Source of the DNA: Minisyncoccota bacterium | Lineage (GTDB): Bacteria > Patescibacteriota > Minisyncoccia > UBA6257 > 02-FULL-45-10c | Length of the DNA: 64,000 nucleotides | Reading direction: 5' to 3' | Assembly (NCBI GenBank): GCA_036517155.1 | Contig: DATDXY010000019.1 | Location: forward strand, 9,913-73,912 | Made by a program: the position numbers and the translations under genes | Shown here: positions 1 through 64,000 of the stretch, piece by piece | Numbering within the stretch: the first letter of the stretch is position 1 | Layout: each line of letters starts with the position of its first letter | Notes under the pieces: model-generated | Databases searched by the model: none | Told to the model about the DNA's origin: nothing | What the model saw: the letters and a program-made list of their open reading frames with translations, nothing else

Positions 1-1960
1 TTTGATCGCTTTGAATTGGTACATTGACGTACGTTGTCATACTCTCTAGATTTTCCCCGGCGTACGATTTAACTTTGAAATCAAAATTACCGCTTGCGTA
101 TGCATTAATTACAAAACGATAATTTTCGTCTGCTGGCAAGAAAGCAAAATTATTTTCGCCAATCGTTGTGTAATTGCTTCCAGAAATCCCTAATTCAATA
201 TCACCATTCTCCACTGGACCAGTATGGTGATTTTGGGAATCGTATATATGCAAAGTAACTGGGCTATGAGTGCTTACTATTATTAGGTCAGTGCCAGAAA
301 ATGGAAAACAATCTTGTTCATTACTAGAAATTCCATAAGGGAGTTGATCTACATTACCGTCAATAATCTTTTTAATCAGATCTAATGGTGCTTCTTCCTG
401 TACTAATCCCAAGTGATCAATGTTTTCTTTAGTATTCGGCGGTAATACAAAATAATTCTGGTAATTATCCGAACCATAAAGGGCGCTCGCAAGTGGCACC
501 GTTCCATCACCACTACCAGTGTTAATATCAAATTTTCCATTATCATATGCACGAATGCTCCTTATGGTTGGATTAAGACAACCAGCAATATTATATATGT
601 TAGGTAAATTTAATGTCTGGGTATCTAAATTCTGGTGAAAAGCATCTACTTGATTTAATAAAGAGACGTTGCGTTGATCAAGAGGATCTTCGGCCATCAA
701 TGCATTAGTTTGGTCATAGCTAAGCGGATTCTCGTCCGCTGCTCCGTTTCGATAATCCTGCACATATCCCCCTTCTAATTCCACGTATTTTCTACTTGGC
801 AACAACTGATACGCTCCGGGCATATTTTGAGAAATAATTTTCATTCTTTCTGAATTCAAAATATAAAAACCAAATAGGTTGAAATTAAAATTATCACCAT
901 AATTCAAAATCTTAAATGCTTTGGGTGCCCCAATCTGGGGCACACCGACAAAAACTAATTTGTCTACAAAATTAATTGTGGAAGTTGAAAGTAGATAATC
1001 TTTAACTAGCAAGCCACCAGTACTATGAGTGATAATATTGACTTTCCCATTCGGTGATCTATTGATTGCTTCTTGTAATACTGTTCCCAGCCGATTTCTC
1101 TGGTCAGAAACTAATTTGCGCCAATCAAATGGAACAGTGAAAAGATTAGTGCCCGTAACATATCCATTGTTAATAAATAAATCAAGCAGAGGCTGATAAT
1201 TTGGCGCCACGAATTCTTGACCAACAATGCTCCCCACATCGATTGGGACTGTGTCCTGAACATCTGAAGTTAGCTGAAGAGCATTGAGATATTCGTCTGA
1301 TCCCGATAAAACCATTCGTCCACCATTCGGCCAAACCTCTTCTCCATCCGAAACCAGATTTAACCTCGTCCCCATAATCCCCGGCACGATGATGATAGGA
1401 ATTTTTTGTTCACCAATAAAATGATATTGGGCTGGGTCAGAAAATTTAATTGGAATTGGATTATTGGAATCAAAAGCAATGGTAATGTAATCTCCTTCAT
1501 TGAAAGGACGTCCTATCACTTCTTCAACTAGCGGCCTTGTAACCGGACAAGGATGAAGCCAATTACACACTCGGATAAAGTTTTGTGGAGTCCATTTTTT
1601 TATTGAAAGAACCGGGATTGAATAAGACTGGCCCTGGATGAAATCACTGTGGCCAAACCAATCTGGAATAAATGCGTTCGGATTAATTCCTTCTTCAAAT
1701 ATAGCTGTTACGTCTTTACTTAAATTGGGGAAAAAACTAAGACCGCTTTCATAGAAAATTCTTCCATTAAAACCAACCGCCATAGAAACATTCAAGCGAG
1801 TCATGCCTATCCAATCAAAACTCACTACCAATTCATCTTGGCTGTTAAATCCAAATCTTACGTTTTGATAAGGTGGATCGTCGGCTTTCACGCTTTGAAT
1901 TGAAGCCGTAAAAGCTAGAGAGGATATAAGGAAAATTAATATGTATTTCTTGGTATTCAT
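1..1960 (-). CDS. Secreted alpha/beta-hydrolase, LCAT/PGAP1-like lipase family; partial, the 3' end runs off the window
   Basis: Continuous minus-strand reading frame from the ATG at 1958-1960 to the window edge. It is absent from the ORF track only because no stop lies inside the window. Translation starts MNTKKYILIFLISSLAFTASIQSVKA (signal peptide), has IIVPGIMGTRL and the nucleophile-elbow motif ITHSTGG (GHSxG type), then a long C-terminal extension. Confidence 0.6.
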   Translation of the reverse strand, partial: MNTKKYILIFLISSLAFTASIQSVKADDPPYQNVRFGFNSQDELVVSFDWIGMTRLNVSMAVGFNGRIFYESGLSFFPNLSKDVTAIFEEGINPNAFIPDWFGHSDFIQGQSYSIPVLSIKKWTPQNFIRVCNWLHPCPVTRPLVEEVIGRPFNEGDYITIAFDSNNPIPIKFSDPAQYHFIGEQKIPIIIVPGIMGTRLNLVSDGEEVWPNGGRMVLSGSDEYLNALQLTSDVQDTVPIDVGSIVGQEFVAPNYQPLLDLFINNGYVTGTNLFTVPFDWRKLVSDQRNRLGTVLQEAINRSPNGKVNIITHSTGGLLVKDYLLSTSTINFVDKLVFVGVPQIGAPKAFKILNYGDNFNFNLFGFYILNSERMKIISQNMPGAYQLLPSRKYVELEGGYVQDYRNGAADENPLSYDQTNALMAEDPLDQRNVSLLNQVDAFHQNLDTQTLNLPNIYNIAGCLNPTIRSIRAYDNGKFDINTGSGDGTVPLASALYGSDNYQNYFVLPPNTKENIDHLGLVQEEAPLDLIKKIIDGNVDQLPYGISSNEQDCFPFSGTDLIIVSTHSPVTLHIYDSQNHHTGPVENGDIELGISGSNYTTIGENNFAFLPADENYRFVINAYASGNFDFKVKSYAGENLESMTTYVNVPIQSDQ

Positions 1961-1999
1961 ATAAAAATAATTACCCATACCCTATCACCTCTACCCACA

Positions 2000-2024
2000 A
2001 AAGAAAAGCCCCGATTAAGGGGCA
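2000..2024 (-). terminator. Rho-independent terminator downstream of clpP
   Basis: GCCCC(2008-2012)/GGGGC(2019-2023) hairpin; on the minus strand it is followed by TTTTCTTTT. Confidence 0.4.
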
Positions 2025-2030
2025 GTTTCT

Positions 2031-2633
2031 TTACTTTCCGTTCTTCAAAACCGTATCGATTACTCCGTATTCTTTCGCTTCAGAGGCGCTTAAATGGAAA
2101 TCGCGATCTGTGTCTCTTTCAATCTTTGCCATCGGCTGGCCAGTGTGTTTGGCGATAATTTGATTCAAACGTTCTTTGATTTTCAGAATATGTCGCGCCG
2201 TAATTTCAATTTCAATCGCCTGTCCCTCTACGCCGCCCATAATTTGGTGCAAAAGAATTTCCGAGTTCGGCAAAGCGATTCGCTTGCCCTTCTGCCCCGC
2301 TGCCAGCAAAACTGCGCCCATAGATGCCGCCATACCGACGCAAACTGTGGACACATCCGGTTTCACCAGTTGCATCGTGTCGTAAATCGCCAGTCCGGCT
2401 GTTACCGATCCGCCCGGAGAGTTGATGTACAATTTAATATCTTTCTTTGGATCTTCGTGTTCCAAAAAAAGCAGTTGCGCGATTATCGTGTTCGCTACGC
2501 CATCACTAATCGGCCCGCCCAAAAAGATAATGCGTTCCTTTAATAGACGGGAATAAATATCGTACGCCCGCTCACCCATTTGGGTTTTTTCTATAACCGT
2601 TGGAATTAAATACTGGTTGGATTCATCTCCCAT
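2031..2633 (-). CDS. clpP: ATP-dependent Clp protease proteolytic subunit
   Basis: 200 aa; ClpP serine protease fold with Ser in GMAASMGA and His in ILLHQ. Confidence 0.95.
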
Positions 2634-2639
2634 AGTGTT

Positions 2640-3881
2640 TTATTTGGCTAATGACTCTAAATGCTCAAAGACCTTTTTATTCCGAACTATGCCATAAATA
2701 TAATCATAAAGCCGTTGGGGGTCAATTTTCGGATTTTTTTCAAACTGACTGCGGGCCAAAAAATCATTGGCTTCTTTTTCCACTTCTGCTTGGTTCGGCT
2801 CCAGATTTTCCGTTTTGGCGATTTGGAACAGCACCAAATTATTGATGACATTTTTTCTTGCCGCTTCCTGAAGGGATTTTTGCAATTCTTCTTCGTTCTG
2901 GCGAGCGCCTTTGTGCAAACGATATTCTTCTTCCATACCTTTGACCGTGCGATCAATCATAATTTGTGGAATATCAATGGTGGAATCTTTTCCGACTTCT
3001 TCCAAAATTTTCAGTTGCGCCCGATCGCGTTCTTTTTCTTCTTTTTCTTTTTGGATTCCTTCGCGAACGCTGGTTTCAAACGCCGCCACGGTTTCAAATT
3101 TCCCCAAGGATTTTACCAATTCATCATTCAGCTCCGGCAGTTCACGGCTAAACACGCCCCGGACATCCGTTTGGAAATCCACTTTTTTATTTCGTAAATC
3201 TTCTTTCCAATAATCCGCCGGAAAAGTGATGGCAAAGGCAATGTGATCCCCTTCCTTATGCCCAATAATATGTTCTTCAAAACCCGGAATGAATTTTCCT
3301 TCGCCCAGCACAAACCGGTCGGCTTTGCCGCTGGCGCCATCCAAACTTTTGCCGTCAATAGAACCGGCAAAATCCAAATCAATCACATCCCCTTTCTCTG
3401 CTGTCCGATTGACTCGGGTAACTTTCGCGCGGGTATTTAATAGCCAATTAATGGATTTTTGGATTTCTTTTTCCTCTATCGTGACCGGTTTTCTTTCTTG
3501 GAAAATTTTCTTGCTGATTTTCTGGTAATTGCCAAGCTTTATTTCTGGAAACAGCGTCAGGACGGTTTTGAATTTCAAACCGGTTTCACTTTCCTGGATA
3601 TCAATTTTCGGCTGATCTACCAATTCCCATTCTTTTTCTTCGGCAATGGCTTTGAGGGTATGACGAATCGCTTCCGTCGCCGCTTCTTCAAAAACTTTTT
3701 CTTTATCCACCGCTTTATCCGCCAAATCTTTTGGCGCCGTACCCGGGCGAAAACCTTTCAAATGCACCGAGGTCAGTATCCGATCATAAATCGGCTGGTA
3801 ATATTCCAAAAATTCCTTATGCTCCAAAGTGACTTGGAGTTCCGCCTGCGAGTGAGGCAGTTTTTTCGCATCATATTTCAT
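2640..3881 (-). CDS. tig: Trigger factor (ribosome-associated chaperone / PPIase)
   Basis: 413 aa, three-domain trigger factor-like architecture; sits directly upstream of clpP, the conserved tig-clpP arrangement. Confidence 0.85.
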   Translation of the reverse strand: MKYDAKKLPHSQAELQVTLEHKEFLEYYQPIYDRILTSVHLKGFRPGTAPKDLADKAVDKEKVFEEAATEAIRHTLKAIAEEKEWELVDQPKIDIQESETGLKFKTVLTLFPEIKLGNYQKISKKIFQERKPVTIEEKEIQKSINWLLNTRAKVTRVNRTAEKGDVIDLDFAGSIDGKSLDGASGKADRFVLGEGKFIPGFEEHIIGHKEGDHIAFAITFPADYWKEDLRNKKVDFQTDVRGVFSRELPELNDELVKSLGKFETVAAFETSVREGIQKEKEEKERDRAQLKILEEVGKDSTIDIPQIMIDRTVKGMEEEYRLHKGARQNEEELQKSLQEAARKNVINNLVLFQIAKTENLEPNQAEVEKEANDFLARSQFEKNPKIDPQRLYDYIYGIVRNKKVFEHLESLAK

Positions 3882-3887
3882 AGCTGT

Positions 3888-5861
3888 TTAGAGAAATGGC
3901 ACTAACAAAAGCGCCACAATGTTAATGACTTTGATAAGCGGATTAATTGCTGGTCCGGCCGTGTCTTTGTACGGATCGCCAACCGTGTCACCAGTAACAG
4001 CGGCTTTATGCGCGTCCGAGCCTTTGCCGCCAAAATTGCCGGATTCGATATATTTTTTCGCGTTATCCCACGCGGCGCCGCCCGAAGTCATGGAAAGCGC
4101 CAAGAAAATTCCGCCAATGATAGAACCCATCAAGAATCCGCCCAACGCGAGCGGCCCAAGCAAGAATCCGACCGCGATCACTGACACAATCGGCAACAGC
4201 GCCGGAAAAATCATTTGTTTCAATGCGGCTTTAGTGACAATATCCACGGCGCGAGCATAATCCGGCTTTGCTTTTCGTTCCATAATTCCCGGGATTTCCC
4301 GGAATTGGCGGCGCACTTCTTCTACCACCGCACCAGCAGTTTTACCTACCGAACGCATTGCGATGGAAGCAAACCAATAGGTAATTGCCACGCCCAGCAA
4401 TAAACCAATCAATACGGATGGATCTTGAATATCAAAAGGAATAAATTTCCCGGCTTTTTTCATAAATTCAAATCCATAACCGGCAAACAACACTAAGGCT
4501 GCTAGCCCAGCTGAGGCAATAGCATATCCCTTGGTCACCGCTTTCGTGGTATTCCCCACCGCATCTAGGGCATCCGTAATTTTTCGCACTTCTTCCGGAG
4601 CATTACTCATCTCCGCAATGCCGCCGGCATTATCAGTAATCGGACCAAAGGCATCAATCGCTACTACCATGCCAGAAACTGACAACATAGAAACTGCGGC
4701 AATCGCAATCCCGTACAAATCGGCAACTAAGTAGCTGCCGAAAATTGCCGCGACAATAATGATCGCCGGGATTACCGTCGCTTCCATGCCGACAGACAAA
4801 CCCATAATAATATTTGTGCCATGTCCGGACACAGACGCATTCGCAATAGATTTTACTGGGCGGAAACTTTTAGAAGTATAGTAATCCGTTACCACCACCA
4901 TCAGCGCCGTAACGGCAAGGCCAATCAACGCGCTGATATAAATTCTCCACGCATCTCCGGCAAAATAATATTTGGTTAACGGATAAAAAGCCGCTGCGGA
5001 AATTACGATAGTCGCAATTAAGCCCTTATAGAGCGCGCCCATAATTGTCCCTTCGGAACTCATTCGCACAAATAAACTTCCGATTAAAGAAGCCACGATG
5101 GCAAACCCGCACAACACTAGCGGGAAAATGACAAATTTCACATCTGGTAAAAATGAACCGAGCAGCATCACTGCCGAAAGCGTAACGGCATAGGTTTCGA
5201 AAAGATCCGCTGCCATACCGGCGCAATCGCCCACGTTGTCACCGACATTATCCGCAATTACGCCTGGATTGCGAGGATCATCTTCCGGAATGCCGGCTTC
5301 CACCTTACCAACTAAATCCGTACCCACGTCCGCCGCTTTGGTAAAAATACCGCCGCCCAAACGGGCAAAGATAGAAATTAAACTGGCGCCAAAACCCAGA
5401 CCAATCAAGGCTGGAACATTTTTCGTAGCAAAATAAAATCCGGCCACCGCCAGCAAACCTAGCGCCACTACCAGAAATCCAGTTACCGCTCCGGATCGGA
5501 ATGCCAGCAATAACGCCGCATTCAAACCGTTCTTGGCCGCTTCCGCGGTTTTGGCATTAGAACGAACAGCGATATTCATACCGATATAACCAGCTAATGC
5601 CGATGCTGCTGCGCCAATCAAGAAACCAACCGTAACCGCGCCGCCAAGCCAATAATACAAAGCCAGCGCCAAGATAAGCGCTACTACGGCAATCGCTTTA
5701 TATTGCCGATTCAAATAAGCTTTGGAGCCAATTTGAATTGCTCGAGAAATTTCTTGCATCGTTTCATTACCGGATGATTTCCCCCGAAGCCAAAAAATCA
5801 CGTACGCGCTATATACTACGGAAAGGACAATCGGTACAAAAATAGATAAATAGAGATTCAT
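3888..5861 (-). CDS. hppA: Membrane-bound H+/Na+-translocating pyrophosphatase
   Basis: 657 aa polytopic protein with the signature [12 protein letters not shown] motif and many transmembrane helices. Confidence 0.95.
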
Positions 5862-5879
5862 AAATTATTGGAAAATTAA

Positions 5880-7106
5880 TTATTCTTCAGCGCTTTTTTC
5901 TTCTGCCGGAGGCACCGTGTCCGGAGAAACCGCGACACCGCCTTCTTGCACTTCTTCTGGACGTGCTTGCGATCGGACATCAATTTTCCAACCAGTTAAT
6001 TTGGCGGCTAAACGGACATTCTGTCCACCTTTGCCGATCGCCAAACTCAACTGATCTTCTGCGACAAACGCTTTTGCTTCCCGACGTTCGGAGACGGTGA
6101 CTTCTAATACCTTTGCCGGAGAAAGCGCGTTAGAAATAAATTTCTCCGGACTTTCCGACCATTCAATAATATCAATTTTCTCCTGGCCCAGTTCATTACT
6201 GACCGACATTACGCGAGTGCCGCGCTGGCCCACACAAGAACCCACCGGATCCACACCTTCCATTTTGGAAGCAACGGCAATTTTCGTGCGGCTGCCCGGT
6301 TCGCGGGCAATTCCCTTAATTTCTACCACGCCTTCCGCAATTTCCGGAACTTCTAATTGAAATAATTTACTCACAAATCTCGGGTGGGAACGGGATAAAA
6401 TAATGCCCGGAACTTTTGCGTCCTCTTGGACGGCCAGCACAAAAAACCGAAGCCGTTCGCCGGAACGATAGTGCTCGCCCGGAATAGATTCGTTATAAAA
6501 CATCAAACCGGTGGCGCGGCCAAGATCAATATACACATTGCCCCGGTCAAATCGCTGCACTACGCCACTAACAATCTCGCCGGATTTATTTTGAAATTCT
6601 TTCAATACGGAATTCCGTTCCGCTTCCCGAAGCCGCTGCAAAATCACCTGCTTCGCGGTTTGGGCGGCGATCCGTCCGAACTCTTCATAAGTTTCCAACG
6701 GGAATTCCAGTTCTTCGCCCAGCTGGACATCCTTTTTAATAGTTCGCGCTTCTTCCAAAAGAATATGCCGATCGGAATTATAGCGTGGCAATACTGACGC
6801 TTCAGTCGGTGTCCCGACTTCCGAGCTATCAAAACGTCGAGGTTTTTCATCTATTATTACCTCTTCCTCCCCCTCCACCGGCATCCGAACCGTAGTTTCA
6901 TCAACGATAGTTTTCACTTGGCTAAACTTGAGATCGCCGCTTTTCAAATCAAAACGACAGCGGATAATTTCCTCTTTTTTTCGATATTCTTTTTTGTACG
7001 CTGCGGCAATGGAAGATTCAATCGCTTCTAATACGTGCGTCGCGTCAATGCCTTTTTCATCGGCAATTTGTTCTACCGCTTTTTTAAGACTTTTAAGGTC
7101 CATCAT
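5880..7106 (-). CDS. nusA: Transcription termination/antitermination factor NusA
   Basis: 408 aa; NusA N-terminal domain (MMDLKSLKKAVEQIADEKGID), then S1 and tandem KH domains. Confidence 0.95.
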   Translation of the reverse strand: MMDLKSLKKAVEQIADEKGIDATHVLEAIESSIAAAYKKEYRKKEEIIRCRFDLKSGDLKFSQVKTIVDETTVRMPVEGEEEVIIDEKPRRFDSSEVGTPTEASVLPRYNSDRHILLEEARTIKKDVQLGEELEFPLETYEEFGRIAAQTAKQVILQRLREAERNSVLKEFQNKSGEIVSGVVQRFDRGNVYIDLGRATGLMFYNESIPGEHYRSGERLRFFVLAVQEDAKVPGIILSRSHPRFVSKLFQLEVPEIAEGVVEIKGIAREPGSRTKIAVASKMEGVDPVGSCVGQRGTRVMSVSNELGQEKIDIIEWSESPEKFISNALSPAKVLEVTVSERREAKAFVAEDQLSLAIGKGGQNVRLAAKLTGWKIDVRSQARPEEVQEGGVAVSPDTVPPAEEKSAEE

Positions 7107-7273
7107 ATATAATAGTAGTTAGTGATTAGTCACTAGTGGTTAATTTTAATAATTTTTTTAAAAAAGCCCGCTGGGAGCGGACTTCAATCAATAAAAGCAG
7201 TATATCTGAAATTCCGGAAAAAGTCAAAGGGGCTCTACGTACACGCAGAACCCCTTTATTTTGACCAAAAGAT

Positions 7274-7750
7274 CTAATTATTGAATATCACCGGAGACAC
7301 ATATGGCCCCAGAATTATCCTGGTCTTGGATTTTCCCTTCTTCAGGATCAAGTATTCAGCCGGTCCACGCACCCGTACATTAAAATGAATAGAGGAAGAT
7401 CCTCGTAATTGGACCTCTCCTCCGCTAAGTTCGGCAATGCGATTTTTCAGTTCCTTCAACCAGACTTTATCCACTGCATAACCGTCAAACACTGCCCAGA
7501 ATGCATCATAAACCGCTTCTTCGGAAAAAGCAGAAAAGTCCGGTGTCTCTAGCTTACTCAAAGCGACTGCGGTATATTCGTAGATTTTCCTCCGATCATT
7601 CAGCAGTTTCGTTTCAGTCATAGTAGCGGTGTCTGATTCATAAGAGTTATAGGATTCTCTCTGAAACTTCAGAATGGGCGTCCAATTCTCCGCGTAAGCA
7701 ATTTGCATTGCTCCGCACATCACGGCAACGGCCAACATTTGTCTCAACAT
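7274..7750 (-). CDS. Hypothetical secreted protein
   Basis: 158 aa with a signal peptide (MLRQMLAVAVMCGAMQIAYA); no recognisable domain. Confidence 0.5.
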   Translation of the reverse strand: MLRQMLAVAVMCGAMQIAYAENWTPILKFQRESYNSYESDTATMTETKLLNDRRKIYEYTAVALSKLETPDFSAFSEEAVYDAFWAVFDGYAVDKVWLKELKNRIAELSGGEVQLRGSSSIHFNVRVRGPAEYLILKKGKSKTRIILGPYVSPVIFNN

Positions 7751-7834
7751 TTCGCGCGACCTCCTTATAATTTATTAATGCTGCTATATACTACTCTGCT
7801 TTTCGTTATACTATATAATTAGTATTTTGTCAAT

Positions 7835-10186
7835 TTATTGTACTTTCACCGTTGCGTCAAAAGATTGTTCCCCTTCCGCATTGCCACAAATCAGATTGTA
7901 CGTTGTAGAAATTATTGGCGACACTCGAACCGAACCAAAAGTTTTTATACTCGCGCCAAGGGCCGGAACTATCCGGCAAGTATCGGCAAAACGGCAACTC
8001 CATGCCAGTTCGGATTCTCGGACAAAAACGGAACGTGTATCCAAAACCGAAGGCAGGGCGGTAAAGGCGCAGATTGGCACTTCGGCTAATTTCACAATAA
8101 CCGATCGGGTGGTTGTCCCTAATGGCCCCTTACAAGTCAGACCGTAGGTTAATTCTTTTTTTGCCGAACCGACAAATGTTTGGTTGCCGTTGGTTGGTTG
8201 GTTGCCGCTCCAAGCGCCTAATGCCACGCAGGTATCCGCATCTTGAGTAGTCCAGCTAATTGCATATTCTGATGGGACTCCGAGCGTCACTTTTTCCGCC
8301 TTGCCATTGGCACTGATATCAATGACCGGCGGCCCTTTTGGTGGAGGTGGATTCACTACCGCTACATTTATATAAGCGATGCTGGATATTTTACCATCGC
8401 CTTGCACTAGTCGTAGTACACCATACCGATATACGCCAGGAGGATCATTAAAAATCTTTTCACCAAAAGGCACATTGCACATTTCGGATTCCACCGGCTC
8501 ATTTACCACCCCTTCAAAAGTTGGTGTGCCAGAATTCAAATCAATATTAAATTGGCATTGACCGCCGTCTTGGATTTCCGACCAACCGCCAGAGGCATCA
8601 CGACTGGCCTTATTGTCACCATTTAAATCTCTGCTTGCCGAAACCCATAAAGAAACCGGTTTGCCACGAACCACTCGAATGCTCCGGCCATACATTACAC
8701 CATCCAAACTCACGCCCGCTTCCGCGATTGGCAGAGGAATTATTCTCGGAGTAATTGGGCTGCTAGAAATAATTTCTTCTGACGAACCAACGATGTTTAT
8801 TGTCACCGAATCCGATGCGGAAGAAAAACCAGGACAATACATTTTATACGTGTGAGTGCCTACTGTGGAATTATTCACCGTTTGTGTTTCCGCTTTGCTT
8901 TTCACGCCCAACCAGCCGGGGCCATAGGCAATACAATAACGATCCAGATTCCAAGAAATTTCAAACGAAGCTGGCGCATTTAATGTTATTGGGCCATCTT
9001 GGCCATTTACTTTCAAATCCAATTTTGGTTCCGCTACCGGTGTTGGCGCCGCTTGAAAAATCGGTGGTTCCGGTTCCGCTGGCGTTATAACTTCTGGTGG
9101 TTTTGACAATGGCGGCGCTGGCAAAGTTGGCGTTTGTACGCGAATGGTAACCGATGATCGCAACTTTCCTCCCAACTCCGGATATTTTCCTAACGCCTCC
9201 AAAGAATAGCGGGTGGTAAATTTCGGAAATACCGTTATGGAACCAGTATTGGAAACTCTGCCAATCCCCTGATCGATGGTTATTGATTCCGCATTACTGA
9301 CATTCCAATTTAATGTTACTGCTTCTCCTTTTTTTATTTCGGTTACGTTCCCCGTTAATTGCCCGGCGGGTGGCGGAGGAATGTCGCCCACTTTAACAGT
9401 GACCGTTTTGGTAATGCTGCCCGTTTGAGCAGATTTACTACCATCCACCACTCCCATACAGGTGAACTTATGAGTATAGACACCGGTAGGAACATTAAAA
9501 AAAGTATTACGTCCGGACGTCGTATTAGCGGAAAAATTATCCGGCATTTTGCCACTTAATTGGCATTGGGTGCCAGGATTGGTTGCTTGCCAGACTACAG
9601 TATAGCTGCCACCCTCTGGAACTGCGTTATCCGATGCGGTCACAGACATCCTCTGGGTTAACGGCGCGCAAGCCGGCACAGTTTTGCTCGGCCAAATAAA
9701 ATCCAATCCAACCCAACATGCGCTGTCTCTCTGGCACGATGGCCATCGTTGGCATATCCGTTCCGAAAAATTACAATCCCAATGATCAAAAATTTCTACT
9801 TTATCAGCAAGAGGTGGCTTCATAACTTCTACCGTAATATTGCCGCCAACACAGCTTTCCGCCAGCAAACGCTCCCCCTCCGAATAAATAATAGCGGTAT
9901 CAAAACGATTTAAGGATCGATCTTCCGGAAAAAAATTATCTGCAGTCGGATTAAATGAGTCGGCAATTTCTCGAGGAATCGTAAAAATAACATTCAACTT
10001 AGATAACACGACATTATCGCGGGTGGGGGTTGGACTATTATATCGCTTTTGACACAATACTTTTCCTGAGGTCTGATCACAAGGCAAACCACTGTCAACA
10101 TATCCCTCAACCGCATGAGTGGTAATTGCGCTAATTAAAAAACTGAATAATGCGCCAATAATTAAAATAAATCCTGTCTTTCGCAT
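7835..10186 (-). CDS. Large Cys-rich secreted/surface protein with three poly-Pro-linked beta-sandwich-like repeats
   Basis: 783 aa with a signal peptide (MRKTGFILIIGALFSFLISAITTHA) and many Cys. Three repeated modules are each preceded by a PPPP/PPLSKPP linker (…VTLNWNVSNAESITI…, …ITLNAPASFEISWN…, …VTLGVPSEYAISWTT…). Confidence 0.6.
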   Translation of the reverse strand: MRKTGFILIIGALFSFLISAITTHAVEGYVDSGLPCDQTSGKVLCQKRYNSPTPTRDNVVLSKLNVIFTIPREIADSFNPTADNFFPEDRSLNRFDTAIIYSEGERLLAESCVGGNITVEVMKPPLADKVEIFDHWDCNFSERICQRWPSCQRDSACWVGLDFIWPSKTVPACAPLTQRMSVTASDNAVPEGGSYTVVWQATNPGTQCQLSGKMPDNFSANTTSGRNTFFNVPTGVYTHKFTCMGVVDGSKSAQTGSITKTVTVKVGDIPPPPAGQLTGNVTEIKKGEAVTLNWNVSNAESITIDQGIGRVSNTGSITVFPKFTTRYSLEALGKYPELGGKLRSSVTIRVQTPTLPAPPLSKPPEVITPAEPEPPIFQAAPTPVAEPKLDLKVNGQDGPITLNAPASFEISWNLDRYCIAYGPGWLGVKSKAETQTVNNSTVGTHTYKMYCPGFSSASDSVTINIVGSSEEIISSSPITPRIIPLPIAEAGVSLDGVMYGRSIRVVRGKPVSLWVSASRDLNGDNKASRDASGGWSEIQDGGQCQFNIDLNSGTPTFEGVVNEPVESEMCNVPFGEKIFNDPPGVYRYGVLRLVQGDGKISSIAYINVAVVNPPPPKGPPVIDISANGKAEKVTLGVPSEYAISWTTQDADTCVALGAWSGNQPTNGNQTFVGSAKKELTYGLTCKGPLGTTTRSVIVKLAEVPICAFTALPSVLDTRSVFVRESELAWSCRFADTCRIVPALGASIKTFGSVRVSPIISTTYNLICGNAEGEQSFDATVKVQ

Positions 10187-10271
10187 ATTACTAATTGTAC
10201 TATATTTTTAGAACCTATCTAAATAAAAGAAGCCATCTTGGGGAAAGATGGCTTCTTAACTTAAAAAGATA

Positions 10272-10694
10272 CTAGGACTGGGGACGGGGGCGCTGCCGTT
10301 GTAAAAATCGGCATTGAGCATTTCGGATAGTATTGTCAATCTCTCTTTTCCAGATTTCCTGTTCGCGAAAATGATTCTCAATCACCGTTGCAACGTGCCG
10401 CTTGTAATTTTGAGCAATAAATTTTTTCCCAAAATAAATAAAAACTCTATAACGGTACACGATAATTCTCTCTACTCCCTGCACGTTCCAAATACAGCGA
10501 GCCAGTAGGTGTGATTGATTTTTTTTGCCATTGGAAGCAACCGGACAAAATTTCGAAGGACCATCATAGTCCTCGGAGTCATTAGTGGTCAATTGCTTAT
10601 TAAAATGACACTTGAGAATCGATGTGCCATCTTCTTCAATCAACATTGAGTGATTTCTTTCATTCATATAGTATCCCTCCGTTTCAATGTGCAA
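10272..10694 (-). CDS. Hypothetical protein
   Basis: 140 aa ORF with no recognisable motifs; the start may be the internal Met (MNERNHSML). Confidence 0.35.
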   Translation of the reverse strand: MHIETEGYYMNERNHSMLIEEDGTSILKCHFNKQLTTNDSEDYDGPSKFCPVASNGKKNQSHLLARCIWNVQGVERIIVYRYRVFIYFGKKFIAQNYKRHVATVIENHFREQEIWKREIDNTIRNAQCRFLQRQRPRPQS

Positions 10695-10737
10695 ACAAAT
10701 TCCTATATTCAGTATACCATTTCATACATTTTAAAAT

Positions 10738-11118
10738 TTATATATTTTCAAAATATTTTATATCACAATCTTTTAACTCATTTGTCAATGTGATAGCAAT
10801 CAAATCAATCCGCCATCCTTTTTTATCCCCTACTAAATTTTCATTTGCGCCAACGTATAAAGATGCGGTGCGTTGGAGTTTTTTTAATTTTGAAGGCGTT
10901 AAATTATCTTCCGGCTGAATATTCAGCGGTTGATTATTATATTGTCGGATTGTTTTCACTTCCACAAAAACTAATACTCCATTTTTATCTTTGGCAATAA
11001 TATCTATCTCGCCCCACGGTTTCCGAAAGTTCCGATCAATAATCCGGCAACCGTGTTTTTGTAAATACTGAAAGGCGAGATCTTCGCCAAGCTTGCCAAT
11101 GGATTGTTTGTTATTCAT
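10738..11118 (-). CDS. yraN: YraN family (UPF0102) endonuclease
   Basis: 126 aa; LGEDLAFQYLQKHGCRIIDRNFR…GEIDIIAKDKNGVLVFVEVK is the characteristic YraN/UPF0102 signature. Confidence 0.85.
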   Translation of the reverse strand: MNNKQSIGKLGEDLAFQYLQKHGCRIIDRNFRKPWGEIDIIAKDKNGVLVFVEVKTIRQYNNQPLNIQPEDNLTPSKLKKLQRTASLYVGANENLVGDKKGWRIDLIAITLTNELKDCDIKYFENI

Positions 11119-11590
11119 AAAATTGTTTTACGTTTTACACTACAATGTATTTTCCTATAAAACTGGGTAAATTGTAAAACGTAAAACAATTTTACTAAAT
11201 TACGCTTATACACAAAATATTGTTTAACGTTAAACAATTTGTTTAGCCGGTGTTAAACAAAAACAGGTTGTTTAACATTGAAATTGTTTCACGTTTTACA
11301 TTTTCCTACAAATAGACGTAAATACAAAATAATGTTTTACACTTAATGTAAAACATATTTTATAAAATAGGCGTAAAACATTTTAAATGTTTTACATTAT
11401 TTTGCGACAGATAGATTTTAAGCTTAAATAAGGTAAATTGCCGGATTGCCGAATTACTTTGCCGTATTTCACCTCACCACCGTTAAACAAATTTGTTTAA
11501 CGTGGTGTTAAACACTTTTGTTTAACACTCGTAAGGGGGAGCGGCTGGGGAATTGTTTCACGTTTTGTTTAACACTTAAGTAAATAACAA
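11119..11590. promoter_or_regulatory. Dense array of palindromic operator-like sites (TGTTTAAC/GTTAAACA family and TGTTTTAC/GTAAAACA family) in the divergent intergenic region
   Basis: Perfect palindromes at 11221-11236 (TGTTTAACGTTAAACA), 11481-11502 (CGTTAAACAAATTTGTTTAACG) and 11373-11395 (GTAAAACATTTTAAATGTTTTAC). Inverted repeats at 11251-11277, 11505-11528 and 11332-11356. The AATTGTTT(T/C)ACGTTTTACA unit occurs at 11121, 11170 (inverted), 11281 and 11551. Confidence 0.5.
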
Positions 11591-11591
11591 A

Positions 11592-11620
11592 TTGACGCCC
11601 ATGAGTTTAGGGGATAGTAT
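11592..11620 (+). promoter_or_regulatory. Sigma70-like promoter (TTGACG-17 bp-TAGTAT) for the 11666 gene
   Basis: -35 at 11592-11597, 17 bp spacer, -10 at 11615-11620; strong RBS AAGGAGG before the ATG at 11666. Confidence 0.45.
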
Positions 11621-11665
11621 AGAGCTGTTATTTAAAAATTTACAAAACTAAAAAAGGAGGAGAAT

Positions 11666-12292
11666 ATGCTCTTATCCAATTACTTGGGTAATTTGGTCAA
11701 GTTGATTGCCTTACTATTCATAGCGCAGCTTATGAATTGCCAACACCAACCTGTGTTAGCAGAAACATACACTCTTGTTAATGAAATTGGCGAGGAAACT
11801 AGGGGGCAATTCAAAATCAAAATTGATGAAGTAAAAGTCCTTGGAATACCGTTCTTAGAATTGGATATCAGAAAAATTATCTTGGGTAATGCAACTTTGT
11901 ATCTGCACTATCATTACCAGCAAGAAAATGGAATAATCAATTTTTCCAATCCAATCGACGACAGAAATGGTTATACCAATTACTTTTCTCAAAAAGTATC
12001 TGCTGGATTAATTGAGTCCGGTCAATTGGAAACTGTTTTTGATTACAAGCCTTCTTACCAACAGGATTTTGGCGTTCTAACTCACCATCTTGTTCTGACT
12101 AAAACTGGCAATGAAAAACAAAAATGTTTTACACTGCTATCCGCGTCTATTATTTCTCGAGGAGGAATTTATCTCACTACGATCATTATTCATGCGCGCA
12201 TCTACGTCAGTGACCCCAATATGATGTTGCCACTGATTAATGAAGTGGCGGAACGCGTAGTGCAAGAATTCACTCACAGTAAAAAGTCATAA
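11666..12292 (+). CDS. Hypothetical secreted protein
   Basis: 208 aa with an N-terminal hydrophobic signal/anchor (LVKLIALLFIAQLMNCQ) and a strong RBS; no known domain. Confidence 0.55.
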   Translation: MLLSNYLGNLVKLIALLFIAQLMNCQHQPVLAETYTLVNEIGEETRGQFKIKIDEVKVLGIPFLELDIRKIILGNATLYLHYHYQQENGIINFSNPIDDRNGYTNYFSQKVSAGLIESGQLETVFDYKPSYQQDFGVLTHHLVLTKTGNEKQKCFTLLSASIISRGGIYLTTIIIHARIYVSDPNMMLPLINEVAERVVQEFTHSKKS

Positions 12293-12298
12293 AAAAAT

Positions 12299-12331
12299 AA
12301 TCCCTCGAAGTATTCGGGGGATTACTTTTTT
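12299..12331 (+). terminator. Rho-independent terminator
   Basis: AATCCCTCGAA…TTCGGGGGATT hairpin followed by a T6 run. Confidence 0.5.
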
Positions 12332-12335
12332 ATTG

Positions 12336-12407
12336 TGGGCGTTCAAGGGATCGAACCTTGGACCCTCTCGATGTAAACGAGATGCTCTACCACTGAGCTA
12401 AACGCCC
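12336..12407 (-). tRNA. tRNA-Val (anticodon UAC)
   Basis: The reverse complement folds as a cloverleaf: acceptor GGGCGTT/AACGCCC, D-arm GCTC-AGTGGTA-GAGC, anticodon stem TCTCG/CGAGA with loop TTTACAT, T-arm CAAGG-TTCGATC-CCTTG, discriminator A. Confidence 0.9.
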
Positions 12408-12458
12408 AAATCAAACTTATTTAAGTTAGCTTAACCGAACATTCTGTCCACAGCAAGT

Positions 12459-12493
12459 TTGACATAAACAATATTTTATTATATAGTAATATT
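12459..12493 (+). promoter_or_regulatory. Sigma70-like promoter (TTGACA-17-TATAGT) upstream of the 12533 gene
   Basis: TTGACATAAACAATATTTTATTATATAGT; RBS GGAGG before the ATG at 12533. Confidence 0.4.
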
Positions 12494-12532
12494 CTTAAGT
12501 AACTTGTCAATAAAAAAGATTGGAGGAATACA

Positions 12533-13222
12533 ATGAGCATTACTCACGCATTGCCGATTACCGAATCTAAACCTCATTTTAAGCACAGTGCCTGGGGATT
12601 ACCAGGCGGCCGAGTAGATTTTACGGATCATCCGGAAATTACTGTCCGAGTAGCAATCTTTAACGGGCAGAATCAATTATTACTGTGTTTGGAAAAACCA
12701 AAACTGATTATTCCCAACCGGCCATTTCAGCAAACTTATCGAGAATATCTGGATTCCTTAAAGTCCACCGTTACTCAGCTTCGCAAACGCGGTAATCCGC
12801 TTACGTGGGCAGAGGCAAAAAAAGTTGTGGAAATTTACGCGCCAGAAATCGATGCTCCGTTTTTTGATGACTGTTGGAATAAAAAGTACACCAAGAAAAA
12901 AATCTTGCTCACCGCAATTAAAGAGGTGCTCGAGGAAACCGGGTATCTCATTAAACCAAAACTGCGGGAACGCATTCAGTTACAGAACAATCATCGAATG
13001 ACTGCGATTTTAACCGGCATCATTGTCGGTGGCGCATTGTTACTCCAAGAAACTCAAGAAATTAAATTGTGCCGTTGGTTTTCTCAAAAAAACCTTCCGG
13101 ATATCCGAGGCGGATCACTGGATAGGGGAGATGGACACTTTATGTACACTACTCATCACAATCGGTACCTCCAGATTGTACTGGATAGTCTCAAAAAAAA
13201 ACAAAATCGCCCTGCTGTATAA
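12533..13222 (+). CDS. Nudix-like hydrolase (divergent)
   Basis: 229 aa; N-terminal W-GLPGG-RVD and later LTAIKEVLEETGYLI, which resembles a Nudix box REUxEExGU with Lys in place of Arg. The spacing between the two motifs is unusually long. Confidence 0.4.
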   Translation: MSITHALPITESKPHFKHSAWGLPGGRVDFTDHPEITVRVAIFNGQNQLLLCLEKPKLIIPNRPFQQTYREYLDSLKSTVTQLRKRGNPLTWAEAKKVVEIYAPEIDAPFFDDCWNKKYTKKKILLTAIKEVLEETGYLIKPKLRERIQLQNNHRMTAILTGIIVGGALLLQETQEIKLCRWFSQKNLPDIRGGSLDRGDGHFMYTTHHNRYLQIVLDSLKKKQNRPAV

Positions 13223-13237
13223 GCGGGGCGTTTTTTT
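13206..13237 (+). terminator. Rho-independent terminator overlapping the stop of the 12533 gene
   Basis: CGCCC…GGGCG hairpin followed by T7. Confidence 0.45.
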
Positions 13238-13241
13238 ATTG

Positions 13242-13314
13242 TGCGTCTGCTTGGACTCGAACCAAGAACCGCCAAGGTATAAGCTTGGTGCTCTAACCAT
13301 TGAGCTACAGACGC
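13242..13314 (-). tRNA. tRNA-Ile (anticodon UAU, reads AUA)
   Basis: The reverse complement folds as a cloverleaf: acceptor GCGTCTG/CAGACGC, D-arm GCTC-AATGGTTA-GAGC, anticodon stem CCAAG/CTTGG with loop CTTATAC (anticodon TAT), T-arm CTTGG-TTCGAGT-CCAAG, discriminator A. Confidence 0.85.
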
Positions 13315-13368
13315 ATAGCGATATTCTAAATAAAAAACCGCCCTTATGTCCAATAAGAGCGGCTTTTA

Positions 13369-15198
13369 TTATACGATTAATGGCTTCAGTTTGAACGGTT
13401 CAATTAGTTTGTAGAATTCTTCCTGTTCCAGCGTTTCTTTTTCAATCAATACTTTCGCGATAGCTTCTAACGCTTGTTTTCTAGTGCTGACGATTTTTCT
13501 CGCGGATTCATAGGCGCGATTAATAAAACTTTTTACTTCCACATCAATTTGCGAAGCTACTTGTTCAGAATAATTGCGATCGTGGCTCAATTCTTTTCCT
13601 AAAAAAATCAATTCATGGGACTCGCCGAAAGTTTGCGGACCCAGCACATCGCTCATGCCGAATTGCGTTACTAGCGCCCGCGCCAGTTTGGAAGCCTCTT
13701 TCAAATCGTTAGAAGCGCCAGTAGTCATTTCTCCGAAGGTTTCTTTTTCCGATACGTAACCGCCCATCATCACCGCCAAATCCGCCATAAATTGCGAACG
13801 GGTTTTCAAATGTACGTCTTCCGACGGTAATTTCAGCGTGTAACCGCCCGCGCGGCCGCGACTGATAATAGAAACTTTATGCACCGGATCGGAGTGCTTC
13901 AAACTAGCCGCCACTAACGCATGGCCAGCTTCGTGATAGGCAGTAATTTCTTTTTCTTTTTCGGAAATCACCCGATTTTTCCGTTCCGGACCCAGTAATA
14001 CTTTTTCAATGGAAGAATATAAATCTTCCTGTCTGACGGTTTTCCGATTTTCTCGCGCCGCCATAATGGCCGCTTCATTCATCAAATTAGCCAAATCCGC
14101 GCCGGAGAAACCCGGAGTACGAACCGCTATTTTGCGAAGATCTACGGCTTTTTCCAGCGGTTTTTCTTTGGAATGAATCTTCAAAATTGCTTCCCGATCA
14201 TTTAAATCCGGAAGGTCCAAGATTACTCGCCGATCAAACCGGCCCGGGCGGAGCAAAGCCCGGTCCAAAATATCCGGACGATTGGTCGCCGCTACTACAA
14301 TTACATTGGTTTCCCGATCAAAACCATCCATTTCCACTAAAATTTGATTCAAAGTTTGTTCCCGTTCATCGTGGCCGCCGCCCAAGCCCGCGCCACGTTC
14401 CCGGCCAATGGCGTCAATTTCATCAATAAATAAAATTGCTGGTGATGCTTTTTTTGCCGTCGCAAAGGCATCGCGAGTCCGCGAAGCGCCGACACCAACA
14501 AACATTTCCACGAATTCCGAAGCGGAAATATAAAAGAAGGGAACGCCGCTTTCACCGGCGGTAGCACGGGCGAGCAGGGTTTTGCCGGTACCCGGCGAAC
14601 CCATCAACAACACGCCGCGGGGAATCCGCGCACCCATTTCTAAAAATTTTTTTGGATTTTTCAAAAAGTCTACTACTTCGTGCAATTCCTGTTTTGCTTC
14701 TCGCAAGCCGGCAACATCCTTGAAAGTAATCTTATCTTTAAACGCGCCGAAAAGGCGGAGGTTGGAACGGCCGAAAGAAAACGCCTGATTAGCGCCGCCT
14801 TTCGCTTGCCGGAAAATAAACCAAAAGATGGCAATCATTGCGATAATCGGCAGCAACGTCGGGACCAATATGCCCATCCAGAATTTTAGGCCGGATTCAT
14901 CTTCCACTTTCAAATCCACGCTTTGCAACGCTTCGGGAGTGACGCCGTAATTGGCCAAAGTTTGGCTTAAGCCCAATTCGGTTTCTTTCTTGGAGGTTGC
15001 CAAGTCGCCATTCTTTAATTCAATCTTCAAATCATTGCCTTGAACCGAAATAGTTTTAACTTCGCTCTGATTGACCTTGGCGGTGAGTTCGCTGATGGTC
15101 AAACTAATCGGCGCCTTTCCAGTTTGAAAAAGCAAAGAAAACGTAAACGACACCAACAAAAGTGTAATCGTTGCCCATAAAATATTTTTATATAACAT
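13369..15198 (-). CDS. ftsH: ATP-dependent zinc metalloprotease FtsH
   Basis: 609 aa; N-terminal TM, AAA Walker A GSPGTGKT, Zn-binding HEAGHA. Confidence 0.95.
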
Positions 15199-15273
15199 AG
15201 TCTCCTTATTTTACTATTTTTTAAAATTAAAAACCAACAAACCAGAACGTCCGCCTCAAAACCGAAGAGAAGA

Positions 15274-16365
15274 TTAAGATTTTAACTTCAAGATAATCCG
15301 TTTTTCCTGAGCCTTCACTGATTCCACAATAAAGTTATATGATTTCCCAACTACGAGATGCTTTTCCATTTCCTCTACGCTGCCGAAGGCCGATACGTGA
15401 ATTAATCCTTGTAAATCATAATCTAAACCGATAAACGCGCCGAAGGGATTAAATTTCAAAACCATTCCTTTCACTTCCTGTCCAGCTTTATAATATTCTT
15501 CCGCTTTCTGCCACGGATCTTCTTTCAGCGCTTTCAAAGAAAGGGTAACGCGGCCATCTTTAATATCCAAAACTTTTGCCCGCACCGCGTCATCCACTTT
15601 CACTACTTCTTTTGGATTGCCGATTAATTTATGGTCCAATTCCGATATATGAATCAAGCCTTCAATTTTTGGGTTATCGGTAAACCGCATAAAAGCCCCG
15701 AAATCCGCAACACCGGAAATAATTCCGTCTACCACATCGCCGGCTTTATATTGGTTCAAAAGCTCTTTCACGCTTTGATCCGTAATTTCCCGTTCGGAAA
15801 TAATTAATTTTTCTGTCCGGGGATTCACATCTAGAATTTTCACAGTCAGTTCCTGGCCGACAAATTTTTTCAGCTCTTCCAAAATTCGCGTGCGGTTACC
15901 GTCATCCACTCGGGGATAATGTTCGTTCGCCAGTTGGGATACCGGCAAAAATGCTTTCAATCCTTCCACTTCGCCCATTAAACCGCCGGAATTGGCTCCA
16001 GTAATTTTTACTTTCAATTCTTCGCCTTTTTCCCGTAATTCTCTCAAAAATTGCCAAGACTTTTGCTTGCCAACTTCCGCCATCGATAATTCCACATAAC
16101 CATTTTCATTTTCCACCTCTACGACTTTAGCAGATAAAGCATCGCCCTCTTTCAAGGCCTTTAATACTTCTCGCGCATGATGGAGTTCCACACCATAGAC
16201 TACGCCAGTGCCAAATTTTCCTAAATCCACATAAACTGTCCGCGGCAGACGCCGTAAAAGTTTACCCGTTACGACATCACCTTCTTTTAAGAAGCCAAAT
16301 GCCTCCGGAACGCTTTTGGTCAGATAGGCGATAATGGAATCGGTTTTTTTGAATGTGTTTACCAT
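15274..16365 (-). CDS. rpsA: 30S ribosomal protein S1 (four S1 domains, short form)
   Basis: 363 aa made of repeated S1 OB-fold modules (…GDVVTGKLLRR…, …GANSGGLMGEVEGLKAFLP…, …GDVVDGIISGVADFGAFMRF…, …GQEVKGMVLKFNPFGAFIGL…). Confidence 0.8.
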   Translation of the reverse strand: MVNTFKKTDSIIAYLTKSVPEAFGFLKEGDVVTGKLLRRLPRTVYVDLGKFGTGVVYGVELHHAREVLKALKEGDALSAKVVEVENENGYVELSMAEVGKQKSWQFLRELREKGEELKVKITGANSGGLMGEVEGLKAFLPVSQLANEHYPRVDDGNRTRILEELKKFVGQELTVKILDVNPRTEKLIISEREITDQSVKELLNQYKAGDVVDGIISGVADFGAFMRFTDNPKIEGLIHISELDHKLIGNPKEVVKVDDAVRAKVLDIKDGRVTLSLKALKEDPWQKAEEYYKAGQEVKGMVLKFNPFGAFIGLDYDLQGLIHVSAFGSVEEMEKHLVVGKSYNFIVESVKAQEKRIILKLKS

Positions 16366-16468
16366 ATAAATAAGATATACAGAATATACTGATAAAAAAA
16401 GAACTGGTCAAGCCGGCCAATAAAAAAATTCGCCCACAATACTTTACATTGTAGGCGAATCCTATTTA

Positions 16469-17143
16469 TTAATCCCGAAACCATCTCTCGCTTAAAAGGT
16501 GCATTTTTAACATCTCTCCCGGAATTTCCTCGATAATCCGGGTAAAAAAGATGTTTTCGATGTTGTGAAGCCAGAATTCTTCGCTTTCATGACGAACATT
16601 TTTTGATCCTTTAAAAAAACCATAGCTGTATCCAAAATCGCTTTTCATACCGCAGATATATCCAATACCCTCCTCATAACCTACGGTTTTTCCAGGATTA
16701 TTCGGCGCCAGCAGAAGGATTGTTTTTCTTCTCCGGCTCCATTCGTGGAGTAAAATTTTTCCATACGGCGCGTAGGGAAAATTTTCTGAATCCACTACAT
16801 TGCGCATAAATCGCAAGTATTGTTGGATTACCGGATCCTTAATGTCCTCGCATAGGTTTGTTTCTTTACGATAAAGACAATCCACATATGCGCCAGAATT
16901 TACTTTCGGCAGATAAAATTCCGTCAATAATGCATCACATCCAAACGCCTGCATATGGTCAAGCGTGGATTCTGCGGATGTGTATACAACAGCTTGGACC
17001 TCATCCTGCGTCTTATGCATTTCATGCGCGCCGCATTTGCACTCATCGTCCTCAAGTTTCTCTTTTATCTTAATGAGAAACCGGTCTCGCGCCGACTCCA
17101 CTATGCTTTGATGCTCCCGTTTTACTGCGATTAATAATTTCAT
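16469..17143 (-). CDS. Hypothetical protein
   Basis: Start chosen at MKLLIAVKREH, which follows a GGAGGAG RBS. The longer track ORF up to 17362 would overlap the divergent plus-strand gene; no known domain recognised. Confidence 0.5.
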   Translation of the reverse strand: MKLLIAVKREHQSIVESARDRFLIKIKEKLEDDECKCGAHEMHKTQDEVQAVVYTSAESTLDHMQAFGCDALLTEFYLPKVNSGAYVDCLYRKETNLCEDIKDPVIQQYLRFMRNVVDSENFPYAPYGKILLHEWSRRRKTILLLAPNNPGKTVGYEEGIGYICGMKSDFGYSYGFFKGSKNVRHESEEFWLHNIENIFFTRIIEEIPGEMLKMHLLSERWFRD

Positions 17144-17267
17144 CTCTCCTCCCTTATAACAAAAATAAAAAGAACTACTTAAATAAATTTTATAACAAAA
17201 TGCTGTTTTTGTCAAATTTACACGTTGAATTTCCAGACCGCTTCTGGTAGTATATATATTGTATATT

Positions 17268-17888
17268 ATGGTAATTAACTGGTACGGCGAAGGATGTTTT
17301 AAGGTCCAAACGGGGGGCCTTGCTTTATTGACCGACCCATTTGAATCCTCCACCGGGCTCACGCCTTCTCGGGGAAAAGTGGATGTAATTTTAAAAACGC
17401 TTACGCCTTATCCGGTCCCACCGGCAGAAACCAGCGATGAACATATTGTGTGGGGAGGCGGAGAATACGCGATTAAGGGAATAGAAATTAAGGGTATTGG
17501 ATTAAATAAAGAGTCAGAGGAAAAATATTTTAAAACCGCGTACACCGTTAAGGCGGAAGATATTACCTTGGGCTTTCTTGGCCACATTTCCGAATCACCA
17601 GATCCTTCGGTATTAGATACGCTAAAAGAAATTGACATTCTTTTTATTCCGGCTGGCGGCAAACCATTTATAGAAATCGATGCGGCTACTAAACTCATTA
17701 AACAAATTGAACCGAAAATTATTGTGGCTGCCTTTTTCAAAATTCCGGGCCTGAAACGATCCGGTGAAGATTATAAGGATCTCGCTAAGGAATTAGGCCA
17801 AAAAAGCGAACCAGAAGAAAAGTTAACGATTCGCAAAAAAGAAATTACCGAACAAAAAGGCATCCGTTTAGTAATTTTGAAAGTGTAA
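17268..17888 (+). CDS. MBL-fold metal-dependent hydrolase (COG2220-like)
   Basis: MVINWYGEGCFKVQTGGLALLTDPF… resembles the N-terminus of UlaG/MBL-fold hydrolases. The track ORF uses TTG at 17259; the ATG at 17268 is preferred. Confidence 0.55.
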   Translation: MVINWYGEGCFKVQTGGLALLTDPFESSTGLTPSRGKVDVILKTLTPYPVPPAETSDEHIVWGGGEYAIKGIEIKGIGLNKESEEKYFKTAYTVKAEDITLGFLGHISESPDPSVLDTLKEIDILFIPAGGKPFIEIDAATKLIKQIEPKIIVAAFFKIPGLKRSGEDYKDLAKELGQKSEPEEKLTIRKKEITEQKGIRLVILKV

Positions 17889-17903
17889 ATAAGCGTCATT
17901 ACT

Positions 17904-18281
17904 ATGTGGCAATTTATCCAAAAATATATTAACGCAGTTCAACAATCGGATAACAACACTAAAAAAAGTTGGGTGGCCGGTTGCACTATTGTCACTATGA
18001 TATTTGTAATCTCTTTGTGGTCGCTTTATTTTCAAGATTCAGTGCAAACCCTAAATCTTCCGGAAACACCAACTCCCATAACGCAAGAAGCGTCTATCCT
18101 TTCTACATTTACTATTGGCGGTAAAATTGTTGCCAAAAAAATAGGCAGCGCCATCAGCAACGGCATTGCCGAAATTAAATCTTTAACCAAAGAAACCCGT
18201 TCCGTCACACTGCAGACCGCTAACATCAATTTCGTTCTGGAGGAATTGCCGGTTATTTCGCCAAAATCTTTACCGCATTAG
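17904..18281 (+). CDS. Hypothetical membrane protein
   Basis: 125 aa with one TM (WVAGCTIVTMIFVISLWSLYF). Confidence 0.4.
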   Translation: MWQFIQKYINAVQQSDNNTKKSWVAGCTIVTMIFVISLWSLYFQDSVQTLNLPETPTPITQEASILSTFTIGGKIVAKKIGSAISNGIAEIKSLTKETRSVTLQTANINFVLEELPVISPKSLPH

Positions 18282-18296
18282 AAATAAATACCATTT

Positions 18297-20735
18297 ATGG
18301 AAAAAGAACATCAAGCCAATAAAGTCCAACAACAAGAAATTACGGCGGAACTGAAAGAATCTTATTTAGATTACGCGATGTCCGTGATTGTTTCGCGCGC
18401 CTTGCCAGATGTGCGAGATGGATTAAAACCAGTGCACCGCCGCGTGCTTTGGTCTATGTGGGAAAGCGGCATTACCGCCTCCGCCAAACTCCGGAAATCC
18501 GCCAACACCGTCGGTTATGTAATGGCGCATTATCATCCGCACGGCGATACGGCGATTTATGATTCCTTGGTTCGAATGGCCCAAGATTTTTCGTTGCGTT
18601 ATCCATTAATCCAAGGACAAGGAAACTTCGGCAGCATTGACGGCGATAATGCCGCTGCCATGCGTTATACCGAAGCTCGCCTTTCCAAAATCGCGGAAGA
18701 ATTACTCACGGATATTGATAGGGAAACAGTGGATTGGCAACCGAACTACGATAGCAGCCGAGAAGAGCCAAAAGTATTACCGTCCAAAATCCCAAATCTT
18801 TTATTGAATGGCACTGTAGGCATTGCTGTGGGGATGGCAACCAATATCCCGCCGCACAATCTTAACGAAATTGTGGACGCAACCACGTGCCTGATTGAAA
18901 ATCCCAAAGCCACCACGGAGGATTTAATGGAATTCGTTCAGGGGCCGGATTTCCCAACTGGTGGCATCATCTACGACAAAAAAGCCATTGTGCAAGCTTA
19001 TATTTCCGGAAAAGGAGCAATTACCACTCGCGCCGTAGCGGAAATCAAAGAATCTGGTAAATACAACATCATTGAAATCACTGAAATCCCTTACCAAGTC
19101 AATAAATCGGAGTTAATCATTAAGATTGCCGAATTAGTTACGGATAAAAAAGTCCAAGGCATTCGGGATGTCCGTGATGAATCCGATCGCGAAGGATTGC
19201 GGATTATCATTGAATTAAAATCCGACGCCGCCGGACAAAAAGTTTTAAATCAATTATACGAATATACTGATCTTCAAAAAGATTTTTATATGAACGTTGT
19301 AGCGCTGGTGAACGGTATCCAACCGCAAGTCCTATCGCTCAAAGAATGCCTGGGATATTATATTGATCACCGGAAAGAGGTGGTCCGCCGCCGCGCCGAA
19401 TTTGATTTAAAGAAAGCCCGGGAACGCGCTCATATCCTCGAAGGACTGCATAAAGCTCTCGGCAATATTGATGCGATTATCAATACGATTAAAAAATCGG
19501 AAAATAAAGAAGCCGCTCATAAAAATTTAGTTGCTAAGTTTAAGTTCTCGGATATTCAGGCCACGGCGATTTTGGAAATGCGGTTGCAAACGCTCGCCTC
19601 GCTGGAACGGCAAAAAATTGAAGACGAGCTCAAAGAAAAATTGAAACTAATTGAAGAACTTTTATTGCTTTTAAAAAGCCCGGCAAAAATTCTTGGCGTA
19701 ATCAAATCCGAATTAAAAGAAGTGCAAGAAAAATATGGCGATAAACGGCGCACTCGCGTAGTTGCCGGCGGATTAAAAGAATTTAAAGAGGAGGATTTGG
19801 TGCCAAAAGAAGAAACCATTATCACAATGTCTCAAGGCGGCTATATCAAGCGGGTCCAGCCATCCAGTTTTAAATCGCAGAAACGCGGCGGCAAGGGATT
19901 GATTGGTTCGGATGTGGCGGAAGAAGATTTTCTTACACATTTTATGTCCGCCAATACGCATGACAATATTCTGTTCTTCACCGAACGGGGGAGAGTGTTC
20001 CAAACGAAAGTCTATGAAATACCGGAAGCGAGCCGGATCGCTAAAGGAAAATCTCTGCAAAACTTTTTGGAAATTCCGGCGGAAGAAAAGATCAGCGCGC
20101 TAATTACTTATTCGGCGGAAAAGAAAGCCGCGCCCGGTTATTTGGTGATGGTGACGCAGAACGGTCTTATTAAAAAAACTCCATTAGCGGATTTCGCCAA
20201 TGTGCGCCGCAGCGGCATTATTGCCATCAAATTAAAGAAAGGGGATTTACTGGAATGGGTAAAATTATCTTCCGGAAATGATCAAGTAATTTTAACTACC
20301 ACCCAGGGCCAAGCGATTCGCTTTAAAGAATCCCAAATTCGTTCCATGGGCCGCGCTTCTTCCGGCGTTCGGGGCATTCGCCTGAAAAAAGAGGATCATG
20401 TGGTTTCTTTGGATATTTTAGACAAAGAAAGCCAAAACTTCCGATTATTAACCGTCATGGCCAATGGCTTTGGAAAACAAACCAAGCTTTCCCAATATAA
20501 AATTCAGGGCCGCGGCGGATCAGGAATCAAAACTGCAAAAGTCACCGCCAAAACTGGAAAAGTAGTTGCCTCTCATATTGTTAATGAAGAACAAGAATTA
20601 TTAGCTTTATCGGCCAAAGGACAAATTATCCGCACCCAACTGGCGAGCGTCCGGATGGCTGGCCGCGCCACCCAAGGCGTTCGAGTCATGAATCTTAATT
20701 CCGGCGATAAAGTCGCGGGAATTGTTTGCCTCTAA
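18297..20735 (+). CDS. gyrA: DNA gyrase subunit A
   Basis: 812 aa; catalytic Tyr region [14 protein letters not shown]-like motif [11 protein letters not shown]-terminal beta-pinwheel repeats. Confidence 0.95.
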
Positions 20736-20768
20736 CGCTTCGGTAAAAAGATATAGTATAATTCAGAT

Positions 20769-22079
20769 ATGCGTTTTACGCGATCGCAACTTGTGATTCT
20801 TGGCGTTATTAGTTTTTTTGTCGTGGTTGCGATTGGCATGCTGACCGGAATAATTCCCGGCCTTCGCACATCAGAAGATTTTGCTCCAGAACTAGAACTG
20901 AATGTCTGGGGCGTTTTTGATGATAATTATTTTTACGAAAATTTTGCCGCCTATAACGGAACCCGCCGAAATGTCACCATCAATTACAAACAAATCGACG
21001 CAAAGAATTACGAAAACATTCTCATTAATGCCATCGCTGCCGGCGCGGGACCAGACGTATTTATGTTTCACAGCAGTTGGTTGCCAAAACATTCAGACAA
21101 AATTACTCCCGCGCCAAATACTCTGACTCTGGAACAATTTCGCGGCCTTTTCCCGACTGTGGCAGAGCAAGATTTCGCTCCGGATAAGGTAGTCTATGCG
21201 CTTCCTTTATATATAGATACGCTCGCGCTGTATTATAATGAAGAAATTTTTGACAGCGCGGCAATTGCGATACCGCCTCGGAATTGGCTGGAGTTCCAAA
21301 ATATTATTCCAAAACTGCGCCAAATCAATCCAGATGGACAATTGGCGCGTTCCGCGGCAGCCATCGGCGGCACGAATACCACCACGCTTTATGCCAGCGA
21401 TGTATTGAGTCTTTTAATGCTTCAATCGGGAACGCAAATGACCGATCCAACATTTTCCCGAGCTACCTTCGCGGAATCGGTCAATGGATTTTATACTGGT
21501 CTGGATGCGTTGCAATTTTATACCAAATTCACCAATGCCAAAGATATTTACTACGCGTGGGATGAATCACTAGGCAATGCGATAGATGCGTTTGCCCAAG
21601 GAAAAACGGCAATGATCTTCGGCTATCGGGACACGCAGAAACTGATTCAAGAAAAAAGTCCATTACTGCGATTCAAAGCAACCGCGATGCCGCAACCGAA
21701 TCTTACTGACCCAGCGGTCAATTACGCTGATTATTGGGGCTTAGCGGTGTCCGCGAAAAGCCAATGGCCAACGTGGGGATGGGATTTAATCCAAGAATTA
21801 ACAACCAATGAAACTGCCGTGGAAACTTTTTTGCAAACATCCGGTTTACCGCCAGCACTCCGAACGCTTATCCAAAAATACAGTTCGGATCCGGATTTGG
21901 GCATTTTTGCTCGCCAAGCGCTTACCGCCCGATCTTGGCCGCAAATTAATAAACAATTAATAGCGCAAATATTTTCTCAAATGATTGCTGCGGTCGTCAA
22001 TCAACAGTTAGATCCCCGGGAGGCAATTACACAAGCAGAAAATGAAGTGACCGGTTTAATGCAAGTGAAAGGTCCGTAA
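20769..22079 (+). CDS. ABC transporter extracellular solute-binding protein (family 1-like), membrane-anchored
   Basis: 436 aa; N-terminal TM anchor, then AGAGPDVFMF and other motifs typical of sugar-type SBPs. Confidence 0.55.
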   Translation: MRFTRSQLVILGVISFFVVVAIGMLTGIIPGLRTSEDFAPELELNVWGVFDDNYFYENFAAYNGTRRNVTINYKQIDAKNYENILINAIAAGAGPDVFMFHSSWLPKHSDKITPAPNTLTLEQFRGLFPTVAEQDFAPDKVVYALPLYIDTLALYYNEEIFDSAAIAIPPRNWLEFQNIIPKLRQINPDGQLARSAAAIGGTNTTTLYASDVLSLLMLQSGTQMTDPTFSRATFAESVNGFYTGLDALQFYTKFTNAKDIYYAWDESLGNAIDAFAQGKTAMIFGYRDTQKLIQEKSPLLRFKATAMPQPNLTDPAVNYADYWGLAVSAKSQWPTWGWDLIQELTTNETAVETFLQTSGLPPALRTLIQKYSSDPDLGIFARQALTARSWPQINKQLIAQIFSQMIAAVVNQQLDPREAITQAENEVTGLMQVKGP

Positions 22080-22097
22080 TCCGGTATACTAATATTT

Positions 22098-22478
22098 ATG
22101 AAAATTAAATTTTTCGCAATTTTACTTCTACTAACCCTTGCGCTTCCAGCGACATCGGGTGCGGCTGGTTTAGTGCCCTGCAATGGCAACGACTGTGATT
22201 TTTGTGATCTTTTGACGCTTGGAAAAAATCTGATTAATTGGTTTGTGGAAATCTCTTTTGTATTCGCGGTTCTCTTTTTTGCCTGGGGCGCAATTGTTAT
22301 AATGACCGCCGGGGGATCACCGGGGCAATTCAGCAAGGGAACAACTATTATCTACACGGTCCTCACGGGAATTGGTATACTACTATTAGCTTGGGTATTT
22401 ATCGGCACCCTGCTGCAAGTATTAACCGGGTCGCCGTCCAAATTACCCTGGAGCGAAATCCAATGTTCAGTAAAATAA
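22098..22478 (+). CDS. TrbC/VirB2-like pilin family protein (paralog 1)
   Basis: 126 aa; signal peptide (MKIKFFAILLLLTLALPATSGAA) plus two closely spaced TM helices, the VirB2/TrbC topology. Confidence 0.5.
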   Translation: MKIKFFAILLLLTLALPATSGAAGLVPCNGNDCDFCDLLTLGKNLINWFVEISFVFAVLFFAWGAIVIMTAGGSPGQFSKGTTIIYTVLTGIGILLLAWVFIGTLLQVLTGSPSKLPWSEIQCSVK

Positions 22479-22843
22479 ATAAAACTGTATTCCAAAAATT
22501 GGTTTTTCTTAATGGAATCCTCTTTGCCCAAGGAAGCCGTTTTGGCGGGGAAACACCCTCCGCCGGCGGCAGCGTCACTAAAATTTCTCTTCCGGCCGTC
22601 CTTGGCATCCGCACTATCCAGGAACTGATTGATAGAATTATAAATTTTCTCTTGATTATAGGCACTTCCATTTTCACCGGTATGGTTTTATGGGCGGCCT
22701 ATCAGATTCTCACCGCTGGCGATAATCCGGAAAACGCCGCCGCTGGCCGAAGAACTATTTGGCACGCAACGATCGGCTATACCATTCTGTTACTTTCCAA
22801 GGGTATTGTGCTGGTCATCCAAAAAGTCTTAGGCGGCCAATAA
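22463..22843 (+). CDS. TrbC/VirB2-like pilin family protein (paralog 2)
   Basis: Start re-assigned to the ATG at 22463 (MFSKINKTVFQKLVFL…). Two TM helices (IINFLLIIGTSIFTGMVLWAAYQIL and TIGYTILLLSKGIVLVIQ). The track ORF 22238-22843 has an implausible N-terminal extension. Confidence 0.45.
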   Translation: MFSKINKTVFQKLVFLNGILFAQGSRFGGETPSAGGSVTKISLPAVLGIRTIQELIDRIINFLLIIGTSIFTGMVLWAAYQILTAGDNPENAAAGRRTIWHATIGYTILLLSKGIVLVIQKVLGGQ

Positions 22844-22915
22844 ACTGACAAATTTTTCTACGAATGATATACTCTAGACATATCCTGAAAGGTCGAGATT
22901 CAGAATCACACATCA

Positions 22916-23245
22916 ATGAAACAACTTATTAAAAAAATCGCTGCCGGCGCCGCTTTATTGGCTCCGACCGCATTCGCGCAAAATAGAGCGGTACCGCAAG
23001 TTCCGATTTCCTCTACCAATGATATTTTCAATATTATTGACCGGGTGTTGAATTTAGCGGCGACTCTCTTTTTCACTGTCGCGGTCTTCTTTATTTTCTG
23101 GGCAGGTTGGCTCTATCTCAATGGCGCCAGTAATGAAGAAAATTTAGGGAAAGCGAAAAATCAGCTGATTTATGCCGCGGTGGCAATTTTCGTCGGACTG
23201 ATTGCTTTCAGTTTCCCGCGATTAATTGAAAACTTCGTTCGATAA
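22916..23245 (+). CDS. TrbC/VirB2-like pilin family protein (paralog 3)
   Basis: 109 aa; signal peptide (…AALLAPTAFA) plus two TM helices. Confidence 0.5.
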   Translation: MKQLIKKIAAGAALLAPTAFAQNRAVPQVPISSTNDIFNIIDRVLNLAATLFFTVAVFFIFWAGWLYLNGASNEENLGKAKNQLIYAAVAIFVGLIAFSFPRLIENFVR

Positions 23246-23262
23246 GCTTATCTAACAAAAAC

Positions 23263-23302
23263 AAAAAACCCCATCTTAAATTTAATAAGATGGGGTTTTT
23301 GT
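23263..23302. terminator. Bidirectional rho-independent terminator between convergent genes
   Basis: AAAAAACCCCATCTTA…TAAGATGGGGTTTTTGTTTT. Confidence 0.6.
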
Positions 23303-23303
23303 T

Positions 23304-23843
23304 TTAAAGAACAATCATTTCTTTTCGTTGCTGCTCCGCTTTCTTCTTTTTTACCGGCGTCGGTAATTCGTTCTTTCCGGAGGAGTGGGTCTCAATCTGG
23401 ATTTTTGCCAGACCGGATTTTCCCCGCATCCGAAAAGTGCAGCTCGGCAGTTTGGTTTTCGGGAAGTTTACTTGCTGATCCTCAACTCGATACATCTGGT
23501 AACCCTGGGGGGTGATGAAACAATACTCTGCCCAACCCGGAGCATCCACGATGAATTTCGTATTGAGGGGCAAACGAATAATCCCAGACCATGCCTGCTC
23601 GGAAATACGTATTTCCTGTTCCGGCTTTTCCAGGGTGACATTGATGTCAGAAGACCCAAGGTCAATAACGATTTCGACTGGCGTGTTATTGAATAATGAG
23701 TTAATCCATCCAGCAATTTCGCTGCAGAGATACTTTACACCTAAGCCAAAGAGCCAGAACGCCGCGCACACGATAAGTGTGATCCATATTGGTCTTTGCC
23801 ATTCTCGAGGATTAATTGTCTGACTGTTTTTTACCGAAGACAT
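23304..23843 (-). CDS. Hypothetical membrane-anchored protein
   Basis: 179 aa; N-terminal TM (WITLIVCAAFWLFGLGV); overlaps the upstream SPFH gene by 32 nt (co-operonic). Confidence 0.4.
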   Translation of the reverse strand: MSSVKNSQTINPREWQRPIWITLIVCAAFWLFGLGVKYLCSEIAGWINSLFNNTPVEIVIDLGSSDINVTLEKPEQEIRISEQAWSGIIRLPLNTKFIVDAPGWAEYCFITPQGYQMYRVEDQQVNFPKTKLPSCTFRMRGKSGLAKIQIETHSSGKNELPTPVKKKKAEQQRKEMIVL

Positions 23844-24711
23844 GGGTCAATACCTCCTTGATTGCGTTCACAATCGGATCCCTGCTTCCTTTATCAAGAC
23901 CGAAGATCTTGCGATCTTCTTTAATCTTGCCATCCTGAATTTGAACGATCTTGGTGGCATCTTCCATATTTGTCCCGCCATTAGAAGCTTTCACCAATGA
24001 TTTGGCGCGCTCAACAACATTCTTCATTTCGGACAGCCGAGCAAGATTTTCTTGATTGACCGTTTCTTTTTTAACGGTCGCATCATAAAGCTCCTTTGGG
24101 AGTTCAACATCGCCAATAATAAACACTGGCAATTGAACTCCGTAATACTCGCGCATATTCATGCCGCCGTCTTCTCTGGTCGGATCAATTTCAACGTATC
24201 TCTTTTTCAGATCCTTGGCTTTGTCCTCCCATGAGAATGGCTTTCCTTCCACGGCGATTAATGCGTGCTCAATGAAGTCTTTGACCCTGCCAGTAATTTC
24301 AATGCTTTTATCCATCATCGTCTTTCGATTTCCGTATTCTTTTTGAATACTAGTCAGAAAAGATTTCAAGTTTTCTGTAATTGCCTTGAGTCGTTCTTCT
24401 TTTTTGAAGCGACGGAATTGCACAAGATCCTCGACGGAAGGTATAGTGGTGAAATCACAGTCAATTGTGACTGGTTCGCCGTTTTCCGTTTCTAAGACAA
24501 TCATAAAATGATGACTTAGAGTAACGAGATCGGTTTTTGAATTCTCTACTACATTTTCCCAAGGAAACATAAGATGCAAACCCGGTCCAAGCCCCCGTTC
24601 TTTGGTGGTGATGACATTCAATACCACCAAACCCTCGTAACCGCCAACAATTACCCAACACCGTGTAAATAAAATCACTGCGATGAATATGCTGCAGATT
24701 ATCCAGATCAT
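23812..24711 (-). CDS. SPFH/Band-7 (stomatin/prohibitin-like) domain protein
   Basis: 299 aa; N-terminal TM, then V…GYEGLVVLNVITTKERGLGPGLHLMFPWENV resembling the SPFH domain N-terminus, and a long coiled-coil-like C-terminus. Confidence 0.55.
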   Translation of the reverse strand: MIWIICSIFIAVILFTRCWVIVGGYEGLVVLNVITTKERGLGPGLHLMFPWENVVENSKTDLVTLSHHFMIVLETENGEPVTIDCDFTTIPSVEDLVQFRRFKKEERLKAITENLKSFLTSIQKEYGNRKTMMDKSIEITGRVKDFIEHALIAVEGKPFSWEDKAKDLKKRYVEIDPTREDGGMNMREYYGVQLPVFIIGDVELPKELYDATVKKETVNQENLARLSEMKNVVERAKSLVKASNGGTNMEDATKIVQIQDGKIKEDRKIFGLDKGSRDPIVNAIKEVLTHVFGKKQSDN

Positions 24712-24844
24712 TGGTTTAATCCTCCTTATAATTTTTCAACTGATCCGCAAAGCAGACCATAACTATTCTTACCCTATATTATATAACAAATATTGTAAAA
24801 AGTCAATATATCGGTTATATTGAATTACCCTATAATAAAAAGAC

Positions 24845-24926
24845 GCTCCCGTGGCGGAATTGGTATACGCGCATGGCTTAGGACCATGTTCCGAAAGGAT
24901 TAGAGGTTCGAGTCCTCTCGGGAGCA
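24845..24926 (+). tRNA. tRNA-Leu (anticodon UAG)
   Basis: Acceptor GCTCCCG/CGGGAGC, anticodon stem CATGG/CCATG with loop CTTAGGA, long variable arm, T-arm AGAGG-TTCGAGT-CCTCT, discriminator A. Confidence 0.85.
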
Positions 24927-24934
24927 CTTATATT

Positions 24935-26038
24935 ATGAAAACTTTTTTTAGTATTATCATTTTTATAATTATTGGTATCTCCGGATTTTTATTTTTTTAT
25001 CATACGCCAATAACACCGCAAATTCCGGTTTCGCAAATTACCAGCCTACCCAAGGAATCGTCTGCTCAAAAAATCACTCCTCTTCCAACGACTGCGCCAA
25101 AAACCACGGATACGTTTTCCATAACAAACGTTAATGGAAATTTAAAAAGAGGCGAGATAGTTACTATTAGTGGAAATTATTTTGGGAAGCATCCTGATTA
25201 TTCTCCAACACTTCCGGATACTCTTGGTTCCGCTCTGCTTAATTTCGAAAATAACCAATTGACCGGCAATGGGTGGGTTATTGATCAAGCTCCAGAAAAT
25301 TGGCGCCTTTCAAACAATGGAGAAAGATCCAATAGCGCCTACCATGCAGAAAAATTCTATAATCCGATTATCAAAAATCGCCTAGGCAGCATAGAAATCA
25401 CTCAAACTGGCACACCTCATGAATGGTACTCTGTGTTTTGGTTCAAGCTTTTGCCCAATACTCAGGCAGGGAAATTCTTTCGTATTTATGGAGCAAGGGG
25501 CAGTTCGGAAAATATCTATCTTTCTACCGGAGGAGAGAATACAATGATTCGGGGTTTTTCCGAGTGTGTCACCTGCGGGGAAATAAAAACAGTCTGGAAT
25601 TCTCCTAATTCTTTCGGCTATGACCAGTGGCATCTCGTAGAAATTAATATGAAAGAAACTTCTCACACATTCCGGGTATTTATGGACGGCCAATTGCAGT
25701 GGGAAAGAAATAATTGGGTGAATGATCCATTTAATGGGACCGGCCATACCTGGGAAATCGGCCAAATGATTGATGCTCCGGCCAATGGCACTATAGGCGG
25801 CGCCTATGCGTTTGATGATGTATATTTTGACTACACTCAAGCTCGAGTTATGATTGGCAACGATCCAATTTTTGAACAGTCTACGATTCGCGAAATTCAG
25901 GTTCCGACTGAGTGGTCGGATACAACAATTACGATACATTTTAATCCCGGATCATTCTCCTCGGGACAAAAAGTGTATCTCTTCGTTATCAATTCCGATG
26001 GCACCGCAACGGCTGGTTTTCCGATTACTATCCAATAG
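24935..26038 (+). CDS. Hypothetical secreted protein (N-terminal TM anchor)
   Basis: Start re-assigned to the ATG at 24935 (MKTFFSIIIFIIIGISGFLFF…) because the track ORF start overlaps the tRNA-Leu. 367 aa, possibly a beta-sandwich/lectin-like fold; not recognised. Confidence 0.45.
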   Translation: MKTFFSIIIFIIIGISGFLFFYHTPITPQIPVSQITSLPKESSAQKITPLPTTAPKTTDTFSITNVNGNLKRGEIVTISGNYFGKHPDYSPTLPDTLGSALLNFENNQLTGNGWVIDQAPENWRLSNNGERSNSAYHAEKFYNPIIKNRLGSIEITQTGTPHEWYSVFWFKLLPNTQAGKFFRIYGARGSSENIYLSTGGENTMIRGFSECVTCGEIKTVWNSPNSFGYDQWHLVEINMKETSHTFRVFMDGQLQWERNNWVNDPFNGTGHTWEIGQMIDAPANGTIGGAYAFDDVYFDYTQARVMIGNDPIFEQSTIREIQVPTEWSDTTITIHFNPGSFSSGQKVYLFVINSDGTATAGFPITIQ

Positions 26039-26042
26039 TTAT

Positions 26043-26951
26043 TTATTTTCTCCGCCGTCCGTGAAAGCTTTCGTGGACTTCTTTGAGTTCTTTGTTGGTT
26101 AAATGCGTATACACTTGGGTCGTGGAGATATTGCTGTGGCCAAGCATTTCTTGGACCGCGCGCAAATCCGCGCCGTTCATTAATAAATCCGTCGCGAACT
26201 GATGGCGAAGTTGATGCGGTGTGATATTTTTCGTGATGCCGGCTTTGCGGCGATAAAATTCCACTAACCGTTGCACCGCTCGGGGGATAATCCGGCCGAG
26301 CATTTTAGGCGAATCGCCTTTACTTAAACTAACAAACAACGCCTCATCCGCATCACCGCGTTTTTCCAAATAATTCTTAATCGCTTTTTTCGCCCGATCG
26401 GATATGAACACCACCCGGATTTTTTCTCCTTTGCCGCGGACGGCAATTTCTCCGCGTTCCAAATTCACATACCGATCCAGCGCGCATAATTCAGAAATCC
26501 GGAGACCGGTAGAAAAAAAAGTTTCCAGAATCGCCCGGTCGCGCAAACCCCGAAGCGAATCGGTCGGAGGAGCGTTCAAAAATCGTTCCAAATCAGCGTA
26601 TTCAATAATATCAATCTGCCGCCGCGCGATTTTCGGCAGTTCGATTTTATCCGGAGACAACACATCCATGTCCCGTTTGATTAAATATTTCAAAAAATTC
26701 CGGATTGCAATTACGTAATATCCCTGGGTAATTCGTTTCAATGGTTCGCCGTTTTCGGTTTTCGTCCTCGCCAAATGCACTCGGAAATCGGTCACCGTAT
26801 CTTCAGTAATGTCCCGCGGGTCTTTCACTTTTATATACGCAAAAAATGTCTTGAGATAATGCTCATAATTCCGCCGAGTCTTCAAAGACCGGTTTTTCTC
26901 TACTTCCAAGTAATCCAAGTATTCATTAAGGGTTTTGGTAATATCCGCCAT
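26043..26951 (-). CDS. xerD: Tyrosine site-specific recombinase, XerC/XerD family
   Basis: 302 aa; catalytic box R…HxxR…Y with HQLRHQFATDLLMNGADLRAVQEMLGHSNISTTQVYTHL. Confidence 0.85.
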   Translation of the reverse strand: MADITKTLNEYLDYLEVEKNRSLKTRRNYEHYLKTFFAYIKVKDPRDITEDTVTDFRVHLARTKTENGEPLKRITQGYYVIAIRNFLKYLIKRDMDVLSPDKIELPKIARRQIDIIEYADLERFLNAPPTDSLRGLRDRAILETFFSTGLRISELCALDRYVNLERGEIAVRGKGEKIRVVFISDRAKKAIKNYLEKRGDADEALFVSLSKGDSPKMLGRIIPRAVQRLVEFYRRKAGITKNITPHQLRHQFATDLLMNGADLRAVQEMLGHSNISTTQVYTHLTNKELKEVHESFHGRRRK

Positions 26952-27026
26952 ATAGATAGTATATATCTTTTGCGACAGAAAATTGAGCTCTTGCTTTTTC
27001 CGCCAAAACCTGATACCCTATATATA

Positions 27027-27293
27027 ATGCTTACAACTCGACAGAAAATGGGTTTAATGAAAGAATATCGCCAACACGACACCGATACCGGCTCTCCGGA
27101 AGTGCAAGTGGCGCTTTTAACCAAACAAATTGAGGAACTGACCGGACATCTAAAAAAGCATCGCAAAGACAACCATTCCCGTCGGGGACTTTTAAAGATG
27201 GTCGGCAAGCGGAAAAAGCTTTTGGATTATTTGTCTAAAAACAATCCAAAAACGTATTCCAGCACAATTAAAAAATTAGGTTTAAAAAAGTAA
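27027..27293 (+). CDS. rpsO: 30S ribosomal protein S15
   Basis: 89 aa from the ATG at 27027; LTGHLKKHRKDNHSRRGLLKMVGKRKKLLDYL matches the S15 signature. Confidence 0.85.
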   Translation: MLTTRQKMGLMKEYRQHDTDTGSPEVQVALLTKQIEELTGHLKKHRKDNHSRRGLLKMVGKRKKLLDYLSKNNPKTYSSTIKKLGLKK

Positions 27294-27390
27294 TCCCGGG
27301 TTTGCCAAGCACGAATGTATGCAAATGCTGCGAACAAAGAGTGGTTCGCACTATTCGGATATATTCGCGATACGCGAACTCGTATAACAA

Positions 27391-27891
27391 ATGAAAAGAA
27401 AAGATCAGCGGGTCGGCATCTTCGTAGATGTCCAAAATCTGTACCACTCGGCGAAAAATTTATATCACGCTCGGGTCAATTATAAAGAATTAATGAAAGA
27501 ACTTGTGGCGGGACGGTCGCTTATTTCCGCCCATGCCTACGTAGTCAAAAGCGATACCGCCGCCGGGGAAACGTCCTTTTTTGACGCGCTCACGAAGAGT
27601 GGTTTGGAATTGCGAAGTAAAGATTTGCAAATTTACCCGGGTGGCATGAAAAAAGCCGACTGGGACGTCGGTATGGCGGTGGACGCCATCCGAAAATCAG
27701 ATTTAGTGGATGTCGTTGTGCTCGTTACTGGCGACGGCGACTTTATTCCGTTAGTGGAATATCTCAAGTGGGGGAAGGGACGCACGGTGGAAGTAGCGGC
27801 GTTCGGCCGCAGCGCCTCTGGAAAATTGAAAGAGGTGGCAGATGAATTTATTGATATAGAAAAGCTACCCAAAGTAATTTTAAGAAAATAA
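27391..27891 (+). CDS. NYN domain (LabA-like, PIN-related) protein
   Basis: 166 aa; VGIFVDVQNLYHSAKNL…DVVVLVTGDGDFIPLVEYL is typical of NYN/DUF88. Confidence 0.7.
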   Translation: MKRKDQRVGIFVDVQNLYHSAKNLYHARVNYKELMKELVAGRSLISAHAYVVKSDTAAGETSFFDALTKSGLELRSKDLQIYPGGMKKADWDVGMAVDAIRKSDLVDVVVLVTGDGDFIPLVEYLKWGKGRTVEVAAFGRSASGKLKEVADEFIDIEKLPKVILRK

Positions 27892-27902
27892 ACCAATAAA
27901 CT

Positions 27903-29969
27903 ATGGATCTGAATCGAAAACAATTTCAAATGGAATTTGCGGGTAAACCGCTGACTTTGGAGGTGTCCAAACTCGCTGATCAAGCCAACGGTGCCGTCCT
28001 CGGCACTTTTGGCGAAACCACCGTGCTCGCGACTGTGGTTATGAGTGGTCATAACAAAGAGGGTGATTTTTTCCCGCTGACCGTAAATTATGAAGAGAAA
28101 AACTACGCAATCGGAAGAATTCTAGGCGGCCGCTTTATGAAACGGGAAGGGAAATCTTCCGACGAAGCAGTCCTGACTGGCCGGTTGATTGACCGCGCGG
28201 TCCGGCCTTTGTTTGATGCCCGTATCCGCCGGGAAATCCAGTTAATCATCACTGTGCTTTCTTTTGACGGAGAAAATGATCCAGATTTTATCGGCTTATT
28301 GAGCGCTTCCACGGCATTGGGGATTTCCGACATTCCCTGGAACGGACCAGTAGCCGGAGTGCAGATTAAAAAAGATAAAGTTTTTAACGCCTTTGTGTCC
28401 GGCACGAAAGAACGAATCAACATGATTGAAATGGAAGGCGACGAAGCAAACGAAGCGGACGTAGTGAAAGCTTTTGCCGAAGCGCAAAAAGAAATTACCA
28501 AGCTGGTGGAATTCCAAGAAGGAATTATCAAAAAAATCGGCAAAACCAAATCCGCCGTGGAACTGGCCGAACCGGAGGCAAAATTAGTCAAAGACGTACA
28601 GCACTTTTTGAAAGATAAATTGGAAGCTGCGATTTATGTTTCCGATAAGATGAAGATGAAACATAATCTGATTGATTTAAAAACCAAGTTTTTGGCATTT
28701 CTTCAAGAAAAATCCTACACCGAAGCCCAGCTGGTCACCGCCGACAGTTTATTTGAGGAGGAAATTAATAATCTAATTCACGAAAAAATTCTGAAAGAAG
28801 AAAAACGCCCAGACGGACGCAAACTCAATGAACTCCGTGAACTTCACGCCGAAGTAGGTTTATTAAAACGACTCCATGGCTCCGCATTATTTGTCCGCGG
28901 CAATACCCAAGCGCTGGCCATCACCACTCTGGGCGGACCGGGCGATCAGCAATTAATGGAAACGATGAAATTTTCCGGCAAGAAACGGTTTTTACTCCAT
29001 TATAATTTTCCTCCGTTTTCTGTAGGAGAAATCAAACCAATTCGCGGTCCGGGCCGGCGAGAAATCGGCCATGGCGCCCTGGCGGAAAAAGCGCTCCGCG
29101 CTGTTTTGCCGACTTCGGAACAATTCCCGTATACAATTCGTTTGGTTTCGGAAATTTTATCCTCCAACGGATCTTCTTCCATGGCGACAGTTTGCGCCGG
29201 AAGCTTGTCGTTGATGGATGCTGGCGTGCCAATTCGCAAACCCGCCGCTGGAATCGCGATGGGTTTAATGCTGGACGAAAAAGGAAATGATTTCAAAGTA
29301 CTGACCGATATTCAAGGACCGGAAGATCATCATGGCGATATGGATTTCAAAGTGGCGGGCACGGACAGCGGTGTAACCGCTATCCAATTGGATGTAAAAA
29401 TCAACGGCATCACTTCGGAAATGATTGAAAAAACTTTGCTGCAAGCGAAAGAAGCGCGATTGCAAATTTTGAATGTACTCACCAAAGCTTTAGCCGCTCC
29501 GCGTCCGGAACTTTCTCCGCTCGCGCCGAGCATTCTCACTTTGCAAATTGATCCGCTGCAAATTGGCGAAGTTATCGGTCCCGGCGGAAAAATGATTAAT
29601 GAAATTATTGATACGACCGGCGTCACTTCCATTGATATTGAAGAAGACGGAAAAGTATTTATCACCGCGCCTAGCCAAGCCACCGGGAAATTGGCGCTGG
29701 AACGAATCCAGTCCATGACCAAAATGTATTCTATCGGCGACATCGTGGAAGGGGAAGTGGTAAAACTACTGGAATTCGGCGCTATCGTGGAATTCGCTCC
29801 GGGCCGCGACGGCATGGTGCACATTTCCGAAATCAAAGACGGATTCGTAAAAAAAATTGATGACGTGATTAAAGTGGGGGACTTTGTCCGCGCCAAAATC
29901 ATCAAAGCCGAAAACGGCAAAATCGGGCTTTCTATAAAAGCTCTCTCGCAACAGGATTTAGTAAAATAA
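27903..29969 (+). CDS. pnp: Polyribonucleotide nucleotidyltransferase (PNPase)
   Basis: 688 aa; two RNase PH domains plus C-terminal KH and S1 (GDIVEGEVVKLLEFGAIVEF). Confidence 0.95.
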   Translation: MDLNRKQFQMEFAGKPLTLEVSKLADQANGAVLGTFGETTVLATVVMSGHNKEGDFFPLTVNYEEKNYAIGRILGGRFMKREGKSSDEAVLTGRLIDRAVRPLFDARIRREIQLIITVLSFDGENDPDFIGLLSASTALGISDIPWNGPVAGVQIKKDKVFNAFVSGTKERINMIEMEGDEANEADVVKAFAEAQKEITKLVEFQEGIIKKIGKTKSAVELAEPEAKLVKDVQHFLKDKLEAAIYVSDKMKMKHNLIDLKTKFLAFLQEKSYTEAQLVTADSLFEEEINNLIHEKILKEEKRPDGRKLNELRELHAEVGLLKRLHGSALFVRGNTQALAITTLGGPGDQQLMETMKFSGKKRFLLHYNFPPFSVGEIKPIRGPGRREIGHGALAEKALRAVLPTSEQFPYTIRLVSEILSSNGSSSMATVCAGSLSLMDAGVPIRKPAAGIAMGLMLDEKGNDFKVLTDIQGPEDHHGDMDFKVAGTDSGVTAIQLDVKINGITSEMIEKTLLQAKEARLQILNVLTKALAAPRPELSPLAPSILTLQIDPLQIGEVIGPGGKMINEIIDTTGVTSIDIEEDGKVFITAPSQATGKLALERIQSMTKMYSIGDIVEGEVVKLLEFGAIVEFAPGRDGMVHISEIKDGFVKKIDDVIKVGDFVRAKIIKAENGKIGLSIKALSQQDLVK

Positions 29970-30040
29970 TAAGTTAGTCGCTCTGTCTGTGCGCCTACCG
30001 GCAATGGTGGTTAATTAAAATATTTTAATTAAAGCGAGTT

Positions 30041-30170
30041 AATCTTTTGTCCGAAACCCAATGAGCCGGAGCGGGCATGGTGTCCCGAGCTTGCCGAGGG
30101 ACGAGCGAGGCGAAGATAAGCAAGCTCACTCGCTGGGTGAGCGCAGCGGGTTGAGGGAAAAAGATTAGCG
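30041..30170. ncRNA. Candidate structured RNA or cis element (GC-rich, multi-hairpin) downstream of pnp
   Basis: A long-range closing helix (TTAATCTTTTGTCC…AACCC at 30041-30061 pairs with GGGTT…GGGAAAAAGATTAG at 30150-30170) encloses internal hairpins GTCCC…GGGAC and GCTCAC-TCGCTGG-GTGAGC. It is much more GC-rich than the flanking intergenic DNA. Strand unknown. Confidence 0.3.
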
Positions 30171-30223
30171 AGCGAAAATGTTATCCACAACTTATTCAGC
30201 ATCATTGTGCTAGAATAAAAGGC

Positions 30224-31348
30224 ATGGATACTACACCAAACCAAGGGAATTGGCCGAATTTATCCAATCAGGATAATCGTCCAAAACCGCCTCCGCCTCC
30301 GCCACCGGAAATCACGCTTAGGACTTTGAAATCTGACGTGGAATCAGTAAAACAAACCGGTGGTTCCAGTCCAACGCCGCGGCCGTTTACTCCGCCAGAA
30401 ATAAAAAATACTCCAATCAGTGGATCTATCCCGCCAATTAATCTTCCAGTTCAAGGAGGATCATCAGTTCCACTGCCGCCACAACGACCACCCGTTGGCA
30501 CTGCCCAATCCTTTCCGTCCAGAACCGTTTCTCCAGAACAATTTTCTAAAAATGACGGTCTGCAAAAACCAGCTAGTCTTGCTACTCCGCTTTTATCCGG
30601 TAAAAAAGCCAGTAAAACTAAAATAATATTATTAGTGATCGGCTTGGTAATCATCGGCGTAGGCGCTGCTTTGCTTGGTTATTTTATTATTTTCCCAGCG
30701 CTGTTTCCGCCAAAAACAGATGAACCTATTACTACTAATGAAATGCCGCAAACCGAATTACCGGTTTTCACCGAACAACCCATTACATCGGAACCAACTC
30801 GGTCTGTGTTTACCCATCAATCTTTACTCACTACCAGCGATGGTACAATCGACGCAACGCTAAGTTCCGTTAATGCCGGAAGTATTGCCCAAACTCTTTC
30901 TCAAGAAGCGCAACGTATTGCTTCTCCGGGAGCGTTTTTGGAAATTCTTATTAAAGATCCGATTGGTTCGGTGCCAGCGCCGTCTTTCCTGTCTGCGCTT
31001 TTTCCAGACATTACAACATTCGCCAGCGATATAGAAAACGACTTCACGCTAGCAATGTATTATGACGAAAATGGCGCGTGGCCGGTGTATGTATTTAAAA
31101 TAAAATCTTCCGGAAATACTGCTAATCTTTCTCAGTCACTGGAAGCTTCACCAAATCTTACAAAATTATTTGCAAACGCTCCAGGAACTCCGACAACTTT
31201 CCAATCGGGACAAATTGGAACAGTCAGTACGCGCTACTTAAGCTATTCCCAAAAAGGCGCGTCACTGAACATCGGAACTAAAGGAAATACTTTTATAGTC
31301 AGCACTAGTTTCAACGCTCTCAAAAATAATATTAGTAAGATAAAATAA
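30224..31348 (+). CDS. Hypothetical Pro-rich membrane-anchored protein
   Basis: 374 aa; Pro-rich low-complexity N-terminus, central TM (IILLVIGLVIIGVGAALLGYFIIF), extracellular C-terminus. Confidence 0.45.
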   Translation: MDTTPNQGNWPNLSNQDNRPKPPPPPPPEITLRTLKSDVESVKQTGGSSPTPRPFTPPEIKNTPISGSIPPINLPVQGGSSVPLPPQRPPVGTAQSFPSRTVSPEQFSKNDGLQKPASLATPLLSGKKASKTKIILLVIGLVIIGVGAALLGYFIIFPALFPPKTDEPITTNEMPQTELPVFTEQPITSEPTRSVFTHQSLLTTSDGTIDATLSSVNAGSIAQTLSQEAQRIASPGAFLEILIKDPIGSVPAPSFLSALFPDITTFASDIENDFTLAMYYDENGAWPVYVFKIKSSGNTANLSQSLEASPNLTKLFANAPGTPTTFQSGQIGTVSTRYLSYSQKGASLNIGTKGNTFIVSTSFNALKNNISKIK

Positions 31349-31388
31349 GAAAATAAAAAATTCTCGATAATTTATCGGGGATTTTTTA

Positions 31389-32930
31389 TTATTGCGCTTC
31401 TTTCAACCGATATTGAAAGGCCTCGGCTAAATGATCAATAGTTACTCGCGGGGTAACCGATAAATCGGCAATGGTTCGAGCGGTTTTCATGATTCGATAA
31501 TAACTGCGAGCGGATAATAACGCTTTTTCACTCATTTGTTTCAAAAATTGTTTCGCTGGCGTATCCAAATCGATAATGACTTCGCATTGTTTGGAGCTCA
31601 TTTCCGAATTGGTCAATACAGAAATACCCGCTCGTTTGAATCGTTCTTTTTGTAGTTCCCGCGCGGCGATTATTCTGTTCCGCAACGCATCCGATTCCAA
31701 ATACTTGCTGGAGGTGGCTTGCAATTGCTCAATTTTTACCCGAGGCACGGTTACCTGAAGATCAATTCGATCTAGTAAGGGACCGGATACTTTCTTTTGA
31801 TATCGCAATACTTCAAAAGCATTGCAACGGCATTCTTTTTCTTCATCGCCATAATAGCCGCACGGACAGGGATTCATTGCCGCCGCAAGCATAAAGCGCG
31901 CCGGGAAAACCACATTATCTTTTACTCGGGACACCACTACTCGCCCGCTTTCCATTGGCTGGCGTAGCGCTTCCAATAAATCTCGGCGGAATTCCGGAAG
32001 TTCGTCCAGAAACAATACTCCCCGATGCGCTAGGCTCACTTCTCCCGGACGCGGATGCTGTCCGCCACCGATAATCGCTGCCGAGGAAGCAGTTTGGTGC
32101 GGGGAGCGAAACGGTCGCCAAGCGATAAATGGATGTAAATTCAATAATCCGGCGGCGCTATAGATTTTTGTGATCTCAATAATTTCTTCGCTTTGCGGCG
32201 GCGGCAACAGCGAAGCCAGCGCTTGCGCTAGCATGGTTTTACCCGATCCTGGACTACCCTGCATTAATAAATTGTGGCCGCCCGCGGCAGCAATCATCAA
32301 CGACCGCTTGGCATGTTCTTGCCCTTTGATTTCCGCAATATCCACAAAAGATTCTTGCATACGAGTATGCTGGGAAAGATCCGTGGCAGATTGAGGAATG
32401 ATGATTTGGCGTCCCTCTAGATGATCAATTAATTCTCTCAGAGTACGAACAGGGAAAACGGTAACGCCGGAAATAATCGCCGCTTCCGCGGCATTGTCTG
32501 CCGGAACAAATAATTCCTTTATCCGAGAACGTTTGGCCATCTCTGCCATATTCAGCGTTCCGCTGACGCCTCGGACATTGCCGTTTAATGCTAGCTCGCC
32601 GATAAAAAGCGCTCGATCGGAATCAAAATCTTTAATCTGCTGGCTGGCAAGCAAATAACCGAGCGCAATCGCTAAATCATAATGCGAGCCGGATTTTTTC
32701 ACATCCGCCGGGGCAAGATTTACCACGATTTTCCGATTTTCTTTCGTCGGCGGTTTCACGCCGATATTTTTGAGCGCCGAACTTACCCGCTCTTTCGCTT
32801 CCGACACTGCTTTATCCGCCAAACCCACAATCGTAAAACTATGAAGACCGACGTTGATGTCGGTCTCAATTTCAATTCGCTTTGCCTCAATGCCGTCAAT
32901 CGCTGCGGAAAATACTTTTGCGACGCTCAT
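31389..32930 (-). CDS. comM: YifB/ComM family Mg-chelatase-like AAA+ ATPase
   Basis: 513 aa; Lon-like N-domain, Walker A GSPGSGKT, ChlI-type AAA+ module. Confidence 0.9.
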   Translation of the reverse strand: MSVAKVFSAAIDGIEAKRIEIETDINVGLHSFTIVGLADKAVSEAKERVSSALKNIGVKPPTKENRKIVVNLAPADVKKSGSHYDLAIALGYLLASQQIKDFDSDRALFIGELALNGNVRGVSGTLNMAEMAKRSRIKELFVPADNAAEAAIISGVTVFPVRTLRELIDHLEGRQIIIPQSATDLSQHTRMQESFVDIAEIKGQEHAKRSLMIAAAGGHNLLMQGSPGSGKTMLAQALASLLPPPQSEEIIEITKIYSAAGLLNLHPFIAWRPFRSPHQTASSAAIIGGGQHPRPGEVSLAHRGVLFLDELPEFRRDLLEALRQPMESGRVVVSRVKDNVVFPARFMLAAAMNPCPCGYYGDEEKECRCNAFEVLRYQKKVSGPLLDRIDLQVTVPRVKIEQLQATSSKYLESDALRNRIIAARELQKERFKRAGISVLTNSEMSSKQCEVIIDLDTPAKQFLKQMSEKALLSARSYYRIMKTARTIADLSVTPRVTIDHLAEAFQYRLKEAQ

Positions 32931-32934
32931 TGAT

Positions 32935-33279
32935 TTACTTTTGTTTTTGCTTGCACGCCTGACAGAGACGCGATTCCGGATTGATTTTCAATACTCTAGC
33001 GTCAATTATATCGCTGCATTCTTCGCATACGCCGTAAGTGCCTTTAGTAATTTTATCTAACGCGTGTTCAATGGCTTCTAAACGCTCTTTCAGCACTTCT
33101 TGGACGCTTAAATTAGTTGCTGTCTCTTCCGCCTCGTCCGCTTCTTCGGAAAAATCGCTTTCCACGTCATCACCAAAGTTTTTGGTCTTTTTTTCATTCT
33201 TTAACTGCGCTTCAATATCGCCAGCTTCCCGTTCCAGTTGTTCTTTATATAAAGACAAATCTTTATCGGAAATTTTCAT
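32935..33279 (-). CDS. DksA/TraR family C4-type zinc-finger protein
   Basis: 114 aa; coiled-coil N-terminus and C-terminal CEEC…(17)…CQAC zinc finger. Confidence 0.7.
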   Translation of the reverse strand: MKISDKDLSLYKEQLEREAGDIEAQLKNEKKTKNFGDDVESDFSEEADEAEETATNLSVQEVLKERLEAIEHALDKITKGTYGVCEECSDIIDARVLKINPESRLCQACKQKQK

Positions 33280-33302
33280 ATCTTTACTTTACCATTCCAA
33301 TA

Positions 33303-34316
33303 TTATTTCGCAAATGGGTTCCTAGCTCCCACAATTTCAAAATGTAAGTGGCAGCCGGTTGGACCGTGCGTGTTGCCGGTATTGCCAATAATTGCAATTT
33401 GATCGCCTTTCACCACATAATCGCCAATAGAAACGATATTTTTTTGATTGTGCGCGTATTTCGTTTTCGTGCCATTAGGATGTTCTAGTACGACATATCG
33501 GCCATAGCCGCCATTCCAGCTATCGTCCGAGGATTCAATCACTAATCCTTCCGCGGCGGCATATACTGGCGTGCCACAGGCATTAGCAATATCTACCGCA
33601 TTGTAATTGTGCAATCGTCCCCAATTCCAACCGGTGGTGGGAATTGCAAAATAGCCTATTAAGTTAGGCAAATCAGAAATGAGCGAGGTTTTCGCGTTTC
33701 GCAATGGTTTGCCATCAGGAATGATAATGGTCGCTCCCGTAACCCATTGAGTAGTTAATCCTTTATTAAATTGGGAGATTTTTTCCGCCGATATGCCATA
33801 TACTTGCGCAACCGATTCCGGAGTTTCGTCCGATTGCACCTGATGCAAAACGCCATTCACCGGCAAAATCACCACCTCTTGGCCCGGCGTGAGAATGGTA
33901 TTTTTCAGATTCGGATTGGCCCAAAAAAGCGTGTTGACGGAAATACCGAAATTCGCCGCGATTTTAGATAAGTTATCGCCGGATTGAATTTTATACACTA
34001 ACAAACCATTGCGGGAGGGGATGACGTTGCTTAATGGATTATTAGCGTTTAGCAAAGCCGTACTATCAATGATGATGAAATTAATTTGATCATTATAAGA
34101 TTCACTCACCGTGTCTTCGGAAATAAAGGCATTGCCGCCAGCATCATTTTGGGCGGATACTTCTTGAATTAATTCCCGAAAAGGAAAAGAATTCTGACCG
34201 GACGGTTGCTCAAGGGAGGCTAAAAAGAGTACATTAAACACAGACGCGGATAAAATGAAAACAACCGTAAGGACGGTTGTAAATTCTTCTTTAACCCACT
34301 GCCAAATTATTCTCAA
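33303..34316 (-). CDS. LysM domain-containing M23 family metallopeptidase
   Basis: 337 aa; N-terminal TM, LysM (GDNLSKIAANFGISVNTLFWANP), M23 motifs HxxxD and HLHFEI. Confidence 0.85.
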   Translation of the reverse strand: MRIIWQWVKEEFTTVLTVVFILSASVFNVLFLASLEQPSGQNSFPFRELIQEVSAQNDAGGNAFISEDTVSESYNDQINFIIIDSTALLNANNPLSNVIPSRNGLLVYKIQSGDNLSKIAANFGISVNTLFWANPNLKNTILTPGQEVVILPVNGVLHQVQSDETPESVAQVYGISAEKISQFNKGLTTQWVTGATIIIPDGKPLRNAKTSLISDLPNLIGYFAIPTTGWNWGRLHNYNAVDIANACGTPVYAAAEGLVIESSDDSWNGGYGRYVVLEHPNGTKTKYAHNQKNIVSIGDYVVKGDQIAIIGNTGNTHGPTGCHLHFEIVGARNPFAK

Positions 34317-34349
34317 TTTCGTACTGATAATTTACTAATAATACCACAT

Positions 34350-36155
34350 ATGAACCACTGGAGCAAACTGTCTCCCATTCAACGCCAAGCCGCTCAACAC
34401 GCTAACGGCCCGCTTTTGATTGCCGCCGGCGCCGGATCTGGAAAAACCCTCACCTTAACTAGCCGGTTATTCCACTTGTTGGAATCGGGAGTTGATTCGC
34501 AAAAAATTATCGCGATTACTTTCACTAATAAAGCCGCCAAAGAAATGGCGCATCGAATTCATGCTTTTGCTGTTGATGCAAAAATAAATTTTTCCGAACT
34601 GCCGTTTATCGGCACCTTTCATTCTCTTGGCGCCCGTATTTTGAAAGAAGAGGGGCATTTTTTCCAGCGAACCAATGGATTTACGATTTTTGACGAAGAA
34701 GACAGCGCCAACCTCGTCAAACAAATTATAAAAATAATGGATCTTCCGAAAGATCGGTACAGTCCGGCGATGTTGATTGGAAAAATTTCCGAAATAAAAA
34801 ATGAGCTTTATAATATTGAAACATTTGCGGCAACCAATAAACAAAATCAAGTGGCGACAGCAGTATTTCGCGCTTACGAAGCGATGTTAGAAAGAAATAA
34901 TGCGTTTGATTTCGATGATTTAATCACCAAAGTAGTTTTGGTATTGGAACAAAAACCAGAGGCGCTGGCGCTTTATCAAGAACGCTGGCAACATATTCTT
35001 GTGGACGAATTTCAAGACGTAAATACCAGCCAATACCAGATGATTTCTCTGCTCGCCCGCGCCCATCAAAATCTTTTTGTCATCGGTGATGACGCGCAAA
35101 GCATTTACTCTTTCCGCGGTTCGGACTTCCGTAATTTTCTCAATTTTTCCAAAGATTGGGAACGAGCAAAAATCATCAAACTGGAAGAAAATTACCGATC
35201 TACAAAAAATATCATCCGCGCTGCTTCGGAATTGATCAAAAAGAATACCCTGCAAACGCCGAAAGATTTATGGACTAACAATCCGGAGGGTTCGCTCATC
35301 CGCGTCACCGCTTTTCGTAATGGCGAAGAGGAAGCGTGGGGGATCGGGGAAAAAATCCAGGAATTGATCCGGACCGGCGAAGCGCTTAAAGACATTGCCA
35401 TACTGTACCGAACCAACGCGCAATCACGCGCCATGGAACAGGCCTGCATCCAGCAGGGCGTTGCTTACGAAATTTTTGGCGGACTCAAATTCTACGCCCG
35501 AAAAGAAATCAAAGACATCGTTGCCGGCTTGCGTTTTTCTCTGAATCCCAACGATTCCGTCAGCAAAGAACGGATTCTCAAAACTTTCAATAAGAAAGGT
35601 GGAGAAACCATACTCCGGGATTTGCCCAGACTCGGCGAAGAACTGCCAATCCACGAATTAATCCAATATTTTATTGAAAATACCAAATATGTGGAATATC
35701 TGGAACGCCATTTCAAAAACGTTCCGGAACGATTGGAAAACATCAAAGAATTAATCAATTTCGCCAGTTCGTTCAAAAATGGCCATGATTTTTTGGAAAA
35801 AGTCGCGCTGCTTTCCAGCGGCGATGGCCGACCAAAACTCCAGGAAAATGCGGTTAAATTAATGACAATGCACATGGCGAAGGGATTGGAATTCAAACAC
35901 GTATTTCTTATCGGTATTAACGAAAACCTAATCCCGCACGAACGATCGTTAATGAATAACGACGACCTGGAAGAAGAGCGGCGGCTGATGTATGTCGGCA
36001 TGACCCGAGCGAAAGAAAATCTGCACTTGAGTTTTTATGATTTGCCATCGCGATTTCTGGGGGAATTACCGCCGGAATTAATTGAATTCAAAACCGTGTC
36101 ACCATACCGGGAAGAAAATCGGGATTGGGATGAAGATTCAATTTATTTAGACTAA
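34350..36155 (+). CDS. UvrD/PcrA/Rep family ATP-dependent DNA helicase
   Basis: 601 aa; Walker A AAGAGSGKTLTLTSR; helicase motifs II (VDEFQD) to VI present. Confidence 0.9.
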   Translation: MNHWSKLSPIQRQAAQHANGPLLIAAGAGSGKTLTLTSRLFHLLESGVDSQKIIAITFTNKAAKEMAHRIHAFAVDAKINFSELPFIGTFHSLGARILKEEGHFFQRTNGFTIFDEEDSANLVKQIIKIMDLPKDRYSPAMLIGKISEIKNELYNIETFAATNKQNQVATAVFRAYEAMLERNNAFDFDDLITKVVLVLEQKPEALALYQERWQHILVDEFQDVNTSQYQMISLLARAHQNLFVIGDDAQSIYSFRGSDFRNFLNFSKDWERAKIIKLEENYRSTKNIIRAASELIKKNTLQTPKDLWTNNPEGSLIRVTAFRNGEEEAWGIGEKIQELIRTGEALKDIAILYRTNAQSRAMEQACIQQGVAYEIFGGLKFYARKEIKDIVAGLRFSLNPNDSVSKERILKTFNKKGGETILRDLPRLGEELPIHELIQYFIENTKYVEYLERHFKNVPERLENIKELINFASSFKNGHDFLEKVALLSSGDGRPKLQENAVKLMTMHMAKGLEFKHVFLIGINENLIPHERSLMNNDDLEEERRLMYVGMTRAKENLHLSFYDLPSRFLGELPPELIEFKTVSPYREENRDWDEDSIYLD

Positions 36156-36166
36156 TCATTCACAGT

Positions 36167-36946
36167 ATGCGCGCTAAACTAGGACAACATTTTTTAATCA
36201 ACCGTTCAATCATCCAGAGAATTATCCAATCTCTGGTAACGCAAGCCGGAGAAACGATTATAGAAATCGGTCCGGGCAATGGCGCGCTGACGATTCCGCT
36301 GGCAAAAAATTGCGTAGCTAACAATTGCAATGTCATTGCCATTGAAAAAGATAAAGATTTGTATGCTCAACTTATCGGGCGGTCTTTGCCTAATTCGCAA
36401 TTGGTGCGCGGCGATGCAATAGAAGAATTAGCGAAAATAACCGAGCAGATTACCACGCCCTACAAAATCGTCGGCAATATTCCGTATTACATTACCGGAA
36501 AACTACTGCGAGCGATTAGCGAATTAAAAGTTAAACCCACGCTCTCGGTTTTGATGATTCAACAAGAAGTCGGGGAACGATTAAGCGCGCAACCACCGGA
36601 GATGAATCTCCTCGCCGCCGCCACGCAAATTTGGGCAAAGCCCCGGGTAGTTGCTCGACTGGAACCGAAGGATTTTAGCCCACCGCCCAAAGTCCATTCT
36701 GTAGTTATCGCCTTAGAGACCAAAACCAATCTCCCGACTTCGGCAGAACTCAAAAAATACTATGAGTGCGTCCGTATTCTTTTCAAACAACCGCGAAAAA
36801 CTATACTCAATAACCTGCGATCCGCATTAGAAATACCCAAAAACGAGCTGGAATCCATACTAGAGAAGCTCAATATTGATCCACTCGCTCGACCGCAAAC
36901 TCTCTCCGTGCCCACAATCAAACAACTTTCCGAGCTATTAACATAG
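36167..36946 (+). CDS. rsmA: 16S rRNA (adenine1518/1519-N6)-dimethyltransferase
   Basis: 259 aa; LGQHFLINRSIIQRI and the SAM-binding EIGPGNGALT motif. Confidence 0.9.
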   Translation: MRAKLGQHFLINRSIIQRIIQSLVTQAGETIIEIGPGNGALTIPLAKNCVANNCNVIAIEKDKDLYAQLIGRSLPNSQLVRGDAIEELAKITEQITTPYKIVGNIPYYITGKLLRAISELKVKPTLSVLMIQQEVGERLSAQPPEMNLLAAATQIWAKPRVVARLEPKDFSPPPKVHSVVIALETKTNLPTSAELKKYYECVRILFKQPRKTILNNLRSALEIPKNELESILEKLNIDPLARPQTLSVPTIKQLSELLT

Positions 36947-36979
36947 CCCCCTCCACACAAAGGATATATAATAAAGTAA

Positions 36980-37783
36980 ATGCTAATTAAGTTGTTAACC
37001 GCAACTGCGATTCTTGGCGTAGCTATAGCTAGCGCTTATTTGCTTATTCCAACCAGCGTCCCCGGGACACCAGCTTCGGCTAATTCAAATGAGATTCAAC
37101 AGAAAATCATTGGGGGGATGCCTAGAATAGAATCTTTACAAAATAATTCCAATCTTTCCGCAACGGCTCAACAAATAATTACTTCAACTCCAATAGGGGA
37201 ACAAAACCTTACAAATTCTCTAATCCAAAAAATACAAGAGAGTATTCGGGAGAAAAATCAAAGCGGACCGCAAATAGTAGGAGGACAGTCCACTTTTACC
37301 GCCACCGCTCCGGACAATCTCGCCCAACAAGCATTACAAGAAGCTACAACCAATCTTCCCGAAAATTCATTCCGACCGATTATTAATACCAATTTATTCA
37401 ATATTATTTTTGACAATAACCCAATCGCAATCCGAAATTATTTTGATCAATTTCAATCTATTATCAGTGCCGCGGGAGCGAAAATTCCAGGAATTGTATT
37501 GACTGATATACAGCAAATTACTAATCCGGAAATTCTAGTTCAGCTGATTAACGCGTATCGATCTGCGGCTGAGCAGTTGGCGCCAATTGATGTTCCATCT
37601 TCATTAATTTCTATTCACAAAAAAGAATTGGAACTTCTTGGCACCCAAGCCAATTTATTTGAACGAATCAGTAATTTTGAAATCGATCCCGCGGCGGCAA
37701 TTCTGGCAATCAATGAATTAGAAAACGTGAATGAAGAATTTATTGATCTGGGCGTAGAAATTAATGCTTTGTTTAAAAAATAG
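36980..37783 (+). CDS. Hypothetical secreted/anchored protein (first gene of the T4SS-like operon)
   Basis: 267 aa; N-terminal TM/signal (LLTATAILGVAIASAYLLI). Confidence 0.4.
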   Translation: MLIKLLTATAILGVAIASAYLLIPTSVPGTPASANSNEIQQKIIGGMPRIESLQNNSNLSATAQQIITSTPIGEQNLTNSLIQKIQESIREKNQSGPQIVGGQSTFTATAPDNLAQQALQEATTNLPENSFRPIINTNLFNIIFDNNPIAIRNYFDQFQSIISAAGAKIPGIVLTDIQQITNPEILVQLINAYRSAAEQLAPIDVPSSLISIHKKELELLGTQANLFERISNFEIDPAAAILAINELENVNEEFIDLGVEINALFKK

Positions 37784-37802
37784 TAAAAACTAGTTAATTT
37801 TT

Positions 37803-39404
37803 ATGAAGAAATTTCTTTTAATACTTATTTCTACAACTTTTTTGGCTAATATTTTCCTATCTTTGCCAGCTACAACTCACGCAGTTCCAGTTGAGGTTAT
37901 TAATCCAGTCTTCATTGCTAATCCAATTCTTTTTACCTCAGATGTGCCGAACAAAGTAGTGGCAGCGGCTCATACAAAATTAACAGCAGCTGGGTGGATT
38001 GCCGAAGCAACTCGCTGGGGGAAAGATCTTGCCAGAGAAATTGCTTTAACCATCAAAAAAAGCGCGTTTGCTTTGTTCAAAAAACGAGTGTTGGATCGAA
38101 TGGTAGATGATTTGGTGCAATGGATTACATATGGTGATGATAAAAAACCAAAGTGGGCGGAAGGTGATTTTGAGGAACTGACTCAAAACGCCGCGCAAGC
38201 GGCCATAGGGGATTTAGTGCTTAAAACCAGCTTAGCTCAAATTTGTAGCCCGTTTAAAGCGAAACTTCTTCTTACCTTAACCCCACCGGGACCGGTCAGC
38301 GATCAAGTAAAATGCACCTTAGATCAAATTACTGGTAATATCAATTCTTTTCTCGCAGATTTCAAAAATGGCGGCTGGCTTGCCTATAACGAACTTTGGC
38401 AGCCAAGAAATAATTATTATGCAACCGTGTTGATGACGCTGGATTCCGCTGGGCTCGCAGGCGCAAGAGCGGCGGCCGCCCAACAAAGCGAAGTAATCGC
38501 GGGCCAGGGTTTTCTTGCCACCACAAGATGTGACTATTATCCGGATCCCGATGGCATCTACAAAGACAAATTTGGCCACGCTCTTACCGACCAGGATCTC
38601 ACCGCAATGAACAATGGCGAATGGGTAAACACTTATAGCCGAAAGTGTTACAAAACTACGCCCGGATCAACGATTGCTGGTCTTGCGCTGAAAGCCAATA
38701 CAACATACATTGATTGGCTGATTAACGCAGAAGATATTGACGCATATGTTACGGCCGTTGCTGATGCTCTCATTAATCGAGTGATTAAAGATGGTGTGAA
38801 TGGACTTAAAGGACTTTCTAATAAGAAACCAGATGCGCCGCAACAAAGCCCCGGCAGACCATGCGATGGTCTAACCGGGGCAGCGCTCGCATCGTGCCTT
38901 GGTTACGACAATATTTCCCAGATTAATTACATCAACAATCGTTCTGCCTTAGCATCGCAATCTAATGATTCTATCGAACCCCGCCAAAAAGCTTCTACAT
39001 TGCTCACTCAGGTTATTAGCAAACAAAGCACTCTGGTAACTGCTTTAGAAAATTTGTACACCTGCCAACAATCTACGGGTTTCACTCAAGAAGCAAAAGA
39101 TACTCAATTAGAACTTGATGTGGAAAAAGATAAATTGGAAAGCTTACAAACTCAGTTGGAAGATAATCAATCCGTGATTGATAATTTAGAACAATCAAAA
39201 ATAAATCTGGAAAATACCTCGCAAGAAGATGGCAATTCGCTTATTGTACAAACTGATTATCTTCAATCGGTTGGCGATCCACTGACCGCCAATCAAGTTT
39301 TGGATGACGCGCAAGCAGAATTTGACGGCCTGATCGATTTAGAAACAAAAATTACTTCTGTGCAGGCGCAAAATACCTGCCAACCGACAAAGCCAACTCT
39401 ATAA
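37803..39404 (+). CDS. Hypothetical secreted protein with C-terminal coiled coil
   Basis: 533 aa with a signal peptide; the C-terminal ~100 aa are Q/E/L-rich heptad-like. Confidence 0.45.
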   Translation: MKKFLLILISTTFLANIFLSLPATTHAVPVEVINPVFIANPILFTSDVPNKVVAAAHTKLTAAGWIAEATRWGKDLAREIALTIKKSAFALFKKRVLDRMVDDLVQWITYGDDKKPKWAEGDFEELTQNAAQAAIGDLVLKTSLAQICSPFKAKLLLTLTPPGPVSDQVKCTLDQITGNINSFLADFKNGGWLAYNELWQPRNNYYATVLMTLDSAGLAGARAAAAQQSEVIAGQGFLATTRCDYYPDPDGIYKDKFGHALTDQDLTAMNNGEWVNTYSRKCYKTTPGSTIAGLALKANTTYIDWLINAEDIDAYVTAVADALINRVIKDGVNGLKGLSNKKPDAPQQSPGRPCDGLTGAALASCLGYDNISQINYINNRSALASQSNDSIEPRQKASTLLTQVISKQSTLVTALENLYTCQQSTGFTQEAKDTQLELDVEKDKLESLQTQLEDNQSVIDNLEQSKINLENTSQEDGNSLIVQTDYLQSVGDPLTANQVLDDAQAEFDGLIDLETKITSVQAQNTCQPTKPTL

Positions 39405-39407
39405 ACC

Positions 39408-41330
39408 ATGAAACGTTTTCTCAAAATAATCGGCATCCTGGCAATCACACTTTTGATTATTTTGCCTTTAGCGCCCGCTGCTCGCGCGGAAGTAACTTGG
39501 GTTGAGGGTATTGGCATTTCTGTTTTCGCCAAAGGATTAACCACTCTTACTTACTTAATCGGTTATGCTGGTGGCTTACTTGTCCAACTTGCTGCGCAAA
39601 TGGTTAATTGGTCTTTGAATTTAAACAGCACCATTCTTTCCAGCCGACTGGTGCAGGTTGGGTGGCTTATCACCCGCGATCTTGCCAATCTTGGCTTTGT
39701 GCTGGCAATTATTTTAATCTCCTTTTTTACTATTTTCCGGTTCAATAATTACGACACAAAGAATATGTTGGTAAAATTGGTTATTTCTGCCTTACTAATC
39801 AATTTCAGTTTGGTTATTGCCGGTTTATTCATTGATTTCTCTGGAATTCTGACTAACTTTTTTGTCTCTAAAGCTACCGGCGGCGATCCCGCAAAAATGG
39901 CAGAAAATTTAGCCGGCGCATTTCAAGTGCAAAAATTACTCCAATCAACCGATAACTTGGACGTACTGACAAAAACCGCCGGTCAATTAAGCGATAGTTT
40001 CGCTGGTTGGCCAATTTTTTTCGCTTCGCTATTTTTCTCGGTTATTTTTTCTCTCATTGCCGCGATATCTATCGGCGCGGTTGGAGTAATGCTTTTTATT
40101 CGCTATATCTGGCTGGTGATGTTGGTTATTCTTATGCCAATCGCTTGGTTGCTTCGCGTTCTCCCAGAAACCGAGGGGAGGTGGAAAGAGTGGTGGAATG
40201 ATTTTTTACATTGGGTATTTTTTGCTCCAGCCGTCACTTTTTTTATCTATCTTGCTTTTGCGTTATTGGAAAATAAAGCAGAGGCGACAAAAACCTTGTC
40301 TTTGGAAGCGGCGAGCGGATTATTTAGCGTAGGCACCTTACAACAGGGCGCCGGGGAAATTATCGGTCAGATGATCGCCTTAACTGGAATTCTGATTGGG
40401 GGATTGAAAGTTGCCAGTAAAATGGGCGTTACCTTTGCCAATACCGCAATGGGGTTTGCGAATAAAGCAACCAGCGCAATTCTTGGGGGGACCATCCGAG
40501 GCACTGGGAAAATGGCTGGCGGAGCAGCTGGCGGAGCAGCGGGTTGGATCAAAGAAAAAGCGCTTACCGCCGGAGCTGGCGGCGGCAAAGAAAGTTATTT
40601 GCAAAGAGCTTCCGCGTGGCTTGCGAATAAACCAATCCCTGGAGCGCGCGCGTTAAGCACCGGCATCGCCAAAACCACCAAAGCAACACTTCAAGATGTG
40701 GAAAAATATCAAAAAGATAATATTGCCGATTTAACAAATGACGCTTTAATAGCAATGGCAAAAAATCCTTTAAATACCAGTACAGCGAATGCGGCAATTG
40801 CCCGGGAACTGGCTACGCGTCGAGACGCAACTGGCGTACCGATCGTTAATAAAGAAAAAGGCGCTTTCAAAGATGACGATCGCTTGTTAAGTCTTATGCG
40901 GGATGCGGATAGATTTGGATCCGCTGACGCGTTAATCAGCTCGCGTCCAGACCTTGGATTGCAATTGGGTAAAACAAAAGTAGAAATCTATGCCAAAGTT
41001 AAATCTGAAGATCGAGATAAACTTGGAGCGAAATTCTTTTCTGACGAAGACGGTCAAAAACTCTTATTAAAAATTAAGGGTGAGGATTTGGGTAACTTCG
41101 CCAAGAAATGGAGCGGTTCTGATCAAGAAGAGTTTATAGAATCTCTGCACCAAGCAATTACTAAAATCACTGACATCAATAGCAATGACGCAAAACAATT
41201 CCGAGCCATTGCCAGCCAAATTCGCCGCAGTCCAGCCTGGCCGGTAAAAATAGATCTTCAGAAAATTACTAATCTCTATACACCAGAACAATTAAAGAAA
41301 GTTCAGGGTGAAGAAGAAAGAAAATCATAA
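39408..41330 (+). CDS. VirB6/TrbL-like polytopic membrane protein with long hydrophilic C-terminal tail
   Basis: 640 aa; signal peptide plus about six TM helices in the first ~330 aa, Gly-rich linker, hydrophilic C-terminus. Topology and operon position match VirB6/TrbL/PrgH-type channel proteins. Confidence 0.45.
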   Translation: MKRFLKIIGILAITLLIILPLAPAARAEVTWVEGIGISVFAKGLTTLTYLIGYAGGLLVQLAAQMVNWSLNLNSTILSSRLVQVGWLITRDLANLGFVLAIILISFFTIFRFNNYDTKNMLVKLVISALLINFSLVIAGLFIDFSGILTNFFVSKATGGDPAKMAENLAGAFQVQKLLQSTDNLDVLTKTAGQLSDSFAGWPIFFASLFFSVIFSLIAAISIGAVGVMLFIRYIWLVMLVILMPIAWLLRVLPETEGRWKEWWNDFLHWVFFAPAVTFFIYLAFALLENKAEATKTLSLEAASGLFSVGTLQQGAGEIIGQMIALTGILIGGLKVASKMGVTFANTAMGFANKATSAILGGTIRGTGKMAGGAAGGAAGWIKEKALTAGAGGGKESYLQRASAWLANKPIPGARALSTGIAKTTKATLQDVEKYQKDNIADLTNDALIAMAKNPLNTSTANAAIARELATRRDATGVPIVNKEKGAFKDDDRLLSLMRDADRFGSADALISSRPDLGLQLGKTKVEIYAKVKSEDRDKLGAKFFSDEDGQKLLLKIKGEDLGNFAKKWSGSDQEEFIESLHQAITKITDINSNDAKQFRAIASQIRRSPAWPVKIDLQKITNLYTPEQLKKVQGEEERKS

Positions 41331-41338
41331 AATATTTT

Positions 41339-42214
41339 ATGGAAATTTCTAACTTACAATCTATCAGCGCCGCATTTCAGTCATTGCCAGAAAAAATTAA
41401 AGATTGGCTTGCGTCGGTTGATATTATTTTGCGCATCGAGCAAATATCAATTCGTTTCAATTTCAATAATTTGGAACAAGAAACTATTATTCCAAATTTA
41501 ATTTTACGGCTTTGTATTCAAAATTTAGACCCGCGAGATTTTATTAATACCCTAAGCATTCAACTTGGAGTTGATTTTGAAACCGCAAAAAAAATAACCC
41601 TAGATATTGAACGAGATATTCTTCGGGTTATTGAAATAGAACTCCGTCGCGATGTTGGAGTAGATATTAAGAATCTTTATTTTGGCAAACCCGGAGATCA
41701 AGCGCTGCGACCAATTAATGCGCCAACCCCATCTAGGACTCAAGAAACTCAGCCCCAATCAATACCAATAAAACCAATGGAAATCCCATCGGGGCCAAAC
41801 GTATCCTCTTGGTTAAAACCAAAAGATCAACCCGTTATCCAGACTCCTCCGGTAGAAAAACCCCAAACCGTTCAAGCGTCACTAACCAAGCAAAAGCCTT
41901 TAATTCCCAATGGCGGTCCAAAAATTGACTTGGAACACTTTGAAATTAAAGGGGAACCGTTTATTTTACACCAAGAACCGGGTACGACGCCGGCGACTGA
42001 AGCACCAAGGGTTTCTCCGGGATTTTCATTTAAAATCCCAACTTCATCTTTAACTTCTGAAAAACCCACTCCACAGAAATCAGTTTCGGTAAAATTAGAA
42101 ACTCCTCGGACGGTTAATTACAGCGATTTTCGAACCCCGTTGCCACCGCCTTCGCCCAACTCAGATACAAATCGTAAAAATACTGTTGATTTACGCAATA
42201 GCAATAATAAATAA
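41339..42214 (+). CDS. Hypothetical Pro-rich protein
   Basis: 291 aa; Pro-rich C-terminal half. Confidence 0.4.
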   Translation: MEISNLQSISAAFQSLPEKIKDWLASVDIILRIEQISIRFNFNNLEQETIIPNLILRLCIQNLDPRDFINTLSIQLGVDFETAKKITLDIERDILRVIEIELRRDVGVDIKNLYFGKPGDQALRPINAPTPSRTQETQPQSIPIKPMEIPSGPNVSSWLKPKDQPVIQTPPVEKPQTVQASLTKQKPLIPNGGPKIDLEHFEIKGEPFILHQEPGTTPATEAPRVSPGFSFKIPTSSLTSEKPTPQKSVSVKLETPRTVNYSDFRTPLPPPSPNSDTNRKNTVDLRNSNNK

Positions 42215-42222
42215 ATTATCAA

Positions 42223-42720
42223 ATGCAATTTCAAGTTCCGCAATTTATTGAAACCGAAGATAAAATTATCGGCCCACTCACACTAAAACAATTTCTCTAT
42301 CTCGCTCTGGCTGGAGGAGCGTGTTTTGGATTATATTTTATTTTAGACACCTGGCTGTGGCTTCTAGTTTCTATTTTTGTAGGAGCCATCGCCGCCGCCT
42401 TGGCATTCATCAAAGTCAATGGCCGCCCATTGCCGGTAATTGCTTTTGCCGCTTTTCAATATTATTGGAAGCCAAGATTTTATTTGTGGAAACACCAGGC
42501 AGAAACCGGACCAACAACTCATTTTCCGGAAGTGAAAAAACCGATTTTGGAACGATTGCGGGAACAATTACTGACTTCCAAAGCACCCATCCCAAAAAGA
42601 GAAAAAATCCTGAAACAACCGATTTTGGAAACCGCTGGCAAGCAAAGTAAAGAGCGATTTGAAATCCTTCGACGCATCACGGGAGAACGCGAGGTCTCTC
42701 GCCGCGTGGATTATCGTTAA
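42223..42720 (+). CDS. PrgI/VirB3-like small membrane protein
   Basis: 165 aa; MQFQVPQFIETEDKIIGPLTLKQFLYLALAGGACFGLYFIL followed by a second TM. It sits immediately upstream of VirB4, as in Gram-positive T4SS (PrgI-PrgJ). Confidence 0.45.
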   Translation: MQFQVPQFIETEDKIIGPLTLKQFLYLALAGGACFGLYFILDTWLWLLVSIFVGAIAAALAFIKVNGRPLPVIAFAAFQYYWKPRFYLWKHQAETGPTTHFPEVKKPILERLREQLLTSKAPIPKREKILKQPILETAGKQSKERFEILRRITGEREVSRRVDYR

Positions 42721-42743
42721 CCGAACTAGTATAATAAGGTAAC

Positions 42744-43397
42744 ATGCCAAACACACAAGAAGCATCGCCAATCCAACAATTTATTGAATTGGAGTCAATT
42801 GAAAATGGCGTTATCCATTTGAAAAATGGTGGATTAAGGAAAATTTTGCTGGTGTCCGGAATTAATTTTGACCTAAAATCGGAAGAGGAGCAGGGGATGA
42901 TTACTTACGCCTTTCAAAGTTTTCTCAATACCCTGGATTTTTCTCTCCAATTCTTTATCCATTCTCGAAAGCTCAATATTGACGATTATTTGGTGAAATT
43001 GGAAGATCGAGAAAAACAAGAACCCAGTGAATTGCTCAAAAATCAAATTTCCGAATATCGGGAATTTATCCGCGCGTTTGTCAGTCAGAACGCGATTATG
43101 GCAAAAACATTTTTCGTGATTGTTCCTTATAATCCATTGCGAATTCCCAAAGCCGGTACCGCCTTCACGGAAAAATTGACTCGATTATTCAGCAAAAGCA
43201 CCCCCAGCGAACAACCCCAAACTAGCGAACAAGAACAAATGGAACAACTGAATCTTCGCATAGATCAGGCAATCGCGGGCTTGAACCAAATTGGGCTTCG
43301 GGCCGTGCCATTAGATGATGATGAACTTTCGGAGCTGTTTTATAACCTCTATAATCCCGCGTCAGTCGAGCAAAAGAAAATTGACACGTCTGAATAA
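42744..43397 (+). CDS. VirB4/TrsE-family N-terminal domain, separated from the ATPase domain by an in-frame TAA
   Basis: 217 aa; IHLKNGGLRKILLVSGINFDLKSEEEQGMITYAFQSFLNTLDF matches the conserved N-terminal region of Gram-positive VirB4/TrsE proteins. It is in the same frame as 43401-45110. Confidence 0.55.
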   Translation: MPNTQEASPIQQFIELESIENGVIHLKNGGLRKILLVSGINFDLKSEEEQGMITYAFQSFLNTLDFSLQFFIHSRKLNIDDYLVKLEDREKQEPSELLKNQISEYREFIRAFVSQNAIMAKTFFVIVPYNPLRIPKAGTAFTEKLTRLFSKSTPSEQPQTSEQEQMEQLNLRIDQAIAGLNQIGLRAVPLDDDELSELFYNLYNPASVEQKKIDTSE

Positions 43398-43400
43398 TTT

Positions 43401-45110
43401 ATGGAATCAGAAAAAAAACTTATCAATATCATTGCCCCATCCGGCCTGCAAGTAGAGCCACAGTACTTGAAATTGGGGAATAAACTCGCAAAGACTTTGT
43501 TCGTATTTTCCTACCCCCGTTATCTGGCCACGGGTTGGTTTTCCGGAATTATTAATATGCCGGAATTATTGGATATCTCCATTTTCATCCACCCAGTAGA
43601 TACGGTACTCGCGCTTCGCACCCTCCGCCGAAAAGCTACTCAAGTGGAATCCCAACTGATTGAACGCCAACAAAAGGGGTTGGTTCGGGATCCGATTCTA
43701 GAAACCGCTTTTCAAGACGTGGAATCTCTGCGCGATTCCCTGCAGCAATCCCGCGAACAATTATTCAATGTTGGTGTATACATCACTTTTTACGCCGACA
43801 CGGTGGAACAATTAAATAAATTGGAAAATAAAATTTCCGCGTTTTTAGAAAGTCGTTTGATTTACGCTAAACCGGCGTTATTTCAACAATTAGAAGGGTT
43901 CGCATCCACTCTTCCGCTTAATCAAGACAAATTAGAAGTCCATTCGCCGCTTAATTCCAGTCCACTTTCCTCAATTTTCCCATTCACCTCAGCAAACCTT
44001 ACTTCGGATGAGGGTATTCTTTATGGCATTAATCGGCACAATAATACTTTGGTTATTTTTGATCGATTTTCACTGGAAAATGCTAATTTAGTTATTTTCG
44101 CCAAGTCTGGCAGTGGCAAATCTTATGCGACCAAACTGGAAGCGCTGCGATTATTGATGATGGGCGTGGATGTAATTATTATTGACCCGGAAAATGAATA
44201 TGAAAACATGGCAAAGGCAGTTGGTGGTAGTTATTTCCGCATCTCTCTCGCCTCCGACCACCATATCAATCCCTTTGAACTTCCTATTGTCGCGTCCGGC
44301 GACGATCCGAGTGATTCGTTGAAATCCCACATCGTGAACTTATCCGGATTATTGAAAATAATGCTCGGCAAGCTTACTCCGGAAGAAGATGCGATCTTGG
44401 ATCGCGCTTTGGCGGAAACTTACGCTTCCCACGATATTGTCGCGGGAAAAGATTTTTCCCAAGCGGTGCCGCCACTGTTGGAAGATTTAGAAAAAATTCT
44501 CCTGAATATGGAGGGTGGTCGGGGATTAAGCCAACGTTTATATAAATTCACTCAGGGCAGTTATGCCGGTTTTACCAATCAACCAACTAATGTCGATATT
44601 AAAAATCGGCTGATTGTCTTTTCTATCCGTGACCTCGAAGAGGAATTACGGCCAATCGCAATGTATATTGTGTTGAATTTTATTTGGAATCTTATCCGCG
44701 CCAATCTTAAAAAACGGGTGCTGATTGTGGATGAGGCGTGGGTGTTGATGAAATATGAAGACGGGGCTTCGTTTATGTTTGGTTTGGTAAAACGTTGCCG
44801 AAAATATTTCTTAGGAGTCACCACAATTACCCAAGACGTGGAAGATTTCTTGAAATCTCCGTATGGCCGGCCGATTATTACCAATTCTTCGTTACAACTC
44901 CTTCTTAAACAATCACCAGCGATGATTGATGTAGTAATTAAGTCCTTCAATCTTACCGACGGAGAAAAAAGCCTTTTATTGGAAGCGGGGGTTGGCGAAG
45001 GATTATTTTTTGCCGGTTTAAATCATGTCGCGATTCAGGTGGTCGCTTCGTATATTGAAGATAAAATTGTGACTACCAAACCAGAACAAATTCTGGAACA
45101 ACATTCATGA
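43401..45110 (+). CDS. VirB4/TrsE-family type IV secretion ATPase (C-terminal ATPase domain)
   Basis: 569 aa; Walker A FAKSGSGKSYAT, Walker B LIVDEAW, VirB4-type C-terminal motifs. Confidence 0.85.
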   Translation: MESEKKLINIIAPSGLQVEPQYLKLGNKLAKTLFVFSYPRYLATGWFSGIINMPELLDISIFIHPVDTVLALRTLRRKATQVESQLIERQQKGLVRDPILETAFQDVESLRDSLQQSREQLFNVGVYITFYADTVEQLNKLENKISAFLESRLIYAKPALFQQLEGFASTLPLNQDKLEVHSPLNSSPLSSIFPFTSANLTSDEGILYGINRHNNTLVIFDRFSLENANLVIFAKSGSGKSYATKLEALRLLMMGVDVIIIDPENEYENMAKAVGGSYFRISLASDHHINPFELPIVASGDDPSDSLKSHIVNLSGLLKIMLGKLTPEEDAILDRALAETYASHDIVAGKDFSQAVPPLLEDLEKILLNMEGGRGLSQRLYKFTQGSYAGFTNQPTNVDIKNRLIVFSIRDLEEELRPIAMYIVLNFIWNLIRANLKKRVLIVDEAWVLMKYEDGASFMFGLVKRCRKYFLGVTTITQDVEDFLKSPYGRPIITNSSLQLLLKQSPAMIDVVIKSFNLTDGEKSLLLEAGVGEGLFFAGLNHVAIQVVASYIEDKIVTTKPEQILEQHS

Positions 45111-45493
45111 ACCAGAGATCAAAAATAGATATGGTGGACGGATTTATTATGCTCGCTATGGCCGGTATTGCTGACGGGACCGAATTTCTAATGAATTATG
45201 TTGCCGCTATTCCAGTAATAGGATTGGGTGGACCATTAATCGCATCGCTGATTAGTTTTTTGGTATCGGCGATTTTACTAGCTTGGTTTATAATAAAAGG
45301 AATACCGTTGGGTTATCTTTTATCCGGCAGCGCGGTAGATATGATGCCGTTGGTCAATATGCTTCCAGCAAAAACCGCCGCGGTGATTGCGACAATTTTA
45401 AAAGACCGGGGAGCTGCCAATATAAAAACAACATCCCCAGAAACCAAAGAAGAAAAACCAAAACAAGAAGAAGAATTAAAAGAAGCAGTATAA
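45107..45493 (+). CDS. Hypothetical two-TM membrane protein
   Basis: 128 aa; overlaps the VirB4 stop by 4 nt; two TM helices then a K/E-rich tail. Confidence 0.4.
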   Translation: MNQRSKIDMVDGFIMLAMAGIADGTEFLMNYVAAIPVIGLGGPLIASLISFLVSAILLAWFIIKGIPLGYLLSGSAVDMMPLVNMLPAKTAAVIATILKDRGAANIKTTSPETKEEKPKQEEELKEAV

Positions 45494-45494
45494 T

Positions 45495-46169
45495 ATGCAC
45501 CGTTTAATATTTTCTATCATCTTTGTCGCCAGCATTTTAATTGCCGTTACTTCTTCCGCCCAAACCGCTCCGGAATTTATCACTTCTTGGAGAGCGATTA
45601 ATTATGTCCCAGCCACATACCTAGGCAAGATTTTCCCGACTAAGGGAAGTATTATCATTGTTGGTTTTGATCTCTTGGATAAAAATCAATTTGTGAACCT
45701 CTCTAAAGCAGAAATCCAATGGGATATTGATAACACGGTTCTCCAAACGGGGATTGGGATTCAACAAGTTCAATTTCAAAGTAATACGAATACCAATCAG
45801 CACGTCGTTCGCATAACAATTCGTAATTTTGGAACTTCCGAACTCAACTACACCTTTACTATCCCAATCAAAAAACCGCTTTTAATCATTGATGCTCCGG
45901 TGCCAAATCGACAATTGAGCCTTGGTCCCACCTTGTTCCGGGCTTTGCCATATTTTTTCAACACAAATAATCTTAGTACTGTGCGGTTTCAATGGTCCCG
46001 TAATGGACAAATCGTCACCGGCGATGCCAACACCCCAAACGCTTTAACACTTGAGATTTCTTCCGAAGGAAATCCGGTGGATAGCGATATCACTCTTTCC
46101 GCGTCCGCGCAAAATATTTTAAACCCGCTGGAAAATGCAACACAATTACTTAATTTAAAAATACGCTAA
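45495..46169 (+). CDS. Hypothetical secreted protein
   Basis: 224 aa with a signal peptide (IIFVASILIAVTSSAQT). Confidence 0.4.
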   Translation: MHRLIFSIIFVASILIAVTSSAQTAPEFITSWRAINYVPATYLGKIFPTKGSIIIVGFDLLDKNQFVNLSKAEIQWDIDNTVLQTGIGIQQVQFQSNTNTNQHVVRITIRNFGTSELNYTFTIPIKKPLLIIDAPVPNRQLSLGPTLFRALPYFFNTNNLSTVRFQWSRNGQIVTGDANTPNALTLEISSEGNPVDSDITLSASAQNILNPLENATQLLNLKIR

Positions 46170-46172
46170 TTT

Positions 46173-47255
46173 ATGAAATATTTTATCACAAACTTTATTC
46201 TGATAATTTGCATACTTAGCTTTATACCCAAGACATTTGCCGAAGAAGCAGATGCACGTGGTCTTATTTGTCCATCAGGCAGCACGGGTTATTACAAACT
46301 TGTTATGAAAAATATTTCCGGAGTTACTGAAGAGGTTGCGAAAAAATCATTAAAAAACATCACTCTAGGAATATTGACTCTCGGTGGATATAATTTATAT
46401 TCTGCATTTAATTTTACATCAGAAACTGGGCAGTTTTATGATAGGTATCTTGAACGTTGCGCTTCTAATATTCTTAAAGATTGTCCCGCGGATAGAATTA
46501 CAGCCGATCCCAATAATACTAATCAAAAAATTTGTTTAGTGAATCCGATAAAACTTACTAATCCAAATCTATTAAAAAATAAGGAACCGATTCAGGCCTA
46601 TACTTCCCAAGTCGCTATTCCTTGCAAGGAAATTGCTGGGGGGAAGTGCCCCAATCAAGATACTGGTCCAGCGGCCTATATTGCCCGTCTTTATACTTTT
46701 GGATTAATGATTGCCGGCGCAGCCGCGTTTGGAATGATTATTTTTGGAGGATTTAAATATGTTTTAGCCGCCGGGAATCTCGCGTCTACCCAAGAAGCCA
46801 AGGAAACCATTACTGGGGCAATTTGGGGATTGTTACTGCTTTTAATGGCTTATGTGATTCTCTACACGATTAATCCTCGATTAGTTAATGTTCAAGATCC
46901 AAACGCGCCGACTCTTTTTAGAGACTTTTCTCAAGAAGCTAGCATTGACCAACCCAACCAATTACTTCCAGCTATTGAGCCGGGCATCAAAGATCCGAAT
47001 TGCCGCATTTCTATTCAAGTGGATTTAACCACGCCAACCATTGGCGACCCCAACAATCCTAATGGTAAACCAATTTTGGAAAGTGGTAGAAAATCAGTGT
47101 GCGCGCCCTGGGGTTGTAATACGAATTCGTTCCGTACTATCGAAGGAATTTGTGAGTGTAATTTAGGATTTGCTCCTGACGCCGATGGAATTTGCGCAAA
47201 AACACTTGGCCCAGAACAAAATAGGGGATTTTTTCCTCAACCAAATACACAATAA
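46173..47255 (+). CDS. Cys-rich secreted protein with embedded pilin-like two-TM module
   Basis: 360 aa; signal peptide, Cys-rich ectodomain, internal hairpin of two TM helices (YTFGLMIAGAAAFGMIIFGGFKYVLAAGN…ITGAIWGLLLLLMAYVILYTI) resembling the VirB2/TrbC core. Confidence 0.4.
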   Translation: MKYFITNFILIICILSFIPKTFAEEADARGLICPSGSTGYYKLVMKNISGVTEEVAKKSLKNITLGILTLGGYNLYSAFNFTSETGQFYDRYLERCASNILKDCPADRITADPNNTNQKICLVNPIKLTNPNLLKNKEPIQAYTSQVAIPCKEIAGGKCPNQDTGPAAYIARLYTFGLMIAGAAAFGMIIFGGFKYVLAAGNLASTQEAKETITGAIWGLLLLLMAYVILYTINPRLVNVQDPNAPTLFRDFSQEASIDQPNQLLPAIEPGIKDPNCRISIQVDLTTPTIGDPNNPNGKPILESGRKSVCAPWGCNTNSFRTIEGICECNLGFAPDADGICAKTLGPEQNRGFFPQPNTQ

Positions 47256-47258
47256 AAT

Positions 47259-48332
47259 ATGAATAAAACAATTAAAATAGTTCTCATTTTAGCCGTAATT
47301 CTTCTTACTTTTGTGGGCGGATATTTTATTCTAAAAAATCTCGTGGAAAATAACGTTACTGATTTAGGACAAATTAAAACCGACAATGAAACGGGTCAAC
47401 CCATACTCTCTTCTTCAGCTCTTCAACAATTAATCTTTACCCCGATAGTTGATTATTGGATCCAATCGGATAATGACATTTACGCGTTAACCGAAACTGG
47501 GCAAGTAATTACGGTCAAAAATGGAGAAGTGGAACTGATAAATTCCCAAACTTTTTCTAAAATTCACTCTCTCGCGCCATCGTTTGACGGTGAAAAAATC
47601 ATTTTGGAATTCAATTTCCCCGATGCTCCTCGTTTCAATATTTTTAACACCACAGACGGAACCTGGCAGGGACTTCCCAGCGCGACTCGCGCTGCCGCCT
47701 GGTCACCAAATTCTTTGGAAATCGCATACTTGGAAGGCAATGCTTTAAAAATTCTGGAACCGAAAAAACAAACCACTCGAACGATAATTTCTATTTTTCA
47801 GCCGGACGCGCAGCTGAAATGGGTTGAGCCAAATCAAATCCTGATTAATTCTTACCCAAGCGCCTTACTCACCACTCGTATTTGGTCATTAAATCTCAAA
47901 ACAAAGTCTATCACTCCGTTTTTGAATGAAACCGGTGCGGTGTTGACTTGGTCTAATGATAAAGAACTTGCCTTAAAACTTCGCAGTTCTGCGCAGGGTT
48001 CGGTTTTAAGCCTTTTCCACAAGACTGGCACTCAAATTGATTTGAATATTCTGACTCTTCCGGAAAAATGCGAATTAACTAACAACCAAATTTATTGCGG
48101 CGTTCCAAAAATTATCCGAGAAGGCCTTACTTTATTAGATGACTATTACCAGCGCAATGTGTATTTTGACGACAATCTTTATTTAATTGATTTAACTAAT
48201 GGAACTAATTCTTTACTTTTGGAAAATCCTGGATTTCCAATTGATGTAAGCCATCCCAAACTTACGTCAGACAATCAACTGCTTTTTATCAACCGCTACG
48301 ATAATAAATTGTATACTTTAAAGTTAAAATAA
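47259..48332 (+). CDS. Hypothetical membrane-anchored protein (possible beta-propeller)
   Basis: 357 aa; N-terminal TM; last gene of the operon. Confidence 0.4.
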   Translation: MNKTIKIVLILAVILLTFVGGYFILKNLVENNVTDLGQIKTDNETGQPILSSSALQQLIFTPIVDYWIQSDNDIYALTETGQVITVKNGEVELINSQTFSKIHSLAPSFDGEKIILEFNFPDAPRFNIFNTTDGTWQGLPSATRAAAWSPNSLEIAYLEGNALKILEPKKQTTRTIISIFQPDAQLKWVEPNQILINSYPSALLTTRIWSLNLKTKSITPFLNETGAVLTWSNDKELALKLRSSAQGSVLSLFHKTGTQIDLNILTLPEKCELTNNQIYCGVPKIIREGLTLLDDYYQRNVYFDDNLYLIDLTNGTNSLLLENPGFPIDVSHPKLTSDNQLLFINRYDNKLYTLKLK

Positions 48333-48335
48333 AAA

Positions 48336-48362
48336 CATCCGCCAGTTGGCGGATGTTTTTAT
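48336..48362. terminator. Bidirectional rho-independent terminator
   Basis: CATCCGCCAGTTGGCGGATG hairpin flanked by A5 and T5; lies between the convergent operon end and jag. Confidence 0.7.
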
Positions 48363-48781
48363 AATGGCTTGATAATTACGCATCGCTCTTTTCCTTCTCC
48401 GACGCTTTCCGTTTTCACGTCTGGCCGGGAAGCGAGTTCCATATGCACCAGACGCCGTTCATAGCCGTTCATCGCCGGCAAAGCTACTTCCTTTTTTTGG
48501 ACCAATACTTTCCGGGCGGCGGCCTTGGCCAGTTCCGTAATTAAATGTTCCCGCTCTCGGCGATAATTATTGATATCCACAATAAAAGTATTCAAACTGT
48601 GACGTTTGGCCACCAAATTCAAAACAATTTCCAGTTCCGAAATTAATTTCGGCAAGGCCTCTTTGGATTCCATATGGGAATCAAAAATAGTAATCCGGCG
48701 GCCCTCAATATCCACATCCACCGAAACATCTTTCAGGCCGGTAGTAACTATTTGTTGAATTGTTTCTTTAAAATCCGCCAT
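48359..48781 (-). CDS. jag: Jag/KhpB-like R3H domain RNA-binding protein
   Basis: 140 aa; C-terminal R3H motif (GYERRLVHMELA); position downstream of yidC is conserved. Confidence 0.8.
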   Translation of the reverse strand: MADFKETIQQIVTTGLKDVSVDVDIEGRRITIFDSHMESKEALPKLISELEIVLNLVAKRHSLNTFIVDINNYRREREHLITELAKAAARKVLVQKKEVALPAMNGYERRLVHMELASRPDVKTESVGEGKERCVIIKPL

Positions 48782-48785
48782 AGAA

Positions 48786-49430
48786 TCAAATTTTTACGGT
48801 TTTATTGATATAGATTTGTTGAATGATCGCGAATACAGAGGTTGCCAACCAGTACAATCCGACCGCGGATGGTAAATTGGTTAATATTACCAACGTCAGC
48901 ACCGGACCGATAAAAACCATCTGCCGTCCCATTCGTTCTGGCGCGGACAATTCTTTTCCCTCTTGAATTTTTGGCAAGGACAATTTCCCCTGAAAATACT
49001 GGGCAATTGCTGCTAAACCAACCATTACTATACTCTTATCTTGGAGGTTTATCAAATTCAAAAAAACCGGGTGAATACTAGAAAAATCACCCATAAACAC
49101 CTTATACAAGGCGATTAAAATCGGCAACTGAATGAACAAAATAAGAAAATTGGAAAACGGATTTACTTTATGGGTTTTGTACAACTCCATCATTGCCTGC
49201 GCTTGTTTTTCTTTGTTGTCTTTGTGATCGTGCTGAATCTGTTGAAGGAGTGGTTGAATTTTTTGCAGCAATAATTGGTTCTTGGCGCTCTTATAAAATA
49301 ACGGCAACAACACCAATCGAACTAAGAAAGTTAGGATAATAATTGCTATCCCCAGATCGTGAAATGCGGCATTTTCATATAAAAACATCAGGGTCTTCAA
49401 AAGCGGATTATAAAGAAAGGTGTTAAACAT
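48786..49430 (-). CDS. yidC: Membrane protein insertase YidC (short form)
   Basis: 214 aa; LGIAIIILTFLVRLVLLPL…QLPILIALYKV is typical of YidC/Oxa1 TM segments. Confidence 0.85.
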   Translation of the reverse strand: MFNTFLYNPLLKTLMFLYENAAFHDLGIAIIILTFLVRLVLLPLFYKSAKNQLLLQKIQPLLQQIQHDHKDNKEKQAQAMMELYKTHKVNPFSNFLILFIQLPILIALYKVFMGDFSSIHPVFLNLINLQDKSIVMVGLAAIAQYFQGKLSLPKIQEGKELSAPERMGRQMVFIGPVLTLVILTNLPSAVGLYWLATSVFAIIQQIYINKTVKI

Positions 49431-49755
49431 TTTTAAAACATTGTTCTAATTGTAGGATAATTTCTGCCTTTGGTACACGCTTAATGGCAGAACTAACAAT
49501 AATCAACACATCCATTGACGGAATCATCGTAATATAAGTTTGTAAGGCTTGAAATATACTTCGTTTAATCTGATTTCTTTCTACGGCTTTAGCGGCTACT
49601 TGCTTGCTGACAATTATACCAAAACGGCAGTGGGGGAGGGTAGAATTAAAAAATTTTAATAAAAAAATGTCGCTTTTTTTAGTAAAACGACTTTTTCTAC
49701 CAACTACCCCTTGAATGGGCAGGCGATATTTTTTTGGCAGCATACTACGCCGCAA
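49423..49755 (-). CDS. rnpA: Ribonuclease P protein component
   Basis: 110 aa; LPKKYRL…[24 protein letters not shown] is the RnpA signature; the start may be the Met at MLPKK. Confidence 0.85.
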
Positions 49756-49879
49756 GACGATTTCGCCCCTTTTGCCGGCGGCGCGACAAAACTCTTCGGC
49801 CGCTGGAAGTCCGGCTTCGCTTTAAAAAGCCATGAGTACGTGCCCGTTTTCTCTTTTTGGGCTGATAAGTTCTGGACAT
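49745..49879 (-). CDS. rpmH: 50S ribosomal protein L34
   Basis: 44 aa from the ATG at 49877-49879: [44 protein letters not shown]. Confidence 0.85.
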
Positions 49880-49949
49880 AGCCTTGAGCTTATCATACGC
49901 CTTTACAAACATCAACCATCTCATCACAATTAGGAGATATACTCCGGTC

Positions 49950-49980
49950 AAAATGAGTTTTCCACAGATTTTCCACACCT
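49950..49980. promoter_or_regulatory. Two direct DnaA-box-like 9-mers (TTTTCCACA) upstream of dnaA
   Basis: Boxes at 49958-49966 and 49969-49977 (consensus TTWTNCACA), spaced 11 bp apart. Confidence 0.5.
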
Positions 49981-50035
49981 TATTAAGTTTTTCGGCTTTT
50001 GACGCTGGCGTTAGTAAAAACTAGAATTACCTTAC

Positions 50036-51412
50036 ATGGAAGAACTACAACAACTTTGGCAAACCGCGCTTGGAGAAATTGAATTACAAATTTCTCGGCC
50101 AAATTTTGTGACGTGGTTAAAAAATAGCCGGCTTTTAGACAAACAAGAAGGAGTTGCGGTTGTAAGCCTGCCCAATAATTTCGCTAAAGAGTGGGTGGAG
50201 AATAAATATCATAAAATTATTCTGGCCGCGCTTCGAAATATTGATGAGACCACGAAAAAGGTGGAATACACCATCGAGAGTAAATCTGAACAATTATTAA
50301 AATCCCGGCAACGGAAACTGCATCGCGCCGAAGAACCAGTATATGTGGAGCAATCGCCGCTTTTGGAATTGAAGATTGATTCTGAAACCAATCTCAACCC
50401 CCGTTATTCATTAAGTTCTTTTATTGTTGGTTCTTCGAATGAGTTGGCGTACGCCGCCGCTCAAGGAGTCATAAACGAAGTGGGGAAAAAATATAACCCG
50501 TTATTTTTTTACGGTGGGGTAGGATTGGGAAAAACCCACCTTATTCAAGGAATTGGCAATGAAATTAAAAAAGTGTATGAAAATAAAATTAAAGTTAGAT
50601 ATGTTCCTTCAGAAATGTTTTTAAATGAAGTGGTAGCTGGGATTCGTAATAAACGGATGGAGGATATTAAAGAAAAATATCGTTTTGTGGATGTTTTAAT
50701 TATAGATGATATCCAATTTATTGGTGGAAAAGAAAAAACAGAAGAAGAATTTTTCCATACTTTTAATGCGCTGTATGAAAATAATAAGCAAATTATCATC
50801 TCCTCAGATCGTTCCCCTCGATTCTTACCCACCCTACAAGAACGCTTAAGCTCTCGATTTGAGGGGGGGATGGTCTGTGAATTAAACCAACCCGATTTTG
50901 AATTGCGGGTAGCGGTATTAAAAACTAAACTCCAAGATAAAAACAACTCTCTGCCGGACGCGATTATTAACTTAATTGCCGCTAAAGCCCAAAGGAATTT
51001 TCGGGAATTAGATGGGATATTAAATCGAATTCTTTTTTATCAAAACACTAAACACTCTGCCATTTCTGAAAAAGCCGCGGAAGAACTCATTAACGAAACC
51101 ATCCAACAACCAATCAAAAACATAAACCCTAATAACGTTATTAAGGCAGTAGCGGATTATTTTAACGCCCCCATCACCGATCTCACGGGTAGGTCTCGCA
51201 AGAAAACCATGGTAGAACCGCGCCAAATTGCTATGTTTCTTCTGCGTGATATGTTAAATATGTCCTACCCATCTATTGGGGAAAAATTGGGGAAAAGAGA
51301 TCATACCACCGCCATTTATTCTTACGTCAAACTTTCCAAAGATATCGCGAAAAACCAAAATTTGAGTCAAAAAATTATTACCATTAAAGAAATGGTGGAT
51401 AAAATCGTATGA
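50036..51412 (+). CDS. dnaA: Chromosomal replication initiator protein DnaA
   Basis: 458 aa; AAA+ Walker A GGVGLGKTHL, box VII, C-terminal DNA-binding domain. Confidence 0.95.
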   Translation: MEELQQLWQTALGEIELQISRPNFVTWLKNSRLLDKQEGVAVVSLPNNFAKEWVENKYHKIILAALRNIDETTKKVEYTIESKSEQLLKSRQRKLHRAEEPVYVEQSPLLELKIDSETNLNPRYSLSSFIVGSSNELAYAAAQGVINEVGKKYNPLFFYGGVGLGKTHLIQGIGNEIKKVYENKIKVRYVPSEMFLNEVVAGIRNKRMEDIKEKYRFVDVLIIDDIQFIGGKEKTEEEFFHTFNALYENNKQIIISSDRSPRFLPTLQERLSSRFEGGMVCELNQPDFELRVAVLKTKLQDKNNSLPDAIINLIAAKAQRNFRELDGILNRILFYQNTKHSAISEKAAEELINETIQQPIKNINPNNVIKAVADYFNAPITDLTGRSRKKTMVEPRQIAMFLLRDMLNMSYPSIGEKLGKRDHTTAIYSYVKLSKDIAKNQNLSQKIITIKEMVDKIV

Positions 51413-51614
51413 GAACTTATTTGAATAATAACCTGTGGATATATTCTTATTACTTTGTTGGTAAATTAACTAATAAACAACTAATCAAAAATCTTTTAAC
51501 ACCTAACCACAACTTTATTCAGTATGCTTGTGGAGAAAAATACTTGAATTTTATTAGAGATTTCCGATTTATCAACAGATTCTTAATTACCAATAACTAC
51601 TAGATATAAATATT
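51413..51614. other. oriC-like AT-rich dnaA-dnaN spacer with DnaA boxes
   Basis: TGTGGATAT (51435-51443), TGTGGAGAA (51529-51537), TTATCAACA (51569-51577); very AT-rich, consistent with a DNA-unwinding element. Confidence 0.5.
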
Positions 51615-52721
51615 ATGAAATTAATAGTATTACATACTAATTTAAAAAATGGGTTGGGGATTGTGTCTAGGGCTTTAGGGGAGGGTTCAAATCTTCCGAT
51701 TTTAAAAAACGTTTCTATTAAAACATTGAATAATAAGATTCGATTAGTAACTACTAACCTAGAATTAGCCGCTACTCATTATGTATCTGGAAAAATTATA
51801 GAAGAAGGTTCGATTACTGTGCCGTTTTCAATACTATACGGGATTGTTAGTAACTGCGACAGTGAACGAATCACTTTGGAGGTAAAAAATAATACGCTTT
51901 ATTTTCAAACCGATAATTATAATGCCCAAATTCAAGGCCTACCTGAAGAAGAGTTTCCAATTATTCCTAAAATTACCAACGATAAGAATTATATAATTAT
52001 TAATGCCGAATTATTAAAATCCTCACTCTTAAAAGTTGTTTCCGCAGTTCAAATTTCCGAAATTCGACCAGAAATTAGCGGAGTATTATTTAATTTCCAA
52101 TTAACTCATTTCAAGGTGGTTGGAACGGACAGTTTTCGGCTCGCGGAAAAAACTATTTCCGAAAAAGATTTTAAAAGTAATTTCCAAAGAGGATTTCAAG
52201 TAATTATTCCAATTAAAACCATTCAAGAAGTTATTCGGGTAATGAATAATGGTGATGTGGGAGTGTATATTGATCCAAACCAGATTTTATTTAAAACCGA
52301 AGAAGTAGAAATTATTTCCCGGCTTATTGACGGCGCGTATCCGGAATACGAAGCGATTATCCCAAAGGAATTCAGCATAGAATGCGATGTTTCTCAAGAA
52401 TCTTTTATGAATGCGGTTAAATTAGTGAGTAACGTCACTGGAAAAACCAATGATATTATCTTGAAAACTAAAGAAGGAAAAAAAGTATTGGAAGTGTATT
52501 CTGTAAATCAATTTGTCGGCGAAAATCGTTATTTGGTTCCAGCAAAGATTAAAGGCAAGGAATTTGAAGTAGCGTTTAATTGGCGCTATTTAATAGATGG
52601 ATTAAAAAACTTTGAAAGCGAAGAAATATATATAGGCGTAAATCAAGAAAACCGCCCAGTTTTACTCAGAACACCCAACGATTTTAGTTATTTCTATCTT
52701 TTAATGCCGATTAAGAACTAG
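51615..52721 (+). CDS. dnaN: DNA polymerase III beta sliding clamp
   Basis: 368 aa; three-domain clamp architecture immediately after dnaA. Confidence 0.9.
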   Translation: MKLIVLHTNLKNGLGIVSRALGEGSNLPILKNVSIKTLNNKIRLVTTNLELAATHYVSGKIIEEGSITVPFSILYGIVSNCDSERITLEVKNNTLYFQTDNYNAQIQGLPEEEFPIIPKITNDKNYIIINAELLKSSLLKVVSAVQISEIRPEISGVLFNFQLTHFKVVGTDSFRLAEKTISEKDFKSNFQRGFQVIIPIKTIQEVIRVMNNGDVGVYIDPNQILFKTEEVEIISRLIDGAYPEYEAIIPKEFSIECDVSQESFMNAVKLVSNVTGKTNDIILKTKEGKKVLEVYSVNQFVGENRYLVPAKIKGKEFEVAFNWRYLIDGLKNFESEEIYIGVNQENRPVLLRTPNDFSYFYLLMPIKN

Positions 52722-55216
52722 CGAAAGAGGATGATTCGCTTTTCCACACTTTCCCCACCTTCTTTGATGAGACGCAGAGTAAGGTAATTTTGAGTATTCC
52801 ATTGGGATACGAAATTTGAGAATTGATAAGAGAAGTTTTTGGGGAATATTCCTTGCCGTTCATCGATAATCTGATTATTAAGTAGAAGTTGTATTTTTTT
52901 ATAAATATCAGCCGAACCAATTATCGCGTTAACAACCAAAGTGTTTGAGGAAATAAAATCTCCATTTTTCGGCGATTTAATTTCAATAACCGCCTCTTGA
53001 TTAGTGGTGAATATTTCTTCGAGAGCATCAGCGGGAAGAATCTGGTTATAAGATTGGTAAAAATTAGGAATATTTTGCTCTGCCCAACGAATTACCGGCT
53101 CCTCCCAATTTTTAAATTGGGAATCTTTTTCTGGATTTTGCGGGCGTTCTTCTAATGGCGTTTCTTTATTCACGTAAAAAAGGATGTCATGAATATGCGG
53201 ATAGACGATATTGCCAATTTTATATTTTACTACATAATCTCCGCGAAGCATGGCTTTATCCGGCGTGATTGGATCGGGTTTAGAAAAAGTGCTTAGCGGT
53301 TTATCTTTTAAAGCTTCTTTCATAAAATTACTCCACATTGGCAAGGCAGCAAGTAAGCTGCTGCCCTGTTGTTGCATGGCGATATTATCGTTATTGCCGG
53401 CCCATACTCCAACTACAAATTGCGGAGTGTAACCAATCGTCCACGCATCATGGTAATCGTTGGTTGTGCCGGTTTTTAATGCTACTTCTTGGTTCGGGAA
53501 AAGGGTGAGTGGCAAACTATTCACAAAGAGCGACGATCGCGCTTTTATATCCATGAGAACGTCATTAACTAGACGAACCGATTGTTTATCTGCTACTTCT
53601 TGTGAATTATCCCGATACGATTCCAAAGTTTCTCCTCGGCTGTTCGTAATAGAAATAATAAACGTTTGTTGACGACGGACGCCGTCTTGGGCGAATACCG
53701 AATACGCGCCCACAAGCTCTAAGAGCTTAATTTCTCCGCCCCCCAACACCAAAGAAAGGCCGTAACGACTTCGTTCGGTTAGTGTGGTGATGCCAAAATC
53801 TTTTGCTGTTTCCAAAGTATCATCAATACCCGCAAGATATAGTGTTTTTACCGCTGGAATGTTGATAGATTGCGCCAGAGCGTTACGAAGATTTACTGGC
53901 CCGCGAAAATAACCATCAAAATTGTGTGGGTGAAAACACTCATCATTCTCATTGGTAAAATCTACTTGCAGCGGACAACTAGGATTATTTGCGGCAAATT
54001 CTGTAGGAAGATCAAATACCATACTGTCTGGGGAATAACCCTTATAAAATGCCGTGTAATAAGCAAATGGCTTCATAGCCGAACCCGGTTGGCGCAATCC
54101 TTGGATGGCCACATTAAAATTTCCTTCAAAGTGGCAATTTTTTCCAGGGGCGCAGTCTTTTGGTTCTACTGGAGCAAAGTAATCTTTGGAACCAACCAGC
54201 GCTACTATCTGGCCATTAGTGGCGTCCTGAGCGACAAGGGCAGCGTTATGACCCTTATAAAGGTCGGTATTTCGGGCCGCTCCTTCTAGTACGGCTTTTT
54301 CCGCGATTTGTTGCAAATTCCAATCTAGGGTAGTAATCACATTGAGCCCAGAGGATTCAACAAAGTCCTCCCCATATTTACTATTAAGATATTCCTGCAC
54401 TGCAAGAACAAAATGCGGCGCCTTAATACCCGTTGCTTTAGGGGCGAATTCTAATTTCGCTCGTTGCGCGCGTTCCAACTCTTCTTTATCAATATAACCA
54501 GCCGTAAACATTTGTTGTAAAACAGAATCTTTTCTAGCGAGTAGTTCATCTAAATGGTTGCCCCACGGCGAATAATAACTTGGCGCGTTAGGCAAGCTGA
54601 CGAGCGTTGCGGCTTCGGCTAAAGTCAGATCTCCGGATTTTTTTCGAAAAAAAGTTTGACTGGCCGCTTCAATGCCGTACGCATTGCCGCCATAAGGAAT
54701 TTGGTTAAGGTAGAGATTCAAAATTTGATCTTTGGTATAGCGTTTTTCCAATTCAATCGCCACAAATAATTCTTTGATTTTTCTAGTTGCTGTTTTTTCA
54801 TCGGAAAGAAAAGCTTTTTTTGCTAATTGCTGGGTGATTGTGGAACCACCTTGGGAATATTGGCCGCTGATAAAATCTTTAAATAAAGCCCGGAGAATTG
54901 ATCGCCAGTCAAAGGCCGGATGATTGTAAAAATTGCCATCCTCAATCGCAATCGTCGCTTGTTTGACATAATCAGGTATTTCTTCAAATGGGATTATAGT
55001 TCGTTTCTCTTCGCCATGAATTTCGTATAATAAAACCTTGCCGGTTCGGTCGTAAATTTTTGTGGATTGATTTACTTTGCGTTGTTCAAATTGTTCTGGT
55101 TTTGGGAGGTCGTTGATAAGCAGCGCAAGATAAAACAAACCAGATACTCCAACCACCAAACTTCCCCAACCCGCGTAAGCAAGCCAGCGGGGGATTTTAG
55201 AATTACGGCGAGACAT
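52718..55216 (-). CDS. Penicillin-binding protein 1A family (bifunctional glycosyltransferase/transpeptidase)
   Basis: 832 aa; N-terminal TM, GT51 motifs (AIEDGNFYNHPAFD, GGSTITQQ), transpeptidase SAMKP (SxxK) and KTGT. Confidence 0.9.
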   Translation of the reverse strand: MSRRNSKIPRWLAYAGWGSLVVGVSGLFYLALLINDLPKPEQFEQRKVNQSTKIYDRTGKVLLYEIHGEEKRTIIPFEEIPDYVKQATIAIEDGNFYNHPAFDWRSILRALFKDFISGQYSQGGSTITQQLAKKAFLSDEKTATRKIKELFVAIELEKRYTKDQILNLYLNQIPYGGNAYGIEAASQTFFRKKSGDLTLAEAATLVSLPNAPSYYSPWGNHLDELLARKDSVLQQMFTAGYIDKEELERAQRAKLEFAPKATGIKAPHFVLAVQEYLNSKYGEDFVESSGLNVITTLDWNLQQIAEKAVLEGAARNTDLYKGHNAALVAQDATNGQIVALVGSKDYFAPVEPKDCAPGKNCHFEGNFNVAIQGLRQPGSAMKPFAYYTAFYKGYSPDSMVFDLPTEFAANNPSCPLQVDFTNENDECFHPHNFDGYFRGPVNLRNALAQSINIPAVKTLYLAGIDDTLETAKDFGITTLTERSRYGLSLVLGGGEIKLLELVGAYSVFAQDGVRRQQTFIISITNSRGETLESYRDNSQEVADKQSVRLVNDVLMDIKARSSLFVNSLPLTLFPNQEVALKTGTTNDYHDAWTIGYTPQFVVGVWAGNNDNIAMQQQGSSLLAALPMWSNFMKEALKDKPLSTFSKPDPITPDKAMLRGDYVVKYKIGNIVYPHIHDILFYVNKETPLEERPQNPEKDSQFKNWEEPVIRWAEQNIPNFYQSYNQILPADALEEIFTTNQEAVIEIKSPKNGDFISSNTLVVNAIIGSADIYKKIQLLLNNQIIDERQGIFPKNFSYQFSNFVSQWNTQNYLTLRLIKEGGESVEKRIILFR

Positions 55217-55303
55217 ATTGTTTTTATTGTATCATTTTCCTCCAAAATAAATCCCGCCCCATCAATATTGTATTGAAAGGGCGGGTACGATTACGGACTA
55301 GAA

Positions 55304-55507
55304 TTAATAACTATCGGTTTCATCTCCCCAGTCTTTGTCCAGTTTTTTTTCACCAAACTCATCATCTTCCTCATTGTCGTTGTCTGGTGATTCTAATTCC
55401 TCGGTTTCTATTGGTTTTTCATCCTCCTTGAAGTCAAAATCCCCATCGCTGTTTGGCTTTCTCTTCTTAAAAGCAATGGTTGGATTAAGAGTGATAACCG
55501 CGTGCAT
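55304..55507 (-). CDS. Small highly acidic protein (hypothetical)
   Basis: 67 aa, C-terminal half extremely D/E-rich. Own sigma70-like promoter on the minus strand (TTGACA-17-TATACT at about 55563-55595). Confidence 0.35.
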   Translation of the reverse strand: MHAVITLNPTIAFKKRKPNSDGDFDFKEDEKPIETEELESPDNDNEEDDEFGEKKLDKDWGDETDSY

Positions 55508-55626
55508 TTCTGTACAATATCGTTATCGTTTTATAATGTTCTTTTTCTCGACTCCGGAAAAAGAAGGTATGATTTACCAAGAGTATAGGACACTTATTTT
55601 AGTTGTCAACCCCGTTCATATCCCCC

Positions 55627-56106
55627 TTAATTAAGGTCGTCGGTGACGTGATGATAAGCAGCGGTTAAGGCAACGGCTAGAGCGTCGCTGGCATCATCGT
55701 GGCCGCTGAGCGATGGGATTTTCAGGCTGATACAGACCATTTTAGCGATGGCTTTTTTATCCGCATGTCCGTAACCCGCTACGGTTTTTTTTATTGTTGT
55801 GGGATCGTATTCTCGGAAACGTAAGCCATGTTTTTGGATTTCCGCAATTAAGGCGCCACGAGTTTGGGCAACCGCAATGCCAGTTTTTCGATTTTTGGCA
55901 AAATAGATTTTTTCCACCGCCACCAGCGCCGGTTGCAATTCTTTCAACAACGCGGAAAAGCCTTGAACCGCTTCCTGGATTTGGATCGCCGGATCCCGGG
56001 AAATAATTTCTAAAGTCCCATAGCGCAGCAGCGACGGTTCCCGGTCATATTCAATGGCGCCGTAACCGATACGTGAACTTCCCGGATCAACACCAAGAAT
56101 AATCAT
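55627..56106 (-). CDS. ruvC: Crossover junction endodeoxyribonuclease RuvC
   Basis: 159 aa; MIILGVDPGSSRIGYG…, catalytic acidic residues conserved. Confidence 0.9.
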   Translation of the reverse strand: MIILGVDPGSSRIGYGAIEYDREPSLLRYGTLEIISRDPAIQIQEAVQGFSALLKELQPALVAVEKIYFAKNRKTGIAVAQTRGALIAEIQKHGLRFREYDPTTIKKTVAGYGHADKKAIAKMVCISLKIPSLSGHDDASDALAVALTAAYHHVTDDLN

Positions 56107-56627
56107 GCGGAGGTAGTTACTCGCTGAATGTCATCGTGTTCTTGTAGAGCATCCACCAGCGCGGCGAGTTGGGTTTTGGCCGTTTCGGAAATTGATTGGG
56201 GAAACTTTGCTTCCCATTCCTTATTTTGGTTTTGAGCAAAAGACCACAAGACGCTTCCCGGGGTGGCGATTTTTGCATTGTGTTCAGAGAGTAGATGTTT
56301 GATTTCCGCAATCGTTCGGTTTTTATTATCCGTAATCGCTTCAATAATCAGCGCCGCCCCCTCCGGACCATAAGCTTCAATCACCAATTCCTCCAAATTT
56401 TTATTTTCAGAAGATTTATCAATCGCCCGCTCAATATTTTCTTGAGGCACATTGTTTTCCTTGGCTTTTTCCATCGCGGAACGAAGACGGGGATTGAACT
56501 GAGGGTTGGGCTCAGTCTTGGCGGCAATGGCAATGGCCTTAAGAAGCTTAGAAAATAGTTGACCGCGTTTTTTGTCCGCGGCGCCTTTATAGTTTTTTAT
56601 TTGTGACCATTTATTGTGTCCGGACAT
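56103..56627 (-). CDS. yebC: YebC/PmpR family transcriptional regulator (shortened)
   Basis: 174 aa; N-terminal MSGHNKWSQIKNYKGAADKKRGQLFSKL matches YebC; about 70 aa shorter than canonical. Confidence 0.75.
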   Translation of the reverse strand: MSGHNKWSQIKNYKGAADKKRGQLFSKLLKAIAIAAKTEPNPQFNPRLRSAMEKAKENNVPQENIERAIDKSSENKNLEELVIEAYGPEGAALIIEAITDNKNRTIAEIKHLLSEHNAKIATPGSVLWSFAQNQNKEWEAKFPQSISETAKTQLAALVDALQEHDDIQRVTTSA

Positions 56628-56696
56628 AATAGAATTTCAGCCTCGTTATAAGATAAAGATAGGATAAAGACACATAAAGTTCAATTAGACAATAAT

Positions 56697-58406
56697 TTGC
56701 TTGAAGTTTTTAAAAAAAAGATTTACAGTCTAAGTATTATTATGGCTCAGGAACTTGGTGGTATTCTATCCAAAGCGCGTCGAGAAGGAGAAGAGCGAGA
56801 TGCTCAGCGTCGCGCTACCAAGTCAGGTTTAAAGTATATTGAACTCGCAACGATGCCGGTGGAAGTGGACGCACTGGATTTAATTCCGGAAACTCAAGCA
56901 AAAACTGCCCGGGTTGCGGTGATTGAGTATAAAAATAAAAATGCGGTATTAGCAGTATCGAATCCAGACGAGTCCGCTGTTAAAACAATTACAAAAGAAT
57001 TAGAAACCAAAGGATTAAAAGTAAAAATTGTTGTAGTATCGCTGACTGGCCTGCAACACGCTTGGGAATTCTATAAATTTGTTGTGCCAAAAACCGCCCC
57101 GATTACTGGCAGAATTGATATTGATAAAGATAGGATCGAAGCATTAGAGAAAAAATTAACTACTCCAGAATTTGTTCGAACCGAAATTCAATCTTTTGAT
57201 TTTAGAAAACTGCCTACCGCTCAAGTGTTGGAAATCGTACTGGCCGGCGCTTTAGCTAACCGCGTATCGGATATTCACTTTGAGCCAGCCAAAGAGGAAG
57301 TAAAATTACGTTATCGAATTGACGGCGATTTGCATGATGTGATGGCGGATTTAGGCAAGCCGATTTATAGCCACCTTTCTTCGCGTATTAAACTGCTCGC
57401 CAACCTGAAACTAAACGTTCTAGATGAAGCCCAAGACGGACGAATTAGTATTGGCTTAGGCGGAAAGGATATTGAATTACGGGTGGCGGTAGCGCCATCG
57501 GAATTCGGCGAAGTAATCGTCATGCGTGTGTTGGATCCGGACGCGATCAGTTTGGGATTGACCGAACTGGGTTTGCGGAAAGATGATTTGGAAATTATTA
57601 AAAAAGAATTGAATCGGCCGAATGGGATGATACTCAATACCGGCCCGACCGGCTCCGGCAAAACCACGACGCTCTATGCCTTTTTAAAAGATAAATATTC
57701 TCCGGAAATAAAAATAATTACTATTGAAGACCCGATTGAATATCATTTGCCCGGCATTGAACAGACCCAAGTGGATCCGAAGGCAAATTATACTTTTGCC
57801 AACGGCCTGCGTTCGCTGATGCGCCAGGATCCGGACGTGATTTTAATCGGCGAGGTCCGGGATAAAGAAACCGCGACCATTGCGATTCAGGCGGCTTTAA
57901 CCGGCCATTTGGTTTTCTCTACTGTGCATGCCAATCAAGCCGCCGGGGCGATTCCGCGGTTAGTGGATTTAGGAGTGAAACCGACCAGTATCGGTCCGGC
58001 GCTTAATTTAATTATCGCCCAGCGTTTAGTGAAGCGCTTGTGCCCGAAGTGCAAAGTATCGGAAAAAATTGATGCAACCAAAAAAACCAAGTTAGAAAAA
58101 TTGGTGAAATCCTTACCAAAACGTGTAGATATCAAAGGATATTTGAAATTTGAACTTTACCAGCCGAAGGGCTGTAAAGCTTGCGGTGATAGCGGTTATC
58201 GCGGTCGAGTCGCTATTTATGAACTGCTGCAAATTACCAAAGAAGTAGAAAAATTAATGAGCCAAGAAGGCGGTGAAATTGAAATCCAAGAATTCGCTCT
58301 GCGGCAGGGGATGGTAACGATGCAACAGGATGGGGTGTTAAAAGCCCTGGAAGGCGTGACAACGCTCGAGGAGGTGGAGAAGATTACTGGTCCTTTAGAA
58401 ATTTAA
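56697..58406 (+). CDS. pilB: GspE/PilB-family type II/IV secretion (type IV pilus assembly) ATPase
   Basis: 569 aa; N-terminal T2SSE_N-like domain, Walker A GPTGSGKTTTLY, Asp/His boxes, tetracysteine CPKC…CKAC. Confidence 0.85.
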   Translation: MLEVFKKKIYSLSIIMAQELGGILSKARREGEERDAQRRATKSGLKYIELATMPVEVDALDLIPETQAKTARVAVIEYKNKNAVLAVSNPDESAVKTITKELETKGLKVKIVVVSLTGLQHAWEFYKFVVPKTAPITGRIDIDKDRIEALEKKLTTPEFVRTEIQSFDFRKLPTAQVLEIVLAGALANRVSDIHFEPAKEEVKLRYRIDGDLHDVMADLGKPIYSHLSSRIKLLANLKLNVLDEAQDGRISIGLGGKDIELRVAVAPSEFGEVIVMRVLDPDAISLGLTELGLRKDDLEIIKKELNRPNGMILNTGPTGSGKTTTLYAFLKDKYSPEIKIITIEDPIEYHLPGIEQTQVDPKANYTFANGLRSLMRQDPDVILIGEVRDKETATIAIQAALTGHLVFSTVHANQAAGAIPRLVDLGVKPTSIGPALNLIIAQRLVKRLCPKCKVSEKIDATKKTKLEKLVKSLPKRVDIKGYLKFELYQPKGCKACGDSGYRGRVAIYELLQITKEVEKLMSQEGGEIEIQEFALRQGMVTMQQDGVLKALEGVTTLEEVEKITGPLEI

Positions 58407-58407
58407 G

Positions 58408-58574
58408 GTTAAGAGTGCATTGATCTGTGGGCAAAGATTCGCTTGGCGCGAAAAGTGTAGGACTCTTTCAAAAAAGATTTAAAAGAGGTTAGAATTGCTC
58501 TGAGGAGTGGTCTCGCCGAAGCCAAACCATCCTTCAAAAATCAATTCCCGCCCACAGATCAATATACTCTTAAC
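58408..58574. repeat. 167 bp element bounded by 25 bp near-perfect inverted repeats (MITE-like or long-hairpin RNA)
   Basis: Left arm GTTAAGAGTGCATTGATCTGTGGGC (58408-58432); right arm GCCCACAGATCAATATACTCTTAAC (58550-58574); 23 of 25 positions are complementary. Confidence 0.5.
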
Positions 58575-58611
58575 TACGGGATAGTATATCATAAAGTAAT
58601 TATTTTGTCAA

Positions 58612-59619
58612 ATGGAAATCAAAAAGGTGCTTCTGCCTAAAAAGGAAGACGAAACATTCGATCTTGCTCTCCGCCCGACCAGCTGGTCGGACTACGTGGG
58701 TCAGGATAAGGTTAAGAAAAACCTTCGGGTAATCCTGGATGCCGCTAAAAAGCGGAACGAACCCTGCGACCATCTATTATTATACGGACAAGCCGGTCTT
58801 GGCAAGACCACCCTGGCCCACCTGGTAGCTAGGGAGATGGGAGCCCGGTTTCGGATTGCCTCGGGACCGACCCTGGAAAAAACCGGCGATCTGGTCGCGA
58901 TTTTGAGTAATTTGGAAAAAGGAGAGATTCTTTTCATCGATGAAGCGCACCGATTGAATCGGCAGATTGAAGAAGTGATGTATCCGGCGCTGGAAAACCG
59001 GAAGTTGCACCTGATTGTCGGCAAGGGGCCGGCCGCTCGGACCCTAGCATTGGATTTGCCGCCGTTTACTTTGATTGCCGCCACGACCCGCGCCAATCTT
59101 TTATCCGGGCCGTTGCGCTCCCGTTTCGGCGCTTCTTTTAAATTGGATTATTACAATCAAGCGGATATTGAATTGATTTTGCGGCGTTCCGCGAATCTGC
59201 TGCAACTGAATATTCAAGACGTGGCGTTGAATCTGCTGGCGCATGCGTCGCGCTTTACGCCGAGAGTAGCGAACCGCCTGCTTCGGCGGCTGCGGGATTA
59301 TTCCGAAGTCAACGACATAAAAGTAATTGACGAAACTACGACCCGCCACACCCTAGAAATGTTGGAAATTGACCAATTAGGACTAGAACCGACTGACCGG
59401 CAGTTATTAAGCACAATTATTGAAAAATTCCATGGCGGTCCAGTGGGAATTCAAACCTTAGCCGCGGCGTTGAATGATGACCGTGGGATTATTGAGGATG
59501 TTTACGAACCATATTTAATGAGTATTGGTCTTTTAAACCGAACACCGGCCGGCCGCCTGGTCACGCCGGCGGCATATAAGCATTTAGGCTATTCCAAAAG
59601 TGAAGAGGGTTTTCTTTAG
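58612..59619 (+). CDS. ruvB: Holliday junction branch migration helicase RuvB
   Basis: 335 aa; Walker A GQAGLGKTTLA, RuvB-specific motifs. Confidence 0.95.
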   Translation: MEIKKVLLPKKEDETFDLALRPTSWSDYVGQDKVKKNLRVILDAAKKRNEPCDHLLLYGQAGLGKTTLAHLVAREMGARFRIASGPTLEKTGDLVAILSNLEKGEILFIDEAHRLNRQIEEVMYPALENRKLHLIVGKGPAARTLALDLPPFTLIAATTRANLLSGPLRSRFGASFKLDYYNQADIELILRRSANLLQLNIQDVALNLLAHASRFTPRVANRLLRRLRDYSEVNDIKVIDETTTRHTLEMLEIDQLGLEPTDRQLLSTIIEKFHGGPVGIQTLAAALNDDRGIIEDVYEPYLMSIGLLNRTPAGRLVTPAAYKHLGYSKSEEGFL

Positions 59620-60811
59620 AGGTTGGCGATGGGGCATTGCCGCTGTTTTTGCGGCGTTATTAATTTTTCTGAATAAAGAAATTCCGGCAGTAGAAAAAAG
59701 CCAGGATTTTTTAGCGGCGCTGTTTTTCCCGTCCAGTATTTCCTTGGAGGAATTGCGGTCGGATTACCGCGATAATAATTTGCACGTATTAATTATTCCT
59801 GGGCACGATAATGAATCCTGGGGAACGGAATATAAAAATATCTATGAGGCGGATCTGACGCTTGCGGTCGCTAAATATTTAACCACTCTGTTGCGCGCCG
59901 ACCCGGCGTTTCGGGTTACCACTACCCGGGAAAACGGAACGTACACGGCAACTTTTAAAGATTATTTTGAAAATCAGGAAGCCGCTATCAAGCAATTTAA
60001 AAAAGAAAAAGCGGTTTTAATGCAGGCGGCCACCCAAGTCGGTTTTGAGGAACGAACCGCGGTAATCCATAACAATGTTAATCGGGACGTGGCATTCAAG
60101 TTGTACGGCATCAATAAATGGGCGAACGATCACGATGTGGATTTGGCGCTGCATTTGCACTTTAACGATTATAGCGGCCGGCGGCAGAATCAAGTAGGCC
60201 GGTACAGCGGTTTTGTGATTTACGTTCCGGAGCGGCAGCTGCCCAACGCCAAAACCAGCCGAGCGATTGCCCAGCCGATTTTTAATCAATTAAATAGAAT
60301 TTTAACCGTCAGCGATTTGCCGCAAGAATCCGCCGGAATTGTTGAGGACCAAGAATTGATCGCGCTGGGCGTGAATACTTCCCTGGATGCCGCCTCTTTG
60401 CTTATAGAATACGGTTATGTCTATGAATTGCCTTTTCGGGATGAAGTAATCCGGGACGTGTTTTTTCAAGAATTGGCGTATCAAACTTACCTTGGCCTGA
60501 AAAAAGCGCTGGATCCGAATTTTCACGTAGCGTCGGAACAAGAAAGTTTATTGTTGCCGCATCAATGGAATAAAAATTTGGGCGTGGGAGCGAGAGGAAG
60601 CAAAGACGTATTGGCTTTGCAAATAGCCTTAATTCGGGAGGGAGTTTATCCGCCGGCGGGGAAAGATTGCCCGGTGTCCAGCAATTTTTTTGAGTGCACC
60701 GAAACCGCGGTCAAAGCATTTCAAAACAAATATAACTTGCGCAGCCACGGCATCGTGGACGCGATGACGCTGAAAAAGCTGAACGAATTATACGGAACTT
60801 TGGCATTATGA
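59600..60811 (+). CDS. N-acetylmuramoyl-L-alanine amidase (Amidase_3-like) with C-terminal peptidoglycan-binding domain
   Basis: 403 aa from a GTG start; N-terminal TM; LIIPGHDNESWG…DLTLAVAKYLTTLL resembles Amidase_3; the C-terminal region (ALQIALIREGVYP…VDAMTLKKL) resembles PG_binding_1. Confidence 0.55.
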   Translation: MKRVFFRGWRWGIAAVFAALLIFLNKEIPAVEKSQDFLAALFFPSSISLEELRSDYRDNNLHVLIIPGHDNESWGTEYKNIYEADLTLAVAKYLTTLLRADPAFRVTTTRENGTYTATFKDYFENQEAAIKQFKKEKAVLMQAATQVGFEERTAVIHNNVNRDVAFKLYGINKWANDHDVDLALHLHFNDYSGRRQNQVGRYSGFVIYVPERQLPNAKTSRAIAQPIFNQLNRILTVSDLPQESAGIVEDQELIALGVNTSLDAASLLIEYGYVYELPFRDEVIRDVFFQELAYQTYLGLKKALDPNFHVASEQESLLLPHQWNKNLGVGARGSKDVLALQIALIREGVYPPAGKDCPVSSNFFECTETAVKAFQNKYNLRSHGIVDAMTLKKLNELYGTLAL

Positions 60812-61245
60812 TTAGCCGCTCTAAATTACAAACTCAACAGATTGCCAAAAAACTGGCGAGGAAATTATTGAACGCGCCGCATCGGACACAAGCTTCCGTT
60901 ATCGCTCTTCAAGGCGATTTGGGCGCTGGGAAAACCACTTTTACCCAAGGATTCGCCAGGGGATTGGAAATCCATCGGCACATTACTAGCCCGACATTTT
61001 TGATTATTCGGCGCTACGGCATTCCGAAAACCGATTGGAATTTTTATCATTTGGATTTATATCAAATTAAAAAAGCGAAAGAAATTTTGGATTTAGGCTT
61101 TAAAGAAATTATCCGCAATCCAAAAAATATCGTCATTATTGAATGGGCGGAGAAAATAAAAAGTTTCTTAATGAAGAAAAAGATTATTCATGTTGATTTT
61201 AAGCATACGAAGAACGAAAACAAACGCGTTATCCGGCTCCATTAA
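60808..61245 (+). CDS. tsaE: tRNA threonylcarbamoyladenosine biosynthesis protein TsaE
   Basis: 145 aa; P-loop LQGDLGAGKTTFTQGFARGL. Confidence 0.8.
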   Translation: MISRSKLQTQQIAKKLARKLLNAPHRTQASVIALQGDLGAGKTTFTQGFARGLEIHRHITSPTFLIIRRYGIPKTDWNFYHLDLYQIKKAKEILDLGFKEIIRNPKNIVIIEWAEKIKSFLMKKKIIHVDFKHTKNENKRVIRLH

Positions 61246-61265
61246 TCTGGTGTATTATAGTAATA

Positions 61266-62126
61266 ATGAAAAAATTATTGCTTATTGACGCTAATTCCCT
61301 TATCCATCGCTCCTTTCATGCTTTGCCGCCGTTGACTACGCCGCAAGGGGAGTCGATTAACGCGATTTACGGACTTTCTGGGATTTTACTGAAGATTTTG
61401 AAAGAACATCAGCCGGATTACGCGGCGGCGGCCTTTGATCGGCCGGAACCGACTTTTCGGGATTCTATGTATAAGGAATACAAGGCCCAGCGGCCGCCAA
61501 CCGCAAATGAATTGGTGTCGCAACTGATTAGGGCTCGAGAAGTGTTCAAACAGTTCGGTATTTTGACTGTGGAAAAAGCGGGATTTGAAGCGGATGATAT
61601 TGTTGGCACGCTGGCGGAACATGCGAAAAACCATCCGGATCTTCAAGTGGTGATTTTTTCCGGTGACAAAGATAATTTACAACTTGTTAACGGCCAAGTA
61701 GTAGTGGAATTTTTGAAAGTCGGCGTCAGCAAGACCATCACCTACGATAAATCTCTTTTTCTGCAAGAATATGGATTTTTGCCGGAGCGGCTGGTGGATT
61801 ACAAAGCGTTAATCGGCGATGCTTCGGATAATATTCCGGGCGTGAAAGGTATCGGGCCAAAAACCGCGATGGATCTTTTAAAAGAATACGGCACGCTGGA
61901 AAAAATTTATGAAGATATAGAATTGATTCCGAAAAAAGCCGTTCAGGAAAAATTAAAAGAGCACCAAGCGGATGCTTTTTTGTCCAAACAACTGGCGACG
62001 ATTAAACGGGACGTGCCGCTGGAACTGACCTTCGGGGATTTGAAATATATTCCTTTTGAAAAAGAAAAAATAAAAGAATTTTTTGGGTCATTAGGCTTCA
62101 AGTCGTTGGTGGAACGGCTGGGTTAA
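61266..62126 (+). CDS. 5'-3' exonuclease (stand-alone Pol I N-terminal domain)
   Basis: 286 aa; LLLIDANSLIHRSFHA and GDKDNLQL are FEN/5'-3' exonuclease motifs. Confidence 0.9.
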   Translation: MKKLLLIDANSLIHRSFHALPPLTTPQGESINAIYGLSGILLKILKEHQPDYAAAAFDRPEPTFRDSMYKEYKAQRPPTANELVSQLIRAREVFKQFGILTVEKAGFEADDIVGTLAEHAKNHPDLQVVIFSGDKDNLQLVNGQVVVEFLKVGVSKTITYDKSLFLQEYGFLPERLVDYKALIGDASDNIPGVKGIGPKTAMDLLKEYGTLEKIYEDIELIPKKAVQEKLKEHQADAFLSKQLATIKRDVPLELTFGDLKYIPFEKEKIKEFFGSLGFKSLVERLG

Positions 62127-62133
62127 AACGCAT

Positions 62134-63615
62134 ATGCTAGCGGATTTTAATTTAAAGGAACAATTTAAGGTTTGGAAACGAGCCGGCAAGCCGATCCCGA
62201 AAGAATATTTTGACCTCGGCATCGCTTATTGGCTGATCAGTCCGGACGAAAAAGAATATACGCCGGAATATATCAGCCGTACGTTTCTTAAGAAGGAATG
62301 GAAAAATTCGGAAAAAGAAATAAAAGCTCTGCAGGTGTTTGCGGAAAAAAAACTGAAAGAATACAAATTGGAAAAACTATTTTGGGATTTGGAAATGCCG
62401 CTAGTGGATATTTTGGCGAATATAGAATCCACGGGCATCCAATTGGATAAAAATTATTTGCGTTCTTACGATAAAGAATTAGAAAAGAAACTTGGTCAGC
62501 TGACCAAGTCAATTTATAAAATTGCCGGTGAAACGTTCAATATCAATTCTCCGAAACAACTAGGCATGGTGCTGTTTCAGAAATTGAAAATTGACGAAAA
62601 AGGCGTTAAAAAGACCCGGGCGGGAAGCATTTCCACCGATATTAATACTTTGGAAACGATTCGGGAGCGGCATCCGATTGTGAAGCACGTATTGGAATAT
62701 CGGGAATTATTCAAATTGCAATCCACTTACGTTCGTCCGCTGCAAGAAGCCGCGGATCCCAAAAACCGCGTCCATACCCACTACATTCAAACCGGCGCCG
62801 CCACTGGCCGATTGAGTTCCCAAGATCCCAATTTACAAAACATTCCGATTGGCACGGAGTGGGCGACCAAATTGCGCAATGCTTTTGTCGCCGAAAAAGG
62901 ATATCAATTGGCGGCGTTTGATTACTCGCAAATTGAATTGCGGGTATTGGCGTCGCTGTCGGAAGACCCGAAAATGGTTGCGGCTTTCAAAAAAGGATTA
63001 GATATTCACAAATTAACCGCGGCCAATGTTAATAATGTTCCCTTGGAAAAAGTGACGCCGGAAATGCGCCGGCTCGCCAAAACTTTGAATTTTGGCGTGG
63101 TATACGGTATGGGAGCGTTTGCTTTTGCGAAAACCAGCGGTTTGAAAGTGGCGGAAGCGCGGAAATTTATTGAAGAATATTTCAATGATTTCCAAAAGAT
63201 TAAAATCTGGCAGGAAATGGTAAAAGCGCAGGCGCGAACTTACGGGTATGTAACGAATGCGAATGGCCGCCGGCGTTTTATGCTGGCCGCGGTTTCTCGG
63301 AATAGCTGGGAAGCGGCGGAAGCCGAGCGCGCGGCGATTAATATGCCGGTGCAGGGTTTGGCGGCGGATATTATTAAAATGGCCATGATTGCTATCGCTA
63401 AAGAATTAAAGCAGTGTGGCTGGTGGCAAAAAGAAGTCCGGATGCTGTTAACTATCCATGACGAATTGTTGTTTGAGATTAAGGAATCTATAATAAAGGA
63501 AGCGGCGCCGATTATCCGGCGATTGATGGAATCGGCATATCGGCTCAAGGTACCGGTCCGGGTGAGCGAAAAAATCGGTTCCGATTGGGGATCGTTAAAA
63601 GAAATCCATGTCTAA
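62134..63615 (+). CDS. polA: DNA polymerase I, polymerase domain (family A), separate ORF
   Basis: 493 aa; family A motifs DYSQIELR, RRLAKTLNFGVVYGMGAFAFAK, HDELLFE. Confidence 0.9.
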   Translation: MLADFNLKEQFKVWKRAGKPIPKEYFDLGIAYWLISPDEKEYTPEYISRTFLKKEWKNSEKEIKALQVFAEKKLKEYKLEKLFWDLEMPLVDILANIESTGIQLDKNYLRSYDKELEKKLGQLTKSIYKIAGETFNINSPKQLGMVLFQKLKIDEKGVKKTRAGSISTDINTLETIRERHPIVKHVLEYRELFKLQSTYVRPLQEAADPKNRVHTHYIQTGAATGRLSSQDPNLQNIPIGTEWATKLRNAFVAEKGYQLAAFDYSQIELRVLASLSEDPKMVAAFKKGLDIHKLTAANVNNVPLEKVTPEMRRLAKTLNFGVVYGMGAFAFAKTSGLKVAEARKFIEEYFNDFQKIKIWQEMVKAQARTYGYVTNANGRRRFMLAAVSRNSWEAAEAERAAINMPVQGLAADIIKMAMIAIAKELKQCGWWQKEVRMLLTIHDELLFEIKESIIKEAAPIIRRLMESAYRLKVPVRVSEKIGSDWGSLKEIHV

Positions 63616-63628
63616 TCTCAAATATTAT

Positions 63629-64000
63629 ATGAAGAGTCCGGAAATGCGGCTGACGTGGCTGCTGTTGTTTTTGGTGTTTACCGGAATCGTGATGTTCGGT
63701 TATTTTTTAAGCGGCGCGTGGATGTTTATCGGCATTGGCTTGCTGGTGACTATCGGCACGCTGGTATTTTTTATTAATCTTCGTTCCGCCCAAACCAATG
63801 TCGCTTTGCGGGTGGAAAAGGGCCGGGCGGAAAATATTATCGCGAGCATTGGCGATGGCATCGTAATCTACGATACGGAGTTTAAAATTGTGGTTTTTAA
63901 TTCCATTGCTGAACAGATTTTGAATGTGCCGGCCGGATCAGCCATCGGACAATCTTTTTCTTTGGAAAGTATCAAAAAGCCGGAATTTCAATTGGTCACT
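63629..64000 (+). CDS. PAS domain sensor protein (probable histidine kinase), partial
   Basis: From the ATG at 63629: two TM helices, then a PAS-like segment (NIIASIGDGIVIYDTEFKIVVFNSIAEQIL); continues beyond the window. Confidence 0.5.
   Translation, partial: MKSPEMRLTWLLLFLVFTGIVMFGYFLSGAWMFIGIGLLVTIGTLVFFINLRSAQTNVALRVEKGRAENIIASIGDGIVIYDTEFKIVVFNSIAEQILNVPAGSAIGQSFSLESIKKPEFQLVT

What the first reader, a model, noticed from the sequence alone, without database searches (positions are those of the whole stretch)
42744..45110. VirB4-family ATPase interrupted by a single in-frame TAA between the N-terminal and ATPase domains
ORF 42744-43397 (VirB4 N-terminal signature …LRKILLVSGINFDLKSEEEQ…) and ORF 43401-45110 (Walker A/B ATPase domain) are in the same reading frame. 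They are separated only by TAA at 43395-43397 plus one codon (TTT) before the next ATG. Their combined length of about 787 aa equals a normal single-chain VirB4/TrsE. This is one of three things: a nonsense mutation that makes the T4SS a pseudogene, a functional split into two polypeptides (the second ORF has its own ATG right after the stop), or a sequencing or assembly error. Which one decides whether the whole T4SS-like operon is functional.
Basis: seen in the sequence. Interest (0 to 1): 0.6.

Follow-up and report, generated by a model that had tools for sequence, protein, structure and literature searches.

The report
Naturally two-gene VirB4 (TrsD + ATPase)
The "stop codon inside VirB4" is real, but it is the normal, conserved and already published arrangement in Patescibacteria: the first ~215 residues of the secretion ATPase VirB4 are made as a separate small protein (TrsD-like) from a gene just upstream of the ATPase gene, so nothing is broken.

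Summary
Observation confirmed. ORF 42744-43397 (217 aa) and ORF 43401-45110 (569 aa) are in one frame, separated by TAA + TTT.

It is not a nonsense mutation or an assembly error:
- The identical junction occurs in six independently assembled samples.
- Of 79 scorable species-representative Paceibacteria loci, 69 are split in the same variable linker. These use all three relative frames, all three stop codons, and gaps from -25 to +436 nt. Ten are fused (768-802 aa).
- Stand-alone N-ORFs are under strong purifying selection (pN/pS 0.09-0.34).
- "TAA + 3 nt + ATG, same frame" is the junction at 4 of 12 gene boundaries in this run of genes, so the shared frame is coincidence.

The N-ORF is the detached N-terminal module of VirB4. 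It matches the N-terminal part of VirB4 profiles, and its model's best 13 solved-structure matches are all R388 TrwK/VirB4. It is a remote relative of TrsD/TraD of Gram-positive plasmids, which show the same PrgI-TrsD-ATPase order.

The cut lies inside the classical VirB4 N-terminal domain, not at its border with the ATPase domain.

Quiñonero-Coronel et al. 2025 (PMC12102498) already describe TrsD next to VirB4 as widespread in Patescibacteria. They cite a transposon study listing it as essential in one cultivated species. Verdict: ordinary and already known.

The parts
42223..42720 (+). PrgI-family (VirB3-like) small membrane protein gene, immediately upstream of the N-ORF
   Evidence: Pfam PF12666 PrgI, 45.8 bits against a cutoff of 27. 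The same PrgI -> TrsD-like -> ATPase order is seen in the Geobacillus plasmid locus L088 and in identical contigs L001-L006.
42744..43397 (+). N-ORF, 217 aa: stand-alone TrsD-like protein, the detached N-terminal module of VirB4 (precomputed Pfam PF26593 'TraC-like')
   Evidence: NCBIfam hits fall on the N-terminal part of VirB4 models and on TrsD/TraD NF041427. All 120 best homologues are 205-255 aa, and 149 of 150 best representative clusters are not full-length VirB4. The AF2 model has pLDDT 79, and its top 13 PDB hits are all TrwK/VirB4. pN/pS is 0.09-0.34.
43395..43403 (+). Junction TAA-TTT-ATG: stop of the N-ORF, a 3-nt spacer, and the start of the ATPase gene. No Shine-Dalgarno-like sequence lies upstream, so the layout fits translational coupling (inferred).
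   Evidence: The junction is identical in six independent assemblies. It lies in a non-conserved linker between the conserved motifs LYNPxxxEKK and IAPxxxE..YLKxG.
43401..45110 (+). C-ORF, 569 aa: VirB4-type T4SS ATPase lacking the first ~200 residues of a single-chain VirB4. Walker A is at nt 44100-44123 and Walker B at nt 44718-44735.
   Evidence: NF045971 CD1110-family VirB4, 374 bits against a cutoff of 325, covering model positions 183-732 of 752. Pfam P-loop_TraG, AAA_10 and DUF87. PDB 4AG5 VirB4 C-terminal domain at E=2e-41, and TrwK 285-741. About 95 of the 120 best homologues are 566-576 aa and 25 are fused at 780-793 aa.
39408..41330 (+). 640-aa membrane protein, VirB6/TrbL-like candidate of the same gene cluster
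   Evidence: Precomputed Pfam PF19590 TrbL_3 on the identical gene in L001. There is a weak NF046089 CD3337/EF1877 mobilome membrane protein hit. The local Pfam scan found nothing.
37803..39404 (+). 533-aa ORF of unknown function at the head of the tightly packed cluster. Its junction with the next gene is also TAA+3 nt+ATG in frame.
   Evidence: No family hit.
41339..42214 (+). 291-aa ORF of unknown function between the VirB6-like and PrgI genes
   Evidence: It is conserved in position in L001-L005.
45107..48332 (+). Four tightly packed downstream ORFs (128, 224, 360 and 357 aa), possibly a VirB2-like pilin or accessory set
   Evidence: ATGA overlap with the ATPase gene, then gaps of 1, 3 and 3 nt. 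ORF 46173-47255 gives a sub-threshold PF18895 T4SS_pilin hit, 24.6 bits against 26.6. Pilin clusters in Patescibacteria T4SS loci are described in PMC12857230.

Best explanation
This is an intact, chromosomal Patescibacteria (Candidatus Paceibacterota) type IV secretion gene cluster in which VirB4 is encoded by two genes. The 217-aa N-ORF is a TrsD-like protein corresponding to the first ~200 residues of a single-chain VirB4. The 569-aa C-ORF carries the rest of the N-terminal domain plus the RecA-like ATPase domain. Shown: the split is ancient, widespread and under purifying selection. It lies in a variable, probably unstructured linker. Fused and split versions alternate among close relatives. 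The in-frame geometry is one of three equally acceptable frames and matches the usual tight gene junction of this operon. Inferred: both chains are translated from one mRNA. The ATG lies 3 nt after the stop with no Shine-Dalgarno sequence, which suggests termination-reinitiation coupling and roughly 1:1 output. The two chains would then re-associate non-covalently into a VirB4-like unit. The TrsD-like piece would supply part of the surface that, in R388, is wrapped by VirB3 (here the PrgI protein encoded just upstream) and mediates VirB4-VirB4 dimer contacts.
For: - Junction geometry.
- Independent assemblies: the exact 217-aa protein and the identical TAA-TTT-ATG junction occur on contigs from six samples across ENA, Logan and JGI.
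- Related loci: among 80 GTDB species-representative loci, 69 are split, 10 fused and 1 incomplete. Relative frames are +1:33, +2:23 and 0:13. Stops are TAA 50, TGA 12 and TAG 7. Gaps run from -25 to +436 nt, including ATGA overlaps.
- Linker: all junctions fall in the same non-conserved linker.
- Homologue lengths: all 120 best N-ORF homologues are 205-255 aa. Only 1 of the 150 best representative clusters at 50% identity is full length.
- Selection: stand-alone N-ORFs have pN 0.05-0.27 against saturated pS 0.52-0.82. 32 columns are invariant across 68 sequences.
- Operon style: 4 of 12 junctions in this run of genes are TAA+3 nt+ATG in the same frame.
- Identity of the N-ORF: it hits the N-terminal part of VirB4 profiles and TrsD/TraD, and its fold matches TrwK/VirB4 only.
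- Firmicute plasmids: they show the same TrsD -> DUF87 ATPase order, with PrgI upstream in one case.
- Literature: TrsD is the most abundant T4SS component in Patescibacteria. 1,664 homologues are associated with VirB4. One is listed as essential in Ca. Southlakia epibionticum, and clusters often lie near dnaA (PMC12102498). Here dnaA is about 1.7 kb downstream.
- VirB3 contact: VirB3 wraps the VirB4 N-terminal domain in R388 (PMC9259494).
Against: There is no expression or protein data for this organism. Physical association of the two chains and translational coupling are inferred, not shown. The N-ORF scores far below the curated cutoff of the NCBIfam TrsD/TraD model (29.9 against 200 bits), so it is a remote relative, not a member of that subfamily as defined. 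The AF2 model of a fused relative is only moderate (pLDDT 67), and no inter-chain model was possible. [quoted passage not shown]
Confidence: 0.93

Rival explanations
1. A recent nonsense mutation in a single-chain virB4 has made the ATPase, and so the T4SS, a pseudogene.
For: The two ORFs share a frame and are separated by only a stop and one codon. Fused single-chain relatives of 768-802 aa do exist in the same clade, with up to 81% identity to the C-ORF.
Against: - The split is found in 69 of 79 related species, in all frames, with overlaps and with long spacers. It therefore long predates this genome.
- The window sits inside a clade of split forms.
- The second ORF has its own ATG exactly where orthologous ATPase genes start.
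- Both halves are under strong purifying selection.
- Every neighbouring cluster gene is intact.
- The same in-frame junction type separates unrelated neighbouring genes.
Confidence: 0.02
2. The TAA is a sequencing or assembly error, and the real gene is continuous.
For: The window comes from a metagenome-assembled genome, and single-base errors occur. One related assembly (L002) does show an extra break inside the ATPase gene.
Against: The identical 217-aa product and the identical junction string ACGTCTGAATAATTTATGGAA are present in six contigs from different samples and pipelines (ENA x3, Logan, JGI x2). 11 contigs in all carry the exact protein. Split orthologues are the rule.
Confidence: 0.01
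3. Programmed readthrough or recoding of TAA yields a covalently fused 788-aa VirB4, alone or alongside the two separate chains.
For: The in-frame stop with a one-codon spacer would allow it. Fused forms are evidently functional in relatives.
Against: - TAA, TAG and TGA all serve as ordinary stops in the window, so nothing points to an altered code.
- In-frame junctions are not enriched among split orthologues: 13 of 69 against about 23 expected (my own comparison of the counts). Most in-frame junctions have longer spacers.
- Most orthologues are out of frame or overlapping, where readthrough cannot fuse the chains.
- No readthrough-promoting structure was looked for or seen.
Confidence: 0.03

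Closest known systems
TrsD + VirB4 pair of the Patescibacteria T4SS (Quiñonero-Coronel et al. 2025, Microb Genom, PMC12102498; experimental system Ca. Southlakia epibionticum, Wang et al. 2023 as cited there)
   Same: A small TrsD-like gene lies directly upstream of a ~570-aa VirB4 ATPase gene. PrgI/VirB3 and VirB6-like genes are in the cluster. The location is chromosomal and close to dnaA. No relaxase or VirD4 was seen among the genes scanned.
   Different: Nothing substantive differs; this window is one more instance. Two points go a little beyond the paper's wording of 'remote homology' with 'no function assigned'. Fused TrsD-VirB4 genes are interleaved with split ones in Paceibacteria. 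The breakpoint always lies in one linker.
TrsD/TraD-TrsE/TraE of Gram-positive conjugative plasmids (pGO1/pSK41 type, MPF-FATA; NCBIfam NF041427)
   Same: A stand-alone ~200-aa protein is homologous to the VirB4 N-terminus and is encoded immediately before a DUF87/VirB4-like ATPase. This was seen directly in Peribacillus plasmid L087 (trsD 4926-5585, ATPase 5610-7583) and Geobacillus plasmid L088 (PrgI, a 318-aa protein, ATPase).
   Different: Identity is only 23-34%. The N-ORF scores 29.9 bits against the family cutoff of 200. The plasmid systems are conjugative, whereas the Patescibacteria system is chromosomal, typically lacks a relaxase, and is thought to be repurposed (PMC12102498).
Single-chain VirB4 (R388 TrwK, A. 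tumefaciens VirB4; TIGR00929)
   Same: The N-ORF plus C-ORF together cover the whole VirB4 architecture. The N-ORF maps to TIGR00929 positions 9-179 and the C-ORF to positions 304-726. The N-ORF model matches TrwK, and the C-ORF matches TrwK 285-741 and the 4AG5 C-terminal domain.
   Different: The protein is made as two polypeptides. The cut lies inside the classical N-terminal domain (TrwK residues 15-400), about 235 residues before Walker A.

Membership tests
VirB4-type T4SS ATPase (C-ORF) | Score above the curated cutoff of a VirB4 family model | tested here: met
   NF045971 conju_CD1110 gives 374.4 bits against a cutoff of 325, but only over model positions 183-732 of 752. Other VirB4 models (TIGR00929, NF045975) match below their full-length cutoffs, as expected for a protein that lacks the N-terminal piece.
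VirB4-type T4SS ATPase (C-ORF) | Walker A and Walker B NTP-binding motifs, and homology to a solved VirB4 C-terminal domain | tested here: met
   AKSGSGKS at C-ORF residues 234-241 and VLIVDE at 440-445. 4AG5 at E=2e-41 over residues 198-554.
VirB4-type T4SS ATPase (whole) | N-terminal domain and ATPase domain on a single polypeptide of about 800 aa | tested here: not met
   The protein is encoded as 217 + 569 aa. Single-chain relatives of 768-802 aa exist in 10 of 79 related loci.
TrsD/TraD family (NCBIfam NF041427) (N-ORF) | Score at or above the curated cutoff (200 bits) | tested here: not met
   29.9 bits, E=4.5e-7, model positions 14-142 of 201. It is a remote homologue only.
TrsD-like proteins in the broad sense (N-ORF) | Stand-alone ~200-aa protein homologous to the VirB4 N-terminus, encoded directly upstream of the VirB4-like ATPase | tested here: met
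   The same layout occurs in Firmicute plasmids. The precomputed PF26593 'TraC-like' annotation sits on the identical protein P0001. That model is absent from the local Pfam copy, so this was not reproduced.
Patescibacteria T4SS cluster (PMC12102498) | VirB4 with TrsD, PrgI/VirB3, VirB6-like and VirB2-like genes nearby | tested here: inconclusive
   PrgI is met at 45.8 bits. The VirB6-like assignment rests only on a precomputed TrbL_3 annotation and a weak NF046089 hit. The pilin hit is sub-threshold at 24.6 against 26.6 bits.
Patescibacteria T4SS cluster (PMC12102498) | Chromosomal location near dnaA, with no relaxase in the cluster | tested here: met
   dnaA at 50036-51412, dnaN at 51615-52721, and yidC and jag between them and the cluster. 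No relaxase or VirD4 family was hit among the 30 window proteins scanned. Small ORFs were not all scanned.
Patescibacteria T4SS cluster (PMC12102498) | Required for epibiotic growth | not testable with these tools
   Known only for Ca. Southlakia epibionticum ML1, as cited in PMC12102498 and PMC12857230.
Pseudogene (nonsense-disrupted virB4) | Disruption absent from orthologues, and relaxed selection on the fragments | tested here: not met
   69 of 79 orthologous loci are split. pN/pS is 0.09-0.34 for N-ORFs and 0.04-0.16 for C-ORFs.

The most novel reading that the evidence does not exclude
The in-frame TAA + one codon junction lets a small fraction of ribosomes read through. The cell would then make mostly two separate chains plus a minor covalently fused VirB4. 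A milder version holds that the repeated fission and fusion at one linker (at least 3 transitions among 73 loci) reflects selection for a detachable VirB3/PrgI-docking module, whose stoichiometry relative to the ATPase can differ from 1:1. This would echo the two non-equivalent VirB4 positions in the R388 inner-membrane complex.
Probability: 0.04. Interest if true: 0.4.

Novelty: already known. Interest (0 to 1): 0.12.

Why it matters
The main value is as a caution for annotation. In Patescibacteria and some Gram-positive plasmids, a short ORF followed by a "truncated" VirB4 should be called a TrsD-like gene plus a VirB4 ATPase gene, not a pseudogene, and the T4SS cluster should be scored as intact. 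This T4SS class is the only one reported as essential for its bearer's growth (PMC12857230). Miscalling it as broken would therefore distort inferences about lifestyle. One small added point: fused and split genes interleaved in one clade are direct evidence that TrsD is the detached N-terminal module of VirB4. This offers a natural experiment for studying what that module does.

Tried and rejected
- A sequence-profile search of the N-ORF family against PDB sequences found nothing meaningful: one spurious hit at E=0.48. Only the fold comparison recovered TrwK.
- I suspected that the longer TrsD-like representatives (300-443 aa) were PrgI/VirB3-TrsD fusions, by analogy with known VirB3-VirB4 fusions. 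Pfam found no PrgI domain in nine of them, so I dropped the idea.
- The first dN/dS script had an indexing bug that gave nonsense identities. I corrected it. Only p-distances are quoted because synonymous sites are saturated.
- The AF2 model of a fused relative (P0308) reached only pLDDT 67. It shows a coil with lower confidence across the junction region (about 202-216). It was not good enough, and no coordinates were available, to analyse inter-module contacts.
- The local Pfam copy lacks PF26593, so the N-ORF scan gave only a sub-threshold TraC_F_IV hit.
- TAA recoding was considered and rejected, because all three stop codons terminate conserved genes in the window.
- Minus-strand ORFs within the region (for example 44579-44950, 123 aa, TTG start) lie inside strongly conserved coding sequence. 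I treated them as spurious without a separate test.
Full report
**1. The observation**

- A 217-aa ORF (42744-43397, ATG start) ends with TAA at 43395-43397.
- TTT follows at 43398-43400, and ATG at 43401 opens a 569-aa ORF that ends at 45110.
- Both ORFs are in the same frame.
- The C-ORF has Walker A (AKSGSGKS, nt 44100-44123) and Walker B (VLIVDE, nt 44718-44735).

**2. What the two ORFs are**

The C-ORF is a VirB4-type ATPase.
- It scores 374 bits on the NCBIfam CD1110-family VirB4 model (cutoff 325), but only over model positions 183-732 of 752.
- It matches Pfam P-loop_TraG, AAA_10 and DUF87.
- Residues 198-554 align to the crystallised VirB4 C-terminal domain 4AG5 (E=2e-41). Residues 84-533 align to R388 TrwK residues 285-741.

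The N-ORF corresponds to the start of VirB4.
- It matches only the N-terminal part of VirB4 models: TIGR00929 positions 9-179 of 792, CD1110 2-121 of 752, and VirB4_plasma 106-233 of 894.
- It also matches the stand-alone TrsD/TraD family NF041427 (E=4.5e-7, far below that model's cutoff).
- An AlphaFold2 model built from 68 homologues (pLDDT 79) finds R388 TrwK/VirB4 chains as its top 13 PDB matches (probability 1.00, TM on the query 0.43-0.53). Nothing else is significant.

TrwK's N-terminal domain is residues 15-400 (PMC9259494). The break at residue 217 therefore lies inside the classical N-terminal domain, about 235 residues before Walker A, and not at the domain border.

**3. Not an assembly error**

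The exact 217-aa protein is recorded on 11 contigs. The six fetched come from different samples and pipelines (three ENA assemblies, one Logan, two JGI). All carry the identical junction string with TAA-TTT-ATG.

**4. Not a recent nonsense mutation**

Homologue lengths:
- All 120 best homologues of the N-ORF (57-100% identity) are 205-255 aa.
- In an exhaustive search of 50%-identity cluster representatives, only one of the 150 best hits is a full-length ~800-aa protein.

Related loci. I fetched 80 loci from GTDB species-representative genomes (Paceibacteria: Harrison-, Jorgensen-, Colwell- and Liptonbacteria and others) and scored the junction.
- 69 are split, 10 are fused (single ORFs of 768-802 aa) and 1 is incomplete.
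- Among the split loci, the ATPase gene is in relative frame +1 in 33, +2 in 23 and 0 in 13.
- The N-ORF ends with TAA in 50, TGA in 12 and TAG in 7.
- The spacer ranges from -25 nt (overlaps, including seven ATGA overlaps) to +436 nt.
- All junctions fall in the same poorly conserved linker between the conserved motifs LYNPxxxEKK and IAPxxxE..YLKxG. The window's in-frame geometry is one of three interchangeable states.

Selection. Stand-alone N-ORFs are under strong purifying selection. pN is 0.05-0.27 while pS is saturated at 0.52-0.82, giving pN/pS of 0.09-0.34. The C-ORFs give 0.04-0.16.

Operon style. Within the window, "TAA + 3 nt + ATG in the same frame" is also the junction at 39404/39408, 46169/46173 and 47255/47259. 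That makes 4 of 12 boundaries in this run of genes. The pattern is the local style of gene packing, not a mutational scar.

**5. Fused relatives**

The C-ORF search returned about 95 proteins of 566-576 aa and 25 of 780-793 aa among the best 120. The fused forms start at 81% identity and also carry the PF26593 domain. On an NJ tree of concatenated or fused sequences, the fused forms make one clade of eight plus two singletons (L013, L034) nested among split forms. Fitch parsimony needs 3 changes, and the window sits deep inside a split clade. The tree is midpoint-rooted and only indicative. Fission and re-fusion have happened repeatedly, which argues that the two forms are functionally equivalent.

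**6. Context**

The window is chromosomal Patescibacteria DNA. NCBI names the identical protein as coming from a Candidatus Paceibacterota MAG.

The cluster runs PrgI/VirB3-like (42223-42720; PF12666, 45.8 bits) -> TrsD-like -> VirB4 ATPase. A VirB6/TrbL-like membrane protein lies upstream (39408-41330; precomputed TrbL_3). Four small ORFs lie downstream, one with a sub-threshold T4SS-pilin hit.

jag, yidC, dnaA (50036-51412) and dnaN follow within about 1.7 kb. The other large genes are housekeeping genes, and none of the proteins scanned is a relaxase or a VirD4.

**7. How it most likely works**

Shown: there are two conserved, selected genes that together cover a full VirB4, cut in a variable linker.

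Inferred:
- The genes are co-transcribed, and translation is coupled. The ATG lies 3 nt after the stop, and no Shine-Dalgarno-like sequence is visible upstream.
- The two chains re-assemble non-covalently into a VirB4-like protomer.
- In R388, VirB3 wraps the VirB4 N-terminal domain, and that domain alone mediates the central-outside VirB4 dimer (PMC9259494). The TrsD-like chain, encoded right after PrgI/VirB3, is thus the likely membrane- and VirB3-proximal adaptor of the ATPase.

**8. Comparison with what is known**

Quiñonero-Coronel et al. 2025 (PMC12102498) report the following:
- They found 2,272 homologues, of which 1,664 are associated with VirB4.
- The TrsD homologue of Ca. Southlakia epibionticum is listed as essential.
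- These clusters often lie near dnaA.

Firmicute plasmids show the same order. PGAP annotates trsD directly upstream of a DUF87 ATPase in a Peribacillus plasmid. A Geobacillus plasmid has PrgI, then a TrsD-like gene, then the ATPase.

The finding is therefore an instance of a published arrangement. The N-ORF fails the curated cutoff of the NCBIfam TrsD/TraD model. It should be called TrsD-like (PF26593 'TraC-like'), not a member of that subfamily.

**9. Verdict**

The 'functional split' alternative is right, and the pseudogene and error alternatives are refuted. The 'interrupted gene' framing and the stated domain boundary are inaccurate. The T4SS cluster looks intact. Novelty: already known. 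Interest is low. The only modest addition is the documented interleaving of fused and split forms at a single linker.

Noticed in passing
window 48359-52721: The T4SS-like cluster ends about 1.7 kb from the replication-origin gene set: jag/R3H (48359-48781, -), yidC (48786-49430, -), dnaA (50036-51412, +) and dnaN (51615-52721, +). This matches the published note that Patescibacteria T4SS clusters often sit near dnaA.
   Followed up: partly
window 39404-39408, 46169-46173, 47255-47259: Three further gene boundaries in the same run of genes have the junction 'TAA + 3 nt + ATG in the same frame'. None of the 13 genes has an obvious Shine-Dalgarno sequence upstream. This suggests widespread termination-reinitiation coupling.
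   Followed up: partly
L002 4658-6351 (ENA ERZ28563625, same organism as the window): In this one assembly the ATPase gene itself is called as two pieces (357 + 214 aa, overlapping). The window and L001 show it intact over its full length, and the other contigs end inside the gene. It is probably a frameshift variant or an assembly error in that sample.
   Followed up: no
L013 2974-5337, L034 2879-5251: Two single-ORF (fused) TrsD-VirB4 genes are nested within clades of split genes on the NJ tree. This implies secondary re-fusion by loss of the stop and spacer.
   Followed up: partly
proteins P0144, P0179, P0220, P0261, P0226, P0262: Some TrsD-like representatives are 300-443 aa, with N- or C-terminal extensions of 70-230 residues. 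The extensions have no Pfam match, and their nature is unknown.
   Followed up: partly
window 56697-58406: A PilB/GspE-type T2SSE ATPase (393 bits) lies about 8 kb downstream of the T4SS cluster. The following ORFs were not examined. It probably belongs to a type IV pilus locus, another system reported as important for the epibiotic lifestyle.
   Followed up: no
window 7835-10186 (-): A 783-aa ORF with no Pfam hit at E<=1e-4 sits among housekeeping genes.
   Followed up: no
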